Positions 1-64,000 of a stretch of 64,000 nucleotides of DNA are shown in pieces. This DNA comes from a virus (taxonomy: Duplodnaviria > Caudoviricetes), in the IMG/VR virus record IMGVR_UViG_2671180879_000003, positions 3,799 to 67,798 of that record. One strand, given 5' to 3'. Made by a program: the position numbers and the translations under genes. Under the pieces are notes generated by a model that was given only the letters and a program-made list of their open reading frames with translations, did no database searches and had not been told where the DNA came from. Numbering within the stretch: position 1 is the stretch's first letter; each line of letters begins with the position of its first letter.

Positions 1-260
1 AAATCCGCCTGTTTCTAAATTATACTTAGGTGCTTCACCATTAGAAACTATTTCTCCAGTCCATCCAAATTTATCTTTTAAAGTCTGTGCTGCATTGTTA
101 ACTTTATCTTTTCCTGTAAATCCACCTGTTTCTAAATTGTATTTAAGTGAATCATCATTAGAAACTATTTGTCCATTCCATCCAAATTTATCTTTTAAAA
201 CTTGAGCTTCTTTTTCAACTCTATCTCTTCCTATAAATCCACCTGTTTCTACTCTATATA
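1..260. repeat. 117-nt coding repeats (ETGGF...LKDKFGW), likely cell-wall-binding modules
   Basis: aaatcc(a/g)cctgtttcta recurs at 1, 118 and 235. Confidence 0.8.
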
Positions 261-789
261 CAGGAATCTTAACTTGATCTGGAATAATTCTTCCATATCC
301 TAAAAAGTGTTGTCTCCAGTAACTATTATTTATCTCAGTTATACAAACTCCTCTAGTGCTACTAGCTTGTATAAATTGATGATCATTGATAACTATACCT
401 ATATGTGATGGATAATTAGCTCCTCCATATGTACCTTTAAAGAATATTAAATCTCCAGGTTGTGGATTTGAAACCTTTCTTATATTTGAATTGCTCCAGT
501 AACCTGCTACATTAGTTCTAGATAAACCATATCCATTGTGATTAAATACATAATAAATGAATCCACTACAGTCAAATGAGTTTGGTCCAGTAGCTCCCCA
601 TACATATGGCTTTCCTATTTGTTGTTTTGCAAAATTAATTATTTGTTGTGCGCTAGCCTGAGATCTTGCATTATATGCGAATCTAGTAGAATCATCTCTG
701 CTTTCTGGCTGATTAGCAAAAGTTAATTGAGTTGTAAGCGAGACAGATATAACTGTAGTACCCAAAATAGCTAAAATTCTTTTATTCAT
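1..789 (-). CDS. Secreted NlpC/P60 (C40) peptidoglycan endopeptidase with C-terminal 39-aa repeats; runs off window
   Basis: Manual translation: signal peptide MNKRILAILGTT, GKPYVWGATGPNSFDCSG, SHIGI; AGGAGG RBS; absent from the ORF track because truncated. Confidence 0.88.
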   Translation of the reverse strand, partial: MNKRILAILGTTVISVSLTTQLTFANQPESRDDSTRFAYNARSQASAQQIINFAKQQIGKPYVWGATGPNSFDCSGFIYYVFNHNGYGLSRTNVAGYWSNSNIRKVSNPQPGDLIFFKGTYGGANYPSHIGIVINDHQFIQASSTRGVCITEINNSYWRQHFLGYGRIIPDQVKIPVYRVETGGFIGRDRVEKEAQVLKDKFGWNGQIVSNDDSLKYNLETGGFTGKDKVNNAAQTLKDKFGWTGEIVSNGEAPKYNLETGGF

Positions 790-915
790 ATAAAAGTCCT
801 CCTTTTTGATGTAATTGTTTTTGACATCATTTAAACATAGTTTAACATATGTTTCCATTTTTTACCACAAAATTTTCCATTTTTTTACAATATTCTTTAT
901 ATAATATTTATTTAA

Positions 916-955
916 ATAAAAAAACACCCAAAGTGATTTGGGTGTTTTTTTTATT
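916..955. terminator. Bidirectional intrinsic terminator
   Basis: A-tract, cacccaaa-gtga-tttgggtg, T-tract. Confidence 0.75.
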
Positions 956-1180
956 CTAATTTAATTGCCATTTACTCTCTAACTCTAATTAATCAACTAA
1001 TAATCCTGCTCCTACTTCTAATATAGAAGTTACTATAATTGATGTTCCTAATACTATTATTATAGATAAATCCTCATTGATTGATTTATTTTATTTAGTA
1101 AAGTTATTATATATGCTCAATCTAAAAAATCTTGCATAAACTTTAAACATTCTTTACATTTTTTATAAAAATACTTAAAT

Positions 1181-1216
1181 AAAAAAGAAGTACCTGTTGG
1201 CTTTGGTACTTCTTTT
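1181..1216 (-). terminator. Terminator after endolysin
   Basis: aaaagaagtacc...ggtacttctttt inverted repeat. Confidence 0.7.
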
Positions 1217-1322
1217 ACTAGTTAATAGGTCTAGTAACTACTGAATTTTACAGCTACAGTTAGCTGGTTGAATGTCTAATTGAATGTAGTATATCCAATT
1301 TACTTAATTAAATTATAACATA

Positions 1323-2105
1323 TTATATTAATTCTAAAAAAGTACAATTTACATATCCAAGACCTTTATTGCCATTAAATCCTTCTATACTTATCCATCC
1401 ATTTAAGCAATATTGTAAATTAACTATATCACCGTTTTTAACTTGTCCTATAACATTGTATTGAGTCCCTCTATCATATCTTACATTTAAAACATCTGCT
1501 ATAACTCTTGCTTTTCTTCCTAAATAATCTCCGTTTTTAAATCCTTCATTTGAAGTTGTATTAGAAGATTCTTTCCAAGGAACTCCATTAAATTTACATA
1601 TTCCTTTTGCAATTGCTTTAGCGAATCTATCTTTATTATTCATTATTAAATTATAATCTTCTTCATTAGTTATAAAGCCTAACTCAACTAAACAAGCATC
1701 CATGTTAGTTTCTCTTATAACATGTAAACTACCCTCCTTAACACCTCTATTTTTAGTGTAAAGTCCTTCTCTAATAATTTCAGAATGTATAGCATCAGCT
1801 AAAGGTCTATACTTAAATTTATAGCAATAAGTTTCTAATCCTTGAGCCTTTAGATTATCGGAACTATTGCAATGTATAGATACGAAAGAATTTACTCTTA
1901 AGCTATTAGCTTTATTACTTCTTTCATTTAAAGTTACAAATACATCTGTAGTTCTAGTATTTATATTTTTTATATCTTGTGTTTTTAAATACTCATTTAT
2001 TTTATTTGATACCTCTAAAACTATATCTTTTTCTAAGCACCCATGTAACCCTGGAGCTCCTGAATCATATCCCCCATGTCCTGCATCTATCATATTTGTT
2101 TTCAT
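1323..2105 (-). CDS. Endolysin, N-acetylmuramoyl-L-alanine amidase (Amidase_3) plus SH3b
   Basis: DAGHGG, SIHCN, LVELGFITN motifs; C-terminal LNVR SH3b. Confidence 0.93.
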   Translation of the reverse strand: MKTNMIDAGHGGYDSGAPGLHGCLEKDIVLEVSNKINEYLKTQDIKNINTRTTDVFVTLNERSNKANSLRVNSFVSIHCNSSDNLKAQGLETYCYKFKYRPLADAIHSEIIREGLYTKNRGVKEGSLHVIRETNMDACLVELGFITNEEDYNLIMNNKDRFAKAIAKGICKFNGVPWKESSNTTSNEGFKNGDYLGRKARVIADVLNVRYDRGTQYNVIGQVKNGDIVNLQYCLNGWISIEGFNGNKGLGYVNCTFLELI

Positions 2106-2273
2106 AATAAAATCCTCCTAAAATTTATATTTTTATATTTAAAAGGCAATAAAAAAAGACTTCAATGAGTCTATAATTCTATTGCCTTTTATTAAACTTA
2201 ATCCAAAATTATTTTTAATTTAAAAATAATTTATATAGAATTTTGTAAACATTATTTTTACATTTTATATAAA

Positions 2274-2498
2274 TTATTTATTATCTTTTAAACCCTTACT
2301 AGAGGGGTCTACAAATATACCAACTAATGCTGCTATAACAGCTGCAACAGCAACTGGATTAGCTAATATGCTTAAAAAAGCTTCTACTAACAAGTTCCAA
2401 TTTGTTAAAGTTTTAAAATCAATTCCAGCTGATGAAAATATAACTCCACCTAAACCTAACCAAAAATATGGATTTTTTAATCTACTTTTCATATACAA
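2274..2498 (-). CDS. Holin (phiLC3-like)
   Basis: RLKNPYFW...DPSSKGLKD, two hydrophobic segments, next to endolysin. Confidence 0.85.
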   Translation of the reverse strand: MYMKSRLKNPYFWLGLGGVIFSSAGIDFKTLTNWNLLVEAFLSILANPVAVAAVIAALVGIFVDPSSKGLKDNK

Positions 2499-2781
2499 TC
2501 TCTCCTTTTGTTTTTTCTATTGTATCTATTCTGTGATGTGCTAATTTGGTGCTTTCTTCAACTTTTATAAGCCTCTCTATAACATTACTTATTTTTGTAT
2601 CTTGAGCTTTTATATCAAGCCTTATATCATCAACACCTTTACTTATATAATCTAACTTTGTAGCAACTACTGTTTTTTGTGATGCATCATCTTCTATATC
2701 ATGAGCAGTCTTTTTTTGATAACTCATATACCCAATTATTGCACCTACAATTGTACATATAACGGTAACTTCTATATTCAT
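2482..2781 (-). CDS. Lysis-module membrane/coiled-coil protein (XhlA-like)
   Basis: N-terminal TM, C-terminal EESTKxAHHRID; near-identical to 36122..36418. Confidence 0.7.
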   Translation of the reverse strand: MNIEVTVICTIVGAIIGYMSYQKKTAHDIEDDASQKTVVATKLDYISKGVDDIRLDIKAQDTKISNVIERLIKVEESTKLAHHRIDTIEKTKGEIVYEK

Positions 2782-2789
2782 ATTCCCTC

Positions 2790-5700
2790 CTAAGCAATTT
2801 TACTTTTAAGTTCTTTTACCTGTTCTTCTAATAATTCATTTTTCTCTATAACTTTTTGCAAAGCTGTTGCTAACACATTTGTGTAACTCATATCATCATA
2901 TCCTAATTGTCCAAACTTATTTTTTGTTTGAATAATTCTTCCGATTTCAAATTCGTATAAGTCTTGGGCTATTAAACCTATTCTCATTCTAGTAGTTGCA
3001 TCAATGTTAATGTTGTATCTAAAAGTTGCAGTTTTTAAATGATCTCTTACAAACTCATAACAACTATTTTTAAAACTAGAATTAATATATCTTATATCAT
3101 ATTTTAAATTTCTATCAGAACCTATTACAGCATTGTATATACTTAATCCTTGCATATCTATGTTATTTTCAATATAAAGACTAGTTGTTGCTGAATTTGT
3201 ATTTCTTGCTATTCTATCAACCATCAATCTAGGACCATCTATTGTTACTCCTCCATTTATGTGGAGTTGAGGGTCCCCATTAAAACTTATTATCCTTTTT
3301 TGAAAGTCTTCATGTGGTCCATGTGAAAAATCTATATAAGCAGGTCCTTGAGTTGGACTTCTTAGTTCAAGTCTAGCGTCAGAACTTGTTCTAACATCTG
3401 GTAAAACCTCTAATCCACCTATAATACTTATTAAGCTTCCATTGTTAGGCAACTGTGCTATACGAGCCGTATAATCATTACTAATACCATTTCTAGAGAA
3501 ATCTATATAACATAAATTGCCTTGATTTGCATTTATCTCTATACCTTTATCTCCATCTCCAGTAAATTGGATAGGGTTTTGCGGTCCAAATACTTTAAGC
3601 CCCCACACATTCAACCAACCTGTAGGATCCATGCTAAAACATTTTAAATTTTGATGATTATATAACTCTATAGCACCGTTACGAATTATAAATTTACCAT
3701 TACTATTTTGAACATTACCAGTTATATTGTTAAATGCCATTTCTACACTTTTAGGGTTTTGAGCTATTATAGATGAAACATCTCCTGCACTTACTTTATT
3801 AACTATTTGATTAGCTTTAAGTGTTATAGAAGCAGTATCTTCTGTTGAGTTAGTCCAATCTAAATTACGCTTAAATAATCCTTTAAGTAGAATTACATCT
3901 TCTATATGAATTAAACTTCCATACTCTTGACTAGCTCCATTGTGCCATAGTGAAAATTTATAGTAAGCTGTACTATTAACTTTAAAGTTAAACCTATATA
4001 CACCCCTGCTTTTTAAATTAATTGATGTATATACAACATTATCGTTCCTATCTTGTATAGTTACTCTAAATCCATTTAAAACATTAGACTGTATTTCTGT
4101 GCAATTAATTTGTATTGTATAATCAACATTTCCTTCTAATGCTACATCTTGACTAAATCTAATTCCCATATTACTTTTATTTACAAATGAAAATCCTTTT
4201 TTTACACTTGAGTCTGTAGTACATGTTCTTATGGATAAATTCCCGTTTGATACGCCCCACCAATCTATATTATTAAATCCGTTTGAGTTATTTAGCATAT
4301 TTAATTTTGAAGATGAAGCAACTAAATCTATTTGATTTAACTGTTGATTTATCTCCGTTTTTATTATAGATGCTGATTCTGTTATTTTCCCATCCACTTC
4401 ATTTTTTTTATAGAATTGAGAACTTACTGTGCTAATTATAGAAGCATCTGTTATTTTTTGTGCTGCTTCTTTTTTCCAAGTTTCTAAAGATATTATTTTA
4501 TCATTTACAGTAGATTGACTAGTTTCTACATTTGATACTCTACTTGTTATATTGCTTAAGTTTGCTTCTATTGAAGCCACTTTACTTTTAGTAGTAGATA
4601 CATTAGTTTCTGTAGAACTTACTCTAGCTTTTATACTATTTAAATCTCTCTCAACAGTATTTACTTTAGTTTCAACATCATCTATTTTACCAGTAGCACT
4701 ATTAATTTGAGTTGTATGCTTTCCTATAGTACTTTTCATACTATCTACAGTATCTACAGTACGGTTATAATCGTCTTTTAATAGTATTGTTTGTCCATCT
4801 TTTACTATCTGAGTATTATTTATAGCAGTGCTGATTTCCCCTTGCATAACTCCTATAGTTGTACTATTACTTTCAGTTTTCTTTTTAGTCTCATCTGTTT
4901 GTGTTTTTAATGAGTTAAACGCTAAATCTAAAGTTTGGTTAACTTCATCTATTTGTACCTTAGAACTTTTTATAGTTGTAGATCCATTGTTTATCTGAGT
5001 TACAACACTATTAATATTTAGCTTATGACCATCTATGTTAGCATTATCAGAAATCATATCATCTCTTATAATTTTCTCTTTTATACCACTAGATTTAAGT
5101 CCAGTAGCATCAAACATTAAATTTCCCTTAGAATCCCAAACATACATAGTATAGTCATTTTTAGCATCTTTACCTATCTGAACTCTAACTCTGTTAGTAT
5201 CTCTAATCTGAATAGTATTATCTGATATTAAAATATTTCCACTATCAGACGTAATTCTAAACTTATTAGTACTAATATCTCCTGCATTTACTTTAGAAAC
5301 ATCTAAACTAGCTATCATAGCATTTTTAATAAATCCATTTGCTATAGTAAGTTTATCTGAAGTTATTCCTCCAGATTGGATGTTTTCACTAGACAAATTA
5401 CCGTTTACAAGTGTTTCAATTTTATCTACATTAGCTTCCAATACTTGTATAGTTGCATTTACAGCTTCTAATTGAGTTATACTAGCTTTATTAGCTTGTA
5501 AATCATTTATTTGTGCTGAATGAGTAACTGTTAAACTATCTATCTTTGCGACATTCGATGTAAGTGTTCCTATAGTACCTTGAACGGCAGTTAATTGTCC
5601 TGTTATATTTACATCGAAAGCTTCTAAGTTTTCTATTTTAGCATTAACAACAGTTAAATCTGTAATCTTAGCAACACTTGCTTCAAAGTCAGATATTTGA

Positions 5701-6763
5701 TTTGTAGTAATAGAATCTATTGTACTTCCATCTACAGTCCCATTGTCTGTTGTAATATTGCTAACTGTATCAGCTGCTTCTTGAAATTGTGTTTGTATTT
5801 CTTCAAAACTTAATGTAGTGTTAGCAAGTTCTACACTATCAAGTTCATGTTCGTCTGGATGCTCATTAATCTTAACTATTCTTTGCTTATCTCTAAATTT
5901 ATTATCTTTAGAAATAAGTGTTATAGTATCACCTAAGTTATAATCTAAAATATTTTTATACTTATCATTAAGTTTTGCTAAATTTATAATATCCGCAGAA
6001 TAAGATCTATAGGGTTTTGAAATTTCAGCTAATTTAGCTTCTGCATCTTCTTTTAAATTTTCTACTATAGTATATCTATCATCTTTCCAATAAATAGTTT
6101 TAACCTTATTAGAATACTGATAGTTTTCTACATACTCTTTTCCACCATTTATAGCTGAAATTCTTAAATTATCTTTTCCTATAGGTATAATTCTTGTAAA
6201 AAAATCGTATGAATTTCCTTGAATGTTAAGTTCCTTCAAGTTTAAAGAATCTATAAAGTAAGCTCCTTTATCATCTCCTAAATGTTCATATACATCTATG
6301 GTTCTAGTTAATGTATTAAAGACTAAATCGCATCTATATGTTTTCTTTATATTTTTTATAACTTCTAAGCTCGAACAATTAGTCGCTCTAACAGTTCTTC
6401 TCTTTTTTAAACTACACTTTCCAACAATCCAACCAGTACCTGATAAAGCTAATGTTAATGCCTTATCAATTGGTTGCTCAACACTTTCATAGCGTTCAAA
6501 GGGTGTCCCCTCTAAATCTTCTAAGTTTAGAGCACACTTAAATTCAGTATGTTCACTTCCAACATTCTTTTCTTTTATTATAAATTCATCTTCTTTAGTT
6601 GTGATATAGCACTCTTCCTCTATATTAAAATAGTATTTTGATTTTTAGAATATGAAAAAGAGAGTGTTTTATCTCCACTCTCTAATACTTTCTCTATATA
6701 TAAATCTATATAGTCTACTAATCCTGCTATTTTCTTTTTATTTTTGTCATGTAAATGTATCAA
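2790..6763 (-). pseudogene. Tail spike/endopeptidase-fibre protein with C-terminal S74 chaperone, frameshifted near 5' end (ORF remnant 2790..6239)
   Basis: TTG start at 6763 with GGAGG RBS; frame changes in an A-run near 6645, then is open into the 1149-aa ORF; SDRNLKYDI chaperone motif. Confidence 0.78.
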
Positions 6764-6800
6764 AAGAGGCTACCCTCCGTTCATTATAAATTTAAAGCTT

Positions 6801-7181
6801 TTATTCTTCTATCATATAATCTATTGCCATTAACTCAACAGGAGTAATTTTATAATCTGCTAATTCATCTAATTTAAATCTATGTATATCTATCTCAACT
6901 TCTATATTTTGAAGTTCTTGAAACTCTTTTTCCCATACTTCAGTAAATTCATCTGATATTTTTAAGTTATTATTTTCATCTATTTTAAGTTTTCCATTTT
7001 CATCTTTTATACAGTATTTATCTAGTAATTTTTGTCTTTCAGTATTATAGATTTTTAATTCATTTTCTATTTTAGATATATTCTTTGACAGTGCATATGA
7101 AACTTTAACTGGTAACTCCTTGTTAGCTATATTACTTATCATGTTAGCATCATTTACTATTCTTCTATTAGTTAACTTCAT
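6801..7181 (-). CDS. Phage tail-region protein (DUF1617-like)
   Basis: 126 aa in tail operon, LPVKVSYALSKNI motif. Confidence 0.6.
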   Translation of the reverse strand: MKLTNRRIVNDANMISNIANKELPVKVSYALSKNISKIENELKIYNTERQKLLDKYCIKDENGKLKIDENNNLKISDEFTEVWEKEFQELQNIEVEIDIHRFKLDELADYKITPVELMAIDYMIEE

Positions 7182-7183
7182 TA

Positions 7184-7456
7184 TTATTTACCTTCCTTTA
7201 CAGATTTAAAATTTAATATTGGAGCGTTTAACTTATCTTGTTCTTCATATACTAAATCTTCAAAAGCTCTCATATCTTTTCTTACTTCTAATTTATTTGA
7301 TTCATAAAGTGATTGATTAGTTATATTCTTATTTATATTTCCATTTGTAGATCCATCTGTACTTAAACTAGCACTCATATATACTACTACTTGTCCATCT
7401 ATCATTGAGTTACCAGTTATATTTATTGTTTTTGTTGTCTTTAACATTTTTATCAT
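7184..7456 (-). CDS. Phage tail-region hypothetical protein
   Basis: 90 aa with RBS, operonic. Confidence 0.6.
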   Translation of the reverse strand: MIKMLKTTKTINITGNSMIDGQVVVYMSASLSTDGSTNGNINKNITNQSLYESNKLEVRKDMRAFEDLVYEEQDKLNAPILNFKSVKEGK

Positions 7457-7464
7457 CCTTTCTA

Positions 7465-8166
7465 CTATAAAAATCTAGGGTTATATTTTATTGTGATATT
7501 GCAAGTATCTTTATTTACTGTAATATTGTTTTGGCCAGGTACTAAAAAAGGAAACTCCCACATATCAGTATCATCAAATTTATTGATACCATCTTGTGTA
7601 ACAGTTCCCTCTATTCCATTTATTATTATTGTTTTATCCCCTTTTAAGTTCTTAACTATCAAAGGATCTTCACTTAACCCATTTATAGTTAAATATATCA
7701 TATCTATAATTGGATTTATTTCTACTATACAAGGTACTTTAGTATTACCTTTAACAGATATAGTTTTACTTTTAACTCTATTTAAAGTTTCTACAATTTC
7801 ATCTTCCATGTTATATCCTATAAAGCTTAATTGTAACCTTCCTCGTATTTGCCTCAAGCTGGCTTGATCTGAATTACCATTTAAAATACATTTAAACTTT
7901 AAATTTCTATCTTTAAAATAAACTTCAAATGGTTTTATCATATTACTTAGCAAGTTACTTTTATCTAAATAATATTGTTTCCTATCTAAAGAGTTGATTA
8001 AAAGAGTAACAGTAATTAAATTTAACTCTACTTTAGAATTTAAGAAAAGAGGTAGCAATTTATTTTTACATTTAAAGTCTTTTAAATTATTAATGCTAGA
8101 GTTTTGAATATCAACATCTAAAACCCTAGCATTATATTTACCAATATCTATATTGTTAATAAGCAT
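7465..8166 (-). CDS. Distal tail protein (Dit)
   Basis: Follows tape measure; C-terminal FPFLVPGQNNI...YNPRFL. Confidence 0.8.
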   Translation of the reverse strand: MLINNIDIGKYNARVLDVDIQNSSINNLKDFKCKNKLLPLFLNSKVELNLITVTLLINSLDRKQYYLDKSNLLSNMIKPFEVYFKDRNLKFKCILNGNSDQASLRQIRGRLQLSFIGYNMEDEIVETLNRVKSKTISVKGNTKVPCIVEINPIIDMIYLTINGLSEDPLIVKNLKGDKTIIINGIEGTVTQDGINKFDDTDMWEFPFLVPGQNNITVNKDTCNITIKYNPRFL

Positions 8167-8169
8167 TGT

Positions 8170-11100
8170 TTACCCCCTTCTTCTCATTGTATTTAAAGCT
8201 AATTTATTAGAAACTCTAGGAACTACAACCCTATCAATTTCTTCTCCTGCAATACTAATAGGGATTATAATATTTCCATCAGAATCACCTTTATTTTTCA
8301 TCATAGAATTTATAACTCCTTGAGCAGTTTGTCTTGCAGTTTCTAAAACCATTTGTTCACTTGATTCATGGTTATATACCTTAGTTCCACTTGGTAAGTC
8401 ATATAATTCATATCCTCTTTCATGAAGATATGTTAAACCACCTTTAAAGTGTGAGTTCCCTGTCCAGTTTCCATCAGGCTTTTTACCATGACTTTGGAAG
8501 AATGTATTTACAAAGAAGTTTTTAACTAGACTTCCCCATCCACTATTCCATGCATCTTTTAACTTATCCCACTTACTTTTAACTTTACCAGTTGTAGTAT
8601 CTACATCTTTTGTAATATCTGAGTTCATAGAAGTTATTTCCTTAACTGCTTTATCTCTTGTTTCTTTAGCGGCATTTACAGTATCATCTCTTTGTTTTTT
8701 TGCATCTGCAATAAGTTTATCTCTTTGTTTTGCACTTATTGAACCAGTTTCTTTTTCCATTCTATATGCTTCAGCTATTCTTTCATCACATTCTTTATTA
8801 GCAGCCTCAATAGATTTATCCCTAGAGGTATTTAATTCTTTTATATGTTTAGATGCCATATCAGCAGTTATATTTTTATCATTATCTTTCATTCTTTCAA
8901 GAATTACCTTAGCTTCAACTTCATTATCAGATAAAGTTTTTATAGCAGTATTTTTCATTTCTTGTTTAATTTTGTTAATATCTTTTAATTCTTGATTGCT
9001 AAGTTTTCTATGTTCTTCAGCTGCTTTAGCATGAATAGCATTAATTTTATTTTGAGCTTCATCAACTAGTTGTTTTTCTTTAGTCCAGTAACTTTTTGTT
9101 TTCTCTAGTGCATCCTTTTTTTCTTGATCTGTAAGGGCATTAGTTTTAGCAAAGAAATCTTTTTGGCTTTTTAACTCTGCATCTCTTTTTTTATCCATGC
9201 CATCTTTAATTTTATTAGCCATGTCTTTATAAACTTTTTGCATTTCTTGAGATTGTTTCTTTGATAATACTACACTTTTATTTAATGTGTCTGTAAAGTC
9301 TTTTATAGTTTGGTCCTTTTGTTTTTGAGTTAAACCTTTAGTGCCATTAACCATTGCAGTATATTGTTTTATTATTTCATCTTTATTCTTGCTAGTTAAA
9401 ACTCCAGTGTCAGAAACTAATTTTTTAAAGTCTACAGTCATTTTTTCTCTTTTATCCTTAGATAGACTACTCGATTTCTTACTCATTTCTGTAAAGTTTT
9501 TAACTACAGTATCTTTTGCTTCTTTTGAGAACTTATCTGAATTCATTTTTAAATTCATCATAGATTCACTAGCTTTTTTATCTAATTCTAAGTAGGACTG
9601 AACATTATCTTTTGTCGCTTTAGATATTTTAATTACATTCTTTTCAGTAGCTTCTGCATAGTTCCCAAATTTATCTCTGCTATATTCAACTTTATCTGCA
9701 AATAAATCTACTGCAGGTGTTGCACTTTTATTTAAGTGTTCAGCTACTTTATATCCTGCATATCCAACGGCAGCTACTGCAGCTACCCCTAATGCAATTG
9801 GTCCTAGCGAACCTATAACAGTAGCACCAAAACCTCCGGCCGCAACTTCTGCTCCTGCTAATCCAGCACTTGCAGTTTCTGCTGCTGGAGCAAGTCCTAA
9901 TAATATTTTTGAAAAATCACCAAATGTAGAAGCGGCTTTTAATGCTTTAAACTTTCCAACAGTTCCAATTAATCCACCTATACCACTAGATACATGACCT
10001 AAACCGCTTGTTATAGGACCCATTGCAATAGCAGCTAGCCCTGCTTTAACTATAAATTCTTGAGTGTGTGGACTTAAATTACTAAAGCTAGTTGCTAATT
10101 TAGTAACATCTTTAGCAACACTTGTTATAGCTGGAGCTAAAGCTTGGAAAGTTTTTATTGCTGCACCTTCTAGGGCACTTTTCATTTCTGCTAAACTACC
10201 TTTTGCATTTTCACTCATAGTTTTAGCCATTTTAGCAGTAGCACCTTCACTGTTGTCTATAGCATTTGATAATTTATTAAAATCTCCTTCACTAGCATTT
10301 ATAATTGCAAGCCACCCAGACATTGCTTCTTTACCAAAGATAGTTGCAACGGCACTGGCTTGAGTAGCCTCATCTAAACCACCCATTTTTTCTCTAAGGT
10401 CAGACATTACTTCTCTAAAGCTTTTCATCTTACCGTCACTATTTTCTACAGATATTCCATACTTCTCCATCATTTCGGCCATACTATCCGTAGGCTTTAC
10501 TAAGTTAGTTAATCCTGCTCTAAGTGCAGTACCAGCTTGACTTGCTTTAATACCACTATTAGCCATTAATCCTATAGCTAAAGATGTATCTTGAACACTA
10601 TATCCTAATGCACCAGCTACAGGAGCGGCATATTTAAAAGTTTCTCCCATCATACCAACGTTAGTATTGGCATTAGATGAAGCAGCTGCTAATACATCAC
10701 TAAACATACCAGCATCTTTAGCTTTTAATCCGAATCCTGTTAATGCATCCGTTACAATATCAGAAGTAGACCCTAATTCTTCTCCAGAAGCAATTGCTAA
10801 ATTTAGTATAGGTTCTATACCTTCGAGCATATCACCAGTTTTCCAACCAGCCATTGCCATATACTCCATACCTTCTCCTGCTTCTGCAGCACTAAATTTA
10901 GTTTTAGCTCCCATTTCTTGAGCCTTATTTTCTAATTGTTTAAGGTCATCACCAGTAGCACCAGAAATAGCGGCTACCTTATCCATTTGAGCTTCGTACT
11001 CCATACCTACATGAGCCGCAGCTACTCCTATTCCTGTTAAAGGTAAACTAACATGAGTAGTAAGTTTTCCACCTATCTCTTGAGCTTTACTACCTACTTT

Positions 11101-11684
11101 TTTAAAGTTATTTCCTAAATCTTCAAGCTTTTTAGATGCACTACCTACACCATGAGTATTTTCTACTTCTCTATTGAATTTATTTACCGCAGATTGAGCT
11201 TTATTTACTTCTTCCTCTGCTTTATTCATTTGAGTTTCATAGTTTTGTAATGTCTTAGCATTATTTTCTACAGTTCTATCTAGCTTATCATGCTCTTTTT
11301 GTAATTCTTCTAAGGCTTTTTCAGTTTCTTTAGCTTCCTTACTTTCTTTACCATAATTTTTAATAGCATTTTCATGTGCTTTTTCAGCTTTAGAAAGAGA
11401 ACTTGTTAATTTATCTCTTTCACTTATATTTTTTTGTAGTGTTTCAGTAGCATCGTGAACACTTTTTTTATAAGTTTCTAACTTCTTATTTTGTAAATCT
11501 AATTGTTTTTGTAATGAGCTTTGAACCCTATTTACGCCTTCTGTAGATTTACCAAATGCCTCTAAACCACTTTGAGCTGCTTTTAATTCACTCTTATTAT
11601 TTTTAATTTCTGAATTTATACCTTTTAATGTACTGGAATATCCAGAATCATCTTTGCGGTTATTCGTTTTTCTGTATCACTCAT
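8170..11684 (-). pseudogene. Tape measure protein (TP901 family), frameshifted just after true start (ORF remnant 8170..11229)
   Basis: ATG at 11684 (MSDTEKRITAKMI) is out of frame with DDSGYSSTLKG; core motif AKTKFSAAEAGEGMEYMAMAGW. Confidence 0.85.
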
Positions 11685-11702
11685 TTACACTCCTTTCTCT
11701 TT

Positions 11703-11921
11703 CTATAGGAAAGGTACTTCATCTATGCTAACAACTTTTTCAACATAACCATCATTTGAAGCTGATTGAGTTTGTTCTTCATATGTTTTATTGAGTTCTC
11801 CGATTAACATAACAATTTCTTTGAATGTACTATCGAAGAACTCTTGTCTTGTGAAATTTAGTTGTGTTTTTACAATAAAAAAAAGCCTATTTATATCAAA
11901 GGGCTTTTCACTAAAGTCTAT
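11703..11921 (-). CDS. Tail assembly chaperone -1 frameshift extension (gpGT-like)
   Basis: A9 run before the TAG of 11918..12286; -1 frame IDFSEKPFDINRLFF open to 11703. Confidence 0.7.
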   Translation of the reverse strand: MDFSEKPFDINRLFFIVKTQLNFTRQEFFDSTFKEIVMLIGELNKTYEEQTQSASNDGYVEKVVSIDEVPFL

Positions 11922-12286
11922 TTTTTTTTACTTTCTTCTTTATTTTCATTTGTATCTTTTTCATTTTCTGTAGATCTTTTAACTCCTCTATAATCGTAAT
12001 ATAAGTCACATGCAAAAGTTACTATTTCATCTACTATTTGATCTGGAGTTAATTTTTCTCTTAATTCATCTATAGTTAATGGCTTTTCATTTTTCTCTTC
12101 ATCAAATCTTTTTGATATGCAAGAACATACCATAACTTTTAAAGCATTATTATATACATTTTGTCCATACATAACTCCATTTATTACAGTACCAAAGTTA
12201 TCAAATCTTTCATCTATATCAAATATAGTTTTATTTGTCATTTCAAAAGCTAAGTTTTCATTACCTATTTTAAATTTTCTTTTCAT
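11918..12286 (-). CDS. Tail assembly chaperone
   Basis: Between major tail and tape measure genes; slippery end. Confidence 0.75.
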   Translation of the reverse strand: MKRKFKIGNENLAFEMTNKTIFDIDERFDNFGTVINGVMYGQNVYNNALKVMVCSCISKRFDEEKNEKPLTIDELREKLTPDQIVDEIVTFACDLYYDYRGVKRSTENEKDTNENKEESKKK

Positions 12287-12311
12287 TTAACTTCACTCCC
12301 TATTATTTATA

Positions 12312-12920
12312 TTAATGTTCAGAACTAACTACATCTGTTTTTTCTTCAGGTATAGTAACTTTTTCAAAGAATTTACTTAAAAACTCTTTAGTTACATTAG
12401 GAGAATCACTACATACATTGTATTGCCATAATCCATTTATTAAAGGTCTAAAACTTGCTTCTATTTTCTTAGCTTGGAAGTTTGCTTTACCTTCTTTAGC
12501 TTTTAACTCTTCATCTGATAATCCAAATGTTCCAGCATATAATATCCCATATTTATCTATTCCTTGAGCCTTCTCTGCTTTATATAAAATAGCAAGTGTT
12601 GGAGCTATATCATTATCATTTTTTATTATTCCACCTGTTTTAGCTAACTTGTGACCCATAACGTAACATTCATCTTCATCTTGTAAATCTGTTACATTTA
12701 AAGTTACTTTTACATCTTGTAAAGTTTGTTCCTCTAAAACTTTTCTTCCTTCGTGATAATATGGATCACTATTTTGCTTTGGCTTTATTCCTATTTGTTT
12801 AACCCCTTCTAGGTATCGAGGAGTATCAAAAGTTACGTTCCCATCAGTTTCAGTTTTTAAATGAGCTACATATAACTTACTTACGTTTACAACTGGTAAT
12901 ATTTTTTGTGGTGCTGACAT
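12312..12920 (-). CDS. Major tail protein (phi13 family)
   Basis: 202 aa, position and sequence character. Confidence 0.8.
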   Translation of the reverse strand: MSAPQKILPVVNVSKLYVAHLKTETDGNVTFDTPRYLEGVKQIGIKPKQNSDPYYHEGRKVLEEQTLQDVKVTLNVTDLQDEDECYVMGHKLAKTGGIIKNDNDIAPTLAILYKAEKAQGIDKYGILYAGTFGLSDEELKAKEGKANFQAKKIEASFRPLINGLWQYNVCSDSPNVTKEFLSKFFEKVTIPEEKTDVVSSEH

Positions 12921-12964
12921 TCTGCATCAATCCTTTCTTTTATAAATAAAAAAACTATCTTAGA

Positions 12965-13348
12965 TTAGCTAGTTGGTAAATTAATATTAAATCTTAACGG
13001 CTTATGATATAATCCTGTTTTTTCTTCAAATAAATCTGGACTCCCTGGATTATATTCAAATCCAGCTTTAATAAATTTATTAATTATAATTGTTTCTAAG
13101 TTTGTATAGTCTCCTAAACTAAAAATATCAATTTGGACTAAGTGGTTTAAATAGTCTATATTACCCTCACTATATTCACTTCCTCTAGATCTAATAACTT
13201 GATACTCTATATATGGAGGTTTAGGATTATTAGCATGAATAAAATATACTTTTTTATCACTTGTTAAATCTAATATATCTTTATCATTTAAAACTTCTTT
13301 TAATTTCTTTTTTACAATCGAGGCATCTATTTTTATATTACTTTCCAA
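12965..13348 (-). CDS. Tail terminator/completion protein
   Basis: PPYIEY, VQIDIFS, DLFEEKTGLYH motifs. Confidence 0.7.
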   Translation of the reverse strand: MESNIKIDASIVKKKLKEVLNDKDILDLTSDKKVYFIHANNPKPPYIEYQVIRSRGSEYSEGNIDYLNHLVQIDIFSLGDYTNLETIIINKFIKAGFEYNPGSPDLFEEKTGLYHKPLRFNINLPTS

Positions 13349-13352
13349 AATA

Positions 13353-13715
13353 TCACCCCATCTTTCTAAATATCGTTTGAGCTACCTTTGAAATAGCTTC
13401 CTCAGTATTTTCTTCAACACTTCTTTGAAAGTATCCTACATGAGCCTTTTGTTCACTTGTGCCATACTCTTGAAATATATCATAGAAGGCTTTACTTTTT
13501 GCAGTTCCTTCTGTTGCTAAAGCATTTTCTTTAACAGATACTTTAATCTCAGCAAGTTCTCCTGTTGGTCCTACTGGAGTATCATTTTCTAACCCTTCTC
13601 CGATTACTTTTATACCTGACCTTACGGCTTGCCTTTTTATAACTGTATCTAAAGCCATATTTTTTACATACTCCTCAAACTCTTCATATCCTTCAAGTTC
13701 TATAGTGCTTGACAT
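13353..13715 (-). CDS. HK97 gp10-family neck protein
   Basis: TPVGPTGEL and FQEYGTS motifs. Confidence 0.8.
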   Translation of the reverse strand: MSSTIELEGYEEFEEYVKNMALDTVIKRQAVRSGIKVIGEGLENDTPVGPTGELAEIKVSVKENALATEGTAKSKAFYDIFQEYGTSEQKAHVGYFQRSVEENTEEAISKVAQTIFRKMG

Positions 13716-13741
13716 ATAAAACCTCCAAATAAAAAAGAAAG

Positions 13742-14107
13742 CTATATAGCTTCCTTTTTATCTTTTATCATAGTAAATATTGATGATATTAAAAATAAAA
13801 TTGCTACAACTAATCCACCAATAAAGTTGATTGGACTATCAGCAGAAATTGAAGTAAATGCTGCAGCTAAATTAATTATAAAAGCAATAATCATAAATAT
13901 TCTACTTAATTTTTCTTTATTATTAACTATACATGCACCTACTAAACCAGCTATACTTGCAAGTATACTTAAAAATGCAAATGTTAAAGTACTACCGCCT
14001 GCTGGATTAGTTACTTTCATATTAAATCCAATAAACAGTAACATACAACCTAATAGGATTCCAAATATACCTCCTATAAGTCCTAAAATAAAAGCAGTTT
14101 TTTTCAT
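13742..14107 (-). CDS. Four-TM membrane protein, moron inside neck operon
   Basis: Four hydrophobic segments; own TATAAT and GGAGG upstream. Confidence 0.75.
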   Translation of the reverse strand: MKKTAFILGLIGGIFGILLGCMLLFIGFNMKVTNPAGGSTLTFAFLSILASIAGLVGACIVNNKEKLSRIFMIIAFIINLAAAFTSISADSPINFIGGLVVAILFLISSIFTMIKDKKEAI

Positions 14108-14158
14108 ATTATGACACCTCCAATTTATATTATAACCTAAAAGGTAATATTTGGAAAT

Positions 14159-14506
14159 CTAACAATTTATTTTAGATTTAATATCTACAAATTCATGCCT
14201 ATTTTCAAAGTCTAAAACATCTAAAATATCATAATAAAAACCTTTATATTCTATTCTAAATATTTTACTTGCTCCTGGATCTAGTAACTCTTTTACCTTA
14301 TTACAGTATCTAACTGTAAATGTAACTATATTTTCACTATTATTTGCTTTAGCGGCTATATATTCTTTTCCAGATACGCTTTTATAGCCACTCCAACATT
14401 TATAATGTTCTTTCCAAACTTCTTCATCAAATCCATTTTCATTAGTTTCCTTTGAATCTGATAATTTTTCTATTTTTATTCTTTCTGTTAATCTACATTC
14501 AGCCAT
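14159..14506 (-). CDS. Head closure (head-tail adaptor) protein
   Basis: SGKEY...FTVRY...RIEYKGFYYDI motifs. Confidence 0.8.
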   Translation of the reverse strand: MAECRLTERIKIEKLSDSKETNENGFDEEVWKEHYKCWSGYKSVSGKEYIAAKANNSENIVTFTVRYCNKVKELLDPGASKIFRIEYKGFYYDILDVLDFENRHEFVDIKSKINC

Positions 14507-14782
14507 TTAATCACCATACTTTAACTGAGTCATAATAGTTTGTAGTGAAAATCTCACTCTTTTTTTCCTTTTTTCTTCTTCCATTAATCCTTTATCTTTG
14601 TACCATTCATTGACTAATATTTTACAATATCTTTTAGCTCTTTTATTTTCGCTAGTAAATTCTTTTCCAGTAGCATCTTTTAGATATTCCTCAGCTGCAT
14701 CTATACAGTCTTGAATTTCTTCATCGTCATCGTCAAAATCTACTTTTAAGAACTTTTTAGCCTCTTCTAAATTTAGAATCAT
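14507..14782 (-). CDS. Head-tail connector (gp6-like)
   Basis: LEEAKKFLKVDFDDDDEEI...AAEEYL. Confidence 0.85.
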   Translation of the reverse strand: MILNLEEAKKFLKVDFDDDDEEIQDCIDAAEEYLKDATGKEFTSENKRAKRYCKILVNEWYKDKGLMEEEKRKKRVRFSLQTIMTQLKYGD

Positions 14783-14926
14783 TTAATCCCTCATTTCTTA
14801 AAAAATAGCTAAAAAAACGACCTTTTTAAATCGATTCTAAGGTGTTTCAAAAACTTTAATAGACTAATAATACCTTGTAATTTCAACGTATTATTAGTCT
14901 GAAATATTTTTTACTTTAATTTTTTA

Positions 14927-16081
14927 TTAATGCTCTGAACTTACTACACTTGTATCTATATATCCATTAACAATTGCAGCTTTATCTTTTATTGTTACAT
15001 CTTCTCTTTCTATAGCTCTAAATAAAGTTAAATCTTCTTCAAATGCATTTAATTCTCCTATAGCTGCTGTATCAGACATTTTTATATTCATTAAAGCTCT
15101 ATCCCAGAAAACTATACCTTCTTTTAAATCTCCTATTATAAAAGGTATTTTATTTCCTGTAGTAGATAAATCACTATTTGGACAAACTTCAACTGGTATA
15201 GTTAATGATCCAGCACATAATTTAAGTGCCATAGGTTCTTTTGGATCTGGTTGTAAAATATATTTTCCATCTGAATCTTTTAGTGTATCTAAATATTGTA
15301 ATCCATCATCATTTGTAATTATTTTACTAGTTGGCTTAAAAGTAGCCCCTAAAGTAACATTTAAAGCCTTCTTAATATCATCTAATCCATTTAATTTTGT
15401 CTCATCTATTGTTTTTATTTGTTCTAATATTAATTTATTTTGAGTTACTCTTGATTCATCACCTATCCATTCTATTAAAGTATTAACTATATTTTGGTCT
15501 GAATCTGCAAGTAATTCATTCGTTACAGTAAAATATCCTGCATATTTTTCAATTTCATATTTTAATCTCTCAAATTGAGGTGTATTTTTTTCACCTATTT
15601 TACCTCCTTCACCTACTTTAACAAATCCAGTTTATTGAGATCTTTTTTTGAAAGTTCTTTGTCCTTTATCAGTAGTAACTTTTTCAACTGTTACTAGATC
15701 CTTTAAAGACTTTTTAGATTCTTTATATGTATTTATTTTAGTTAATATATCTTCTGGAACAGTATATCCACCCTCTGCTGGAGTTCCAACTGACATTTTA
15801 TTATCTATTTTAAATCCATTTCTTGCAGCATTAGCAAATTCAACAATTGAATCTTTGTTTTCTGAAGTAACTTTTATCCCTTCTCCATCTTTAATTTTAT
15901 TTTTTGCTTCTTCATTTTCTCCAGCTTCTAAATCATAAAGAAGGTCAAATTTATCACTTAAATTTTTCAATTCTTCTTTAGCAGCTTTCGCTTCCTCTAG
16001 TTTATTTTCATTAGCTAAATTCTTTACTAATTCTTTTTGAGCTTTTATCTTATTCATTAATTCTAATAATTCTTTTGACAT
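14927..16081 (-). pseudogene. HK97-fold major capsid protein with in-frame TAA at 15632-15634
   Basis: GGYTVPED motif; reading continues in frame past the stop into 14927..15232. Confidence 0.88.
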
Positions 16082-16133
16082 TTTTATTCCTCACTTTTTT
16101 ATATATTTTTGGATTTTGGCAATAAAAAAAGAT

Positions 16134-16979
16134 TTAGTATAAATCTAAATCATTTAATAAATCTTCCTTTTCTTTTTCAATTGTATTTTCTACTTTTTTA
16201 TCATCTTCTTTTTGATTCTGTAGATGTAAAAGTACTTTATTTGCAATTTCTTCTATATCTAGTTTTTGATTTTCATCACTTTTTTTATTTTCTTCAAATA
16301 AGTTTTTAGGAGTATTTTTATATTTATCTAAAAACTCTGATGAACAAGCTACTAATTCAAATTCATCCTCAACTTTTATATTAAATAGTTCCGCTGCACT
16401 TTCTCCAGTAAACCACTTTTCTTCATCCATTAAGACCGACAATTCTTCTTTAGTAACTCCTTCTTTTGCATTTTCCATATAAATATTTAGTATGCTTTCT
16501 TTTCAACTATCCAATGTACTAGCAATTTTCCTTAGGTCTGATGCATTATATGAGTTCCATAGCATACATAAAGGATTATGAATCATAAAGCTAGCATATT
16601 TAGGGACTATAACTTCATCTCCTGCAAGTGCTATTACACTAGCTATACTTGCTGCTAATCCATCAACATGAACAGTCTTTTTACCTTTATGTCTCTTTAG
16701 CATACTATAAATTGCTATTCCCCCAAATACAGATCCACCGCCAGAATTGATATATATATCTACATTTTGTGAATTCTCTAGTTCTTTTAGGAAGTCACTT
16801 ACATCTTGAGGGCATTTATCTTCGTCTGCCCACCAGCTACTCCAACTGTCTGAAACTATATCTCCATAGAAATAAAGCTCTGCTTTTTCTTCTGTTTGAT
16901 TTTTTATTTCTATCTTACCAACATTTTTTAATTCTCCAGTTTTAGTATCTTTATTTTGTAAATTTAATATTTTATTCAC
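16134..16979 (-). pseudogene. ClpP-like prohead protease with in-frame TGA at 16503-16505
   Basis: INSGGGSV, DGLAASIAS, MIHNP; both ORF parts share a frame. Confidence 0.88.
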
Positions 16980-18234
16980 TGTTTTCGCCTCCTTTCGAAT
17001 ATTGCTTTCCTACATCTGTGATAGGTATATAGTTACCATTACAAATTAATACGTCTCCACCTTCTATTGCTGGCATATCTAAAATATCTCTAGCATTATT
17101 TGGAGTGTATATAGCATTATTTACAAATGATGTTAAGCACTCTGCTTGTGTTTTTGCATCTGTTCGTAAAATAGCTTTTTCATTGAATTTATAATACTTA
17201 TTTTCATTTTTCTCTTCATCACTTAATAATTTGTAGCAAATTTCCTCTTCATATTGTTTTAATATAAATTGTTCTGTATCTACATAAAAGCTAAGTTGTT
17301 GCATCTCTCCACTTGAATAACTAGATTTTTCATAGTTATTTATTTGATTTGGCTTTATTCCAAATGCTCCTGCTATTTGAAGTGATGAAAATTTCTTTAA
17401 TTCATAAAATTGACCATCTGTTAGCTTTATATTTAAAGGTGTTATTTTCATACCTAATGGTATAGGAATTATTTTACCTGCATTGTCTGAACCATTAGCA
17501 AACCTTGAAATACCTTCTATTAATTTATCTTCTTTTGACTTATCTAAATCACCTGTATATTCTAGTGTAGCCTTTGCAGTAAGTCCTGTTTTGTAAAGGT
17601 TATTAATGAAGTTTTGACTTTCAACTCCACCCTCAAGTGTATATTTTAAAATTTTACTAACTGGCTCACCCAATATACCATCAAATGTAAATGAGGTTTT
17701 AAAGTGTAGCACTTCTTCATTTTTAAATACAAATTGTTCGCCTGTGTATCTATCAGTATAGATATACCAAAGTGCATCCTTAATTCCAAAGATACCTTTA
17801 TTGTCCATAATAACTTGTACATCATTACTTGGCATAATCCACAAATTTTTTATTTCATATGTAGCTCCATATTTTTCACGCTTAAATTCTTTTCGTATAT
17901 AAACATAGGCATTTCCAAAGTGATTTCTATTCTTTTCTACAGTTGCCCAAAATATCGATGGTGTCATATAAGGGTTAGGTCTAACCTTTAATAAATCATA
18001 TACTTTATTGGGGGCTGCTCTTATTACCCCTTTTTCAGTTTCTTGATACATTTTAATAGGCATTTTACCTAATGTCTCAGATAACATTTTTAAGCAAGTA
18101 AAATAAGTAACTTCACTTAAGATATTTTTATTTCTAGTTGTTATCCCTAGCCACTCTAATAACTTTTCACTTCTCATATCAACAGTTTGTGGTTTAGGCA
18201 TTATTAGATTTTTTAAACTTTTTATAAGGTTCAT
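16972..18234 (-). CDS. Portal protein (HK97 family)
   Basis: PNPYMT, GNAY, EVLHFK motifs. Confidence 0.9.
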   Translation of the reverse strand: MNLIKSLKNLIMPKPQTVDMRSEKLLEWLGITTRNKNILSEVTYFTCLKMLSETLGKMPIKMYQETEKGVIRAAPNKVYDLLKVRPNPYMTPSIFWATVEKNRNHFGNAYVYIRKEFKREKYGATYEIKNLWIMPSNDVQVIMDNKGIFGIKDALWYIYTDRYTGEQFVFKNEEVLHFKTSFTFDGILGEPVSKILKYTLEGGVESQNFINNLYKTGLTAKATLEYTGDLDKSKEDKLIEGISRFANGSDNAGKIIPIPLGMKITPLNIKLTDGQFYELKKFSSLQIAGAFGIKPNQINNYEKSSYSSGEMQQLSFYVDTEQFILKQYEEEICYKLLSDEEKNENKYYKFNEKAILRTDAKTQAECLTSFVNNAIYTPNNARDILDMPAIEGGDVLICNGNYIPITDVGKQYSKGGENSE

Positions 18235-18249
18235 TTTTACACCTCCCTT

Positions 18250-19965
18250 CTAATTCCATCCCATCATATCTAGATACTTATCAACTGATTCATTTACATT
18301 TACTAATCTTTCTTCTTTAAATGCTAACTTATATGCATCTATAATAGCATCTATTGGGTCTATTCTTTTATTTCTTCTATCTTTATCTATCTTAATTTCT
18401 CCATTTGGATTAGATACAGTTTTTGCATTTAAAGCTGACCATGAAAGTAACTCATTTTCTTTGTTATACTCAATATTTTTCGCTCTAACCTCAAGTTCAA
18501 AGTCTTCAGTAGCATCATTAAGCCATTTATGAGTTTGATAAATTTCTATACAATCGTACCCTAATTCTTCTAAATCACTTAAAAAGGCATCCGCATTATG
18601 TGGATCATAGCCTACTTGTTCAATTTTAAATTCATACTTTTCAATAAGATTCTTTAAATATCTAATTATATATTTATAATCAGTTTTAATCCCACCTAAA
18701 GTCTCTGTAACTGTTAACAATCCATCTTTAATCCATAAATTGTATGGAGCATCGTCACTTTTTATATGTTCTTCTACTTTCATTTTTGGTATAAAACTAT
18801 GAGAATGAATATAGTACTTTTTAACTCCGCCAATATAGTATACAAATACCAATGCGAGTGAAGTTAAGTCTCCTCCAGAACTTAAATCCAATCCTACGTA
18901 ACATTTTTGTCCTCTAAAATCTTCTAAAGTTCTTTCACATTCCTTCCAAAACTTAGGTTTTATATATTGATCATCTGTAAATTGAATCCATATATTTAAT
19001 GCTTTTGTTAAGAAGTCTCTTAAATCATCTCCGCCCATATCCCTTGCAGAATCCCCTACTTTTTTTAAGTTTTCAAGGTCTTCTGCATCTTTACATACTA
19101 ATGGATTAGCTTTTATCCAATTTTTAGAGTTCCAAATATCATCTTCTTAATCCATTTCAGCTATATATACAAATTGAGCATCATTAGTAAATACATTTTC
19201 TAAAATATTTTTACAGTATTCATACAGCTTAAAACAAGGGCAATTTAATTCAAATCCAGCCGTAGTTATTACTGAAATTAAACACTGTTTCATTTTTCTT
19301 GTACCACCTTCAAGCAACTTATACATTTGATTGTTCTTATGGGCGTGATATTCATCGACTATACCAAGCAACGGTCTAAAACCATCTATTGATTTTGTAT
19401 CTCTTCCTAATGCTCTTATTATAGAATTAGTGTTTAAAGCTATTATTGTATTATCATGTTCCCTAACCTTAAAAAACTCTGATAAATCTTCATCAGAGTT
19501 AATAAACTTAATCATTTCATTTAATACTATTTTAGCTTGATCTGACTTAGTGGCCGTACAATATAGTTGTCCATATTTATATCCACTAAAAGCTCCATAA
19601 TATGTACCTAAAATACCATTTAAAAATGATTTACCATTTTGTCTCCCTAGCTGAACATACGATGTTCTAAATCTTCTATATCCAGTACCTTTTGTAACCC
19701 ATCCATTTAGGCATCCTAATATGAATACTTGAAATCCTTCTAAATTTACAGGGATTTCTTCCTCACCCTCTGCTATTGTAAGTGTTTCTGCAAAATCTAA
19801 AATATCATTTGCCTTTTCTATATCAAACTCATACTTATATGCATTTAATTTAGACTTCTCCAAGTCATCTAAATGTCTTTTACATGCTAGGATTACAGGT
19901 CTTCCAGCTATAATTTCTCCTTCTACTACATCTACCGCATATTGAGTAACCCTATCTAAATTCAC
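18250..19965 (-). pseudogene. Terminase large subunit with in-frame TAA at 19147-19149
   Basis: GRQNGKS, VDEYH, GLDLSSGGD, RIDPIDA; halves in frame. Confidence 0.9.
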
Positions 19966-19978
19966 ATAAAATCACCCC

Positions 19979-20467
19979 CTATTTTGCAAACTTAGAAAAC
20001 TTGTTTTTCTTTTCATCTGTACTTGGTTTAGGTATAACCAATCTGCATCTGCTAGATATAGTTAACCCCATATCTGAAGCAAAGCTTCTGCATTGTTTAA
20101 TATGTCTATCTTCAATTATTGATAGTTTATTATATTCTTCAAAATCTTCCTGTGGATCTAATGAGTCTAATTTAAGAGCTACCTTTACATATCTACTATA
20201 AGCTTTTATATATGTAGCTAATGAGTTGCAATCTGGATTGCCCATTATACCTATATCTATTAGCTCTTTTGATATCTTTTTAAACTGTTTTTTCTCTTCT
20301 TTTGTTAAGTGAGTAGGAGGTTTTATATTATCTGAATTTGCTTTTACTTCTGTACTTTTCCTTTGTTCAATCTCAGCTTTTGTAAGGTGTTTCTTACCAT
20401 TTGCCACTACTAATTCAATTGGTTGTTTTTTGCCTGCCACCTTATTTTCCCTCCTATCCCTGTTCAA
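19979..20467 (-). CDS. Terminase small subunit (P27 family)
   Basis: KPPTHL...MGLTISSRCRL. Confidence 0.88.
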   Translation of the reverse strand: MNRDRRENKVAGKKQPIELVVANGKKHLTKAEIEQRKSTEVKANSDNIKPPTHLTKEEKKQFKKISKELIDIGIMGNPDCNSLATYIKAYSRYVKVALKLDSLDPQEDFEEYNKLSIIEDRHIKQCRSFASDMGLTISSRCRLVIPKPSTDEKKNKFSKFAK

Positions 20468-20477
20468 ATTTTTCAGT

Positions 20478-20551
20478 GGGGAGTTTCCGCGGAAAAAAAC
20501 TGCAACCGTGGACTTACGTCAAAAGCCAAAAACTTTTTGACTCCCCCCTAC
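20478..20551. other. Probable cos region
   Basis: GC-rich patch (G6 run, CCGCGG) between HNH and terS, the usual cos position in HK97-like Firmicutes phages. Confidence 0.45.
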
Positions 20552-20554
20552 CTT

Positions 20555-20968
20555 TTAATAATTTTCTTTTATCAATTCTTTTAGTTCATTTTGCATCTTA
20601 ATTTTAGATGTTTCTCCTTTATCGTACATTCTATGTACCTTCTTATGACACCTATCTCATAAGCATATAAGATTATGCATATTCAATCTCTTGCTCCAGC
20701 AATCTTTTAATGTTTCTATATGATGTACTACATAACTTAAGTTATCATCACATAGTTTACATATTCCATCATCTCTTTGTCTTACAGAGTCTCTAGTAAA
20801 CTTTCATTCTTTACTGCAGTAAAATTTCTGTTCTTTAAAGTCTACTCTCCGCTTTATATAATCCTTCTATACTTTCTGTTGTCTATTATTAAATTTAGCT
20901 TCACATTCAGAGCACATAGAAATTTCTTGGGGAATAATTTTTCCACATCTACAAAACTTCTTTAACAA
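20555..20968 (-). pseudogene. Packaging-associated HNH endonuclease with three in-frame stops
   Basis: Manual translation CKLC...VVHHI...NLICL*DRCHKKVH; stops at 20867 (TAG), 20804 (TGA), 20657 (TGA). Confidence 0.82.
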
Positions 20969-21054
20969 ATTTATCATCTCTTTTAATTAAGTTTTTAGTT
21001 TACTACCTAGCGATATTTCATATTGCTATCCAACTAATTAATAGTTTCAAAAAT

Positions 21055-21088
21055 AAAAAGAACCCTTAACATAACAGGATTCTTTTTT
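21055..21088 (-). terminator. Terminator after nuclease cassette
   Basis: aaaaagaaccct...aggattcttttt inverted repeat. Confidence 0.6.
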
Positions 21089-21116
21089 ATTTACTTTATT
21101 TTATAAGTGGATTAAT

Positions 21117-21830
21117 TTATATTTGAATTATACCTTCATTTTCATGAGGAGAAATCCATCTAGATAACTCTCCACTTATATCCATATCTATTTGAATTTT
21201 TTTTTCATGTATAATATCTATTATATTTTCACCATCTTCTAACGCTCTTTTTATTTCATCTATACTAAAATCTAATAATATTTTTGGTGTTTTGCTTTCA
21301 GAATATTTCAAATTTATTTTATTTATAAATGATGCTGCATCTGTCCAATGTTTTTCATTTCTTCCACTTACTCCTACTCTTGATATAAATATACCTAGAG
21401 AAATTTTAGATACATCCATAAGTGAATAAAATTTTCCAATTAGCCCAACTTCTACTGCCTTATTATGGTTCTTACATTCAATAAGAAATTCATCTGGAAT
21501 CCATTTTGGTATTATTTTATCACGTCTCATTATTCTTCCATTCAGATTAAGTTTAACTAATAAATCAAATTCATTACTCGACGTATGTTTATTTTTCATG
21601 CATTTAAATACTTTGGTTCCCAGTAAAATTTTTTCAATTGTATCCTCAAAAAGCTTACCTTTTTGATAATTATTCATACCTTTATCTTCTTTTATACAAT
21701 CTATCATATCTAGTACTTCTATTTTTATATCTTGATCAAGTTCTAAATTAATTTGTTTTAAGTCTTCACTATCAGAAGCTTGAATATAATCCTCAAAAGA
21801 TAATCCATTATTCATTTCTAGCCACCTCAA
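21117..21830 (-). CDS. PD-(D/E)xK restriction-endonuclease-like (Mrr_cat-like) protein
   Basis: KGKLFE...NEFDLL...LIECKN...GKF...LGIFIS pattern. Confidence 0.75.
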   Translation of the reverse strand: MRWLEMNNGLSFEDYIQASDSEDLKQINLELDQDIKIEVLDMIDCIKEDKGMNNYQKGKLFEDTIEKILLGTKVFKCMKNKHTSSNEFDLLVKLNLNGRIMRRDKIIPKWIPDEFLIECKNHNKAVEVGLIGKFYSLMDVSKISLGIFISRVGVSGRNEKHWTDAASFINKINLKYSESKTPKILLDFSIDEIKRALEDGENIIDIIHEKKIQIDMDISGELSRWISPHENEGIIQI

Positions 21831-22191
21831 AGTTTATGAAAATATATTTATATGGATTTTTTTCATCATATAAATCTCTTCCACACTCTTCACATACCCT
21901 TTCATCTTCTAATTCATTTATGCTATTAAAAGTTTCTTGGCTAACATCTTTACATAATGGACAATATAATTTATATACCTTTTTTAACACCTTATTCTTT
22001 TCTAAAATGTTAAATATTTTTATAACTTGATTAAAGTTTAAGTCTGCTTTTTTCATAATATTTTCAGGAAATATAAAAGTATGTATTTCTTTTTTCTGTA
22101 TATAACTTAGTATTAATTCTAATTTATAATCCTCAATATTAGTTAACCTTTTAATTTCGTCTAGAATATTCTGAAATGAATTTGATAACAT
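21808..22191 (-). CDS. Small winged-helix-like plus C4 zinc-ribbon protein
   Basis: CPLC...CEEC; overlaps both neighbours. Confidence 0.65.
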   Translation of the reverse strand: MLSNSFQNILDEIKRLTNIEDYKLELILSYIQKKEIHTFIFPENIMKKADLNFNQVIKIFNILEKNKVLKKVYKLYCPLCKDVSQETFNSINELEDERVCEECGRDLYDEKNPYKYIFINFEVARNE

Positions 22192-23185
22192 AATTTATCC
22201 TCTCCCTATTTATTCCTGACTGTTGATATATATGATGTAACATTACATCATCATATATATCACCTAAATTACCAACTATATTTATACCAACTGCTATGTG
22301 TCCCATTTGTCTTTTTGAATTATTAAATTTATGCTTCCATTTAAACGCTATATTTCTTATCGTAGATTCTTCTTCATATGTTTTTATAAAATCTATTATC
22401 TTTTTTTTATCATTTTCATTCTCAAAAGTATATGCAATTTTTCTTATATCATCAATTAATGGTAATTTATCATTTCTAGTTGAACAAAATGAACTTCTTC
22501 CATCATTTTGATCTTGTCTAGATACTCTATATATACTTATATTAGGATACTTAGATTCATCTCTATTTATTTCTTCATCTAAATCTCTAAATACAGGAAT
22601 AGAATTAAATTCAATTAGTTTCAACTCTAGCTTTATTGATATCCATTCAATTATTAATTTATTTATGGCCTTATAAAATCCTTCTTCACTATATACTTCT
22701 GATACTGATGAAAATTTAATAGACATTAACTTTGTATCTTTAAATATAGTAGCTATAACAGGATATTTAATATAATTATTATCTATTTTATTTTGTTTTA
22801 TAAATGAAAATTTAATATCTATTTCATTTAAGTGTTCATAGCTTTTGACCACTGGAGTTAAAGTCTCCCAAGTCATACCCTCATTAAAATTGACATATTT
22901 ATCTTCGAGACTATCATAATTATTTAATACTGATAACTTTTCATATAAATTTTCACATTGGATATTATATAATGTAAAATATTTATAACTCTTATCATAT
23001 TCATACTCATTTAATTTAATTTTAATCATTTTTAAATCTTCATTTATATATTTATCCATAATAGAATAGCTATCTTTTGCGTTTCCTATTTTCAAATCAT
23101 TCACTTTAATAAATTGATCTAGTCTTCTTTTTACAATATATTGACTATTGCGTATAGTATTACTTAAAAGCTTTTTTTCGTTCAT
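22151..23185 (-). CDS. Hypothetical 344-aa protein, first gene of nuclease cassette
   Basis: Long ORF with AGAGGAG RBS; no recognised motif. Confidence 0.75.
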   Translation of the reverse strand: MNEKKLLSNTIRNSQYIVKRRLDQFIKVNDLKIGNAKDSYSIMDKYINEDLKMIKIKLNEYEYDKSYKYFTLYNIQCENLYEKLSVLNNYDSLEDKYVNFNEGMTWETLTPVVKSYEHLNEIDIKFSFIKQNKIDNNYIKYPVIATIFKDTKLMSIKFSSVSEVYSEEGFYKAINKLIIEWISIKLELKLIEFNSIPVFRDLDEEINRDESKYPNISIYRVSRQDQNDGRSSFCSTRNDKLPLIDDIRKIAYTFENENDKKKIIDFIKTYEEESTIRNIAFKWKHKFNNSKRQMGHIAVGINIVGNLGDIYDDVMLHHIYQQSGINRERINYVIKFISEYSRRN

Positions 23186-23450
23186 AAACTACTCCTCTTT
23201 ATTATTATATCGTTTATATGATTATAACATTTTTTACATTTTTTTACATTTTTTATTGTAAGATTAGTAGTTTATAATTTTAGTTTTTAAGTATTATATA
23301 CATATAATTATAAAAGTATGCTTTAATAATCCTTATATATTCAATTGAGTTTCACAGGGATATTACATAATATAAAATACTATTAATTTTGGTCTATGAA
23401 AATATATCCTTAAGTAATAAACTTGACTTTATACTAATTAACTTATTCCC

Positions 23451-23505
23451 ATATAATATCATCTTTCATCCACTTGTGCTTCGTTACTTTTTCCGAAGTT
23501 TTTCT
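23451..23505 (-). promoter_or_regulatory. Copy of element-2 late promoter motifs
   Basis: 20-nt and 12-nt blocks identical to 55294-55313 and 55259-55270 with the same 23-nt spacing. Confidence 0.7.
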
Positions 23506-23576
23506 GTTGTTTGTATTATCCACCTTTGATTTTTTAACTTAAGTCATTAAAATTTTATTGCATTATGTAATAAAGT

Positions 23577-23607
23577 AAAAAGAACCCTTTTAAAGAGTTC
23601 TTTTTTT
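23577..23607 (-). terminator. Terminator after Mn-catalase
   Basis: aaaaagaaccctt/aagagttcttttt. Confidence 0.65.
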
Positions 23608-23612
23608 ATTTA

Positions 23613-24296
23613 CTATTTTTTTATTGGTTCATTGAAAGAAGGTGGGTTAATATCCATCTTTGTATTATGATTGTTAGGTCCCGGACTAGATAAGTCAAAG
23701 TATAGTTTAGAGTCTTCAGTAACTCCAAAGTCTCTATTTGAACCTGTATCTTTAATCTTATTTAATGCATCTCTAAATAAAGCATTATGAGCTTCTTCTC
23801 TGTTAAGTAAGAAGTCTATTGTTTCTCTTACATATTTATCGTCAATTTGTCTATATAAATATTCATATACAACTTTTGCTCTTTGCTCTGATGCTATATT
23901 TGATAATAGATCTGCAACTAAGTCTCCTGTTACAGTAACATAATCAGCAGTCCAAGGTGCTCCTGAAGAGTTTATTAAAAATGGTGATAATCCACTTAAT
24001 ACATGAGTTTCTATTTCTCCAAAATCAACTGCTTTATAATCAACATCATGTCCATTTAATAAATTTATTGTTTGAGCAACCATTTCCATATGGCTAAGTT
24101 CTTCCGCTGCTATATCTAGAAATAAATCTTTTATCTCTTTATCTTTTATTCTAAAGCTTTGAGATAAATATTGCATTGCTGCTTTTAACTCTCCATTTCC
24201 TCCTCCTAATTGCTCTTGCATTAAAACTGCATATTGAGGATTTGGTCTTTCTACTTTTACTTCTCTTAACAATTTTTTATCATGTTTAAACATCAA
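23613..24296 (-). CDS. Manganese catalase family protein
   Basis: EQLGGGNGELKAAMQY, EELSHMEM, REEAH motifs. Confidence 0.92.
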   Translation of the reverse strand: MMFKHDKKLLREVKVERPNPQYAVLMQEQLGGGNGELKAAMQYLSQSFRIKDKEIKDLFLDIAAEELSHMEMVAQTINLLNGHDVDYKAVDFGEIETHVLSGLSPFLINSSGAPWTADYVTVTGDLVADLLSNIASEQRAKVVYEYLYRQIDDKYVRETIDFLLNREEAHNALFRDALNKIKDTGSNRDFGVTEDSKLYFDLSSPGPNNHNTKMDINPPSFNEPIKK

Positions 24297-24324
24297 CTAT
24301 ACCTCCAAAATCATAATTAGTAAT

Positions 24325-24354
24325 TATAATTTCCCTTAAGCTTTAGTAATATAC
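24325..24354 (-). promoter_or_regulatory. SigF/SigG-like (or SigB-like) promoter
   Basis: GTATA-N15-GGAAATTATA upstream of RBS. Confidence 0.5.
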
Positions 24355-24560
24355 AAATTTTTCTATAATTTATTAGATGTTTAAATTGATTATAAATGCC
24401 TTATGAACATAACATATCTAATAGTGTGTTATATTCATTTTATCAACTTATATACCCACTGTAAACTTAGTATTTTCAATAACTTCAACCTTTATTTTTT
24501 CTATGTAAAATAAACCAATATAACATTCTCTTTTTATGTTATATTCTAGATAAAATTAAA

Positions 24561-24988
24561 TTAAAAATATCTAAAGCTAGTATAAGCTTTATTCATTCTG
24601 TCTTGGTCTATACCTATATAATGTAAGGTTACAGCTGGAGATGAATGGTTAAATATCTTCTGAAGTAATGCTATATCTTTAGTTTGTTTATAGTAATGGT
24701 ATCCCCATGTTTTTCTCATACTATGGGTTCCTAAACAAGGAACATCAAATAATTCTCCATGCTCTTTCTCTAGATATAGGCCTGTTGTAGTTTTTACGTG
24801 ATTTAATTAAAAAATCATTAGTATCCTTGTCCTCTACATAATCTTTAATTGCTCTTTTCATTATTGGGTTTATCTCTATGAATTTTTGTTTCCCTGTTTT
24901 CTTTTCTCTTAAGACTATTTGTCTTTTTTAAATAGGAACACATATTTTCTAATGTATCTAAATTTCTAATAGGTTCTACATAGTTCAT
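24561..24988 (-). pseudogene. Small tyrosine recombinase remnant with internal deletions/frameshifts
   Basis: MNYVEPIR start; C-terminal GTHSMRKTWGY...FNHSSPAVTLHYIG. Confidence 0.8.
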
Positions 24989-25082
24989 ATCTCACCACCT
25001 CAAATCTCATTTGAATACAAACCTATAAAAAAATGGACCCTAATTGTCCACTTTAAATTCATATACTTTTAATATGAATACA

Positions 25083-25283
25083 CTATTTAATTTTATCTAG
25101 CTTATCAAAAAATATTGAAATTTCTCCACAATTTGGGCATACTGCAGCCTTTATCTTTCCTTTGTTTGATGAAAAAACCCCACTTCCTTTTCCTAATACT
25201 ACTGATGCTTGAGCTGTAAAGTTTTCAGTTTTTAGCATGTAGTCCTCAACCATAATTTCATTGCATCTTAAACACTTCCTCAT
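25083..25283 (-). CDS. Small zinc-ribbon protein
   Basis: CLRC...CPNCGE, GGGGGAG RBS. Confidence 0.7.
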   Translation of the reverse strand: MRKCLRCNEIMVEDYMLKTENFTAQASVVLGKGSGVFSSNKGKIKAAVCPNCGEISIFFDKLDKIK

Positions 25284-25400
25284 AATATCTCCCCCACTTA
25301 AATTTTGATAATATATTAATATTGTTCAATAGTTTATACTATAAATTATACATAATTTATAGTATATCCACACTCATTTAAATAAAGTAAATATAAAATA

Positions 25401-25431
25401 AAAAAGCCAGGTGAGAAAGTCCTGACTTTTT
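25401..25431 (-). terminator. Terminator in element 1 late leader
   Basis: aaaaagccagg...cctgacttttt. Confidence 0.6.
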
Positions 25432-25473
25432 TGAACGTAATAAGTTGTTGCTAATAAATCTAATAAATGTAAC

Positions 25474-25525
25474 TAGTTTATACTCCATACCGCTACAGAG
25501 TGCTCTTAAGAGCCGTAAAGTTATA
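25474..25525 (-). ncRNA. Conserved boxA-like plus hairpin motif, copy 1
   Basis: Near-identical to 55035..55085; hairpin ACTCTGTA-GCGG-TATGGAGT. Confidence 0.55.
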
Positions 25526-25526
25526 T

Positions 25527-25599
25527 TGGTGAGGGTTAAAAGGAATCGAACCTCTTATCTTCTAAATAAATAGCTATTTTACCATTAAACTATATCCTC
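25527..25599 (-). ncRNA. Degenerate tRNA-like element, copy 1
   Basis: TAGTTTAATGGTAAAA D-arm, GGTTCGATTCC T-arm, ACCA end; acceptor and anticodon arms imperfect. Confidence 0.6.
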
Positions 25600-25735
25600 A
25601 CGTTGCTAGGGTAAATTTATACCCTAGCCATTATATAAAGAGGGGATTATTAGGAAATAAGCAATTGGGTTATTTTAAATTTCCTATACTACTATATTAC
25701 CACCTCTGAATGTATAAAAAATCTTTACTTTGTCG

Positions 25736-26239
25736 CTAAAATGTAGCCAAAGTGTTGGCTTTGCTATTATTTTCATTAAATAATGGTAGTTCTTCATAGT
25801 TTGGATACAACATACCCATAATTTTATAAACTAATCGCTCTCTTACTGTGTAGCAATGACTGCGATCCATGTGTAGCTTAAGGCTTATATATTTCATATT
25901 ATTTTTATTTTTGCTATTATAAAATAATTCAAAGAAATTAGTTTCATTAACATCTAATCGACTTAATGAGTTTTCTATTTTCGCTTTCTCTATTTCTTTT
26001 TCTAATTTACTTTGCATCAATTTATCTATTTTCTTCTCTTTATCTATAACCTCTTTTTCAACAATTCTTGAAATATTATAAGTTTCACTTGTTCTTTCAT
26101 CATAATTTATAGCTCCACAACCTCTATATCTCATTTTCTCTTTCTTTATATCTAATTCTATATTATTTATTTGAGCTTCTAGAAACTTATAATTATGCAA
26201 TCTTAATTCTACTTTTTTAAATAATTCTTTTTTCTCCAT
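25736..26239 (-). CDS. RinA/ArpU-family late transcription activator
   Basis: VELRLHNY N-terminus, C-terminal HTH, last gene of early cluster. Confidence 0.75.
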   Translation of the reverse strand: MEKKELFKKVELRLHNYKFLEAQINNIELDIKKEKMRYRGCGAINYDERTSETYNISRIVEKEVIDKEKKIDKLMQSKLEKEIEKAKIENSLSRLDVNETNFFELFYNSKNKNNMKYISLKLHMDRSHCYTVRERLVYKIMGMLYPNYEELPLFNENNSKANTLATF

Positions 26240-26263
26240 AGGCAGTCACTTCCCGTTTTTCTT

Positions 26264-26521
26264 TTAATCAATAATATCTTTCATTTCTTCTAGACATTTT
26301 TCACATATAAAAATATTTTTGATGTTTTTTAAATTTTCTTTTGATCCACATAAAATACACGAATTATTATGTTTTTTAAGCTTAATAGTTCCGTTTTCAC
26401 ATAATATTTCAACCGGATCATTTTCATTTATATTTAACATTTTTCTAAATTCCTTTGGTATTACGATTCTTCCTAGTGAATCGATATTTCTTACAATGCC
26501 TTTATTATTTTTGCCATTCAT
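26264..26521 (-). CDS. abrB: AbrB-family regulator, clostridial type with C4 tail
   Basis: GIVRNIDSLGRIVIPKEFR; CILC...CEKC. Confidence 0.85.
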   Translation of the reverse strand: MNGKNNKGIVRNIDSLGRIVIPKEFRKMLNINENDPVEILCENGTIKLKKHNNSCILCGSKENLKNIKNIFICEKCLEEMKDIID

Positions 26522-27044
26522 ACTATCACTCCTAACATATTTCTAACAATTTATATCAATAAAACTACCTATATAAATATATTTATCATCTAAGGTAACC
26601 CTTGTATATCTATATGATTAATTATTATATACCCTTATTCTTAATTTTTACTTAATTAAAATAAAATTTATATAAACTTTCATAATAAATTTAAATTTTA
26701 TATTTAAATTTACTGAGTTTTTGAATATTTTTTAATAAATAGACAAATAATAAAATTGACATTTGAAGATATCAATAGATTTTACCCTTTAACAGTTTAA
26801 ATGCAGTTTATTTAGACTATTTTCAAAATTTAACTCTCAATATCCAATTCCCAAAAGGACTAGTTAACGCTAGTCCTTTTTAACTCTAAATAAAAAATAT
26901 TCTCAATTTATACCTATACTAGCAAATAGTTTAAAACAAATTAAAATTATAATAGCTATAACTATAGCAATTAATATAAACAGTTTGTCTCGATTTTTCA
27001 TATTTTCCACCACCTATAACTTATATTTCTTTTAATCTATAAAT

Positions 27045-27275
27045 TTATTCATCCTTATTTCCACCTCTGATCCCCCAAGCACTCATTATTTTATCTGCAC
27101 TTTCTGGAAACCTTAGTTTTCCATTAATCTCTTTACCACATATACATTGTGCCAATGCCATATAATTTGGATATGTTTTATAGTCACTTGCTTTAAAAAA
27201 TGTTTCTTTTACACTGGGTATACTAAGTTCTATTTCAACATACTTTAACTCTGTTGATTTACTCATTCTTATCAC
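27045..27275 (-). CDS. Hypothetical phage protein, paralogue of 56261..56494
   Basis: Shared KTYPNYMALAQCICGKEINGK. Confidence 0.7.
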   Translation of the reverse strand: MIRMSKSTELKYVEIELSIPSVKETFFKASDYKTYPNYMALAQCICGKEINGKLRFPESADKIMSAWGIRGGNKDE

Positions 27276-27804
27276 CCCTTATTTTATACTCAAGTTTATA
27301 TCTCTTTCTAAAAAGCCTTTTAGCTTCTATTGCTTGATTTAAATTACCTCTGCTAGCATTTAAATAGTCACATGCTTTATTAACACTCTCAAACTCTATA
27401 GTCTCATTTTTTAATTTATCTATAACTATCAACGGCTTTCTTTCAACTTCTCTTATAGTTTCTAAAGCTTGTATCCTAAATCTCTTTCTAAACAATCTAT
27501 TGTGCTTTATATAAGTTGTTATATCTGCCCTTCTCATATCTAGAAATTTACAACAATCATCTAATCCATCAAACTCCATTTCTTTCTCTTCTACTTCATC
27601 TACTACCTTAACTTTATAATTATAATTCTGTTTAGGTTTAATCTTTCTATAATGTCCTCCCTTATCATCTTTAGGATCATCAAGTACTATATGTTTAATA
27701 GCTTTTCCTATACTTAAACTTGGATTTAATATGTAAGCTAATAAAGCAAGATAGTTATATGTAAAATCAAAATCACAAGAATTAGAACATTTCACTCTAA
27801 TCAC
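27259..27804 (-). CDS. Protein with two NUMOD1-like HTH repeats, paralogue of 56599..57138
   Basis: FESVNKACDYLNASRGNL-type repeats. Confidence 0.65.
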   Translation of the reverse strand: MIRVKCSNSCDFDFTYNYLALLAYILNPSLSIGKAIKHIVLDDPKDDKGGHYRKIKPKQNYNYKVKVVDEVEEKEMEFDGLDDCCKFLDMRRADITTYIKHNRLFRKRFRIQALETIREVERKPLIVIDKLKNETIEFESVNKACDYLNASRGNLNQAIEAKRLFRKRYKLEYKIRGDKNE

Positions 27805-27933
27805 CCCTATTTAATTTTTTGTTTTATATTTAAATCTATAAATAATAATCTAATTTCTTTCTTATTATTTAAAATATGACATATTCTTAGTAATCCATTT
27901 TTTTATTTAAGATAAATTTTTATTACATATTCT

Positions 27934-27963
27934 GAATTTATAGTTTTTCCTCTACACATAATA
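27934..27963 (+). promoter_or_regulatory. SigG-like promoter
   Basis: GAATT-N18-CATAATA before AGGAGGTG. Confidence 0.45.
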
Positions 27964-27964
27964 A

Positions 27965-28441
27965 TTGTATAAAGGAGGTGAATATATGTTTATAAAGAAA
28001 TTAAGTATTGTATTTTCAATTTTACTAATTATATTTACAATAAATGTAAATACAACCTATGCATTTAATTCTATAGCTCCACAACCAATTCACAACGAAT
28101 ACATTAAAGAATTAGAAATCATAGATAACTATATGTATTTATTGGTTCAATCTGTTGCTACAAAAAACATTAATCCTACTAAAGTCAATAAAGATATTAG
28201 GTTTATAGAAACATTAATCAATAGTTTAAATAATAAAACTTCAAAGCTCTCTAAAGAAGATGATGATGTTATTCTAGCTATGCAGGCCATATTAAACTAT
28301 TACAAAATTTCTATAATAAATGTAAAGTTTTATATAGACGAGAATGATGCTGATAGATTAATAGATTCCATAACTTCTTTTTCTATAGCTTATAACTCTT
28401 CATCAACCTTAAGAGTAATTATAGGAAAAGCGAAACAATAA
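27965..28441 (+). CDS. Secreted helical hypothetical protein (probable start ATG 27986)
   Basis: Signal peptide MFIKKLSIV...TTYA; opposite strand to phage genes. Confidence 0.75.
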   Translation: MYKGGEYMFIKKLSIVFSILLIIFTINVNTTYAFNSIAPQPIHNEYIKELEIIDNYMYLLVQSVATKNINPTKVNKDIRFIETLINSLNNKTSKLSKEDDDVILAMQAILNYYKISIINVKFYIDENDADRLIDSITSFSIAYNSSSTLRVIIGKAKQ

Positions 28442-28514
28442 GTTCTCGCTTTTCTTATATAAATTACAAACCTATCTCTACTAGGTATTTTTTATCCTAA
28501 CCTTAAATATAAAC

Positions 28515-28646
28515 TTACCAAACTCTGTATTCTCTTTTGAATACCTCTAAAGCTTCTAACCATGCTTCTTGTTCTGTTACACCTCTATCTTTGGCAATCT
28601 GCTTTGCTATGTCTCTAAGAATCTTAGCTGCTTCTATTATTCCCAT
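28515..28646 (-). CDS. 43-aa hypothetical phage protein
   Basis: MGIIEAAKILRDIAKQIAKDRG, AGGAGTG RBS. Confidence 0.5.
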   Translation of the reverse strand: MGIIEAAKILRDIAKQIAKDRGVTEQEAWLEALEVFKREYRVW

Positions 28647-28660
28647 AGTTTATATCACTC

Positions 28661-29356
28661 CTAATTTCCTTTTTTTAAACTTAACTTATCTTTGCATATT
28701 TTATGTATATACTTCCAATATCCCTCGCTGCCTTTTGGTGATTTAATTGTTCCATCTTCAACAGATATATCTACTGCTAAAACTATACTTTTTAATTCAC
28801 TATCAGATAATTTATACATACCTTTTATACTATTCAAATCTGTGGATAAATTTACACTAGTTACTCTATCAATAGATATAGTATTAGAATATGGTAATAG
28901 GGTCTTTTGTTCGGGAAATAAATCCGTACCCTCGGGATTTATTTCCAATAGCTTAGGATTTAAATCCGATGTCCTATAGTTAGTATCTATTAATAATTTA
29001 TAGTTTCTACCTAGAGCATAATAAGAATATGTCCCTCCTATTTTTACTGTTTTATGTTTTAATATTCCTATCTTGCACATCTTCTTTAGTCTCCTATAGA
29101 CTGTATATTTTTTCATCTTTGTAATAGGTATATCCTCTGTTACACCATCATACTTAATCCAATAGTACTTATCATATGAAATGATCTTTGATATCATTCT
29201 TTCACTATCTTTAAATTTTACAAACCACTTTAATATCAATAGATCTCTATCATCTAATTCAAGTTCTATTGCTTTTTCTTGGCTAAATCCAGGTATGCTA
29301 TACTCCAAGAAACTCACCTCTACTTTATTTAAATCTATTAATTTATAAATTTTCAC
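28661..29356 (-). CDS. Replication initiator-like wHTH protein, 5' end possibly damaged
   Basis: GFSQEKAIELELDDRDLLILKWF; internal iteron-like repeats. Confidence 0.6.
   Translation of the reverse strand: MKIYKLIDLNKVEVSFLEYSIPGFSQEKAIELELDDRDLLILKWFVKFKDSERMISKIISYDKYYWIKYDGVTEDIPITKMKKYTVYRRLKKMCKIGILKHKTVKIGGTYSYYALGRNYKLLIDTNYRTSDLNPKLLEINPEGTDLFPEQKTLLPYSNTISIDRVTSVNLSTDLNSIKGMYKLSDSELKSIVLAVDISVEDGTIKSPKGSEGYWKYIHKICKDKLSLKKGN
28910..28972. repeat. Three 21-nt iteron-like repeats (probable origin)
   Basis: tcgggaaataaatccg / tcgggatttatttcca / ttaggatttaaatccg. Confidence 0.5.
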
Positions 29357-29625
29357 TTGTAGTTCTCTTTATCTACGTATATAATTAAATTGGAATTTTT
29401 TATTGGGTCTTTCTGGACTCTTTTTTTTTATTTTCATTAAATTAATGTTTTGAAATACTGTGTTTAACAATGTTGCTTGTCCTCTTTTTGCTTATTATAA
29501 GCTTTTAATTCATCAAATTTATTATCTAGTTCTTGTCCTAAATAACTATATTTTTTCATAAAACTTTGAAGTATTTTTATACTCATTTAACTCACTCCTT
29601 GTACAAATTTTCATTGCCAAAGAGC

Positions 29626-29892
29626 CTAAGCTCCTTGTTTATCGTTATATTCTTTAATCGCTATTTCTTTAGCTTCTTCATAACTCAAACCAGTTTCTTC
29701 TAACTCCTTTGTTCTTATCCATATTGGGTAAGCTATACTCAATGCTTCATCCCCATATTTTTCTCTTTGTCTATCAAGTATCCACTTAGCTTTTCTTCTT
29801 TCTATTTCCTCAATCCAATATGGATCTTCTGGGTAAACTACCTCAACTTTTATTTCTCTGCTTTTTCTTGGTGTCATCGCAACCACCCCCAC
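29626..29892 (-). CDS. Small protein, candidate recombination directionality factor (probable start ATG 29877)
   Basis: GGGGGTGG RBS; SpoIIID/sigE-like promoter; last intact ORF before the recombinase. Confidence 0.6.
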   Translation of the reverse strand: MGVVAMTPRKSREIKVEVVYPEDPYWIEEIERRKAKWILDRQREKYGDEALSIAYPIWIRTKELEETGLSYEEAKEIAIKEYNDKQGA

Positions 29893-29895
29893 TAA

Positions 29896-29925
29896 ATTTT
29901 ATGTTTATTGAAAATTGTCCTATGC
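29896..29925 (-). promoter_or_regulatory. SigE-like promoter overlapping SpoIIID box
   Basis: ATA-N17-CATAAAAT with TAGGACAATT (WWRRACARnY). Confidence 0.65.
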
Positions 29926-30614
29926 AATTTATCTTGATTTACTAACTTCTAACTCTACTTTTAAATTATTTCTTGACTTTTTAGTTTTTTATTTGGTATG
30001 ATCATATATTTTTCTAAGGTTATTTTTTAATCACCTCCATGTATATTTAAATATACCTACCAATAAATCGTATGTGTTTTAATTTTCTTTTTTAACTTAT
30101 AAGCCATACAAGTATATAAGGATTATATAACTCACATAAATTAATATTTACTTTAGAAATTACATTTAATCTTGTAGAGTACTTTTACTAATCAATATAA
30201 ATTGAAAATATATAGAAGGAGTTGTAAAAAACTGCGTATTCAAGTACTCGATTCAAAATGAATTCTACTTAATTGTCAAATATTTTATAAGCTTATTCTT
30301 TAAAAAAGTTTGATTAAAAATGTAACTGAATTAACTGAAACTACTTAAAATATTAAGTAATACGAGATATTAAATTTGAATAGTATTAAAAATACAGAAA
30401 ATAATTTAGTAATTGATTTTAAAACAACAATCTAACTTTAATTATCTTACTATTTAAACATTGTCATGCTTTATGATTCTTCATACACTATTAAAAATTT
30501 ATTCCAAGGTACAATTGATACTCCTATACTTGTAATTTATAGATAGATTAAATACTCCTGTCGTAATTATGAATTTATATACTTAAAATTTAATATTAAG
30601 GAGAGTAGAACCTT

Positions 30615-32207
30615 ATGATTGCTGCAATCTATTCAAGAAAATCAAAATTTACTGGAAAAGGTGAATCTATAGAAAACCAAATACAACTTTGCATGGACTA
30701 TGCTAAGAACCTAGGAGTTAATGAATTTTTAGTATACGAAGATGAAGGTTTTTCTGGTAAATCTATGGATAGACCAAAGTTTAAAGAAATGCTTAAAGAT
30801 GCTAAAGATAAAAAGTTTGATTATTTAATATGTTATAGATTAGATAGAATATCCCGTAATGTTTCTGACTTCTCTACTCTTATAGAAGATCTAAATAAGC
30901 TTAATATATCTTTTGTATCAATTAAAGAACAATTTGATACTAGTACTCCTATGGGACGTGCTATGATGTATATATCATCTGTATTTGCTCAGTTAGAGAG
31001 AGAAACTATAGCTGAACGTGTTAGAGATAATATGTATGAGTTAGCTAGAACAGGAAGATGGCTAGGAGGTATGCCTCCATATGGTTTTATTAGTACTCAA
31101 ATTAACTACTATGATGAAAATATGAACCAAAGAAAAATGTATAAACTTAAAGTTGATGAAGACACAATAGAAATTGTTAAATTAATATTTGATAAATATT
31201 TAGAGCTTAGATCACTTTCAAAGCTTTATAAATATATGTATGAGAATGGAATTAAAGGAACTCGTGGAGGTAACCTTGATCCTAGTGCCTTATCTTTAAT
31301 CCTAAAAAATCCATCATATGTTAAAGCTGATAAAAGTGTAGTTGATTATCTAAGAAAGTCTAATATAGATGTTATGGGAGATATAGATAATATACATGGT
31401 ATCCTAACTTATGCTAAAAATACAGATAGTCCTATAGCTGCTGTTGCTAAACATAAAGGTGTCATAGATTCGGATAAATGGATTGAAGCCCAAAGGTTAC
31501 TTAATGCAAATAAAGCTAAAGCTCCTAGGGCTGGAACTGGGGCTAAGGCATTATTATCAGGTCTTTTAAAATGTTCTAAGTGTGGCTCTAATATGAGAAT
31601 TACTTATAAAAACTCTAAAAGTGGTACTATCTATTATTACATATGTGGAACAAAGAAATCTTTAGGCGTATCAGCTTGTGATTGTAGAAATATCAGATCT
31701 GATAAGGCTGAATCTAAAGTTATAGATGAATTAAAAAATAAAAGTATTAAATCTATAATGTCAAGTTATAAAGATAGCAAGTTAGAAAACTCTAAGAATA
31801 GTAAAAATATAAAAACTGAGATAAACTCAATAAATAATCAAATTAAAGAAAAGGAAACATACATTGATAATTTAGTTATGCAATTAGCCAAGGTTACCGA
31901 AAGCTCTGCATCTACTTTTATAATCAATAAATTAGAATCTTTAAATAATGACTTATCTAATTTAAAATCACAATTAGAATCTTTAAATACTATGTCTATG
32001 GAAAATAAGCAAGTTGATATTAATATAAATATGCTTATAGATAATTTAAATAAATTCAATAAAGAAATTGATACCTCTGATATCAATAAGAAGAGACTGT
32101 TACTATCTACAGTAGTAGATTATATGACATGGGACTCTGATACAGACACAATAAAGGTAAACCTAATAGGTATCAATCCAAGCAATACTATAGCTTCGGA
32201 TAAATAG
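30615..32207 (+). CDS. Large serine recombinase of element 1
   Basis: YSRKS, DEGFSG, RLDRISR, zinc ribbon CSKC, coiled coil; intact 530 aa. Confidence 0.95.
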   Translation: MIAAIYSRKSKFTGKGESIENQIQLCMDYAKNLGVNEFLVYEDEGFSGKSMDRPKFKEMLKDAKDKKFDYLICYRLDRISRNVSDFSTLIEDLNKLNISFVSIKEQFDTSTPMGRAMMYISSVFAQLERETIAERVRDNMYELARTGRWLGGMPPYGFISTQINYYDENMNQRKMYKLKVDEDTIEIVKLIFDKYLELRSLSKLYKYMYENGIKGTRGGNLDPSALSLILKNPSYVKADKSVVDYLRKSNIDVMGDIDNIHGILTYAKNTDSPIAAVAKHKGVIDSDKWIEAQRLLNANKAKAPRAGTGAKALLSGLLKCSKCGSNMRITYKNSKSGTIYYYICGTKKSLGVSACDCRNIRSDKAESKVIDELKNKSIKSIMSSYKDSKLENSKNSKNIKTEINSINNQIKEKETYIDNLVMQLAKVTESSASTFIINKLESLNNDLSNLKSQLESLNTMSMENKQVDININMLIDNLNKFNKEIDTSDINKKRLLLSTVVDYMTWDSDTDTIKVNLIGINPSNTIASDK

Positions 32208-32219
32208 GAACTTTAATAC

Positions 32220-32413
32220 ATTTATCTGAAGCTATTTCTATGTCAGATAAGGTTGCAGTTTTATCCAAACGCCCTGCATCTATAAAAAATATCTATAACA
32301 TAAATTTAAAAATATCAGAAACTAGAACTCCTATAATATCAAGAAGTGCTGAAAATTTTAAAGACTATTTTAATATCTTGTGGAAGGAGATTGATTCTAG
32401 TGAAACAAAATAA
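32220..32413 (+). pseudogene. ytlC: 3' fragment of NitT/TauT ABC ATP-binding gene split by element 1
   Basis: LSEAISMSDKVAVLSKRPASIK...FKDYFNILWKEI, the sequence following the H-loop VTHD; overlaps permease start. Confidence 0.88.
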
Positions 32414-33203
32414 TGTATCACAAGGTCATAAACAATATTTAAAATCGCTAAAAAAAGAAAAGAATCTAATCTTTTTTTATCAAATATTTATATTGGTTGG
32501 ATTTATAGCTCTTTGGGAATTACTTGCTAGACTTAATATAATAGATGTATTTCTATTTAGCAAACCTAGTGATATTTACAATCTTTTTATAAAATATATT
32601 CAAAATGGAGAATTATTTAAGCATATATTAATATCTAGCTATGAGACAATAGTTGGATTAGCAGTTGGTACAATTCTTGGAATATTAGTAGCTATAATGC
32701 TTTGGTGGTCAGAAAGATTGTCTAAAATACTTGATCCATTTTTGGTTGTACTAAATGCACTTCCTAAAACAGCATTAGCACCAATTTTAATAGTTTGGGC
32801 TGGAGCTGGTGTAAATGGAATAATAGTTATAGCTATTACTATATCTGTTGTTGTTACTATATTATCCGCCTATAATTATTTTATAAGTGTTGATGAGGAA
32901 AAAGTCAAAATGCTTAAAAGTTTTGGAGCATCAAAACTTCAAATTCTTACAAAATTAATATTTCCTTCTAACATAGGAAATTTAATAAATTTAACTAAAA
33001 TTAATATAGGTATGGCTTGGGTTGGCGTAATAGTAGGTGAATTCTTAGTATCTAGATATGGTCTTGGGTACTTAATAGTTTATGGTGGCCAAGTTTTCAA
33101 ATTAGATTTAGTAATGATGGGAGTAATAGTGTTAGCCCTTTGTGCTTTAATTATGTATCAAGTTTTAAATATAGCAGAAAAAATTTATAAAAGTAAAAGA
33201 TAA
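32400..33203 (+). CDS. ytlD: NitT/TauT ABC transporter permease
   Basis: LNALPKTALAP, GMAWVGVIVGEFL; GTG at 32400 with AAGGAG RBS. Confidence 0.9.
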   Translation: MKQNNVSQGHKQYLKSLKKEKNLIFFYQIFILVGFIALWELLARLNIIDVFLFSKPSDIYNLFIKYIQNGELFKHILISSYETIVGLAVGTILGILVAIMLWWSERLSKILDPFLVVLNALPKTALAPILIVWAGAGVNGIIVIAITISVVVTILSAYNYFISVDEEKVKMLKSFGASKLQILTKLIFPSNIGNLINLTKINIGMAWVGVIVGEFLVSRYGLGYLIVYGGQVFKLDLVMMGVIVLALCALIMYQVLNIAEKIYKSKR

Positions 33204-33220
33204 AATTTAATATAAAAACA

Positions 33221-33271
33221 AAATAACTGAGTTCAAGTTTGTTATAAACAGGCTTGAGCTCAGTTATTTTT
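33221..33271. terminator. Bidirectional terminator between convergent genes
   Basis: aaataactgagttcaagtttgtt...aacaggcttgagctcagttattt. Confidence 0.8.
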
Positions 33272-34083
33272 TATATATTACAATATCCTATTATTTCATA
33301 ATCTGTTGGTACGTCATAATTTCTATTGCCGTTTTCTAGAGTCCATTTTAAATCAAACATAGTTGTATCAATTATTAATGAAAAGTATAGCATAACTATC
33401 CCTACATCAACTTTACCTTCATACTCACTTGCAAATTCATCTTTTCTCACTGCAAGAATCACTTTGCCTCCATCAATTATAAATCTCCAAGGTTGTCTAT
33501 TTAATGTAGATGGTGCCATTCTAGCAAAACTAAATGCATCTAATAATCCTCTTTCTTCTAATAATTCTATGGTTGCATTTTCTCCCCATTTATCTAGATA
33601 AACGATCTTTTCTACACCTAATCTAGATGAATCACCAGTAGCTGATTTAGTTTTTACAGTATCTCCATAACCTAGTGCAATAATTGCTGTAACTTCCTTA
33701 TCTGATAAAATTTCAAGCTTTTCTTTTATAAGCGAACTCTCTTTAAAGGTAACCCAACATGAGTCGATTCCTAAGTCCATGGCCTTTAGAGTTAAGTTTT
33801 CTCCTATATATCCTGAATTTTCTATGTATCCTTTATCTGTATCAGATAAAATGATTACATAGTTTGGTGCTTCTATCATATGTCCATTATATCCTGCTAT
33901 TTTATCAAGTTTTGGATATAATTTATCTTTATTAAAAACTTTAACTTCAGTACTTATTTCTGGTACAAGTTTTTTAGACATATTTATATATTCTTCTATT
34001 ATTCTGAAATCTGATTTTTTTATTTCTTGATTTTTAAATTTCCTTACTGACCTTTTATTGGATATAAGATATTTGTAATTCAT
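33271..34083 (-). CDS. Nitroreductase family protein (host)
   Basis: KRSVRKF, GIDSCWV, APSTLNRQPWRF. Confidence 0.9.
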   Translation of the reverse strand: MNYKYLISNKRSVRKFKNQEIKKSDFRIIEEYINMSKKLVPEISTEVKVFNKDKLYPKLDKIAGYNGHMIEAPNYVIILSDTDKGYIENSGYIGENLTLKAMDLGIDSCWVTFKESSLIKEKLEILSDKEVTAIIALGYGDTVKTKSATGDSSRLGVEKIVYLDKWGENATIELLEERGLLDAFSFARMAPSTLNRQPWRFIIDGGKVILAVRKDEFASEYEGKVDVGIVMLYFSLIIDTTMFDLKWTLENGNRNYDVPTDYEIIGYCNI

Positions 34084-34204
34084 AATTTCCCCTCCCTAAA
34101 GTTATATTAAATTTTATTTTATATTTTTTATACCCAAAATCAACACAAAGCAAACATTTTCCCGACAACTATAGTATTTTTACAAATATCTAAAATGGTT
34201 TTAT

Positions 34205-34233
34205 CACCAATCAATTTATTTTTTAATAATATA
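34205..34233 (+). promoter_or_regulatory. SigK-like promoter of ytlA
   Basis: CACC-N16-AATAATATA versus consensus mACm-N16-CATAnnnTA. Confidence 0.5.
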
Positions 34234-34254
34234 CATTATCTTTAATTTTAAGGG

Positions 34255-34812
34255 GTGATTTTTTTGCTAAAAAAATTAATAACATTAATAACTTTAATTA
34301 CTAGCCTATCTTTGCTTCTCATTGGATGTACTCCTAAATCTCAAAGTATTAAATCTAAAAATTTAAATAAGCTAACTGTTGCAGAGGTAACCCATTCAGT
34401 ATTTTATGCTCCACAATATGCAGCTATAACTCAAGGTTTTTTTGAGGAAGAGGGCATTGAGTTAGACCTTATAAATACTCAGGGAGCAGATAAAACAATG
34501 GCTGCACTTCTTTCTGGAGAAGCAGATATAGGACTTATGGGACCAGAAGCATCTATTTATGTATATAATAAAGGAAATTCAAATTATGCAGTAAATTTTG
34601 CTCAATTAACTCAAAAAGATGGAAGCTTTTTAGTTGCTCGTGAAAATACTGATAGTTTTTCTTTTGAGGATTTAAAAGGTAAAGAGGTTTTAGGTGGTAG
34701 AAAAGGTGGGGTTCCTGAAATGACATTAGAGTATGTTATGAAAAAAAATGGTCTAACTATAGGAACTGATACTCAAAACGGTAAAGTAAACGTTAGAACC
34801 GATATTCAATAA
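34255..34812 (+). pseudogene. ytlA: 5' fragment of NitT/TauT substrate-binding lipoprotein split by element 2
   Basis: Lipobox LIGC, AEVTHSVFYAPQY, NFAQLTQKDGSFL; stops abruptly at VRTDIQ (185 aa, about half length) beside phage DNA. Confidence 0.88.
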
Positions 34813-34867
34813 TCAGTTTTATTATAACAGTTAATTTTTAGAATAGTATTTTAGAAATATTAAGATA

Positions 34868-34934
34868 AAATTTTCATTAATACTATAAAAAACAGAAATA
34901 AGATAAAGTTTTAGGGTATCTTATTTCTGTTTTT
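34868..34934 (-). terminator. Long inverted repeat/terminator after endolysin
   Basis: aaaaacagaaataagata...tatcttatttctgttttt at about 34887-34934. Confidence 0.65.
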
Positions 34935-35003
34935 ATCATGAAAATTAGTATCTAATCAAAATTTAATTTAAAACAATATTTTATAGTAAAATTTTTACTA
35001 AGT

Positions 35004-35780
35004 TTATACTAATTCAAGATACTTAGAGCTAACATATCCTAGACCCTTATTACCGTTAAACCCTTCTATACTTACCCATCCATTTAAACAATACTGTAAA
35101 TTCACTATATCTCCATATTTAACTTGTCCTATTACCTCATACTCTGTACCTCTATCCCATCTAACATTTAAAACATCTGCAATTACTCTAGCTTTTCTTC
35201 CTGAGTAATCTCCATTTGTAAATCCTTCGTCTACAATTCCAGTTTCTTTCCATTCAACTGAATTAAATTTACAAATTCCTTTTGCTATAGCTTTAGCAAA
35301 TTTATCTTTATTGTTCATTATTAAATTATAGTCTTCCTCATTAGTTATGAATCCTAACTCAACTAAACAAGCATCCATCTTAGTCTCTCTAACTACGTGT
35401 AGGTTACCTTCCTTTACACCTCTATTTTTAGTGTAAAGACCTTCTTGTATTAACTCTGAGTGTATAATGTCTGCTAAAGCTCTATATGCAAATTTATAGC
35501 AATAAGTTTCTACCCCTTGAGCACTTGGATTGTCAGAGCTGTTACAGTGTATTGATACAAATGAGTTTACCCCTAATTTATTAGCTTCATTAGTTCTATC
35601 ATTTAACGTCACAAATACATCTGTAGTTCGAGTATTTAAATTTTCTATATTTTGATTTTTTAAGTACTTAGCTACTCTATTAGATACATCTAATACTATA
35701 TCCTTTTCTAAGCATCCATGTACTCCTGGTGCTCCAGAATCATATCCTCCATGTCCTGGATCTGTCATATTTTTTTTCAT
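35004..35780 (-). CDS. Endolysin, Amidase_3 plus SH3b
   Basis: DPGHGG, SIHCN, LVELGFITN; close paralogue of 1323..2105. Confidence 0.93.
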   Translation of the reverse strand: MKKNMTDPGHGGYDSGAPGVHGCLEKDIVLDVSNRVAKYLKNQNIENLNTRTTDVFVTLNDRTNEANKLGVNSFVSIHCNSSDNPSAQGVETYCYKFAYRALADIIHSELIQEGLYTKNRGVKEGNLHVVRETKMDACLVELGFITNEEDYNLIMNNKDKFAKAIAKGICKFNSVEWKETGIVDEGFTNGDYSGRKARVIADVLNVRWDRGTEYEVIGQVKYGDIVNLQYCLNGWVSIEGFNGNKGLGYVSSKYLELV

Positions 35781-35886
35781 AATTAATTCCTCCTAATTAT
35801 TTTTTTATTGTATATATTTTAAAAGATAACAAAAAAAGAACTGTCGCCAGTCCTATTTATTACCTTTTCAATAAGCATTTAATTTA

Positions 35887-36147
35887 TTATTTATTTACAG
35901 TTTGTTTTACAAGTTGATTTGTGGCGATAGCTCCAAAACTACATATTATGCCTTGTAAAATACTTGTAGCATTAAATCCCATTATAGGTATACTAAAACT
36001 AATACCTAGAACTAGTAAAATCCACGGTATACTCCAATCTTTTATCTTAGGTGTTCTCTTTAAAAATATACCTATAACATAAAGGGCAGCTACTAATATT
36101 AATAACTGTTCCGGTACAAAATTAATTATTGTTTCCAATCTTTTCAA
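35887..36147 (-). CDS. Holin
   Basis: Three TMs, IKDWSIPWILLVLG...ILQGII...NQLVKQ. Confidence 0.85.
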   Translation of the reverse strand: MKRLETIINFVPEQLLILVAALYVIGIFLKRTPKIKDWSIPWILLVLGISFSIPIMGFNATSILQGIICSFGAIATNQLVKQTVNK

Positions 36148-36418
36148 CTCCTTGTATATTGTCGATTCTATGATGAGCTGACTTTGTACTTTCTTCTACC
36201 TTTATAAGTCTTTCTATAACGCCACTTATCTTGGTATCTTGAGCTTTTATATCCAGCCTTATATCATCAACTCCTTTCGATATATAATCCAACTTTGTAG
36301 CAACTACTGTTTTCTGAGATGCATCATCCTCTATATCATGTTCATTCTTTTTCTGATAACTCATATAACCAATTATTGCACCTATAATTGTACATATCAC
36401 CGTAACCTCTATATTCAT
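36122..36418 (-). CDS. Lysis-module membrane/coiled-coil protein (XhlA-like)
   Basis: Near-identical to 2482..2781. Confidence 0.7.
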   Translation of the reverse strand: MNIEVTVICTIIGAIIGYMSYQKKNEHDIEDDASQKTVVATKLDYISKGVDDIRLDIKAQDTKISGVIERLIKVEESTKSAHHRIDNIQGVEKIGNNN

Positions 36419-36486
36419 GTAACCTCCTAAAAAATTGCATAAAAATAGAACTACTATTTATAGTCCTTTCTACATTTACACTTTAT

Positions 36487-36663
36487 TTACAATTGTTTTT
36501 CTACTTTTAAAGAATCAATTTCTTTATTGTAATCTTCATTTGTTATTTCTTTAAACTGTCCCTTAGTTATTCTTTCAGCTTCAACAAAAACTCTCATGTT
36601 TTCATTTGAGTAATATCCTAATCTATAATATCTTTTTATAGCATCATACCAAAAGTTCGTCAT
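36487..36663 (-). CDS. XkdX-family small protein
   Basis: MTNFWYDAIKRYYRLGYY...ITKGQFKEITNEDY (manual translation). Confidence 0.75.
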   Translation of the reverse strand: MTNFWYDAIKRYYRLGYYSNENMRVFVEAERITKGQFKEITNEDYNKEIDSLKVEKQL

Positions 36664-37103
36664 TATTTAATACCTCCTATTGAAATTTGTAATAAAATAT
36701 TTGATACATCATTTTCTAAGTTTTTAATTTTTAAGTCCTTCTCTGAACTTTCTAATAATACCTGAGATTGTTGTATATTAAGTTTTTTAATTAACATATC
36801 TTTACTAGCTAAATCCAGCATTAATTGAGAGTTCTGTTGTTCTAGTTCCTCAATTTTAGTAGGTTTGGGATCTTTACGTTCAAAAGGAATTATTTCTATT
36901 ATATTCTTATCTTCTAGTGTATACATTTCCTTTACTTCAAAGTTTTCTATTATTTTAAAATCCTCTGTTAAGTTTTGAATATATTTCCATAAATCTTTAT
37001 TTATTTCTATATTAGGGGAAGGAATATTTTTACCATGAATATCATCTGTAAAAAACCCCTTGAATTTTAAATTTTCTTTGTCATAACTCATGTAAATTTT
37101 CAT
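36663..37103 (-). CDS. Tail fibre assembly/chaperone-like protein
   Basis: GFFTDDIHGKNIP motif, follows fibre. Confidence 0.65.
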   Translation of the reverse strand: MKIYMSYDKENLKFKGFFTDDIHGKNIPSPNIEINKDLWKYIQNLTEDFKIIENFEVKEMYTLEDKNIIEIIPFERKDPKPTKIEELEQQNSQLMLDLASKDMLIKKLNIQQSQVLLESSEKDLKIKNLENDVSNILLQISIGGIK

Positions 37104-39134
37104 TTAATACCTCCCTATTGCCATCCAGTTTACTCTTACTTTTTTTCCTCCACCTGGAGCTCTACCATTTAGCGTAAAGACTTGTGTAAATGCTCTAGTT
37201 GGATTTTCTTGTATAACAGATGCATTTACTTCTGCATAACCTCCAAAATCATTAGCAGCAACATTACCTGTACACATATAATCAGATGCAAAGCTTACTG
37301 GAAAATATACTAAAGAACTGGCATTGTTAAAACCTTCTGCAATAGTTACTATGACATGACCCCATTGTATTAACATATTATTTGGAAGTTTCATATAATA
37401 CTTTCCGTCTACTGTGCCAGTGATAAAATCATTATTAGATATTATCCTATTCCAAGGAAGCCATTCATTTTTATAGTTAAGATATCTTACATATGTTTGA
37501 CCATTAAAGTTTGTACATCTTTGTAGATATTCATTTTTTTTCTTGAATACTTCTAAAACACCATAAATACCTCCGTTAACTGGGCCATTCGGAATAGCAT
37601 TATCACTACCAACAGAATAAATTCCCTCTGTTAAACATTTATTAAAATCTGAAACAAAACCATTTGATTTTTTTAAATAGGAATCATCATGGTTATGTGT
37701 AGCAGGTGTAAATGTACTAGGTTTAGCTTCTATATCATTCCAACTAGGTTTATTAGTCGATGTATAAACTTTAACCCATTCTCTAAAACCAGTATTTACT
37801 CCACCTTCTGCATAAAATCTTACGTAACTTGCCCCACTACTTGTTATAACTCTTTGTACTTTATCGGATCCTCTAGGTAAAACTTCTAGCGTGCCATAGA
37901 TATTACCCTTGAATGGTGCGTTCGGAATATCTTTACCACTTATATTATAAGTCCCTATATTTTTACACTGATTAAAGTCTGTAACCGTTCCTCTATCTAT
38001 TCTAGCGTATAATGTATCATGATTATGTGTGGATGGTGAGAAAGTACTAGGTTTATTTATTACTTCATCCCATGTTGGTTTATCTGATGTAGAATATACT
38101 CTAGTCCAATTAGTCCAAGTTTTGTCATAACCTTGATATCTAGTAAATATACGACCTGTTGAAGTAACCAGTAATTGTGATAGTTCATCATCCCTAGGTT
38201 GAACTAAAAGAGTTCCATAAATACCAGAAGATATTGGACTGTTTGGAATTGCAGTGCCACTGCTAACAATGTATATTCCTGGACTTGTACATATATTAAA
38301 ATCCGTAACACGACCTACACGTTTATTTAAATATCTATCATCTGGTGGATTGGCACTATTATAGTTTTTAACCCAAGATGTCCATATATTAGAATCAAAG
38401 TATCTTGTGAATATCATTCCAGAACTTAACGTAATTCTTTGAATTAAAAATGCATCTCCTCTAGGTAAAACTTCTAGAGTTCCATATATAGAATCTATTA
38501 TCGGTGCATTTGTTATATTTGAGCCACTAATCGTATATACACCGGGATCTTTACATGTATTAAAATCAGATACACGACCTTTATTTAATTGTAAATATCT
38601 ATCATCATGGTTATGTATAGCAGGTGTAAATGTACTAGGTTTAGCTTCTATATCATTCCAACTAGGTTTATTTGCTTCATCATAGTTTTTATACCAGTTA
38701 CCCCATTCTCCAGAAATAAGATTTCTAGTATACTTTCTAATTTTATTTTGAGGATATATTTGTACCCATTCCTGTTGTATTCTTTCGCTTGAATAGCCTT
38801 TATTTGTAACAATAAATATTTTAGAAGATCCTTTTGTTAAAGTTCCTTCTGGTGTATTTTTAAAGTCTCCCGTTGAAGTATCAAATGAGAAAAAAGCATT
38901 TAGGGTTTTAAATGAATTACAATCTCTATCTGTTGGCCATGGTACTTTTAATAATACGTCTTCCTTTTCTAATTTAGAATCAATTTTTTTATTTTGCTCT
39001 TTTAAAGTTTTATCATATTCAGTTTTAAAATCATCATGTTTTTTATTATTTTCTTTTATATTTTCTTCAATTCTATTAAAATCTTCTGGCATTACTGTTT
39101 CTGTAAGCTTCCAATTTGTTTTATAAGCACCCAT
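37104..39134 (-). CDS. Tail fibre with about five knob-like repeat modules and gp53-like C-terminus
   Basis: Repeats DFN.C..PG.Y...NAP....YGTLEV; KLPNNMLIQWG...WMAIGR. Confidence 0.88.
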   Translation of the reverse strand: MGAYKTNWKLTETVMPEDFNRIEENIKENNKKHDDFKTEYDKTLKEQNKKIDSKLEKEDVLLKVPWPTDRDCNSFKTLNAFFSFDTSTGDFKNTPEGTLTKGSSKIFIVTNKGYSSERIQQEWVQIYPQNKIRKYTRNLISGEWGNWYKNYDEANKPSWNDIEAKPSTFTPAIHNHDDRYLQLNKGRVSDFNTCKDPGVYTISGSNITNAPIIDSIYGTLEVLPRGDAFLIQRITLSSGMIFTRYFDSNIWTSWVKNYNSANPPDDRYLNKRVGRVTDFNICTSPGIYIVSSGTAIPNSPISSGIYGTLLVQPRDDELSQLLVTSTGRIFTRYQGYDKTWTNWTRVYSTSDKPTWDEVINKPSTFSPSTHNHDTLYARIDRGTVTDFNQCKNIGTYNISGKDIPNAPFKGNIYGTLEVLPRGSDKVQRVITSSGASYVRFYAEGGVNTGFREWVKVYTSTNKPSWNDIEAKPSTFTPATHNHDDSYLKKSNGFVSDFNKCLTEGIYSVGSDNAIPNGPVNGGIYGVLEVFKKKNEYLQRCTNFNGQTYVRYLNYKNEWLPWNRIISNNDFITGTVDGKYYMKLPNNMLIQWGHVIVTIAEGFNNASSLVYFPVSFASDYMCTGNVAANDFGGYAEVNASVIQENPTRAFTQVFTLNGRAPGGGKKVRVNWMAIGRY

Positions 39135-40018
39135 TAATTAACCCCTTCCTCGATATTTATTACGTGTTTAAGTTCTATATCTTCTATTATTGGAACGTAT
39201 AGATCTATAGAAGTTAGTAATTTATTATCAGATGTATAAACATCAACTTTTGTTATTTCATCTAGGCCAAAACTATGCAAAACTGCATATTCTAAAGTTA
39301 ATTTTTCATTTACAATATCTTTTGTTATAAATTCATTTATAACTTTTACATTGTTTAACTTTACATAACCAATTTTACTTAATGCAAAGCCTTTTAGCTC
39401 ATCTAAAAAATACTTTTGTATAGAGTTATTTTGTTTCAACTTTATAGCTCCTTTCTCATGTAGAGATTTAAACGGCAAAGTTCCCAACCTCCAGGTTGAA
39501 CCTAATCTATAGTTATACTCCCTTTGTGCTAGCATTAATTCTTCATTTGCTAGTATTTTTTCATCAATAAAGGGTTTATTTATAAATACAATATTAGCTG
39601 GTTTCATTTTATTTATTGTTATGTAAGTTTCATTAAACCAGGTTTGATTTAATATTTTTGACTCAATATAAAGAGTAAATTTACCAGGATCAACAAAAAT
39701 ATTATAGTTTCCTTTACCTATTAACTCATCTAATTTCTGTTTTAAAGCTCTTAAAGTGAAAGGCATATTCATAGCTAATCTATTTAATATCCTCTGTCTT
39801 CTAAAACTTAGTTCCTTATTGTCTCCATCATTTATTCGTAATAGAATTTCATATTTTTTTATAGTTTCTTTATCTGCAGTTATAACATATTCATTTTTTA
39901 TAGCTTTTTCAAATTCAGTATTTAGATTTTCAAATAAATCATTTTCAATTTTAACTAATGTATCTATTTCGAGTATGTTATTATATAAAGTTGGAAAATA
40001 GTTTTTTATATTTATCAT
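39134..40018 (-). CDS. Baseplate protein (XkdU/DUF2313-like)
   Basis: LSFRRQRIL...KMKPANI; follows baseplate J. Confidence 0.75.
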   Translation of the reverse strand: MINIKNYFPTLYNNILEIDTLVKIENDLFENLNTEFEKAIKNEYVITADKETIKKYEILLRINDGDNKELSFRRQRILNRLAMNMPFTLRALKQKLDELIGKGNYNIFVDPGKFTLYIESKILNQTWFNETYITINKMKPANIVFINKPFIDEKILANEELMLAQREYNYRLGSTWRLGTLPFKSLHEKGAIKLKQNNSIQKYFLDELKGFALSKIGYVKLNNVKVINEFITKDIVNEKLTLEYAVLHSFGLDEITKVDVYTSDNKLLTSIDLYVPIIEDIELKHVINIEEGVN

Positions 40019-41166
40019 AATAAATTAACTTCTTTCAATTGAGGTATTTGTTGTAATTCTCCAGTTTGAATTAGGTTTAAATCATTTGATTGACCATTTA
40101 TCTTTATATCTGTTACATTGGCTACTCCAACAACCTTTAAAATAGACATAGTTATTTGAGATATATAAATAGATAACTCATATCTATTCATATCATCTGC
40201 AATCCCCCAGTTTTTTCTTAAACTTTTAAGATACTCATTTATAGACTTTTTAATTGTTTCTTTAACTTGATCTATTACATAGCCTGTAATTAAATGTATT
40301 TTAGCTTCTACAGTGACTTCTACTATTTGAGGAGTTGTTATTGTTACTACATGTCCAATAGGCGCTAATCCTAATCCTATCCCTTCCTTTTCTGCAGGGT
40401 CTATTATATTTTTAACTTTCTGTATTAAATCACTTGAAACTGCATTAAATTCAGTATCAACAATACTACATTTAACAGTTCCTCCACCTTTCCATGTTGG
40501 ATATATTTGAACTTCTCCAATCCCATCAATCTTACGTATTTCCTCATCATATTGAGCTATATTTCCGCCAAATGGTCTTTGATTGACTTCTAATATAAAT
40601 CTATTCTTCAACTCTTCATCCGTTTCTTCGTCCCTTGCAGGTACTAAAAGAGTAGTTAATTTGCATGATTTAAGATTATTTATATGAGTGATAGGTAGTA
40701 AATCGCCTATATATCCGTTTCCTAAGGTTCCAATCGTCTCACATTGTAAAATATATTCACCTGGAACAATTTGATTTTTTTCATTTTTAAATACATCAAT
40801 AACCTTGTATGTTAAAGGTATTTCTTCATTAATAGCAGAAAATCTGCTTCCTACTTGAACGGTGGCAGGTGTTCCGTCTTGAAATACACATATAGCTTTT
40901 TTCTTAGCATATGTGGCTTTATATCTACTTAGACCCTGTTCTATTACCTTATTGTCTAAATATTCCCCATAACTGGTTGTAACAAAGGAATTTAATAAAA
41001 CTTGTCTTAATTCCATATACATTTCTGCTAATTGATAACATGCTGGAGCTAATGCATCATAAATTACAGATCCTTGACGTTTATCAATATCTTCTGGAAC
41101 TATCTCTAAAGCTTTATTTATAAGATTCTCAAAGGTATATTTTTCTAAATATTGTCCTAAACTCAT
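40015..41166 (-). CDS. Baseplate J-like protein (XkdT)
   Basis: DKRQGSVIYDALAP, DEETDEELK, PTWKGGGTVK. Confidence 0.9.
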   Translation of the reverse strand: MSLGQYLEKYTFENLINKALEIVPEDIDKRQGSVIYDALAPACYQLAEMYMELRQVLLNSFVTTSYGEYLDNKVIEQGLSRYKATYAKKKAICVFQDGTPATVQVGSRFSAINEEIPLTYKVIDVFKNEKNQIVPGEYILQCETIGTLGNGYIGDLLPITHINNLKSCKLTTLLVPARDEETDEELKNRFILEVNQRPFGGNIAQYDEEIRKIDGIGEVQIYPTWKGGGTVKCSIVDTEFNAVSSDLIQKVKNIIDPAEKEGIGLGLAPIGHVVTITTPQIVEVTVEAKIHLITGYVIDQVKETIKKSINEYLKSLRKNWGIADDMNRYELSIYISQITMSILKVVGVANVTDIKINGQSNDLNLIQTGELQQIPQLKEVNLL

Positions 41167-41564
41167 ATAGTCACCGCACTTTCAAAATGTATATTCCCAA
41201 AAATAGAATTTACTTTAAATTCTATTTCTAATATATCTTTATTTTCATTAATAATTTTAAAGTTTTCTATCCCTAGAATTCGTTCATCAATTAAAAGTGC
41301 TTCTTTTATTGATCTTTCTATATCTGATTTAACAAATTCTTTAGGCTTTCCTATATATCCCATAAGTTCAACTCCATAATTATCATCATAAATTATGTTT
41401 TCAAATCTTTCAGTTTGTAATATTTTAAATACCGATTGTTTTACTGCATCTAATTCATCAATTTTAGTTATTATTCTTCTATTAAAATTATCAATTTTAT
41501 ATGTTTTACTACTTTGAAAATTATCTTCTATTTCACTAACAATAAATTTAAAATTTGGTATCAT
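41163..41564 (-). CDS. XkdS/DUF2634 baseplate protein
   Basis: LDAVKQ...LQTERF...YGVEL. Confidence 0.8.
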   Translation of the reverse strand: MIPNFKFIVSEIEDNFQSSKTYKIDNFNRRIITKIDELDAVKQSVFKILQTERFENIIYDDNYGVELMGYIGKPKEFVKSDIERSIKEALLIDERILGIENFKIINENKDILEIEFKVNSIFGNIHFESAVTI

Positions 41565-41863
41565 TTTTTCAATTCTCCTCTATCTAATACATAAAACTGT
41601 TGTCCATTTGAAACTCTTAATAGAAGCACTTTTTCCCCTATTTTTAGGTTTTCAAATAAAACTGACCCATTTTTATCTTTAAACTCTCTACAAAATGGAG
41701 ATAATACTAAAAAATCTTGATCAATCTTAAATCTATTTTCTACTAAAACAGTTAATGGCGATTCATTGGTTACTTCTCCTGGAACAAGGTCTGTTAACGT
41801 ATTTTCTGGAATAGCATGCCTTGCCCCTTGTTTAATTAATCTTACAAATTTTTCTCCTGCCAT
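41561..41863 (-). CDS. XkdR/DUF2577 protein
   Basis: LKIGEKVLLLR...GQQFYVLDR. Confidence 0.8.
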   Translation of the reverse strand: MAGEKFVRLIKQGARHAIPENTLTDLVPGEVTNESPLTVLVENRFKIDQDFLVLSPFCREFKDKNGSVLFENLKIGEKVLLLRVSNGQQFYVLDRGELKK

Positions 41864-42838
41864 TTATATCACCTCAACTTCTAAACTCATTGTATGCTCA
41901 TTATTTTTTATTTTATGTGAAACGTTTAAGACAATAGCATATTTGTTAAATGGAACATCATTTTTTAAATCCTCTATAACTAAAACAACACCACATCCTG
42001 CCTTTACTCTAAAGTCTCCCAAACATTCAATCTTTAGAGACTTTTTAGGCTTATTGTAGTGTTTTAATAACATCTCTGCTCTTTCTTTAATTTGAGCTTC
42101 ATTCATTTTTTCATCAACTTTATCGAAATATTGCAAAATACCCCATTTTTTGATATTTTGACTATCCTTAACAATATATACTTCTCTTTTTTTTGTTTCT
42201 TTATTTTCTTTAATAAGTTTTACTTGGTTGTATGTTTCATCATCTATACTTGACTCATAATCATAACTATTTAATAAGCTTTCATCTCCTATAGCTAAGT
42301 TAGTTTTCTCTTCCCATACATTTAGATGCTCTAAAGTTCCAAAGTTATCTCTAATAAAAAACCATTCACCTGTATCTATTAATGTCTTATCAAAGGCATA
42401 TTGAATAATATCGCCAAGATTTTTATTATCTTCAATTTTTGCAGGTAAAGTATGATTACTACTATGCTTTATTTTAAAATTTATATTATAATCCATACAG
42501 ATTTTACTAAAAATTTGACTACAAGTAAGGTTTTTAAACACATAAGTATCTTTATATTTTAAATATCTTAATTGATCATATGCAGTTATCTTTATTTCTT
42601 TCTTTTCGCTCTTTCCAAGTTTGAAAATAAATCCAAAAAATATTTTCTCATTATTAATTTTCAAGGATATCGGACTTCCTTCACTCATATAGTCTTCATT
42701 TAATACATCTTGCAAAGTAAAAGTAAGCTTTCCAGGATTATCTTGAATTTCTTGATTTAGCTCTATATCAGATATTAAATCTGATACATCGTATGCTTTT
42801 CCTGTATTAGTGTTTTGTACAATCATCTCTATATTCAT
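41864..42838 (-). CDS. XkdQ-like baseplate hub protein
   Basis: AYDQLRYLKYKDTYVF, SIDDETYNQVKL. Confidence 0.85.
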   Translation of the reverse strand: MNIEMIVQNTNTGKAYDVSDLISDIELNQEIQDNPGKLTFTLQDVLNEDYMSEGSPISLKINNEKIFFGFIFKLGKSEKKEIKITAYDQLRYLKYKDTYVFKNLTCSQIFSKICMDYNINFKIKHSSNHTLPAKIEDNKNLGDIIQYAFDKTLIDTGEWFFIRDNFGTLEHLNVWEEKTNLAIGDESLLNSYDYESSIDDETYNQVKLIKENKETKKREVYIVKDSQNIKKWGILQYFDKVDEKMNEAQIKERAEMLLKHYNKPKKSLKIECLGDFRVKAGCGVVLVIEDLKNDVPFNKYAIVLNVSHKIKNNEHTMSLEVEVI

Positions 42839-43531
42839 TTATATCACCTTAACAGACTCTTTCGTTACCCATCCCATCCATCCACCATTCATATCAGTTA
42901 CATGGTATGGATACTTACGACCATCCCTTTTTATGAAATTTATCTTACCTCTATAGTTTCTAAGGGTCATTCCTGGTCCTTTGCCCCAACTATCTCTATG
43001 TAATCTTCCATTAACTATGACAGTACACCCTATAGTTATATTTCCAGATGCATTATTCCTATTATTGTTAGTATTTCTGTTTGGTCTTTTACTTTCATAA
43101 TCTGAAATTTTGACCTCTTTTACTTTTACTTCTCTATATTCCTTTATGCTAATCGTAAAATTGACATCATTAGAACCATATTTATATCCATATTCAAAGC
43201 TTTCAATTAAAACCATAAGGTTTATATCTGTATCACTTACTATAAATCTTATAGGCTTTTTATCTCCCCTTACTTGTTCTATAAAATCAATATAATATTT
43301 TGGTTCTTGAAATTGATTTTTAGTCCTTATAAATGGATATATATTATCTTTAGGTAAAAAACTTTCAAATTCTATAGTAGATAACTTTTTATCTTTTGCA
43401 ATATTAATTTCTCCAAGCTTTACAACCTCTTTTGTTTCATTAGATCCTTCAATTTTAACTTTTAATTCTTCTGGATTTATAGGGAATTGAATCACCAATC
43501 CCCTATACTCCATAAAAACCCCTACAGACAC
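42839..43531 (-). CDS. XkdP-like tail protein with SH3-like C-terminus
   Basis: FPINPEE N-terminus; follows tape measure. Confidence 0.75.
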   Translation of the reverse strand: MSVGVFMEYRGLVIQFPINPEELKVKIEGSNETKEVVKLGEINIAKDKKLSTIEFESFLPKDNIYPFIRTKNQFQEPKYYIDFIEQVRGDKKPIRFIVSDTDINLMVLIESFEYGYKYGSNDVNFTISIKEYREVKVKEVKISDYESKRPNRNTNNNRNNASGNITIGCTVIVNGRLHRDSWGKGPGMTLRNYRGKINFIKRDGRKYPYHVTDMNGGWMGWVTKESVKVI

Positions 43532-45975
43532 TAAGCATATACCCCCTCTACTATTGTATTAGATAGAGCTTCTTCAGTCATATCTTCTATTGCAGATAAA
43601 ATTTTATTTATATCAGCTGTTTCTGTTACAGGCCCTGTAAATTCAACCTTCATATTAGGTCTTAATGTAGTATATTTATTAATAAATTCAGCTTTTGATA
43701 TATCCTTTAACATCTTAATATCTTCATCAGTTATTTTTACATCATCTTCTATTTTTCCTATTTTATCTAGTTTTCCACCGTTAATTTTATCAGATAAACC
43801 TGCAGGCATTTTTCCAGCTCCGCCAACTCCGGATCCTGGTCCTTTTCCTTTTCCATTAGATCCATTTGTCATTGGATTATTTGAGAAATTAGGCATTCCC
43901 ATCCCTTTATCCATACCAACTCCATCTGGTAATTTAGGCATTTTAAACATACTTAATGGATTTCCAAATATACTTCCTTTACTACCAAGTGAACTTGCAA
44001 AATCATGACCTTTATTAAACCCTTTATTAAATGACTCTCCAATATTTTCATATTTTTTAAACTTTGTTTCTTTAACTCCACGCTTGGATTTAACATCTGA
44101 TTTAGCAGATTCTATCGCTGATTTAATATTATCTAAATTCCCAACTATATTTACTTCAACACCAGGAATCATATTTACTAAGTCTTGTAATGATTGAGCT
44201 ACCCATCTAACTTTATCTACTATATAAGTAGCCATATCTAAAAATAGCATTTGTATAGCACCGATAGGATCAATAAATAAATTATTTAAAAAATTAGCAA
44301 ACATAGCAAATTTATTATATAGAGGAATAATAACGGCATTTTCAATTATAGCTACTAAAGCATAGAATAAACCTACAATAAACCCTACTACATCCGCCGC
44401 AGTAACTCCTAATTGAATTAAAATAAATATAACTATTCCTATAGCTACAGCTACTAACAACATAATCCAATTTGCTGCAAGCCATTCAAGTGCATATAAA
44501 GCTAAAATTTGAATAGTTTCCCATAAACTCATCATTAACCCAACTAATGAAATAATCATTCCCGGTATAGCTTGTATAGCAGCAATTAACATTGGTATAA
44601 GAAAATATGCAATAATTGCTGCACCTATAGAAATTATTACTGGCATTAAATATATTAATACATCAATTAATCCACTGATCCAGGAAATTACTGTACTTAT
44701 AACTGATGCTATATTTATACCTAAAAGATTAAACACAAAAATTATTAATGTAATTACTCCTACTATGACTAATAATTGAACATTGGCCATAGCCCAAGCT
44801 ATTGCTGATGATATTGCAGCTAATACAGATTGAACTTTTAAAATTAACATTAGCATTGATAAAGCGATTAATATAGGTTCAATAAAAATAAAATTTTCTT
44901 TTAACCATGATGCAGCATTTGCAATACCTTCTAATGCCATTACTCCCATATTTGCAAGTACCACAAAGCCATCTGATATATCATTTAAAAAAGTTGTTGC
45001 ATTTGAACTGTTAAGCCATTGGCTAAACCTTGCAGCTACTGGCTCCATTGCATTCATAAAGTTATTCTTTAATATTGTCATTTTCTGCCCAAATGTCATT
45101 GGCATTGAATCAAACTGTTTATTTACATCCTTTGTCGCATCATTCATTGCTTTTTTAATTATATCAGCAGTTATACCTCCTTCTGATGATATATCTTTAA
45201 GTTCTTCCTTTGATTTGCCCATGGATTTAGCAATAGCATTAGCCAATATTGGTGCTTTTTGTAAAATGGAACTAAAATCATCACCTTTTAATTTACCATC
45301 TTCCATGGCTTTAGTTACTTGTTCCATAGCAGAACTAGCATCTTTACCACTAGTACCTGAAATAGCAAACATTTTATTTAATGTTTCAACAAAAGATATA
45401 GCCTGATCATTATTTTTAAACTGATTGCCTGCAGTCATACTAAGCTTTGTTACTGCTTCTGTAGTATCTTTATAACTTGCCCCTGCTCTATTAGCACTTG
45501 CTAATATTTTATCTTGTAAAGCATTTGTTGTTTGCATTCCATCATTTATAACCTTAACCCTAGATTGCATCAAAGAGAGCTCATCTAAATATTCAGCTCC
45601 TTTAGTAACAAGTTCTATTCCCTTTTGAGCTGACCCAACTATTGAAGATGGGTTTAAAAAACCTGGTTCTTTAATATCTTTTGATTTTTTATCAGATTCT
45701 CCTTCATTTGAACCTTCTGATTTATTAGTAGGATTCCTTAAGTTCAAACTTGCCTGATTTGCTTTTTCTATATCACTTTTATATTTATTTAAAGCCTTAT
45801 CTGCTTGTTTTATTGCATTTTCTGCTTTTTTAAATTCTCTTTCTGAGATACCTTGCCCAACAGAACTATTTACTTTTCGCAAGACTTTTAAGGTATTTTC
45901 CATAGCACTATTTATTTTGTTGAAAACAGGTGTCATCTTATCTTGCATAATAATTGCATTACTTATTGTAGCCAT
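43531..45975 (-). CDS. Tape measure protein
   Basis: 814 aa, tape-measure domain and hydrophobic middle. Confidence 0.88.
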   Translation of the reverse strand: MATISNAIIMQDKMTPVFNKINSAMENTLKVLRKVNSSVGQGISEREFKKAENAIKQADKALNKYKSDIEKANQASLNLRNPTNKSEGSNEGESDKKSKDIKEPGFLNPSSIVGSAQKGIELVTKGAEYLDELSLMQSRVKVINDGMQTTNALQDKILASANRAGASYKDTTEAVTKLSMTAGNQFKNNDQAISFVETLNKMFAISGTSGKDASSAMEQVTKAMEDGKLKGDDFSSILQKAPILANAIAKSMGKSKEELKDISSEGGITADIIKKAMNDATKDVNKQFDSMPMTFGQKMTILKNNFMNAMEPVAARFSQWLNSSNATTFLNDISDGFVVLANMGVMALEGIANAASWLKENFIFIEPILIALSMLMLILKVQSVLAAISSAIAWAMANVQLLVIVGVITLIIFVFNLLGINIASVISTVISWISGLIDVLIYLMPVIISIGAAIIAYFLIPMLIAAIQAIPGMIISLVGLMMSLWETIQILALYALEWLAANWIMLLVAVAIGIVIFILIQLGVTAADVVGFIVGLFYALVAIIENAVIIPLYNKFAMFANFLNNLFIDPIGAIQMLFLDMATYIVDKVRWVAQSLQDLVNMIPGVEVNIVGNLDNIKSAIESAKSDVKSKRGVKETKFKKYENIGESFNKGFNKGHDFASSLGSKGSIFGNPLSMFKMPKLPDGVGMDKGMGMPNFSNNPMTNGSNGKGKGPGSGVGGAGKMPAGLSDKINGGKLDKIGKIEDDVKITDEDIKMLKDISKAEFINKYTTLRPNMKVEFTGPVTETADINKILSAIEDMTEEALSNTIVEGVYA

Positions 45976-45981
45976 AGACTT

Positions 45982-46161
45982 TTACCTCCTTTTTTTAAGT
46001 CTTGCTTGTTCCTTTTTCTCTTCTCTTATTCTTTCATCAATCATTTCAATTACTAATGCTTTTTCACTTAATGAGAGATTTGCAAATTGACCTGGTGGCC
46101 AACGAAACTTATGTAGACAATAATATGCATACATAGTTTCTCCATCTCCCTCTTTTATTAG
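45982..46161 (-). CDS. -1 frameshift extension of XkdN chaperone
   Basis: A AAA AAC heptamer at 46167-46161; -1 frame LIKEGDGETMYAYYCLHKF open to 45982. Confidence 0.72.
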   Translation of the reverse strand, partial: LIKEGDGETMYAYYCLHKFRWPPGQFANLSLSEKALVIEMIDERIREEKKEQARLKKRR

Positions 46162-46565
46162 TTTTTTGCTTCTTCTCTAAGCCCCTCCAAATCTTTATCA
46201 AAACCAGATAATGAACTTATTTCTTCAACTAGAGTTGCAACTTCTCCTGCTAATAAAACTTTATTTAATAATTGTTGTGGAGTCATACATCCAGCTTTTT
46301 TTATTGACTCTGAATTTCTAAAATTAGGTTCTACAGTATAATTTATAACAAGTTGTTCATTAAACATCTTACTATCAAAATTGACTTTTCCTTTCTTTCC
46401 AACCTTAGTACATTGCTTTTGTAAATCTGAAAACTCATCTGGTGAAACTGCTTTTATTTTAAATTTCATTATTTTATCACCATCTGTAAATCTATCTGAC
46501 ACTATAACTTCCTCTGTTAAATTATCTATTGGGTTACTTACTAAAAAATCCATTAATTTTGACAT
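46158..46565 (-). CDS. XkdN-like tail assembly chaperone
   Basis: VEPNF...LLAGE...LSGF. Confidence 0.85.
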   Translation of the reverse strand: MSKLMDFLVSNPIDNLTEEVIVSDRFTDGDKIMKFKIKAVSPDEFSDLQKQCTKVGKKGKVNFDSKMFNEQLVINYTVEPNFRNSESIKKAGCMTPQQLLNKVLLAGEVATLVEEISSLSGFDKDLEGLREEAKN

Positions 46566-46642
46566 ATATATTCCTTCTTCCTTTATAATAAATTTTGTAA
46601 TGAAAAAGCTAACTTATAAGTTAGCCTTTTTTATTTCCTATA

Positions 46643-47110
46643 CTATTTTAAATATGCTAATTCTTTAAATTCCTCTAACATTTCTGCATCATCAAATGTG
46701 AAGTCCATATCTTCTTCTAATGAATCATCATCTATATCTAATTTAGCTAATATAGTTGAATCTATATTACAGTTATAAAGTGCAGTTGTCTGTTTTCCAG
46801 CATCACTAGTTGGGTCATTGTTAGTAATTACCATATCGAAGTAGATATCTTTACCTGTTTTTATATATTCAATCGCTAGCTTTCTAAATAATGAACTTAC
46901 ATAATGTACTGTCATTGATCCAGACCCACTCCATCCAGTTGTTTTATGTTGAGTTGCTCTTGCTCCAATCACCTGTATTTCTGATTTATTTTTTTCCATA
47001 GTTGCCTCAAGAGATTTTATGTTAAACAGCTTGTGTATCTCACCGTTTATATTTATTTGTGCAAATCCCTCTTTCCCACAAATGGTATCATTAGCTTTTA
47101 AGTATGTCAT
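46643..47110 (-). CDS. Tail tube protein (XkdM)
   Basis: HKTTGWSGSGSMT...NNDPTSDAGKQ. Confidence 0.9.
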   Translation of the reverse strand: MTYLKANDTICGKEGFAQININGEIHKLFNIKSLEATMEKNKSEIQVIGARATQHKTTGWSGSGSMTVHYVSSLFRKLAIEYIKTGKDIYFDMVITNNDPTSDAGKQTTALYNCNIDSTILAKLDIDDDSLEEDMDFTFDDAEMLEEFKELAYLK

Positions 47111-47121
47111 TTAATTTCCTC

Positions 47122-48444
47122 CTATCCTACTGAAACTGTCATATATAATTTCTCCATTGCATCAATAGGCTTTATACCTATATCCACTAATACAGAATCT
47201 ATTTCATTTCCTACAGAAATTGATATATCTTCGTTTTTAAAATCTTCTATAGCTCCTAATTTATTTAGTTCTTTTAAATATGAAATAATATCTGATTTAA
47301 AGGATGTTCTCCCATCTTCATTGTTATTGATTTTTCCTAAATAAGTTTTTTCAAACATATTTTTTATACTATTGTTTATATCATCTAAAGTTCTAATGAC
47401 TCTATTTTTACAAAAGTCTCTAGATTTAGTTGATGAGAAATCAGTAAATGTATTTATATCAGTTTCTACAACAACACTTTCATCTTGTCTAAAGGTAATA
47501 ATAAATTTACCTTTACGTATTCCTTCTTTTATTTCATCATCTGTTTTAGGGTTTATTATCTCAACAGCTCCTGGTATTACTGTATATGTATTAGATTTAT
47601 TTAATGAAGCCCCTGATGTTAACCCTGTAACGTACCCAACAAATCCATTTACTCCTACAGTTGTATCTTTTGTCTTATAACCTTGATCTACCGATATAAC
47701 ACCTTCATAATTTGCTTCTGAAAAATCATTTATTACACACTGTATCTTTTTACCTTTTTCTTCTCTAGACTGCTTAATAAAAGTAGTTATTTTCTCTTTA
47801 ACATCTTTATTAGTTGTGTAAACTCCCATAGTATTAAAATATTTATTATTAATAAGATCTATATATCTAGAATAATTCTCAATACTTTCTGTTCCATTAG
47901 ATCCTGAAGTTAGTTTTATACCCGCATTGGCAACTAACTTTCCACTTCCAGCGAAATCAACCCAACAGTTTCCTAAAAGTTCATCTATATTTGATGCTAA
48001 TTGTACATCAACAACTTTAGTATCTAAAAATGTTTTCACTTCAAATTTATCATTTTCTACATCTTTTATACTAACAGATAATCTATTCCCAACTGTTCCT
48101 GGATATTTAGCAACAATATTTAAAGAATCTATTGTAGCAGTTGCTTTCTGTCCATTACTATCGACTCTAAATACTAAACACTTATAACTGTTTTTTAATG
48201 CCTCTTTGATTGAAACAATCTCATTTTCATACCCATAGTAGCCTAATTTATCTAATATTTTTCCATCTGATAAATCCGAACTATTTATTTCTATCAACTG
48301 ATCATTTGGACCCCATCCCAAAACTATAGGTATAGTTGATATTCCTCTAATTCCAACCTTACCAGAAGGCTTAGAAATACTTTTGAAATTAATGTATGCT
48401 CCTGGTCTTATTTTATTTTGGCTTATAAAAGTTCCTCCTGCCAT
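47122..48444 (-). CDS. Tail sheath protein (XkdK)
   Basis: MAGGTFISQNKIRPGAYINF, KNRVIRTLD. Confidence 0.92.
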   Translation of the reverse strand: MAGGTFISQNKIRPGAYINFKSISKPSGKVGIRGISTIPIVLGWGPNDQLIEINSSDLSDGKILDKLGYYGYENEIVSIKEALKNSYKCLVFRVDSNGQKATATIDSLNIVAKYPGTVGNRLSVSIKDVENDKFEVKTFLDTKVVDVQLASNIDELLGNCWVDFAGSGKLVANAGIKLTSGSNGTESIENYSRYIDLINNKYFNTMGVYTTNKDVKEKITTFIKQSREEKGKKIQCVINDFSEANYEGVISVDQGYKTKDTTVGVNGFVGYVTGLTSGASLNKSNTYTVIPGAVEIINPKTDDEIKEGIRKGKFIITFRQDESVVVETDINTFTDFSSTKSRDFCKNRVIRTLDDINNSIKNMFEKTYLGKINNNEDGRTSFKSDIISYLKELNKLGAIEDFKNEDISISVGNEIDSVLVDIGIKPIDAMEKLYMTVSVG

Positions 48445-48866
48445 TACTTAACACCTCCATTTATATTCAATCCACCCATTTTACTTTTGGTTTCTTGTTC
48501 TTTTAAAATTCTTATATTATACGATATAAATATTTGCAAAGCATCATCTATTATTTCAGATTTTATGTTTTTGGGAGCCAATTTAAAATTATCTTGATCT
48601 ATGCAAGATAAAATCTCTTGTACTTTAAAGTCTACATCTTCAAATTCTGTACGTCCTTGATCATTAATATATCTAATATTAACTAACAAACTCTGCTTAA
48701 ATATATCTTTATTATATTTTACTTGTTCTGAATTTAGTTTAAATACAAAAAAACAAGGTTTTTTTAGACCTTGTATCTTCTTATCTTTATATATATAACA
48801 TTCTGGAAAATTTTGTTTTAATATTTTAGTTATTAAACTTATTATTGTTCCTGAATCTATCTTCAT
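48444..48866 (-). CDS. Tail terminator-like protein
   Basis: IQGLKKPCFFV; precedes sheath. Confidence 0.7.
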   Translation of the reverse strand: MKIDSGTIISLITKILKQNFPECYIYKDKKIQGLKKPCFFVFKLNSEQVKYNKDIFKQSLLVNIRYINDQGRTEFEDVDFKVQEILSCIDQDNFKLAPKNIKSEIIDDALQIFISYNIRILKEQETKSKMGGLNINGGVK

Positions 48867-48869
48867 GAT

Positions 48870-49262
48870 TTATTCAACTCCACATCTTTTAATAAACATA
48901 GCAAATTCTTTTTCAAAATTTTTAGGAATATTTCTTGCAACTTCTTCTATAGATATAGTCATCATATAATATCCCTCCACCCAACCATCACCATTTGGTG
49001 TAGAATGTCCCATCTCAACGTAAGATGCATATTCTTTATCATTATATAAATATACTATTAACTCATTTCCTTTTCTTGAAACTTTGGTTATTTCCCAGCT
49101 TTTTCTAAGTAATCCTGTATCTTCAGGAGTCCTTTGTTTCGTTTTTTCTAAAGCTTCAATAGCATTTTGGGTTAAAAAATTAAATAAAAACTTATTAAAT
49201 CCTATAGATATTTTTTTAAATTTATTTATAAATTCTTCAAATTCACTATAATTAAAACTCAT
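48870..49262 (-). CDS. HK97 gp10-family neck protein
   Basis: TPEDTGLLRKSW, YASYVEMGH. Confidence 0.85.
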   Translation of the reverse strand: MSFNYSEFEEFINKFKKISIGFNKFLFNFLTQNAIEALEKTKQRTPEDTGLLRKSWEITKVSRKGNELIVYLYNDKEYASYVEMGHSTPNGDGWVEGYYMMTISIEEVARNIPKNFEKEFAMFIKRCGVE

Positions 49263-49643
49263 TTATACCTGTTTATTTTCTATTAATACAAATTCTTGAT
49301 CTATGTCGTATTTAATTGGTTTCCCTGCAATAGCTTTTATTATATCTACACATTTTCCATCTATAATTCTCTCCAAAGTTATAAAATCTCCTTTAAATAT
49401 TTCTGTATCTATAGAACAGAATACTTTAAATTTAACAAGTTCTCTATTTTCATATTGTTGTCTTAAATTATGTTCATCTTCTTTTATAGTAGATATTCTA
49501 CATGGTATATCTTTTAGTTTAGATTTATAATCAAGGACTTCCTTAATACTACCATCTTCCAATTCGACATCAATATATCTACTTATAGTCATCCTGTCTG
49601 TGTACATAATATCTAAATATTTAGATAATTGACTTAGTCTCAT
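49263..49643 (-). CDS. Head closure-like protein
   Basis: DIPCRIS motif, position. Confidence 0.65.
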   Translation of the reverse strand: MRLSQLSKYLDIMYTDRMTISRYIDVELEDGSIKEVLDYKSKLKDIPCRISTIKEDEHNLRQQYENRELVKFKVFCSIDTEIFKGDFITLERIIDGKCVDIIKAIAGKPIKYDIDQEFVLIENKQV

Positions 49644-49978
49644 TTTTTTAATCTCCTAAATCTATTTAATTCCTTTTTATATTTTATTAATATCTCATCT
49701 GTACTACGAATTCGTTTTGAATTTACAAAAGATATTTTTGTATCCCCTTGTTGGATGCTTTCAACTACTTCATCATTTTTTATATATTGATTAACTATTA
49801 TATCTACTGAAATATTAGCTAATATAAATTTAAGTTGAGTAGTTACTTCATTTAAATTACAATATGTGTTTATCATATCTATTGATTCTTCAATAGCCAT
49901 ATTTATTATATTATCCGGTATTTCATGTTCTACGTTAATAAGTTTAGCTTTAATTAAACCTTTAATATTCCCAATCAT
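49640..49978 (-). CDS. Head-tail connector (SPP1 gp15-like)
   Basis: INTYCN...SIQQGDTKISF...LNRFRRL. Confidence 0.75.
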   Translation of the reverse strand: MIGNIKGLIKAKLINVEHEIPDNIINMAIEESIDMINTYCNLNEVTTQLKFILANISVDIIVNQYIKNDEVVESIQQGDTKISFVNSKRIRSTDEILIKYKKELNRFRRLKK

Positions 49979-49989
49979 AAACTTATATC

Positions 49990-50931
49990 CTATTTACTAG
50001 CTGGTTTTGCTTCTTTAAAGTTTGCATAAACCGAATTAATTTTATTGTCTAGAACCCATATATCATGATATCTTCTATAATCCATTGCCCAAGCATTAGC
50101 TTCTTGATTAGTTTGAGGATCAAATATTCTCATTATATCTTGTTTAGTTACAGCTATAGGAATATCTCTAGGAACTATTAAAAAGTTACATTCTATACCA
50201 TTTTCTGCTTTCACATATCCACCCTTTTCTTCTCCACTAGTTACACCATCGTATAATTTAATCATAGAGTACATTCTATTTTGTGGAGTTGGTATTAATG
50301 GACATCTGTCTATTGATGGCACTTGAGTATCTATCCCACCTTGACTAAAAGTAACTGAAGATAATTTTCCTAAAGCTGCTATTTCGACCTCAGTTAAAGC
50401 ATCATAAGTTAAATGAATTATTAATTCTCCATTATACCCATTATTTCTTATTGTCTTTATACCGTTTTTTATTTTTTGTATTATATCTTTTGATGTTGGC
50501 GTATATGAATACTCAACATTTTTATCACCATCTACCTTCATAGCTGTAGTTGCCAATGCAGATAATCGGTATGCATCTATCTCTGGAATCACTTGAGTTC
50601 TTTGGAATTCGCCCATTATATTTCCTGCCGTTAATACAAATCCTGTTTCATCAACATCATTAGCATCTATAGAAAATTTTCTTCCTCTATCTTGAGTCAT
50701 CTCTTTTGTTTTATATTCAATATTTATAGTTCCTTTTTTAAATCCTGTCCCACCAGCTCTATCGTAATCTGCTAGCCCATCTACACTTAACTGAGGTACC
50801 TTAACTTCCTTACCTCCACTATATTTTACTTTACCTGAATTGACATCCATCCATCCTGTTAACATTGATTGTATTGCTGCTTTATCTAATTCATTTTGAA
50901 ATATTGTTGCATATTTTATCATATTACCCAT
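49990..50931 (-). CDS. Major capsid protein
   Basis: GLADYDR, TQDRGRKF, VIPEIDAYR. Confidence 0.88.
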   Translation of the reverse strand: MGNMIKYATIFQNELDKAAIQSMLTGWMDVNSGKVKYSGGKEVKVPQLSVDGLADYDRAGGTGFKKGTINIEYKTKEMTQDRGRKFSIDANDVDETGFVLTAGNIMGEFQRTQVIPEIDAYRLSALATTAMKVDGDKNVEYSYTPTSKDIIQKIKNGIKTIRNNGYNGELIIHLTYDALTEVEIAALGKLSSVTFSQGGIDTQVPSIDRCPLIPTPQNRMYSMIKLYDGVTSGEEKGGYVKAENGIECNFLIVPRDIPIAVTKQDIMRIFDPQTNQEANAWAMDYRRYHDIWVLDNKINSVYANFKEAKPASK

Positions 50932-50960
50932 TTTTATACTTCCTTTCTGTTATAAATTGA

Positions 50961-51527
50961 TTATATTTTTCCATTTATTGCATCTGAAATTTGAGATGAT
51001 ATAGAGTTTTCATTTGCAGGAACTCCACTACTCCCTACAATTTTATAATATGGATTTTGTGTATATTGATCATCCTTTGAATCTTTAAATAAATAACATT
51101 TATTTTGCTTTAAATCTTTTATTTGCTCATCTAAACCCTCAAATTGACCATTTCTATATTTTATACCTTCCATACTAAGCAATGACTTAATATCTTTAAT
51201 ATCTTTACAATTAGTACTATTTAAAACTTTCTCTAACTCATAATTAAATTCTTTTTCATTCATTGCTTTTTTATATTTTAGTTCTAGATTATTAAGCTGA
51301 ACTTTATGCTCTTTCTTTAAAGATTCTATATCATCTTTAGTTGTTTTACATTGCAATGATTTTATGGTTGTATTAGCTTCATCTAGCCTTAAGTTTGCAT
51401 TTTCATAATCTGATTTAGGTACAAAATATTTAGGAATTTCAACATTTACATTTTTGATAATCTCATCAACTTGTAATTTATTATCTTTCACTTCTGCTTT
51501 ACTTAAAATTTCTTTTAACCAATCCAT
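50961..51527 (-). CDS. Scaffolding protein
   Basis: FVPKSDY, GLDEQIKDLK...YLF. Confidence 0.8.
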   Translation of the reverse strand: MDWLKEILSKAEVKDNKLQVDEIIKNVNVEIPKYFVPKSDYENANLRLDEANTTIKSLQCKTTKDDIESLKKEHKVQLNNLELKYKKAMNEKEFNYELEKVLNSTNCKDIKDIKSLLSMEGIKYRNGQFEGLDEQIKDLKQNKCYLFKDSKDDQYTQNPYYKIVGSSGVPANENSISSQISDAINGKI

Positions 51528-51625
51528 ATTTAATCCTTTCCTCTTATAAACCTTCTATAGTAATCTTTGTTCTTTACCCTCTTCAAATAATAAAAAAGAG
51601 CAAAATAAAGACATATAATTTATAA

Positions 51626-52939
51626 TTATATGTCTTTATCACTTGCTTTATCGTTGCATAGGGATAATTCTGTTTCTTCTTCCTCCATCAACTTGTAAGC
51701 TTCTTCTGGATTTTCAACCCATGGATGATTTTTAATTATTAGCTTTTTAGGAATTACACCTACACTTATTTGTGCTATTTGTGCATTTTCTAAATCATTA
51801 GATATCATATTTCTTGTATACGTCTGGTGTATCTTTATATCTGAATTAATATTTAAATATCTAAGTATAACCTTTATTAATTTATTAAAACTTTTTTTAA
51901 ATTCAGTCTCAACTAATCCAGCTTTTAGCTCTAGTTTTCTATAAAAAAACTTCAACGCAACACCACTAGCATTTCCAAAACTCTCAGTATCTTGTTGAAG
52001 TCCTTGACCACTCTCATATATTTGTATTTTTAGTATATCTAATAATTTAGTTCTTGCTTCTACAGGTATTTCAATTTGCAATGTTTTAACACTTCCTGAT
52101 CCTCCTGTAGGATCACTATCTGTTTTAACAGCTTTATATCTTTTTAAATCTCCTAAAAATTCCTTTAAATCTTCTCCTCCATAGTTTTCAAGTATGTATA
52201 TAACTTGTTGTATATCTTCTAGATCATTTGCATATCCACTAGAAACTTTGTCATATATATCAATTAGATTTTTATACTTATCTAAATCATTTTGAAATCT
52301 ATTGTTATTTCTAAATTCTATAAAAGGAACTTCTCCAAATTTATGACCTATTGCATCTACTGGTTTATAAAATTTACTTTCAATTGAATTTAACGTTCCT
52401 AAAATATAATACTTTTCCATTTTAGAATCAGTCCAAACTTCAAATATAATTATATTTTTATTATTTTCAATAGTTTCATAATATCTATATACTGTAGATA
52501 TTTTGCTTTTTCTATTATCTGCATACTTAACTATAATATCTTCAGTCGGTACCATATAATATTCAAAGTCTAGATTCTCATTGCAACAGTAATATATAAA
52601 TGCATTTGCAGCATTACTTACCTCTATGCATAAATCTTTACATACACTTTCAAATTCATCACCTAATAACTTGTTAACTTTTTTATTAATTTCCTTACTC
52701 CCTAGATCAAATAATACTGGATATGTAAATAAATATGCTGCCTTTTCATCAACCATAAGTTGGTGAAAATTGTGGCTTATCCTATTATCTGCATTTCTTA
52801 GTGGATCTGTCCTATCATTTTTAGATACTCCTAAATTTAAAATATCATTTTTATTGCAATAATACATTTTTGTTTTTAATATTTTCTCCCTACGAGGTAT
52901 ATCATCTCTTATAATTTTTATAATTTCATCGATTTTCAT
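51626..52939 (-). CDS. Portal protein (SPP1 family)
   Basis: ADNRISHNFH, GEVPFIEF, GNASGVALKF. Confidence 0.9.
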   Translation of the reverse strand: MKIDEIIKIIRDDIPRREKILKTKMYYCNKNDILNLGVSKNDRTDPLRNADNRISHNFHQLMVDEKAAYLFTYPVLFDLGSKEINKKVNKLLGDEFESVCKDLCIEVSNAANAFIYYCCNENLDFEYYMVPTEDIIVKYADNRKSKISTVYRYYETIENNKNIIIFEVWTDSKMEKYYILGTLNSIESKFYKPVDAIGHKFGEVPFIEFRNNNRFQNDLDKYKNLIDIYDKVSSGYANDLEDIQQVIYILENYGGEDLKEFLGDLKRYKAVKTDSDPTGGSGSVKTLQIEIPVEARTKLLDILKIQIYESGQGLQQDTESFGNASGVALKFFYRKLELKAGLVETEFKKSFNKLIKVILRYLNINSDIKIHQTYTRNMISNDLENAQIAQISVGVIPKKLIIKNHPWVENPEEAYKLMEEEETELSLCNDKASDKDI

Positions 52940-53020
52940 ATTCCACCTCCTATAATTAAAATTTAGTTTTTAAATAAATCTCTAACCATAAATAATTGAT
53001 CATGTATTTTTTTACTTTAA

Positions 53021-54235
53021 TTATTTAAAAACTCTTAATCCACTACCTTTGCTCTCTGTATAAATTGCATATCTAAGTGCATCCAATACATCATCCCACA
53101 GCTTAATAGGTTCTCCTGTTGTTTTATTCCAAGCATACATAAAAATTTCTTTTTTAAATAAATCAGTATGTTCCTTTACTACCTTTAATTTATTAGTCTT
53201 AAATCCTTTTGCTACTACTTCAATTCCACTTAATACTGATTTATCAGCATTTTTAGCTCTTAGACCTTCCTTTTTAAATCTTGCTACATGTTCAGGTCTT
53301 GCACTATCACAATAAAAAATTATATTTCCATATTTACTTTTTATTGTTTTAGCTACATCTACCCAATAATCAATTTCTTCATACTGTCTTGCATACTCTC
53401 TTAATAAATATAAATTTTCATTATCATCTTTTCCTATAACAACTATAGAACCATGATGTTCATATCCCCAGTCAACACCTGCAAAAAATTTTACAAAATT
53501 TATATTTTTTAAATTACTTTCACTTATGTAATGAATATCTTTTCTAAAGTCTCTATAAACAATTCCTTCTGCAGATACCCATAATCCCTTTATATCTCTA
53601 TCATAAAACATTCCAGATGGAGTTGATGCTTTAATATTGTTTCTATATCTCTCACTTAAAAATGTATTCTCATCTAACTCATAGTGATAAGCTTGTATTA
53701 TTTTTCCATCTGCTTTATCTATAAAGTTTGATTTTAGCCAGTGTTCTGGTTGATCTGGATTTGTATCTATTAATATTCGTGCTCCTTCACCAGAACATCT
53801 TGCTTTAATTTCATTAAAAACTTCTTCATTTGCCATAGTTCCTTCGTTTATATATGCTCCAAATGAAGTCATCCCTCTTATTCTTCCTAAATCATTTTTT
53901 TTTGAATGTCCAAAACAGCATACTTGAACTCCAAATAAAATAAATCTATTGTGTTTGTCAAACTTAAACTCAATATCATATTTATTTGTAAGTTCATTTA
54001 AAACATTTCTTTGAACCGATCCTAAATCAGCACCTGCTAAAATATATTGAGGTAATGTAATATTTAATTCATCAGCTATCTTTCTAACTCTTCTTAATTC
54101 ATATATAAATAAATCATTATCTAAAATAGTTTTTCCTGTTCTTTTTGCACCATGATTAATTAACATAAAAAAATCGTTGGTCATTGCAAAGTTCATTACT
54201 TCTAATTGTTTTTTATGATATAAATCATTTAACAT
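53021..54235 (-). CDS. Terminase large subunit (PBSX family)
   Basis: GAKRTGKT, DTNPD, GVDWG, DDVLDALRY. Confidence 0.92.
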   Translation of the reverse strand: MLNDLYHKKQLEVMNFAMTNDFFMLINHGAKRTGKTILDNDLFIYELRRVRKIADELNITLPQYILAGADLGSVQRNVLNELTNKYDIEFKFDKHNRFILFGVQVCCFGHSKKNDLGRIRGMTSFGAYINEGTMANEEVFNEIKARCSGEGARILIDTNPDQPEHWLKSNFIDKADGKIIQAYHYELDENTFLSERYRNNIKASTPSGMFYDRDIKGLWVSAEGIVYRDFRKDIHYISESNLKNINFVKFFAGVDWGYEHHGSIVVIGKDDNENLYLLREYARQYEEIDYWVDVAKTIKSKYGNIIFYCDSARPEHVARFKKEGLRAKNADKSVLSGIEVVAKGFKTNKLKVVKEHTDLFKKEIFMYAWNKTTGEPIKLWDDVLDALRYAIYTESKGSGLRVFK

Positions 54236-54920
54236 TTATATGTTCCTCTAATTTCGTAAAATATTGATCTATTTTTTCTTCTCTATTTTTTTCATTATTA
54301 ACTATTCTAGACTTTAAGACTTCTATTCTAGCTTTTTGTTCTTCAGTAGCTAAATTTAAATTAGAATTAATCATATTGTCATATTGCTTAATTAAACTCC
54401 TTAATTCGCTCATTGCTCTACTTTGAGCATTAAGAAAAGAAGCTTGTCTATCCCATGCAAATTGAAGTTCATACTCTATCTTTTGAGATAACTCACTTTG
54501 TTCCTCTTTTTTTACTTCTCTTATTATTTCATCTTTTTCAGCAACATACATAATTTTTTGAGCTCTTATTATAGCCGCATACTGTATTACAATTTGTTCC
54601 CAAAGTATATCTATCTGTTTTTTTTCAACTATAGAATCCATTAACTCTAAGGTTTCATCTGGTAAGTATTTAGAAAAAAAGCCAAACTTTTCAGCATTTT
54701 TATTTCCTTTTGGAGCTCCATGTCCAACTGCATTTTTATTATTAAGAGGAGCCCCTCCAGTATTCTTAGGTATTCCCTTTCGCCGTTTTTCTTCAGCCCA
54801 TTTATATCTACTTATCCATGATTTCAGTGTATTTATATTAATTCCATGATTTTTACATATTTGTTTTTGTTTTATTCCATTTAGATAATCTATTTTAGCT
54901 AAATCCTTTAAATCTGCCAC
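54225..54920 (-). CDS. Terminase small subunit
   Basis: N-terminal HTH, GAPKGNKNAEKFGFFSKYLP. Confidence 0.88.
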   Translation of the reverse strand: MADLKDLAKIDYLNGIKQKQICKNHGININTLKSWISRYKWAEEKRRKGIPKNTGGAPLNNKNAVGHGAPKGNKNAEKFGFFSKYLPDETLELMDSIVEKKQIDILWEQIVIQYAAIIRAQKIMYVAEKDEIIREVKKEEQSELSQKIEYELQFAWDRQASFLNAQSRAMSELRSLIKQYDNMINSNLNLATEEQKARIEVLKSRIVNNEKNREEKIDQYFTKLEEHINVK

Positions 54921-54946
54921 ATCACCACCTCAATTCTTTGTTAAAT

Positions 54947-54986
54947 AAAAAAGCCACTAATCTTTTTAAGATTTAGTGACTTTTTT
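54947..54986 (-). terminator. Terminator in element 2 late leader
   Basis: aaaaaagccactaa...ttagtgactttttt. Confidence 0.65.
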
Positions 54987-55034
54987 ATTACTATGCATTT
55001 AAACATATGAAAACTTGTTGCAAAATAACAGTTT

Positions 55035-55085
55035 TAGTTTATACTCCATACCGCTATAGAGTTCTCAAAGAGCCGTAAAGTTATA
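55035..55085 (-). ncRNA. Conserved boxA-like plus hairpin motif, copy 2
   Basis: GGCTCTTTGAGAACT then ACTCTATA-GCGG-TATGGAGT. Confidence 0.55.
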
Positions 55086-55090
55086 ATATT

Positions 55091-55164
55091 TGATGAGAAT
55101 ATATGGTTTCGAACCATATTCTACTAATAAATTTAGCTGTTTTCCCATATTAAACTATATCCTC
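55091..55164 (-). ncRNA. tRNA-like element, copy 2
   Basis: Acceptor GAGGATA/TATTCTC, D stem GTTT/AAAC, T arm TATGG-TTCGAAA-CCATA; anticodon arm has a 5-nt loop; no encoded CCA. Confidence 0.65.
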
Positions 55165-55258
55165 ATATATAGATTAAATACAAATCTATCTTAATTATTT
55201 TATATAAAATAATGTAATCGATAGTAAGTAGTTAATATTGTATAATTTCTTTATACTA

Positions 55259-55313
55259 ATATAATATCATACTTACTATCAATTTAATTCTTCACTTTTT
55301 CCGAAGTTTTTCT
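55259..55313 (-). promoter_or_regulatory. Probable activator-dependent late promoter
   Basis: Directly after activator gene: AGAAAAACTTCGGAAAAAGT then extended -10 TGATATTAT. Confidence 0.65.
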
Positions 55314-55344
55314 AAAAATATATACTCATTCAAGATTAAGATTT

Positions 55345-55830
55345 TTATCTACTATGATTTTCAAAATTATAAAGTGGAAAAATTATAGGTATAGATTTTT
55401 TTATCATATTTTCTCTTATGGAGTAATACGTATCTTTTCCTACATTCATTTTTAATCCATATACTTGCCAATTTTTTATATTTTGTATGTATCTAATATT
55501 AAACATTTCATTTTCTTCTTTATTAAAGTTATCTATAGCTCTCTCAACTCGTTTTATACTTACCTCTTTTTCATACTTTAATTGTTCTAATAACTGTAAC
55601 TTCTTCTGTTTTTGAATAATTTCTATTTCAACAGGTGAATTTATATTATCACTTTTTTGAACTTTTTCTAAATACTCAGTTGACCTAAAACCATTGTAAT
55701 CAAACTTTATAAATTCTATCTCTTCTTCTATACATATAACTTCTCTTTTTAAATCTTTAAATTGATAAAATAGACTTTCAACTTTATTAAATAAGTTATG
55801 TTTTTTTGATACTTTTACTGTAGTACTCAT
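55345..55830 (-). CDS. RinA/ArpU-family late activator
   Basis: Position before terS, C-terminal HTH, similar layout to 25736..26239. Confidence 0.75.
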   Translation of the reverse strand: MSTTVKVSKKHNLFNKVESLFYQFKDLKREVICIEEEIEFIKFDYNGFRSTEYLEKVQKSDNINSPVEIEIIQKQKKLQLLEQLKYEKEVSIKRVERAIDNFNKEENEMFNIRYIQNIKNWQVYGLKMNVGKDTYYSIRENMIKKSIPIIFPLYNFENHSR

Positions 55831-55846
55831 AATATCACCTCTATTA

Positions 55847-56251
55847 TTATTCTAATTCTTCGATTATAACTTCAACTCTAGGATTATTATCAAAGTATTT
55901 ATTTGCAATTAATTCAACAATTTGTGTATCATCATTATAAGCAACTTTATTTAAAGCATCACATATTATTTTTACAACATTATCTATGTCTGGCTTAATA
56001 TTAAAAGGTCTTACTTTACCACTTAATTTTGATTCTTTTAGCTTTTTATTATCACTTTTAGCTATTTTATAATAGCAATTTATAGTTAGTTTTATAGCTT
56101 CAGAAAAATAAGGTTTATTTTCTGCTCTATATAATAGTTTTATATAATTTTCATAAATAATAGTTTCTTCTGGTGTTCTTATTTTTCCATAACTTAACCT
56201 TGGTCTATCCTTTCCTTTTGGTTTTCCATTTATAATAAATTTAGCTTTCAT
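55847..56251 (-). CDS. rusA: RusA Holliday junction resolvase
   Basis: KPDIDNVVKIICDALN...DDTQIV. Confidence 0.92.
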   Translation of the reverse strand: MKAKFIINGKPKGKDRPRLSYGKIRTPEETIIYENYIKLLYRAENKPYFSEAIKLTINCYYKIAKSDNKKLKESKLSGKVRPFNIKPDIDNVVKIICDALNKVAYNDDTQIVELIANKYFDNNPRVEVIIEELE

Positions 56252-56260
56252 ACTAATCTC

Positions 56261-56494
56261 CTAATAATTTTTCGAATTAAAATCATCTTCATTTGATTCT
56301 CCACCTTTAATGCCCCATACACTCATTACCTTATCAGCACTTTGTGGATAATTTATTTTCCCATTTATCTCTTTACCACATATACACTGAGCTAAAGCCA
56401 TATAATTTGGATATGTTTTTGAGTCACTAGGCTTAAAAAATGTTTTTTGTACACTGGGTATGTACGCTTCTTTTTTCATAAATCTGCCCTCCAT
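56261..56494 (-). CDS. Hypothetical phage protein
   Basis: Paralogue of 27045..27275. Confidence 0.7.
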   Translation of the reverse strand: MEGRFMKKEAYIPSVQKTFFKPSDSKTYPNYMALAQCICGKEINGKINYPQSADKVMSVWGIKGGESNEDDFNSKNY

Positions 56495-56598
56495 AAATTT
56501 TTAAATTAACACTTTATTTTAATTTATAAACTTGTTGTTTGTTTTTTATAAATATTTAATTTAATAATATTGTTTTTTCATATTTATAAGTTATAATT

Positions 56599-57138
56599 TT
56601 AACAATTAAATTTCTTATTATCTTTAATTTCTATTTTATATCTTTGCCTAAATAACCTTTTAGCTTCTATAGCTTGTTTTAAATTTCCTCGGCTAGCATT
56701 TAAGTACTCACATGCTTTATTAATGCTTTTTAGATCAATAATTTCATTTTTCAAAGTATCTGTAATTCTAACTTCTTTACATTTTATCCTTTCAATATTC
56801 TCTGGTACTTCAATCATATATCGTTTTTTGAATTTAATTTTATGTTTTATATATATAGTTATATCTGATCTTCTAATGTTTAAAAATTTACAACAATCAT
56901 TTAATGTATTAAACTCATAAACCTTATTTTCAACCTCATCTGTAACCCTCGCTCTATGATTATAACTTTTTTTAGAGCTTTTAATATTCCTATATGCTCC
57001 ACCCTCTCCATATCTAGCATCCTCTAAAATTATATGTTTAATTGCTTTTCCAATACTTAATTTAGGGTTTAATATACAAGCTAGTAATGCCATATAGTTT
57101 TCTGTAAAGTCAAAATCATATGTATTGCTATATTTCAT
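56599..57138 (-). CDS. NUMOD1-like repeat protein
   Basis: Paralogue of 27259..27804. Confidence 0.65.
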   Translation of the reverse strand: MKYSNTYDFDFTENYMALLACILNPKLSIGKAIKHIILEDARYGEGGAYRNIKSSKKSYNHRARVTDEVENKVYEFNTLNDCCKFLNIRRSDITIYIKHKIKFKKRYMIEVPENIERIKCKEVRITDTLKNEIIDLKSINKACEYLNASRGNLKQAIEAKRLFRQRYKIEIKDNKKFNC

Positions 57139-57171
57139 ATCTGATAGCTTCTCCTTTTCTGCTTTTCATCT

Positions 57172-57975
57172 TTACTTAGCTTCATAAATTCTATAATTTA
57201 ATTTTTTACCTTTCATTATAACTGTATAATTTTTGCATTTTTCATATAACCTAGACCCTATAGCTTCATCAATTTCTAATAAGTTACTCAATGATTTTTC
57301 AGTAGTAATTATCATGGGAAGGTTTTTGAAGTATCTATAATCAATTATTTCATACATTATGTTTATATCAGATTCAGTAATTCTTCCCTTAAATAAATCA
57401 TCTATAAATAAAATCTGAGCTTCCTTATATTTGATTATTTCTCTTTGATAATTTTCTTCATCAGTTATACACTGCTTAATTTTAGTTATGATGTTTCTAT
57501 AAGGCATATATATAACGCCTTTACCATCATCTAATAGTATATTTGATATAGCCATAGCTAAATGTGTTTTACCACTTCCAACTTGTCCCATTAGCATTAT
57601 TGAATTTTGCTTCTTATTAATAATAGATTTAAATTCTTTAGAGTAAGTCTTTGATGTTACATACGCTTCCATTGCCTCAATACTACTTTCATACTTAAAA
57701 TTTTCAAATCTCATTTTTCTAAATTCTTCACTTATCCCTGATAGTTTTAACTTATTCTCTGCTATTCTTAAGTTTCTACATTTACATGGTGCAAAACTTC
57801 CATCATCTAGCTCTATAAAGAGCATATCTCTACATTTAGAACACTTATATTCATTTTTTGCTAAGCTCTTTGCACTTTTCAAGCAATCTAATTTTTCTTG
57901 ATTCTTCACTTTCTCTACTATCATTTGTACTCTTTTTTGTAGATTTATCTTTTCTTGTTCTAACATATAGATCAT
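57172..57975 (-). CDS. DnaC/IstB-like helicase loader ATPase
   Basis: GQVGSGKTHL, LFIDDL, N-terminal Cys cluster. Confidence 0.9.
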   Translation of the reverse strand: MIYMLEQEKINLQKRVQMIVEKVKNQEKLDCLKSAKSLAKNEYKCSKCRDMLFIELDDGSFAPCKCRNLRIAENKLKLSGISEEFRKMRFENFKYESSIEAMEAYVTSKTYSKEFKSIINKKQNSIMLMGQVGSGKTHLAMAISNILLDDGKGVIYMPYRNIITKIKQCITDEENYQREIIKYKEAQILFIDDLFKGRITESDINIMYEIIDYRYFKNLPMIITTEKSLSNLLEIDEAIGSRLYEKCKNYTVIMKGKKLNYRIYEAK

Positions 57976-58744
57976 CTCCTTTATACAATTTGGCTTCTAT
58001 ATTTTTTTCTATATTTGATCTGTATAGTTTTAATTTATCCACCGTAGTAATTCCAGCTTCTAACCACTTATTTATAATACCTTCTATGTAGTATATAGAT
58101 TTTATATTTGATTTTATAGATATTCTCATTGCTTCTATAAATAACTCATTTTGTATTTTTTTTGATAATTTAACTATCCTATCTTGTTCAATTGAATTTA
58201 ATATATAATTACTAGCTATTTCTCTTTTATAAAAGTTTATTATATCTTCTATAGTAGTCTCTTTTGTGTTATCCAAATTATTTAAACTTATATTTTTAAT
58301 ATTGTTATTATTAAAGCTTTTATTATTAGGGGGGTTAATTTGATTACTATCAAGTTGACTACTATCAAATTGACCATTGTCAATTTGACTAGTATCATAT
58401 TCTTCTCTTGCAACTTTTATTTCTCTAGTATCCATTATTAATTCATATAAGTTGCTGTCATTTCTATTACCTTTTCGTCTCTTATAAACACGTATATATC
58501 CATGTTCTTTTAATTGTTTTATATTTTTATTAAATCTTCTCTCCGTTGTTGCTAGTTCAGCAAGCATTAATTCTTTTCCCGGAAAACAACTCCCATTACT
58601 TCCTGCAAAACTAGCTAAATATGCATATATAGCTTTTGCTTCTAAGCTTAACAATTTATCTCTAGTTATCTTTTTAGGAATTAAACCATATCCTTCATTT
58701 AAAATACTGGTACTTTGAAAATATGGTTTATCTTTCACTTCCAC
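57851..58744 (-). CDS. Replication initiator (HTH plus DnaD domain)
   Basis: LSLEAKAIYAYL...CFPG; YIEGIINKWLEAGITT. Confidence 0.88.
   Translation of the reverse strand: MEVKDKPYFQSTSILNEGYGLIPKKITRDKLLSLEAKAIYAYLASFAGSNGSCFPGKELMLAELATTERRFNKNIKQLKEHGYIRVYKRRKGNRNDSNLYELIMDTREIKVAREEYDTSQIDNGQFDSSQLDSNQINPPNNKSFNNNNIKNISLNNLDNTKETTIEDIINFYKREIASNYILNSIEQDRIVKLSKKIQNELFIEAMRISIKSNIKSIYYIEGIINKWLEAGITTVDKLKLYRSNIEKNIEAKLYKGDDLYVRTRKDKSTKKSTNDSRESEESRKIRLLEKCKELSKK
58341..58400. repeat. Four tandem 15-nt iteron-like repeats (probable origin)
   Basis: tgattactatcaagt/tgactactatcaaat/tgaccattgtcaatt/tgactagtatcatat next to an AT-rich tract. Confidence 0.65.
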
Positions 58745-58782
58745 TATATTTCACCTTCTTTTGTATTAAATAGCCATTATCA

Positions 58783-59607
58783 TTATTGAGTAATATTTAT
58801 TTCTTCACTTTCATCTTTTAATTCAAATCCAACCTCAATAGGTTCTGTTTCATCTTCGATTAAACTCATATCTTCATCTATTTTAGATTTAACAGTTTCA
58901 TCTGAGTTAACTGCCTTTTGAATTTCTATACTTAGTGGAGCGTATTTTAAAAGTTGTTTTATAACAGTTTTCTTTGCCATTGCATTAAAATCAGTTTGCC
59001 AAGGTCCATTTTTAAAAGTCTTACTTTTACTTCTAGCATGATTTAACACTTCTTCTTTGGTCATGAATATAAAACTATATCCACCTGAAGTTAAATGGTA
59101 AACTGAGTAATAACCTATAACTTCTCCTCTTTCCCCAGTTATTACAGGCTCATGTATAATATCTTGATTTAGTCCATACTTTACTTCAAACTTATCATTT
59201 TCTCTAACCTCATGTGCATATAAACTCTTTATTTGTCCACTTCTTAATGCCAACTCCAGTAATCCCTTATATCCAATTTGAAATTGAACTTTATTACCAT
59301 ATGGAATTAGATAGGCTTGTCCTAGTGGTGTATTTGGTTCTAAACCTAGTTGAGCTGAATCCATCATAGCTGCTAAAAAACTCATAGGATCACAACTTAA
59401 AAATTTAGAATTACTTCCAAATGCTGTTAAAACTAGTCTTTGAAATCTCTCGCTTGATATATGTTCTGGTAAGGCTTTCTTTATTTGTCCTGACATTTGT
59501 CTCATTAATTGCTCCATAGCTTTATTTGGGCTAGATTTTTTGACATTTATTGTTTCTGATGCTTTATTTGCTAGTTTATTTTTTAAATCTGTCATTTTAT
59601 ATACCAT
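58783..59607 (-). CDS. recT: RecT recombinase
   Basis: AQLGLEPNTPLGQAYLIPY, FQIGYKG, MAKKTVIK. Confidence 0.93.
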   Translation of the reverse strand: MVYKMTDLKNKLANKASETINVKKSSPNKAMEQLMRQMSGQIKKALPEHISSERFQRLVLTAFGSNSKFLSCDPMSFLAAMMDSAQLGLEPNTPLGQAYLIPYGNKVQFQIGYKGLLELALRSGQIKSLYAHEVRENDKFEVKYGLNQDIIHEPVITGERGEVIGYYSVYHLTSGGYSFIFMTKEEVLNHARSKSKTFKNGPWQTDFNAMAKKTVIKQLLKYAPLSIEIQKAVNSDETVKSKIDEDMSLIEDETEPIEVGFELKDESEEINITQ

Positions 59608-59613
59608 CCTTCT

Positions 59614-60600
59614 TTATTTTTCTTTTCCAATCTTAAAAATTCTTGAAGTGCTAATTTTCATAAATTGTTCTGCTATATCTGGCATCTCAGCTTTTAATTT
59701 TTTACTATCTAAAGTTTTTCTAGAAGAATTTTTCCATGTTATTTTTCTAGTTCCTATTCTAGCTACTTCAAATTCTTCCATATGAGCTTGTATTTCTTGT
59801 TCTATTAATTTTTTCTCCTTCTCTAATTGTTTTATATCTGATAATATGTCATCATATCTTAAAAGCTTTTCTTTCCCATTTTCTAAAAAATGCAATTCTA
59901 TTTCTTCATTATTAGAAAATTTATATTTCTCTTTTAAATACTCACTGTATGCATCTGATCCATCTGGTAAAGGTACAATATCTTTTAATATGTTTTCTTC
60001 CCAAAACCTTTTTTCTATTTGCATAAGATAGTTTATCGACTCTTCATCCCTAACTAATTTATGAAATAAGAATTCACTGTTCCCAATTAGCACAGCTATA
60101 TAGCAATGTGTAGCACCTGTTATAGCCATATAATGTAAGCATTGAATTTCATAATGTATTGGAATTCCTTCTTGCCATTCTTTTAGTGAATATGAACCCG
60201 TTGTTTTACACTCTAAAAAAGCTTTTTCTCCTAAAATAGCTCTATCTATATTTCCTAGCGCAAAAGGATATTTATCATTTTTAAGTATGCCATTAACATT
60301 TCTTACCTTTAATCCAGTTTTTTCTGTAAATAATTCAGCAACCAAGCCCTCTAATCTATTTCCTAATTCAAGTCTAAAAGATTTAACTTCTTTTGGACTA
60401 TCCGCTTTTTTTTCCATATAAAGTTGTATTGAACTCTTCCATGGATTAACGCCTATAACTGCAGATGCATCACTACCTCCTATTCCCGATTGTCTGTACT
60501 TTAGCCATTTATCCTTTTTTATATCTTTTGTATCAACTACTATGTATGAATCTAAATATTTTCTTTGCCTTTCACATCTATTTCTATTCATAAAATCCAC
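59614..60600 (-). CDS. yqaJ: YqaJ-family exonuclease
   Basis: GIGGSDAS, NIDR, LECKT, YEIQCLHYM. Confidence 0.9.
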   Translation of the reverse strand: MDFMNRNRCERQRKYLDSYIVVDTKDIKKDKWLKYRQSGIGGSDASAVIGVNPWKSSIQLYMEKKADSPKEVKSFRLELGNRLEGLVAELFTEKTGLKVRNVNGILKNDKYPFALGNIDRAILGEKAFLECKTTGSYSLKEWQEGIPIHYEIQCLHYMAITGATHCYIAVLIGNSEFLFHKLVRDEESINYLMQIEKRFWEENILKDIVPLPDGSDAYSEYLKEKYKFSNNEEIELHFLENGKEKLLRYDDILSDIKQLEKEKKLIEQEIQAHMEEFEVARIGTRKITWKNSSRKTLDSKKLKAEMPDIAEQFMKISTSRIFKIGKEK

Positions 60601-60626
60601 CCTTCTATTGGACTATTATATTTAAT

Positions 60627-60654
60627 AATTTATTTAAAATTAAGCTTGTCCTAA
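60627..60654 (-). promoter_or_regulatory. SpoIIID box with sigE-like -10 before yqaJ
   Basis: TAGGACAAGC, then AATAAATT at the same spacing as the other two sites. Confidence 0.5.
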
Positions 60655-60670
60655 TTTGTATGTATAGCTA

Positions 60671-60850
60671 CTATTTTTTAGTAGCTAACTTACCTTCTTT
60701 GTATAACCTTTTTGCTATTCTATAATTAATCTTTGCTATTCTGTCAAGGATTGCCTGAATTTCTTCATCTGTTTGCTTTCTTCCAAGCCTCACTTCTGGA
60801 GAAATTATTTCTATTATCGCATTTTCAGTTTCTACCTTATAAATATCCAT
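60671..60850 (-). CDS. 59-aa protein, candidate recombination directionality factor
   Basis: MDIYKVETENAIIEIISPEVRLGRKQTDEEIQAILDRIAKINYRIAKRL (manual translation); G-rich RBS; directly upstream of yqaJ. Confidence 0.65.
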   Translation of the reverse strand: MDIYKVETENAIIEIISPEVRLGRKQTDEEIQAILDRIAKINYRIAKRLYKEGKLATKK

Positions 60851-60871
60851 AATGTAATCCCCCCTTTATAA

Positions 60872-60901
60872 TTTATATGAATTATAAAAATTGTCCTATT
60901 C
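60872..60901 (-). promoter_or_regulatory. SigE-like promoter overlapping SpoIIID box
   Basis: ATA-N17-CATATAAA with TAGGACAATT. Confidence 0.62.
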
Positions 60902-60940
60902 AACACTATTTCTATGTAAATATGAAAAAGATTAATATAT

Positions 60941-61141
60941 CTATATAGTTTTTTTAAATAGCATTTTTAAATCACACTCTGGAAAAAATTGTTCTTGTAT
61001 TTTAAGAGCTTCATCATAAGTAAATGAATACTTACCTGATAGTTTTAAATTTAAAGTATTGTAAGTTTTGCCTATGTATTTGGCTATAGATGCTTTTTTT
61101 ATTTTTTTCCTAGCTATCTCAGCCTCTAAATTAAGATACAT
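60941..61141 (-). CDS. Cro-like HTH protein
   Basis: NLEAEIARKKI...FTYDEA; divergent from repressor. Confidence 0.85.
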   Translation of the reverse strand: MYLNLEAEIARKKIKKASIAKYIGKTYNTLNLKLSGKYSFTYDEALKIQEQFFPECDLKMLFKKTI

Positions 61142-61159
61142 TTGATGCTTCCTCCTTTG

Positions 61160-61284
61160 AACGTTATTTCGTTTGTAATTTAATGTTATACTAAATTTCG
61201 TTTAAAATCAACATTTTTTTTATTTTTTTATAAAATTTAAATATTTTTAAATGAAATTTCGTTTATTATGATTGAATTTACGTT
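61160..61284. promoter_or_regulatory. Four 14-bp operators, consensus AACGAAATTTCGTT
   Basis: Imperfect palindromes at 61160, 61189, 61250 and 61271 between cro and cI. Confidence 0.7.
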
Positions 61285-61325
61285 TATAAAATGCTAATAT
61301 ATACAATAGAAAGGAGGTTTTTATA

Positions 61326-61808
61326 TTGAATAAAACTAATAAATTAAAACAACTAATTTTAAATAAATATGGTAGTATAAGAGAATTTTCTAGAATTGTA
61401 CAAATACCTAGCACCACATTAACCAGTGCACTAGATAAAGGTATTGGCGGAATGGCTGTAGACCGAGTTATTAAAATTTGCGATATATTAAATATAGATA
61501 TAAAAACATTTGATCCCTTAGATCAAGATAATGAAATTTTTTCTAAAAAAGATGATTTAGATAAAAATAAAGTTAATAGTTTTAAATCTGTTAAGGAACA
61601 AAATTTATTAAGCAATTTCTATAAACTTAACGATTTAGGAAAAGATGAAGCAATTAAAAGGGTTTATGAATTAACTCAACTAAAAAACTATACTGAAAAA
61701 AACACTAGCTTAAATATAAAAACTATAGCTGCCCACAATGACCATTTAACCGAGTATGGTGAAATGGATAGAATATTAGAAGATATAAAAGATATGAATA
61801 ATTGGTAA
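61326..61808 (+). CDS. CI/ImmR-like repressor
   Basis: N-terminal XRE HTH, C-terminal TIAAH motif. Confidence 0.85.
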   Translation: MNKTNKLKQLILNKYGSIREFSRIVQIPSTTLTSALDKGIGGMAVDRVIKICDILNIDIKTFDPLDQDNEIFSKKDDLDKNKVNSFKSVKEQNLLSNFYKLNDLGKDEAIKRVYELTQLKNYTEKNTSLNIKTIAAHNDHLTEYGEMDRILEDIKDMNNW

Positions 61809-61815
61809 AGTTTAG

Positions 61816-62301
61816 GTGATTTATATGAATATATATGAAGAATTACAACAAGAAGCACATGAAAATAATATAATAGTAAAAGAAGTTTCACTTAAGTCAA
61901 GCTCTGATGGTCTATATTATGATGGAAAAATTGCTATAAATAAAACTAGATTGACTACTAATAAAGAAAAGGCATGCGTTTTAGCAGAAGAGCTTGCCCA
62001 TCATTATAAAAGTTATGGAAATATATTAGATACAGATGATATGTCAAATGCTAAACAAGAATATAAAGCTAGACTATTTTCTTATGATAAGTTAATCGGT
62101 TTAAATGGAATTATAAATGCTTGGAAAAATTATTGCAGAACTAAAGAAGAAATAGCTGACTATTTAAATGTCACTATTCCTTTTTTGGATGAAGCTATAG
62201 AATGCTATAAAAAAAAATACGACCCTTCTGTTCAGATAGATAACTATGCAATATCATTTTCTCCTAGTTTAATTATAACCGAACTTATTGATATATTTTA
62301 A
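61816..62301 (+). CDS. ImmA/IrrE-family metallopeptidase
   Basis: CVLAEELAHH...KQEYKAR. Confidence 0.85.
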   Translation: MIYMNIYEELQQEAHENNIIVKEVSLKSSSDGLYYDGKIAINKTRLTTNKEKACVLAEELAHHYKSYGNILDTDDMSNAKQEYKARLFSYDKLIGLNGIINAWKNYCRTKEEIADYLNVTIPFLDEAIECYKKKYDPSVQIDNYAISFSPSLIITELIDIF

Positions 62302-62461
62302 TACTATTTATGAAAGATTGCTATCAGCTTAATCTATTCTAACTAGTATTTTTTCATAAATGTATTAATAGATTTTTTATAATCGCATACCTTTAATTAA
62401 TAAACTCTATACAAAATTAATATAATTTAATATCTTAATTAAAATAAATTTATAAAGGTGA

Positions 62462-64000: not shown

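Follow-up and report, generated by a model that had tools for sequence, protein, structure and literature searches.

Sporulation-controlled excision by a large serine recombinase (LSR) and its recombination directionality factor (RDF) is known from a handful of elements, namely those of the skin, SPbeta, vfbin-, gin- and yin-type. An RDF is expected to dock on its cognate recombinase where DBD2 meets the coiled coil, to stimulate attL x attR recombination and to inhibit attP x attB. In C. difficile's skin element, which interrupts sigK, the validated RDF gene CD1234 is sigE- and SpoIIID-dependent, and its product was without database relatives according to its authors (PMC5025042). CD1234 is located a few genes from the large serine recombinase gene CD1231, which is constitutively expressed, and it encodes a small acidic protein (72 aa, pI 5.5); the SpoIIID-dependent expression of CD1234 confines excision to the mother cell. 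The CD1234 promoter has a 13-nt leader and an ATA followed directly by AGACAAG (PMC7438776). In the B. subtilis skin element, excision is also under sigE and SpoIIID control (PMC517825); there, the recombinase gene spoIVCA is itself regulated, whereas in C. difficile, as at the locus described here, a small accessory gene has the sporulation promoter.

Two further systems are relevant. In the B. subtilis prophage SPbeta, the RDF gene sprB belongs to an early phage operon and has in addition its own mother-cell promoter, the recombinase SprA is expressed constitutively, and excision rejoins a split host gene (PMC4191935, PMC5499854). Transcription of sprB starts 20 nt before the start codon, and mitomycin C induction brings about read-through of the gene as well (PMC4191935). 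The RDF candidate of the C. botulinum yin element, HEQ52_18460, is likewise small and acidic (53 aa, pI 4.9) and has a predicted sporulation-sigma promoter, though of the sigK type; this LSR element splits the host gene yabG and was reported as unique to one strain (PMC10747680). Finally, CD1884 (CD630_18840) of C. difficile 630 is a sigE-dependent orphan with the promoter TTGAGAATAGGACAATTTTTAAGATACATAAAATATAAAG; its mapped transcription start is 15 nt ahead of the start codon, and its sigE/WT expression is 0.11/0.03 (PMC7438776, Tables S6 and S2). It is annotated as a conserved hypothetical, and the papers that mention it do not connect it with recombination.

The window, that is, the whole stretch of 64,000 nucleotides analysed here, belongs to a 67.8-kb record whose host, judging by protein names, is Paeniclostridium sordellii. 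The genome has a G+C content of about 28%. Element 1 of the window is a decayed siphovirus-type prophage remnant, in which each of the genes for major head, protease and large terminase is broken into two, tyrosine-integrase remnants are found at 24561-24988, and the immunity genes of the sister copies have been deleted. Near one end of it, the following features were located:

29896..29927, minus strand: putative sigE-type promoter with an embedded SpoIIID-like box, nearly identical to the mapped CD1884 promoter
29923..29921, minus strand: -35 element, ATA
29922..29913, minus strand: SpoIIID-like box TAGGACAATT, beginning within the -35 element
29903..29896, minus strand: -10 element CATAAAAT, separated from the -35 ATA by a 17-nt spacer
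29883..29890, minus strand: ribosome-binding site GGGGGTGG, with which a leader of about 13 nt begins
29626..29877, minus strand: ORF83 (83 aa, pI 5.1; ATG at 29877, stop codon at 29628..29626), candidate RDF of the recombinase LSR1
29618..29637, minus strand: hairpin CAAGGAGC-TTAG-GCTCTTTG enclosing the ORF83 stop codon
29464..29586, minus strand: ORF40, conserved downstream partner of ORF83

An earlier note had described an ATA-N17-CATAAAAT element overlapping TAGGACAATT just ahead of an ORF of about 83 aa, and this arrangement is indeed present, on the minus strand. It combines the -35 ATA, the spacer of 16-17 nt and the CATA-type -10 by which sigE promoters are recognised; in C. difficile, sigE promoters have ATA at -35 and a -10 that is common to sigE and sigK (PMC3789822). 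The ORF83 promoter reads TTGCATAGGACAATTTTCAATAAACATAAAAT, and it shares with the nearly identical CD1884 promoter both the ATA-N17-CATAAAAT geometry and the sequence ATAGGACAATTTT-N7-CATAAAAT. The spacing equals that of the CD1884 and CD1234 promoters, and the CD1234 promoter also resembles it in its sigE type, its 13-nt leader and a RACAAG box right after the -35 ATA; however, the SpoIIID box marked by the authors of CD1234 is at -46 and not inside the promoter as for ORF83. The sprB promoter differs in that it was assigned to sigE or sigK, has an imperfect -35 and had no defined SpoIIID box reported. The interpretation of the site as a sigE promoter, also proposed in that note, thus agrees in geometry and sequence with the C. 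difficile class, and the promoter is probably sigma-E dependent in this host. Transcription from sigE promoters begins about 6 nt past the -10 element; that of ORF83 would start near 29890, about 13 nt ahead of the ATG, and the ribosome-binding site is strong. A longer, 88-aa form of ORF83 beginning at a GTG would have its start upstream of the predicted transcription start. A sigma-K reading was discarded, AC being only 13 nt ahead of CATA.

The promoter is essentially invariant across 18 sister loci, whereas the DNA farther upstream differs: about 85 nt ahead of ORF83 are conserved, and beyond them at least three unrelated contexts occur. The promoter and ORF83 travel as a unit.

We consider it very unlikely that sigma-A, assisted by an activator of phage or host origin that binds GGACAA, uses this site as a normal early or middle phage promoter with no connection to sporulation. 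TTGCAT and TAAAAT hexamers do exist here, the box is conserved among phages and might be the site of a phage regulator, and RNA-library contigs of runs X15, X17 and X19 traverse the predicted start, reaching 29961-29982. However, the hexamers are 20 nt apart, which is too far for sigma-A, and a sigma-70 scan reported no site at the ORF83 promoter. Moreover, expression from the nearly identical CD1884 promoter falls by 89-97% in sigE mutants, no regulator is common to the nine small-ORF families with this type of promoter (see below) and their varied immunity regions, and the GGACAA box is missing from the true switch region of the fuller copies. The contigs crossing the start fit read-through or DNA carry-over; the RNA runs (n = 4) are assembled contigs, and their cover or lack of cover is uninformative on a sigE promoter or on starts. 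A weak sigma-70-like site at 30030..30001 on the minus strand (9/12 matches) was dismissed as being at shuffle level (7 sites vs 9.8 expected).

The high-affinity SpoIIID site of B. subtilis is TAGGACAAGC, as quoted in PMC11180830. The box TAGGACAATT agrees with this site at 8 of 10 positions, which is in line with the SpoIIID consensus claimed for it earlier. The SpoIIID consensus is also given as WWRRACAR-Y. The consensus KRTAACARK proposed for C. difficile (PMC5025042) fits the promoter box at only 7 of 9 positions. In addition, related boxes were found downstream of the small ORFs:

29597..29604, minus strand: GTACAAGG, a one-mismatch variant of the GGACAAG box, 22 nt past the ORF83 stop codon and just before the next ribosome-binding site
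29540..29532, minus strand: TAGGACAAG, within ORF40
29484..29475, minus strand: GAGGACAAGC, within ORF40
60644..60653, minus strand: TAGGACAAGC, agreeing with the SpoIIID site at 10/10 positions, 19 nt beyond the ORF59 stop codon in prophage 2

At 29540..29531, TAGGACAAGA matches 9 of the 10 positions of TAGGACAAGC. The match to the B. subtilis site and the downstream GGACAAG box, which was not forced by the promoter-motif search, suggest that ORF83 may be SpoIIID dependent. The SpoIIID transcriptome table S10 of PMC3789822 includes neither CD1884 nor CD1234, and the same holds for Table S11; however, table S10 is not sensitive, because CD1234, absent there, is SpoIIID-dependent by qRT-PCR.

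The motif TAGGACAA alone is weak evidence, because 2.99 copies are expected in the window and 8 are found, a count that one of 100 shuffles also attains; all eight are on the minus strand, five of them within coding sequence. The composite ATAGGACAA-N11-CATA is found twice in the window (0.01 expected), a count reached by none of 100 shuffles. In IMG/VR, ATAGGACAATTTT-N7-CATA occurs at 64 loci, 56 of which have a ribosome-binding site and an ORF of 54-93 aa within 14-35 nt of the motif. As spacing controls, N6 gave 22 loci, none with such an ORF within 35 nt, and N8 gave 5, again with none. That a chance motif stands ahead of a chance ORF has therefore a negligible probability: a G+C content of about 28% and the modest enrichment of TAGGACAA alone would allow it, but it is contradicted by the frequency of the composite motif, by the purifying selection on ORF83 and by its 20 profile matches, and refuted by the spacing controls (56/64 vs 0/27 for N6 and N8 together).

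ORF83 is intact in 19 of 19 copies, and its variable sites (three nonsynonymous, six synonymous) show purifying selection. Together with the split capsid, protease and terminase genes, this bears out the remark that the ORF survives amid degraded neighbours. In the less decayed sister copies, the genes for a repressor, an ImmA-like protease and a Bro-N antirepressor precede ORF83, which there is part of the early lytic operon; in the relative P0005, ORF83 and ORF40 are fused. The locus scan of relatives used the alignment subset A4, since the broad alignment A3 was too diverse, and the genome-contig scan yielded one locus (L001), a coincidental match within a TPR protein. ORF83 fell into no Pfam or PHROG family, and the Xis/excisionase HTH families (Pfam HTH_17 and relatives) gave no Pfam match with 24 members of the ORF83 family at E up to 1. 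No match emerged from tblastn against 50,697 phage records, none at E <= 0.001 from Foldseek with the AF2 model (pLDDT 74.6) against PDB, and no usable look-alike from the ESM Atlas; by hhalign, the ORF83 family had no detectable similarity to ORF59 (probability 0.1%). Hence, the assignment of ORF83 as an RDF rests on context, because it has no Pfam/PHROG, PDB-fold, Atlas or ORF59 likeness. In the model, an unstructured N-terminal IKVEVVYP is followed by three helices; the addition of a beta strand to DBD2 is common to most verified RDFs (PMC12286644).

The context in question is that of an intact recombinase gene and of the host gene that the element interrupts:

30615..32207, plus strand: LSR1, intact large serine recombinase of 530 aa with Resolvase, Recombinase and Zn_ribbon_recom domains, divergent from ORF83
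32208..32240, plus strand: attR, with the element/host junction at 32222/32223
32240..32413, plus strand: 3' fragment of the interrupted ABC-transporter ATPase gene, after the H-loop
32346-33203: permease gene, next after the ATPase fragment

ORF83 is 0.7 kb from LSR1, at the end of element 1. Across the sister loci this distance varies from 0.6 to >5 kb, and a divergent LSR1 is present within 6 kb in 17 of 18, the exception being L014, with no LSR in that range. Relatives of ORF83 adjoin LSR1-clade recombinases in three lineages. In C. difficile, the homologues of ORF83 (CZR97304.1) and of the LSR (CZR97305.1) have consecutive accessions, and on the metagenome contig L039 an LSR (36..1730, minus strand) adjoins a 65-aa relative of ORF83 (1860..2057). 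Being in the same element as the recombinase and co-varying with it, ORF83 behaves as is expected of the RDF class, and the candidate-RDF status suggested for it earlier gains support from these neighbours and from the tendency of the small-ORF family to follow the LSR clade.

In contigs of runs X19 and X15, all sequence left of 32223 is replaced, with read-through as LVTHDISEAISMSDK. These empty-site contigs join ...GTTACCCATGATA to 32223, which gives an intact H-loop reading frame; they read THDISEAISMSDK, and precise excision would restore the host ORF. Run X15 contains both attR-type and empty-site contigs, a mixture that could reflect two strains or excision. Neither the 67.8-kb record (PF00005, junction words) nor five sister records yielded attL, where the ATPase gene's 5' half would be. 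The parallel with skin drawn in the earlier note holds in part: the logic is skin-like, but the target is an ABC-transporter ATPase gene and not sigK. No evidence of a sporulation role was found for the interrupted gene, which leaves mother-cell excision without an obvious benefit. Element 1 further differs from the C. difficile skin in being a recognisable siphovirus-type prophage remnant; ORF83 and CD1234, whose lengths differ, were compared by description and not by sequence. SprB and SprA are unrelated to ORF83 and LSR1 and come from a host of a different phylum branch.

A second copy of the cassette is present in prophage 2:

60871..60903, minus strand: second promoter copy, TTGAATAGGACAATTTTTATAATTCATATAAAT
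60671..60850, minus strand: ORF59 (59 aa), candidate RDF of LSR2, of a family that includes the CD1884-like 93-aa protein
60685..60667, minus strand: stop-spanning hairpin of ORF59, ahead of the 10/10 SpoIIID-site match
62462..64000, plus strand: LSR2, large serine recombinase of prophage 2, running off the window end

LSR2 is 25% identical to LSR1. Prophage 2 appears intact, and its cassette is placed right after a cro-like gene and before the RecE/RecT and replication genes. When loci of the ORF59 family were collected by protein search alone, the motif was present in 20 of 20 and a divergent LSR at the record end in 19 of 20. In IMG/VR loci, the CD1884-like 93-aa protein of this family has a divergent serine recombinase of 504 aa at a distance of about 5 kb; these loci were equated with CD1884 by promoter identity and not by a named record.

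The 56 small ORFs found in IMG/VR correspond to 27 distinct sequences, which form nine BLASTP clusters; none of these families had a Pfam match. The LSR1 clade (58-99% identity) pairs with the ORF83 family, the LSR2 clade (54-91%) with the ORF59 family and a third LSR clade (62-84%) with the L066/L084/L091 family. Thus, the small-ORF family and the clade of the LSR upstream, which is divergent, change together (three clades, 13 recombinases), while the intervening immunity region varies. Linkage alone can suffice for such co-variation of genes 1-6 kb apart in one prophage module. For four of the nine families, no recombinase or tyrosine integrase was found in the record, these being fragments with at most 4 kb upstream. 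The CD1234 promoter string itself was found at no IMG/VR locus.

These data also bear on the possibility of a sigma-E-dependent promoter whose small proteins serve not as RDFs but as other phage factors expressed in the mother cell, which might modulate sporulation, act as repressors or antirepressors, or affect LSR stability. CD1884, sigE-dependent and of unknown function, and the nine families without a Pfam match would fit such roles; however, the families follow the LSR clade in spite of the varying immunity region, and the proteins resemble CD1234, SprB and the yin candidate in size (54-93 aa), acidity (pI 5.1 in ORF83) and position. We regard this explanation as improbable.

We lean slightly towards the view that ORF83 is the RDF of the adjacent LSR1 and is made in the mother cell. 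In the proposed mechanism, sigma-E RNA polymerase would read ATA-N17-CATAAAAT, so that ORF83 would be transcribed from its own mother-cell promoter, and SpoIIID would probably assist from the TAGGACAATT box beginning inside the -35. ORF83 would accumulate only in the mother cell of sporulating cells. There it would bind LSR1, made from its own promoter, and turn its activity to attL x attR, so that excision of the defective prophage would rejoin the ATPase gene in frame at 32222/32223, while the spore would retain the integrated copy. Where the sister copies are less decayed, induction would also yield ORF83 through read-through, as with sprB of SPbeta. The GGACAAG-type boxes past the gene may be SpoIIID roadblocks shielding downstream phage genes from mother-cell transcription. 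What was observed directly are the sequence features and their conservation, the likeness to a validated sigE promoter, the linkage and co-variation with LSRs and a precise empty site; sigma-E and SpoIIID dependence in this host, the binding of ORF83 to LSR1, excision during sporulation and the roadblock role are inferences.

The boxes past the gene are common: GGACAA(G) is found 10-98 nt past the stop codon in 23 of the 27 distinct small-ORF loci, representing eight of nine families, while just 4 of 27 have it within 700 nt upstream. Stop-spanning hairpins like that of ORF83 were seen, on reading by eye, in several other families. The boxes are also informative on sporulation-coupled induction, in which the sigma-E promoter would fire the whole early lytic operon with the small ORF as just its first gene, and intact prophages would replicate in the already doomed mother cell, whether or not the small ORF is an RDF. 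The cassette heads the early operon of the apparently intact prophage 2, it also occurs in records rated 81-100% complete by CheckV, and the interrupted genes are not sporulation genes, all of which would suit induction. Nevertheless, we think it unlikely. In eight of nine families the conserved GGACAAG box, often with a hairpin, is placed between the small ORF and the next gene and looks like a stop and not a read-through signal; the sporulation transcript of SPbeta sprB is monocistronic (PMC4191935), and element 1 retains the cassette despite its broken structural genes.

The occurrence of the same cassette ahead of unrelated small genes in many Clostridia prophages suggests self-excision during spore formation. 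A wider generalisation, which we put forward only tentatively and would sooner doubt than expect, is that LSR prophages across the Clostridia carry a portable switch by which they make their own, unrelated RDFs only in the mother cell. It would consist of a sigE -35 ATA joined with a SpoIIID box, a spacer of 17 nt before the CATA -10, a brief leader and a small ORF; on the 3' side, a hairpin across the stop codon and another GGACAAG box would follow. SpoIIID would have two roles, those of promoter co-activator and of roadblock past the gene, and the nine small-ORF families would represent as many new RDF families whose partners are known. If so, many apparently intact prophages would leave the mother-cell chromosome at every sporulation. 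One recognisable cis-regulatory cassette would then serve the same logic in many Clostridia prophages, including intact ones and insertions in non-sporulation genes, and excision in the mother cell would count as a common strategy of phages instead of a rare domestication. CD1884 would gain a testable function, the SpoIIID site could be defined outside Bacillus, and up to nine candidate RDF families would be paired with recombinases; such pairs are sought for reversible genome engineering. To date, the cassette has been observed in P. sordellii, C. difficile, a Cellulosilyticum and uncultured Clostridium.

The source record is a 67.8-kb provirus, and two prophages lie in the window (G+C ~28%): element 1, which is decayed, and prophage 2. 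Element 1 contains endolysin, tail, and tape-measure genes, together with major-head, protease, and large-terminase genes that are each broken into two; remnants of tyrosine integrase and a gene for a Mn catalase are present as well. The large serine recombinases (LSRs) of the two prophages, LSR1 and LSR2, share 25% identity. The closest relatives of LSR1 (96% identical, in a 107-member cluster) bear the names of Paraclostridium/Paeniclostridium sordellii, which belongs to the same family as C. difficile.

Up to 32207: element 1, which extends leftwards beyond the window
30615-32207: LSR1 at the right end of element 1, intact, 530 aa, with Resolvase, Recombinase, and Zn_ribbon_recom domains
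32240-32413: 3' fragment of an ABC-transporter ATPase gene, abutted by LSR1; a permease gene is also there
35004 to the window end: prophage 2, terminating in LSR2

Upstream of an 83-aa ORF of element 1 (ORF83), the minus strand reads AAATTGCATAGGACAATTTTCAATAAACATAAAATTTAGTGGGGGTGGTTGCGATG and contains the following features.

29923..29921, minus: -35 ATA
29922..29913, minus: TAGGACAATT, SpoIIID-like box
29903..29896, minus: CATAAAAT, -10
29890..29883, minus: RBS of ORF83
ATG 29877, stop 29628..29626, minus: ORF83, 83 aa, pI 5.1

The earlier note had singled out this promoter box and the ~83-aa ORF behind it, and the observation was confirmed: the composite ATAGGACAA-N11-CATA occurs twice in the window versus 0.01 expected, and ORF83 is intact in all 19 copies. 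By itself, TAGGACAA is mildly enriched (8 copies versus 2.99 expected), with all eight on the purine-rich coding strand and five of them within genes. According to PMC3789822, sigE promoters of C. difficile have a -35 ATA, and the CATA-type -10 is common to sigE and sigK. Mapped starts and promoter strings of C. difficile are given in Supplementary Tables S6 and S2 of PMC7438776; the CD1884 promoter is TTGAGAATAGGACAATTTTTAAGATACATAAAATATAAAG, with transcription mapped to begin 15 nt ahead of the start codon and a sigE/WT expression of 0.11/0.03, and both this promoter and that of element 1 have the form ATAGGACAATTTT-N7-(A)CATAAAAT. In CD1234, the validated RDF (recombination directionality factor) gene of skin, the leader is 13 nt long, the spacing is ATA-N17-CATA, and AGACAAG comes immediately behind the ATA (PMC7438776). 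By analogy, transcription of ORF83 would start near 29890, where the RBS has its first G. A sigma-A assignment, with hexamers 20 nt apart and no site here in a sigma-70 scan, was rejected, as was a sigma-K reading, in which AC lies just 13 nt ahead of CATA. Judged by the promoter sequence, sigma-E dependence of ORF83 is very likely. The box matches the high-affinity B. subtilis SpoIIID site TAGGACAAGC at 8 of 10 positions (PMC11180830) and the tentative C. difficile consensus KRTAACARK at 7 of 9 (PMC5025042). SpoIIID involvement at this promoter is somewhat more likely than not.

An exact scan of IMG/VR for ATAGGACAATTTT-N7-CATA returned 64 loci, and in 56 of them a 54-93-aa ORF with a purine-rich RBS began 14-35 nt past the CATA; the remaining eight had no such ORF. 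The N8 spacing control gave 5 loci, none with such an ORF, and the N6 control gave 22, none with an ORF within 35 nt; the N6 loci were mostly two families of coding-sequence matches, and two had 32-33-aa ORFs, at 54 and 86 nt. The 56 ORFs comprised 27 distinct sequences in nine BLASTP clusters, none with a Pfam family: the ORF83 family; the family of ORF59, the 59-aa counterpart in prophage 2, including a protein of 67 aa from a third P. sordellii prophage and one of 93 aa with a promoter identical to CD1884's; a family whose name comes from a Cellulosilyticum; another from uncultured Clostridium; and five others. When 20 ORF59-family loci were collected by protein search alone, independently of the motif, the motif was present in all 20, with the seven spacer bases varying. 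A divergent LSR lay at the record end in 19 of these; the remaining record begins 2.3 kb upstream. In 10 further records, a divergent large serine recombinase was found 1-6 kb upstream in six, and the other four had neither an LSR nor a tyrosine integrase within the ≤4 kb of upstream record and are uninformative. A literature search on sporulation-linked prophage excision in Clostridioides returned no description of this cassette, and the papers found to mention CD1884 list it only as an unknown gene. In addition, some individual P. sordellii provirus records (L050/L051, L069/L083, L082/L092, and others) contain two or three distinct cassette-bearing prophages of the 83-aa, 59-aa, and 67-aa types, and each of these prophages has a serine recombinase of its own.

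The small ORFs and recombinases were found to co-vary. LSR1-clade enzymes (58-99% identical among themselves) accompany ORF83-family proteins, and LSR2-clade enzymes (54-91%) accompany ORF59-family proteins, the most divergent enzyme of the latter clade occurring with the most divergent, CD1884-like small protein (35% identity). A third clade (62-84% within; 37-48% to LSR1) accompanies the L066/L084/L091 family, and in L068 both the enzyme type and the ORF are particular to that locus. Outside the species, the C. difficile homologues of ORF83 (CZR97304.1, 58% identity) and LSR1 (CZR97305.1, 62% identity) have consecutive accessions. On metagenome contig L039, an LSR 58% identical to LSR1 is divergent from a 65-aa ORF83 relative, with 130 nt between them, and the upstream region contains TAGTAACAAGG and TGTAACACAAT, both resembling the C. 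difficile-type box; in L090, the partner of an 88-aa family member is an LSR whose available part shares 75% identity with LSR1. Such co-variation should be expected of cognate LSR-RDF pairs. The same pattern could come from linkage alone, because both genes sit in one module; that the DNA between them varies speaks for function without proving it.

This variability was evident among the 18 sister copies of ORF83 in IMG/VR (98-99% identity), which occupied the same chromosomal site in all six loci examined. Variable sites in ORF83 were three nonsynonymous and six synonymous, and one exact protein variant was recorded on 204 contigs. All copies share a conserved stretch of about 85 nt ahead of the ATG, beyond which at least three unrelated DNA contexts occur, and a divergent LSR1 lies ≤6 kb away in 17 of the 18 sister loci, at a distance of 0.6 to >5 kb. 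Thus, the promoter and ORF83 move together as one unit, and the sister-locus comparison places LSR1 with this unit while the intervening DNA changes. Fuller copies have an ImmA-like protease, an XRE repressor, and a Bro-N antirepressor between LSR1 and ORF83, which are deleted in the window; the true switch region of these copies is without TAGGACAA. At 29973-30030, divergent sigma-70-like sites (plus strand, TTGACT-18-TATGAT, 10/12 matches; minus strand, TTAAAA-18-TATGAT) overlap and share the palindrome TATGATCATA; they are probably a remnant of the old genetic switch, left when the immunity genes were deleted.

ORF83 had no family in Pfam or PHROG and no match among 50,697 phage records; a word-indexed search gave nine proteins, and a profile search of 1.84 billion representatives gave 20. 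Its AF2 model (pLDDT 74.6) has an unstructured N-terminus ahead of three helices, with no PDB match. Verified RDFs have no common fold, bind the DBD2/coiled-coil junction, and mostly add a beta strand (PMC12286644); in CD1234/CD1231, the RDF depends on sigE and SpoIIID and the recombinase is constitutive (PMC5025042); SprB/SprA combines a mother-cell promoter with read-through upon induction, the sporulation transcript being monocistronic (PMC4191935); and the yin candidate is of 53 aa, pI 4.9, with a putative sigK promoter (PMC10747680). The comparative evidence supports the earlier interpretation of a candidate RDF behind a sporulation promoter: ORF83 probably functions as an RDF, and the chance that sigma-E dependence, SpoIIID involvement, and RDF function all hold together is slightly better than even. 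One relative, P0005, is a 134-aa fusion of homologues of ORF83 and the downstream gene ORF40 (29464-29586), and an ORF40-like gene is also retained downstream in L090; the two small genes may work together.

A second box was observed behind the small ORFs, outside what the search pattern forced.

60899..60876: second composite promoter copy, in prophage 2, after a cro-like gene and before ORF59
60644-60903, minus: prophage 2 cassette, comprising promoter, 59-aa ORF, stop-spanning hairpin, and box, then a RecE-like gene
60653..60644: downstream box of prophage 2, a perfect TAGGACAAGC
29604..29597, minus: nearest downstream box of element 1, variant GTACAAGG
29540..29532, minus: TAGGACAAG, inside ORF40
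29484..29475, minus: GAGGACAAGC, inside ORF40

Same-strand GGACAA(G) reappears 10-98 nt past the stop codon in 23 of 27 distinct loci (8/9 families); of the four exceptions, one shows it no nearer than +479 and the other three are without it, and the 700 nt upstream contain it in 4/27. By eye, the box typically stands just ahead of the next gene's RBS, often behind a stop-enclosing hairpin. SpoIIID, a host monomeric binder with this site, is the simplest candidate for its binder, because the nine families have no phage regulator in common, and could act there as a putative roadblock. Stop-enclosing hairpins recur, again by eye, in several unrelated small-ORF families (L047, L051, L063, L072, L090, and L098).

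The Mn-catalase (CotJC-like) gene of element 1 (23613-24296, minus strand; Pfam E = 2.7e-58) is 96-99% identical across the sister copies examined and may be sporulation-related cargo; C. difficile spore-coat proteins include Mn catalases, according to PMC3789822. Many LSR1 relatives (P0022-P0046, P0079, and P0094; ~60% identical, 689-719 aa) carry a fused XRE-type HTH (PF01381/PF12844), so that recombinase and repressor-like domain form a single protein.

Contigs from two RNA-library runs, X19 and X15, match the window rightwards from 32223 and to the left carry ...TTAGTTACCCATGATA; contig and window joined read LVTHDISEAISMSDK, the intact ATPase H-loop region. The contigs read across 32222/32223, and therefore the element/host junction is precise and an empty site exists. 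In X15, an attR-type contig (depth 58.8) occurs alongside the empty-site contig (43.8), which could reflect two strains or excision; attL was not found in the 67.8-kb record. In every strain examined, the substrate-binding-protein gene (34255-34812) stops short at 185 aa, and strains diverge completely right after ...TTCAATAATCAGTTTTAT (34780-35010; L002, L018, and L019). This region resembles another recombinase attachment site within the same transporter locus, apparently filled by prophage 2 in the window and by different DNA elsewhere.

Follow-up and report, generated by a model that had tools for sequence, protein, structure and literature searches.

ORF59, a small conserved gene linked to a large serine recombinase, is a candidate recombination directionality factor with a predicted sigmaE-type promoter

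Organization of element 2

The window, the whole 64,000-nucleotide stretch of viral DNA that was analysed (IMGVR_UViG_2671180879_000003:3799-67798), contains in its right part the recombinase, immunity, early, and packaging regions of a prophage designated element 2.

62462..64000, plus strand: LSR2, large serine recombinase with Resolvase, Recombinase, and Zn_ribbon_recom domains; phrog_95 integrase
61816..62301, plus strand: ImmA-like metalloprotease; Peptidase_M78, phrog_87
61326..61808, plus strand: CI/ImmR-like repressor; HTH_26
61174..61285, minus strand: divergent promoter/operator region with three copies of AAACGAAAT and one variant
60941..61141, minus strand: cro-like gene, first of the early lytic operon; phrog_4583 and phrog_3, repressor-type HTH
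60671..60850, minus strand: ORF59, candidate recombination directionality factor (RDF)
53021..60600, minus strand: early and packaging gene block, listed below
59614-60600, minus strand: YqaJ exonuclease
58783-59607, minus strand: RecT
57851-58744, minus strand: DnaD-like gene
57172-57975, minus strand: DnaC-like gene
55847-56251, minus strand: RusA
55345-55830, minus strand: activator; phrog_36
55092-55165, minus strand: tRNA-Lys
54225-54920, minus strand: terS
53021-54235, minus strand: terL

About 512 of the approximately 515 residues of LSR2 lie inside the record, which ends about 3 codons short of the stop; homologues of LSR2 are 503–507 residues long. All three window copies of AAACGAAAT fall within the divergent region and are putative operators. 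Beyond terL, the minus-strand genes are those of an SPP1-type portal and of a contractile tail, the latter including XkdN-like and YQBQ-like proteins. An AGGACAA sequence, sought as the target of a late activator, is absent upstream of terS.

Domain and PHROG profile searches confirm the gene order from immA to the xkd tail that a preliminary description had assigned to element 2, and the gene families match those of PBSX and skin. PBSX-like structural genes are combined with an early module of yqaJ-N type, as in skin (YqaJ, RecT, DnaD-like, DnaC-like, RusA, XkdN-like TAC, and YQBQ-like proteins). An early region arranged in this way is common among Firmicutes phages.

Element 2 is inserted in a transporter gene.

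34255..34812, plus strand: 5′ part of an interrupted SsuA-family substrate-binding-protein gene; SsuA_fam profile positions 19-128
near 34795-34815: attL, from a reading of the junction

The 3′ part of the gene is found in locus L006 and covers SsuA_fam profile positions 146-289. The interrupted gene is without a known sporulation role. In the record, two prophages with the motif cassette described below interrupt separate genes of a single ssuBCA-like ABC operon. The left end of the other prophage, element 1, is beyond the reach of the record's left 3.8 kb.

The replication, packaging, and tail modules, drawn from the same families as those of skin and PBSX, could be taken to mean that element 2 belongs with the skin-type developmental elements and that its RDF is identifiable by a yqaI-equivalent position. 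Several features make this reading highly improbable. The insertion of element 2 is in an SsuA-family gene for an ABC binding protein and not in sigK, the site of skin elements, and the recombinase of element 2 adjoins the immunity genes. The skin recombinase is located at the far end from sknR. The proposal that yqaI is the skin RDF, and with it the assignment of ORF59 to an RDF position by synteny, has to be abandoned: PMC6957869 identifies Skr as the RDF of skin, encoded by a 64-aa ORF directly upstream of spoIVCA, which it overlaps by 101 nt. An ORF of the Skr type is also absent ahead of LSR2, as no plus-strand ORF of at least 20 aa is present between immA and the recombinase start.

ORF59 is a conserved gene

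ORF59 is a real, conserved gene, in agreement with the 59-aa ORF described earlier at this site. It has a strong Shine-Dalgarno sequence (GGGGGG) and is under purifying selection, with a dN/dS of 0.07–0.37 in 15 of 15 pairs. Close homologues fall into 13 clusters. Remote homologues, from 12 representative clusters, share the common core V.I.SPE..LGRKMTEEE. At NCBI the homologues carry the name "hypothetical protein". The predicted structure is composed of a β-hairpin and a long helix, with a pLDDT of 86.6.

Searches of Pfam, PHROG, and NCBIfam yielded no family match for ORF59. Sequence comparison with the PDB retrieved nothing beyond chance-level matches to designed coiled coils and calmodulin. 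When the predicted structure was compared with the PDB, the Foldseek matches had E values of 3.7 or worse, and a wide VIA-align search gave a best Z score of 3.5 and nothing meaningful. RDFs are without a common fold (PMC12286644), so the lack of recognizable relatives says nothing for or against an RDF role of ORF59. No report on the ORF59 family or its promoter motif was found in the open-access literature searched.

Two contigs from RNA libraries span ORF59 (X1, 60588-60905; X2, 59312-61075). They are uninformative either way on its expression, because the contigs show no start, strand, or expression level and may derive from DNA carry-over.

ORF59 travels and diverges with the recombinase

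ORF59 travels and diverges with the recombinase. An LSR2-clade recombinase lies 1.5–7.6 kb from the ORF59 family member in 25 of 29 loci. In the remaining four, the locus is cut by a contig end (L076, L090, and L091) or the recombinase is truncated (L089). ORF59 is therefore carried in the same element as its recombinase and retained with it, as is characteristic of RDFs.

Co-divergence with the cognate recombinase, another characteristic of the class, is also seen. ORF59 identity ranges from 45 to 100% and recombinase identity from 50 to 100% across the loci, and the two are correlated with a Spearman rho of 0.93 (n = 25), or 0.89 (n = 21) after removal of near-identical loci; these loci are not phylogenetically independent, many being one prophage in several strains, and represent about 10 distinct lineages. 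YqaJ and RecT stay roughly flat at about 75–82% identity while ORF59 and the recombinase diverge. YqaJ, present in 11 non-identical loci, is 75–78% identical there, and in L088 YqaJ and RecT are 78% and 75% identical, compared with 51% for ORF59 and 52% for the recombinase. The flanking and immunity genes vary from locus to locus.

Among 50,697 phage records, the sole ORF59-like gene is found in Terrisporobacter phage TVCOM_ph1 (hhalign 96%), and the same record contains the best LSR2 match (50%). TVCOM_ph1 is an active prophage (PMC11253131).

The linkage could alternatively reflect shared descent of one lysogeny-and-early module, with ORF59 being a small early phage protein that is unrelated to recombination and acts in host take-over or in interference with replication or sporulation. 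YqaH, from one of the small ORFs in the yqaG-I position of skin, provides a model for such a role. Like ORF59, YqaH is encoded by a small early-operon ORF between a cro-like gene and yqaJ, and bioRxiv 10.1101/2020.11.18.388090 describes it as binding DnaA and Spo0A and as predicted to form two helices; it has no recombinase link. In addition, other genes separate ORF59 from the recombinase, at a distance of 1.6–7.6 kb. However, ORF59 follows the divergence of the recombinase far more closely than do yqaJ, recT, and immA. As described below, the same promoter also marks unrelated small ORFs near very different recombinases, three Bacillaceae loci having such an ORF directly upstream of the recombinase. 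A role outside recombination is thus unlikely.

A conserved promoter-like motif precedes ORF59

Two sequence elements flank ORF59.

60871..60899, minus strand: promoter-like motif; ATA at 60899-60897, GGACAA at 60896-60891, and CATATAAAT at 60879-60871
60644..60653, minus strand: second SpoIIID-like box, TAGGACAAGC, downstream of ORF59

The promoter-like motif does not vary among the 29 loci. ATAGGACAA-N11-CATA is present upstream of the ORF59 family member in 29 of 29, with variable bases between the two blocks; ATA and CATA are thus kept at a fixed 17-nt spacing while the intervening bases differ. The motif can be read as ATA-N17-CATA, a sigmaE geometry, with a SpoIIID-like GGACAA box. SigmaE promoters of C. 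difficile contain ATA at −35 and a CATA-type −10 element separated by 16–18 bp (PMC3789822). ATA-N17-CATATAAAT agrees with this geometry and with that of the hosts' own spoIIID genes, ATA-N16-CATATATAT. The hosts encode SpoIIID. Transcription is predicted to start near 60865. TAGGACAAT presumably fits the B. subtilis SpoIIID consensus. Against the SpoIIID consensus of C. difficile, KRTAACARK (PMC5025042), it agrees at 7 of 9 positions. Boxes like TAGGACAAGC are found after the ORF59 homologue in phage TVCOM_ph1, and as GGACAAGG in L004 and L006. No terminator-like site is present between cro and ORF59.

Two other readings of the motif were rejected. A sigma-70 reading would place TTGxAT and TAtAAT-like hexamers 20 nt apart, and the TTG is absent in L003. 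In a sigmaK reading, the AC is just 13 nt from CATA, which is against the spacing given in PMC3789822.

The motif marks small ORFs near other large serine recombinases

The window contains exactly two copies of ATAGGACAATTTT-N7-CATA, at 60876-60899 and 29900-29923, against 0.27 expected at no more than one mismatch. Each is a minus-strand copy that closely precedes a small ORF, bearing out the earlier claim of a promoter geometry common to elements 1 and 2. In element 1, the motif precedes an 83-aa ORF that is unrelated to ORF59, with no similarity detected by BLASTP. This ORF is found with LSR1 in 18 of 18 loci.

In a scan of viral sequences, a Shine-Dalgarno sequence and an ORF, in most cases small, come after 21 of the 80 motif instances among the matches listed. 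With one record taken per ORF family, a large serine recombinase is located 0.8–6.7 kb away in 9 of 10 motif-ORF records and in 0 of 10 motif-only controls (Fisher p = 1.2e-4; among the matches listed), the controls being unmatched for host or lifestyle. The nine recombinases share 21–46% mutual identity. Three Bacillaceae loci display the order motif, 44–54-aa ORF, and recombinase. Over 105 Bacillaceae genomes, the motif is no more frequent than a control (23 versus 20). The bare ATA-N17-CATATAA pattern is at chance level in the AT-rich window, with 3 found and 1.67 expected.

ORF59 may instead be an RDF whose motif is the site of another conserved factor or a lytic-growth promoter, such that excision is not developmental. 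The exact extended motif is found nowhere else in three host genomes, so it is not a promoter that the hosts commonly use in sporulation. The insertion is in a gene outside sporulation, the GGACAA box deviates from the SpoIIID consensus of C. difficile, and the Bacillaceae frequencies point the same way. On the other hand, prophages whose repressors and recombinases are unrelated have the motif in common, an indication of a host factor. The conservation of precisely ATA and CATA at a 17-nt spacing and the same geometry in the host spoIIID promoter also argue for sigmaE, and four of the four characterized sporulation-linked RDFs are expressed in sporulation. We consider a motif of this other kind quite unlikely.

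Comparison with known RDF systems

The small sporulation-expressed RDFs SprB, CD1234, Skr, and GirX provide precedents for ORF59. SprB, which acts with SprA in Bacillus subtilis phage SPbeta, is likewise a small protein of an active prophage with a large serine integrase. PMC4191935 describes a 58-aa protein that is transcribed both by read-through in the lytic operon and from its own sigmaE/K mother-cell promoter near the start codon, with a start site 20 nt before the ATG. This dual arrangement resembles that proposed for ORF59. The SPbeta RDF contains strands and helices (PMC12286644), and the ORF59 model a hairpin and a helix. ORF59 does not appear to be a SprB homologue, as the hhalign probability is 0.2% against the SprB-like protein of the SPbeta-type phage Goe12, presumed to be SprB from its position. 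The two systems display two further differences. First, the gene interrupted by SPbeta, spsM, belongs to sporulation, whereas that interrupted by element 2 encodes an ABC binding protein. Second, the sequence of the SPbeta sprB promoter is unlike that of ORF59.

CD1234, paired with CD1231 in the skin element of Clostridioides difficile (skinCd), comes from the same bacterial family as the ORF59 system. It is a 72-aa RDF without database relatives, is controlled by sigmaE and SpoIIID, and has a start site 14 nt before the ATG (PMC5025042). Compared by description, CD1234 and ORF59 share small size, a lack of relatives, a sigmaE-type promoter geometry, and a short leader, which for ORF59 is a predicted one. 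The SpoIIID box of CD1234 is near −46, whereas the SpoIIID-like box of ORF59 is inside the spacer. Unlike element 2, skinCd is a defective element in sigK.

Skr of B. subtilis skin, the partner of SpoIVCA, is also a small RDF under sigmaE, and skin contains PBSX-like structural and yqaJ-N-like early genes, as does element 2. The location differs: skr overlaps the recombinase gene (PMC6957869), while ORF59 is in the early operon, 1.6 kb from its recombinase. GirX, the RDF of GirC in the gin element of B. cereus, is small like ORF59 (42 aa), contains no motif, and is expressed in mid-sporulation (PMC5595907). Unlike element 2, gin is not a prophage and interrupts gerE.

Discussion

Purifying selection, recombinase linkage, and co-divergence together make ORF59 the best RDF candidate of element 2, independent of the skin argument. 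In the preferred reading, to which we assign a probability of roughly 0.58, ORF59 is the cognate RDF of LSR2 and is made both by lytic read-through and from its own sigmaE-type mother-cell promoter. An RDF with lytic and developmental expression had been proposed before on the basis of skin. That reasoning does not hold, and the conclusion itself is retained on different grounds, namely co-variation and a conserved sigmaE-like promoter, with mother-cell expression and excision as its predicted consequences.

We infer the binding, excision activity, sigma factor, and cell type as follows. The 59-residue protein would bind the recombinase through contacts at the junction of the zinc ribbon and the coiled coil, like other RDFs. 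The bound recombinase would then perform the attL × attR reaction, excising the prophage and rejoining the ssuA-like gene. ORF59 would have two sources. Once the repressor is lost, transcripts that start ahead of cro, at the early lytic promoter, would run on through ORF59 and supply it in lytic growth. The second source would be its own promoter, ATA-N17-CATATAAAT, with the GGACAA box beside the −35 element. The mother-cell (sigmaE) geometry and SpoIIID-like site of this promoter suggest that excision may also occur in the sporulating mother cell.

A wider reading is possible, although we hold it at somewhat less than even odds. In endospore formers, ATAGGACAA-N11-CATA may be a general mother-cell promoter cassette, of sigmaE plus SpoIIID type, and mark the RDF genes of prophages whose large serine recombinases are very diverse. 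Mother-cell excision would in that case be a widespread phage strategy, independent of any sporulation role of the interrupted gene, and a 24-nt signature could find cognate RDFs from sequence alone. Most serine-integrase tools lack their RDF half, and given the absence of a common fold, RDFs at present have to be discovered through genetics or structure-prediction pulldowns (PMC12286644). Flagging small ORFs near unrelated recombinases by a short promoter signature would provide a cheap RDF search. Sporulation-timed RDF expression in prophages of a transporter operon would carry developmental excision past sporulation genes, and would prompt one to ask what advantage excision in the mother cell brings to phage or host.

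Two tandem prophages in one transporter operon

The window, with a G+C content of about 27%, covers the final 64 kb of an IMG/VR provirus record that is 67.8 kb long. It contains two tandem prophages, elements 1 and 2, each terminating in an outward-pointing large serine recombinase (LSR) gene.

30615-32207, LSR1, the recombinase of element 1
62462 to record end, plus strand, LSR2, the recombinase of element 2, cut about three codons short

The closest relatives of LSR2 are found in Paraclostridium genomes (69-77% identity). Element 2 interrupts a gene for an SsuA-family binding protein. Its 5' part (34255-34812) covers profile positions 19-128 of 290, and the matching 3' part (positions 146-289) is located just past the recombinase in P. 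dentum, P. tenue, and P. bifermentans. Element 1 splits an ATPase gene of the same operon, and the 3' remnant (32210-32413) matches the end of a 250-aa ABC ATPase that is intact in related genomes. One ssuBCA-like ABC transporter operon is interrupted by both prophages, in the ATPase gene by element 1 and in the substrate-binding-protein gene by element 2.

As judged by similar translations and shared domains, the prophages also appear to have related genes in common: an ORF of 76/77 aa, the gene for a NUMOD-like protein (about 180 aa), and endolysin genes of the Amidase_3/SH3 type.

27045-27804 and 56261-57138, apparent shared-gene regions
1323-2105 and 35004-35780, apparent shared-gene regions
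23613-24296, minus strand, Mn_catalase gene of element 1 (E=2.7e-58)

The Mn_catalase family includes the spore-coat protein CotJC, and the element-1 gene may be sporulation-related cargo.

ORF59 belongs to a narrow family linked to the recombinase

60671-60850, minus strand, ORF59, a 59-aa ORF of element 2

ORF59 has a strong ribosome-binding site and dN/dS values of 0.07-0.37 in 15 of 15 pairs. It is a real gene of a narrow family. A word-indexed search retrieved 13 clusters, any names being "hypothetical protein", and an exhaustive profile search among 1.84 billion proteins gave 12 representative clusters (E ≤0.001) of 49-90 aa with the common core V.I.SPE..LGRKMTEEE. ORF59 matches no family in Pfam, PHROG, or NCBIfam. 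Its AlphaFold model (pLDDT 86.6) consists of a β-hairpin followed by a long helix, and no meaningful match was found in the PDB. According to PMC12286644, recombination directionality factors (RDFs) have no common fold, so finding no homologue carries no information either way.

A family member is present in 29 loci, of which 25 are on viral contigs, three in genomes, and one in a named phage. They represent about ten distinct lineages, because a single prophage often recurs across many strains. An LSR2-clade recombinase, called at ≥400 aa aligned, lies 1.5-7.6 kb away in 25 of the 29. Three loci (L076, L090, and L091) contain too little upstream DNA to show a recombinase. L089 is a decayed relative (1770-3310): after its ORF59-family gene comes a recombinase fragment of 285 aa without the catalytic domain.

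ORF identity (45-100%) and LSR identity (50-100%) covary, with a Spearman rho of 0.93 (n=25), or 0.89 (n=21) when near-identical copies are left out. The adjacent yqaJ is 75-78% identical in all 11 non-identical loci having it. In L088, yqaJ and recT show 78% and 75% identity, whereas the ORF and LSR show 51% and 52%. Flanking and immunity genes vary from locus to locus. Among 50,697 phage records, the one ORF59-like match is in Terrisporobacter phage TVCOM_ph1 (hhalign probability 96%), which also carries the best LSR2 match (50%). This phage is described in PMC11253131 as spontaneously released.

The promoter-like motif upstream of ORF59

60899-60871, minus strand, promoter-like motif ATAGGACAATTTTTATAATTCATATAAAT upstream of ORF59
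29900-29923, second copy of the motif, in element 1
29629-29877, minus strand, element-1 83-aa ORF
60644-60653, minus strand, second box TAGGACAAGC just downstream of ORF59

The window holds exactly two copies of the 13-mer ATAGGACAATTTT plus N7 and CATA, one upstream of ORF59 and one upstream of the element-1 83-aa ORF, whose sequence is unrelated to that of ORF59. The two prophages thus do share the promoter geometry noted in the preliminary description. ATAGGACAA-N11-CATA precedes the family member in all 29 loci, and the 11 intervening bases vary.

C. difficile σE promoters contain ATA at -35 and a CATAT(A/T)AT-type -10 element, spaced by 16-18 bp, as described in PMC3789822; the ORF59 motif, as ATA-N17-CATA, fits this description. 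ATA-N16-CATATATAT precedes the host spoIIID gene in three Paraclostridium genomes. The σE reading has to reckon with two counts: the bare geometry is at chance in this AT-rich window (3 found versus 1.67 expected), and each of three host genomes contains the extended motif just once. The GGACAA box, a putative SpoIIID site, agrees with the C. difficile SpoIIID consensus at 7 of 9 positions and resembles the B. subtilis site. The predicted transcription start near 60865 would give a leader of about 14 nt, compared with 14 nt for CD1234 and 20 nt for sprB.

No terminator-like site was found between cro and ORF59, so lytic read-through into ORF59 is plausible. A box like TAGGACAAGC is also present downstream of the ORF59 homologue in TVCOM_ph1, and GGACAAGG occupies this place in L004 and L006.

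The motif at other recombinase loci

In all 18 viral loci with the element-1 83-aa ORF, the motif and LSR1 are both retained, at variable distance, and this ORF is a likely RDF of LSR1.

In viral contigs, ATAGGACAA-N11-CATAT occurs in at least 112 stretches, and 80 of those listed were examined. A Shine-Dalgarno sequence and start codon follow 8-50 nt past the motif in 21 of the 80; the ORFs are nearly all 44-119 aa and of different families. Ten families from these listed instances, each represented by a single record, were searched for recombinases; three loci of the ORF59 family, seven duplicates, and L110 (116 aa) were set aside. An LSR (PF07508) lies 0.8-6.7 kb from the motif in nine of the ten records, versus none of ten listed motif-only records, which are unmatched in host and lifestyle and include five small fragments (Fisher p=1.2e-4). 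The nine recombinases share 21-46% identity. At least nine further small-ORF families of 44-119 aa (L100, L105, L115, L117, L128, L135, L158, L162, and L176), whose viral contigs also encode diverse large serine recombinases, are candidate RDFs.

The motif is not enriched over its control across 105 Bacillaceae genomes (23 versus 20). In three of 22 listed places it is followed by a 44-54-aa ORF and then an LSR, the skr-spoIVCA arrangement of skin. Four Bacillaceae genomes (L222, L223, L232, and L233) carry the motif 19 nt before the start of a conserved gene of 318 aa that resembles whiA.

Comparison with skin

The gene order previously assigned to element 2 is correct. The plus strand carries, in order, the repressor, an ImmA-like protease, and LSR2. 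The minus strand begins with a cro-like gene, ORF59, YqaJ exonuclease, RecT, DnaD-like, DnaC-like, and RusA, and continues with a phrog_36 activator, tRNA-Lys, terS, terL, an SPP1-type portal, and a contractile tail that includes XkdN-like and YQBQ-like proteins. Three copies of AAACGAAAT and one variant, confined to the repressor-cro intergenic region (61174-61285), are probably operators.

55092-55165, minus strand, prophage-borne tRNA-Lys (UUU) between the late activator and terS

The proposed likeness to B. subtilis skin is real at the module level, because the gene families are those of PBSX and skin, but does not extend to the RDF position or the insertion site. The skin RDF had been taken to be yqaI. 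It is instead Skr, which PMC6957869 places in a 64-aa ORF directly upstream of spoIVCA with a 101-nt overlap. Unlike skin, element 2 has no ORF of ≥20 aa in this position before LSR2. Small ORFs of the skin yqaF-N operon have roles other than RDF; YqaH, for example, binds DnaA and Spo0A, as stated in bioRxiv 10.1101/2020.11.18.388090. The SsuA-family gene that element 2 interrupts is not a sporulation gene.

Proposed role of ORF59

Most probably, ORF59 encodes the RDF that works with LSR2, and it would be expressed both from the lytic operon and from its own predicted sporulation-type promoter (probability about 0.58). The arrangement would resemble that of SprB of SPbeta, for which expression from both sources has been shown. 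The two operon prophages may undergo no developmental excision at all. If they are excised in the mother cell, this could let the phage escape a terminal cell or could rejoin the transporter operon.
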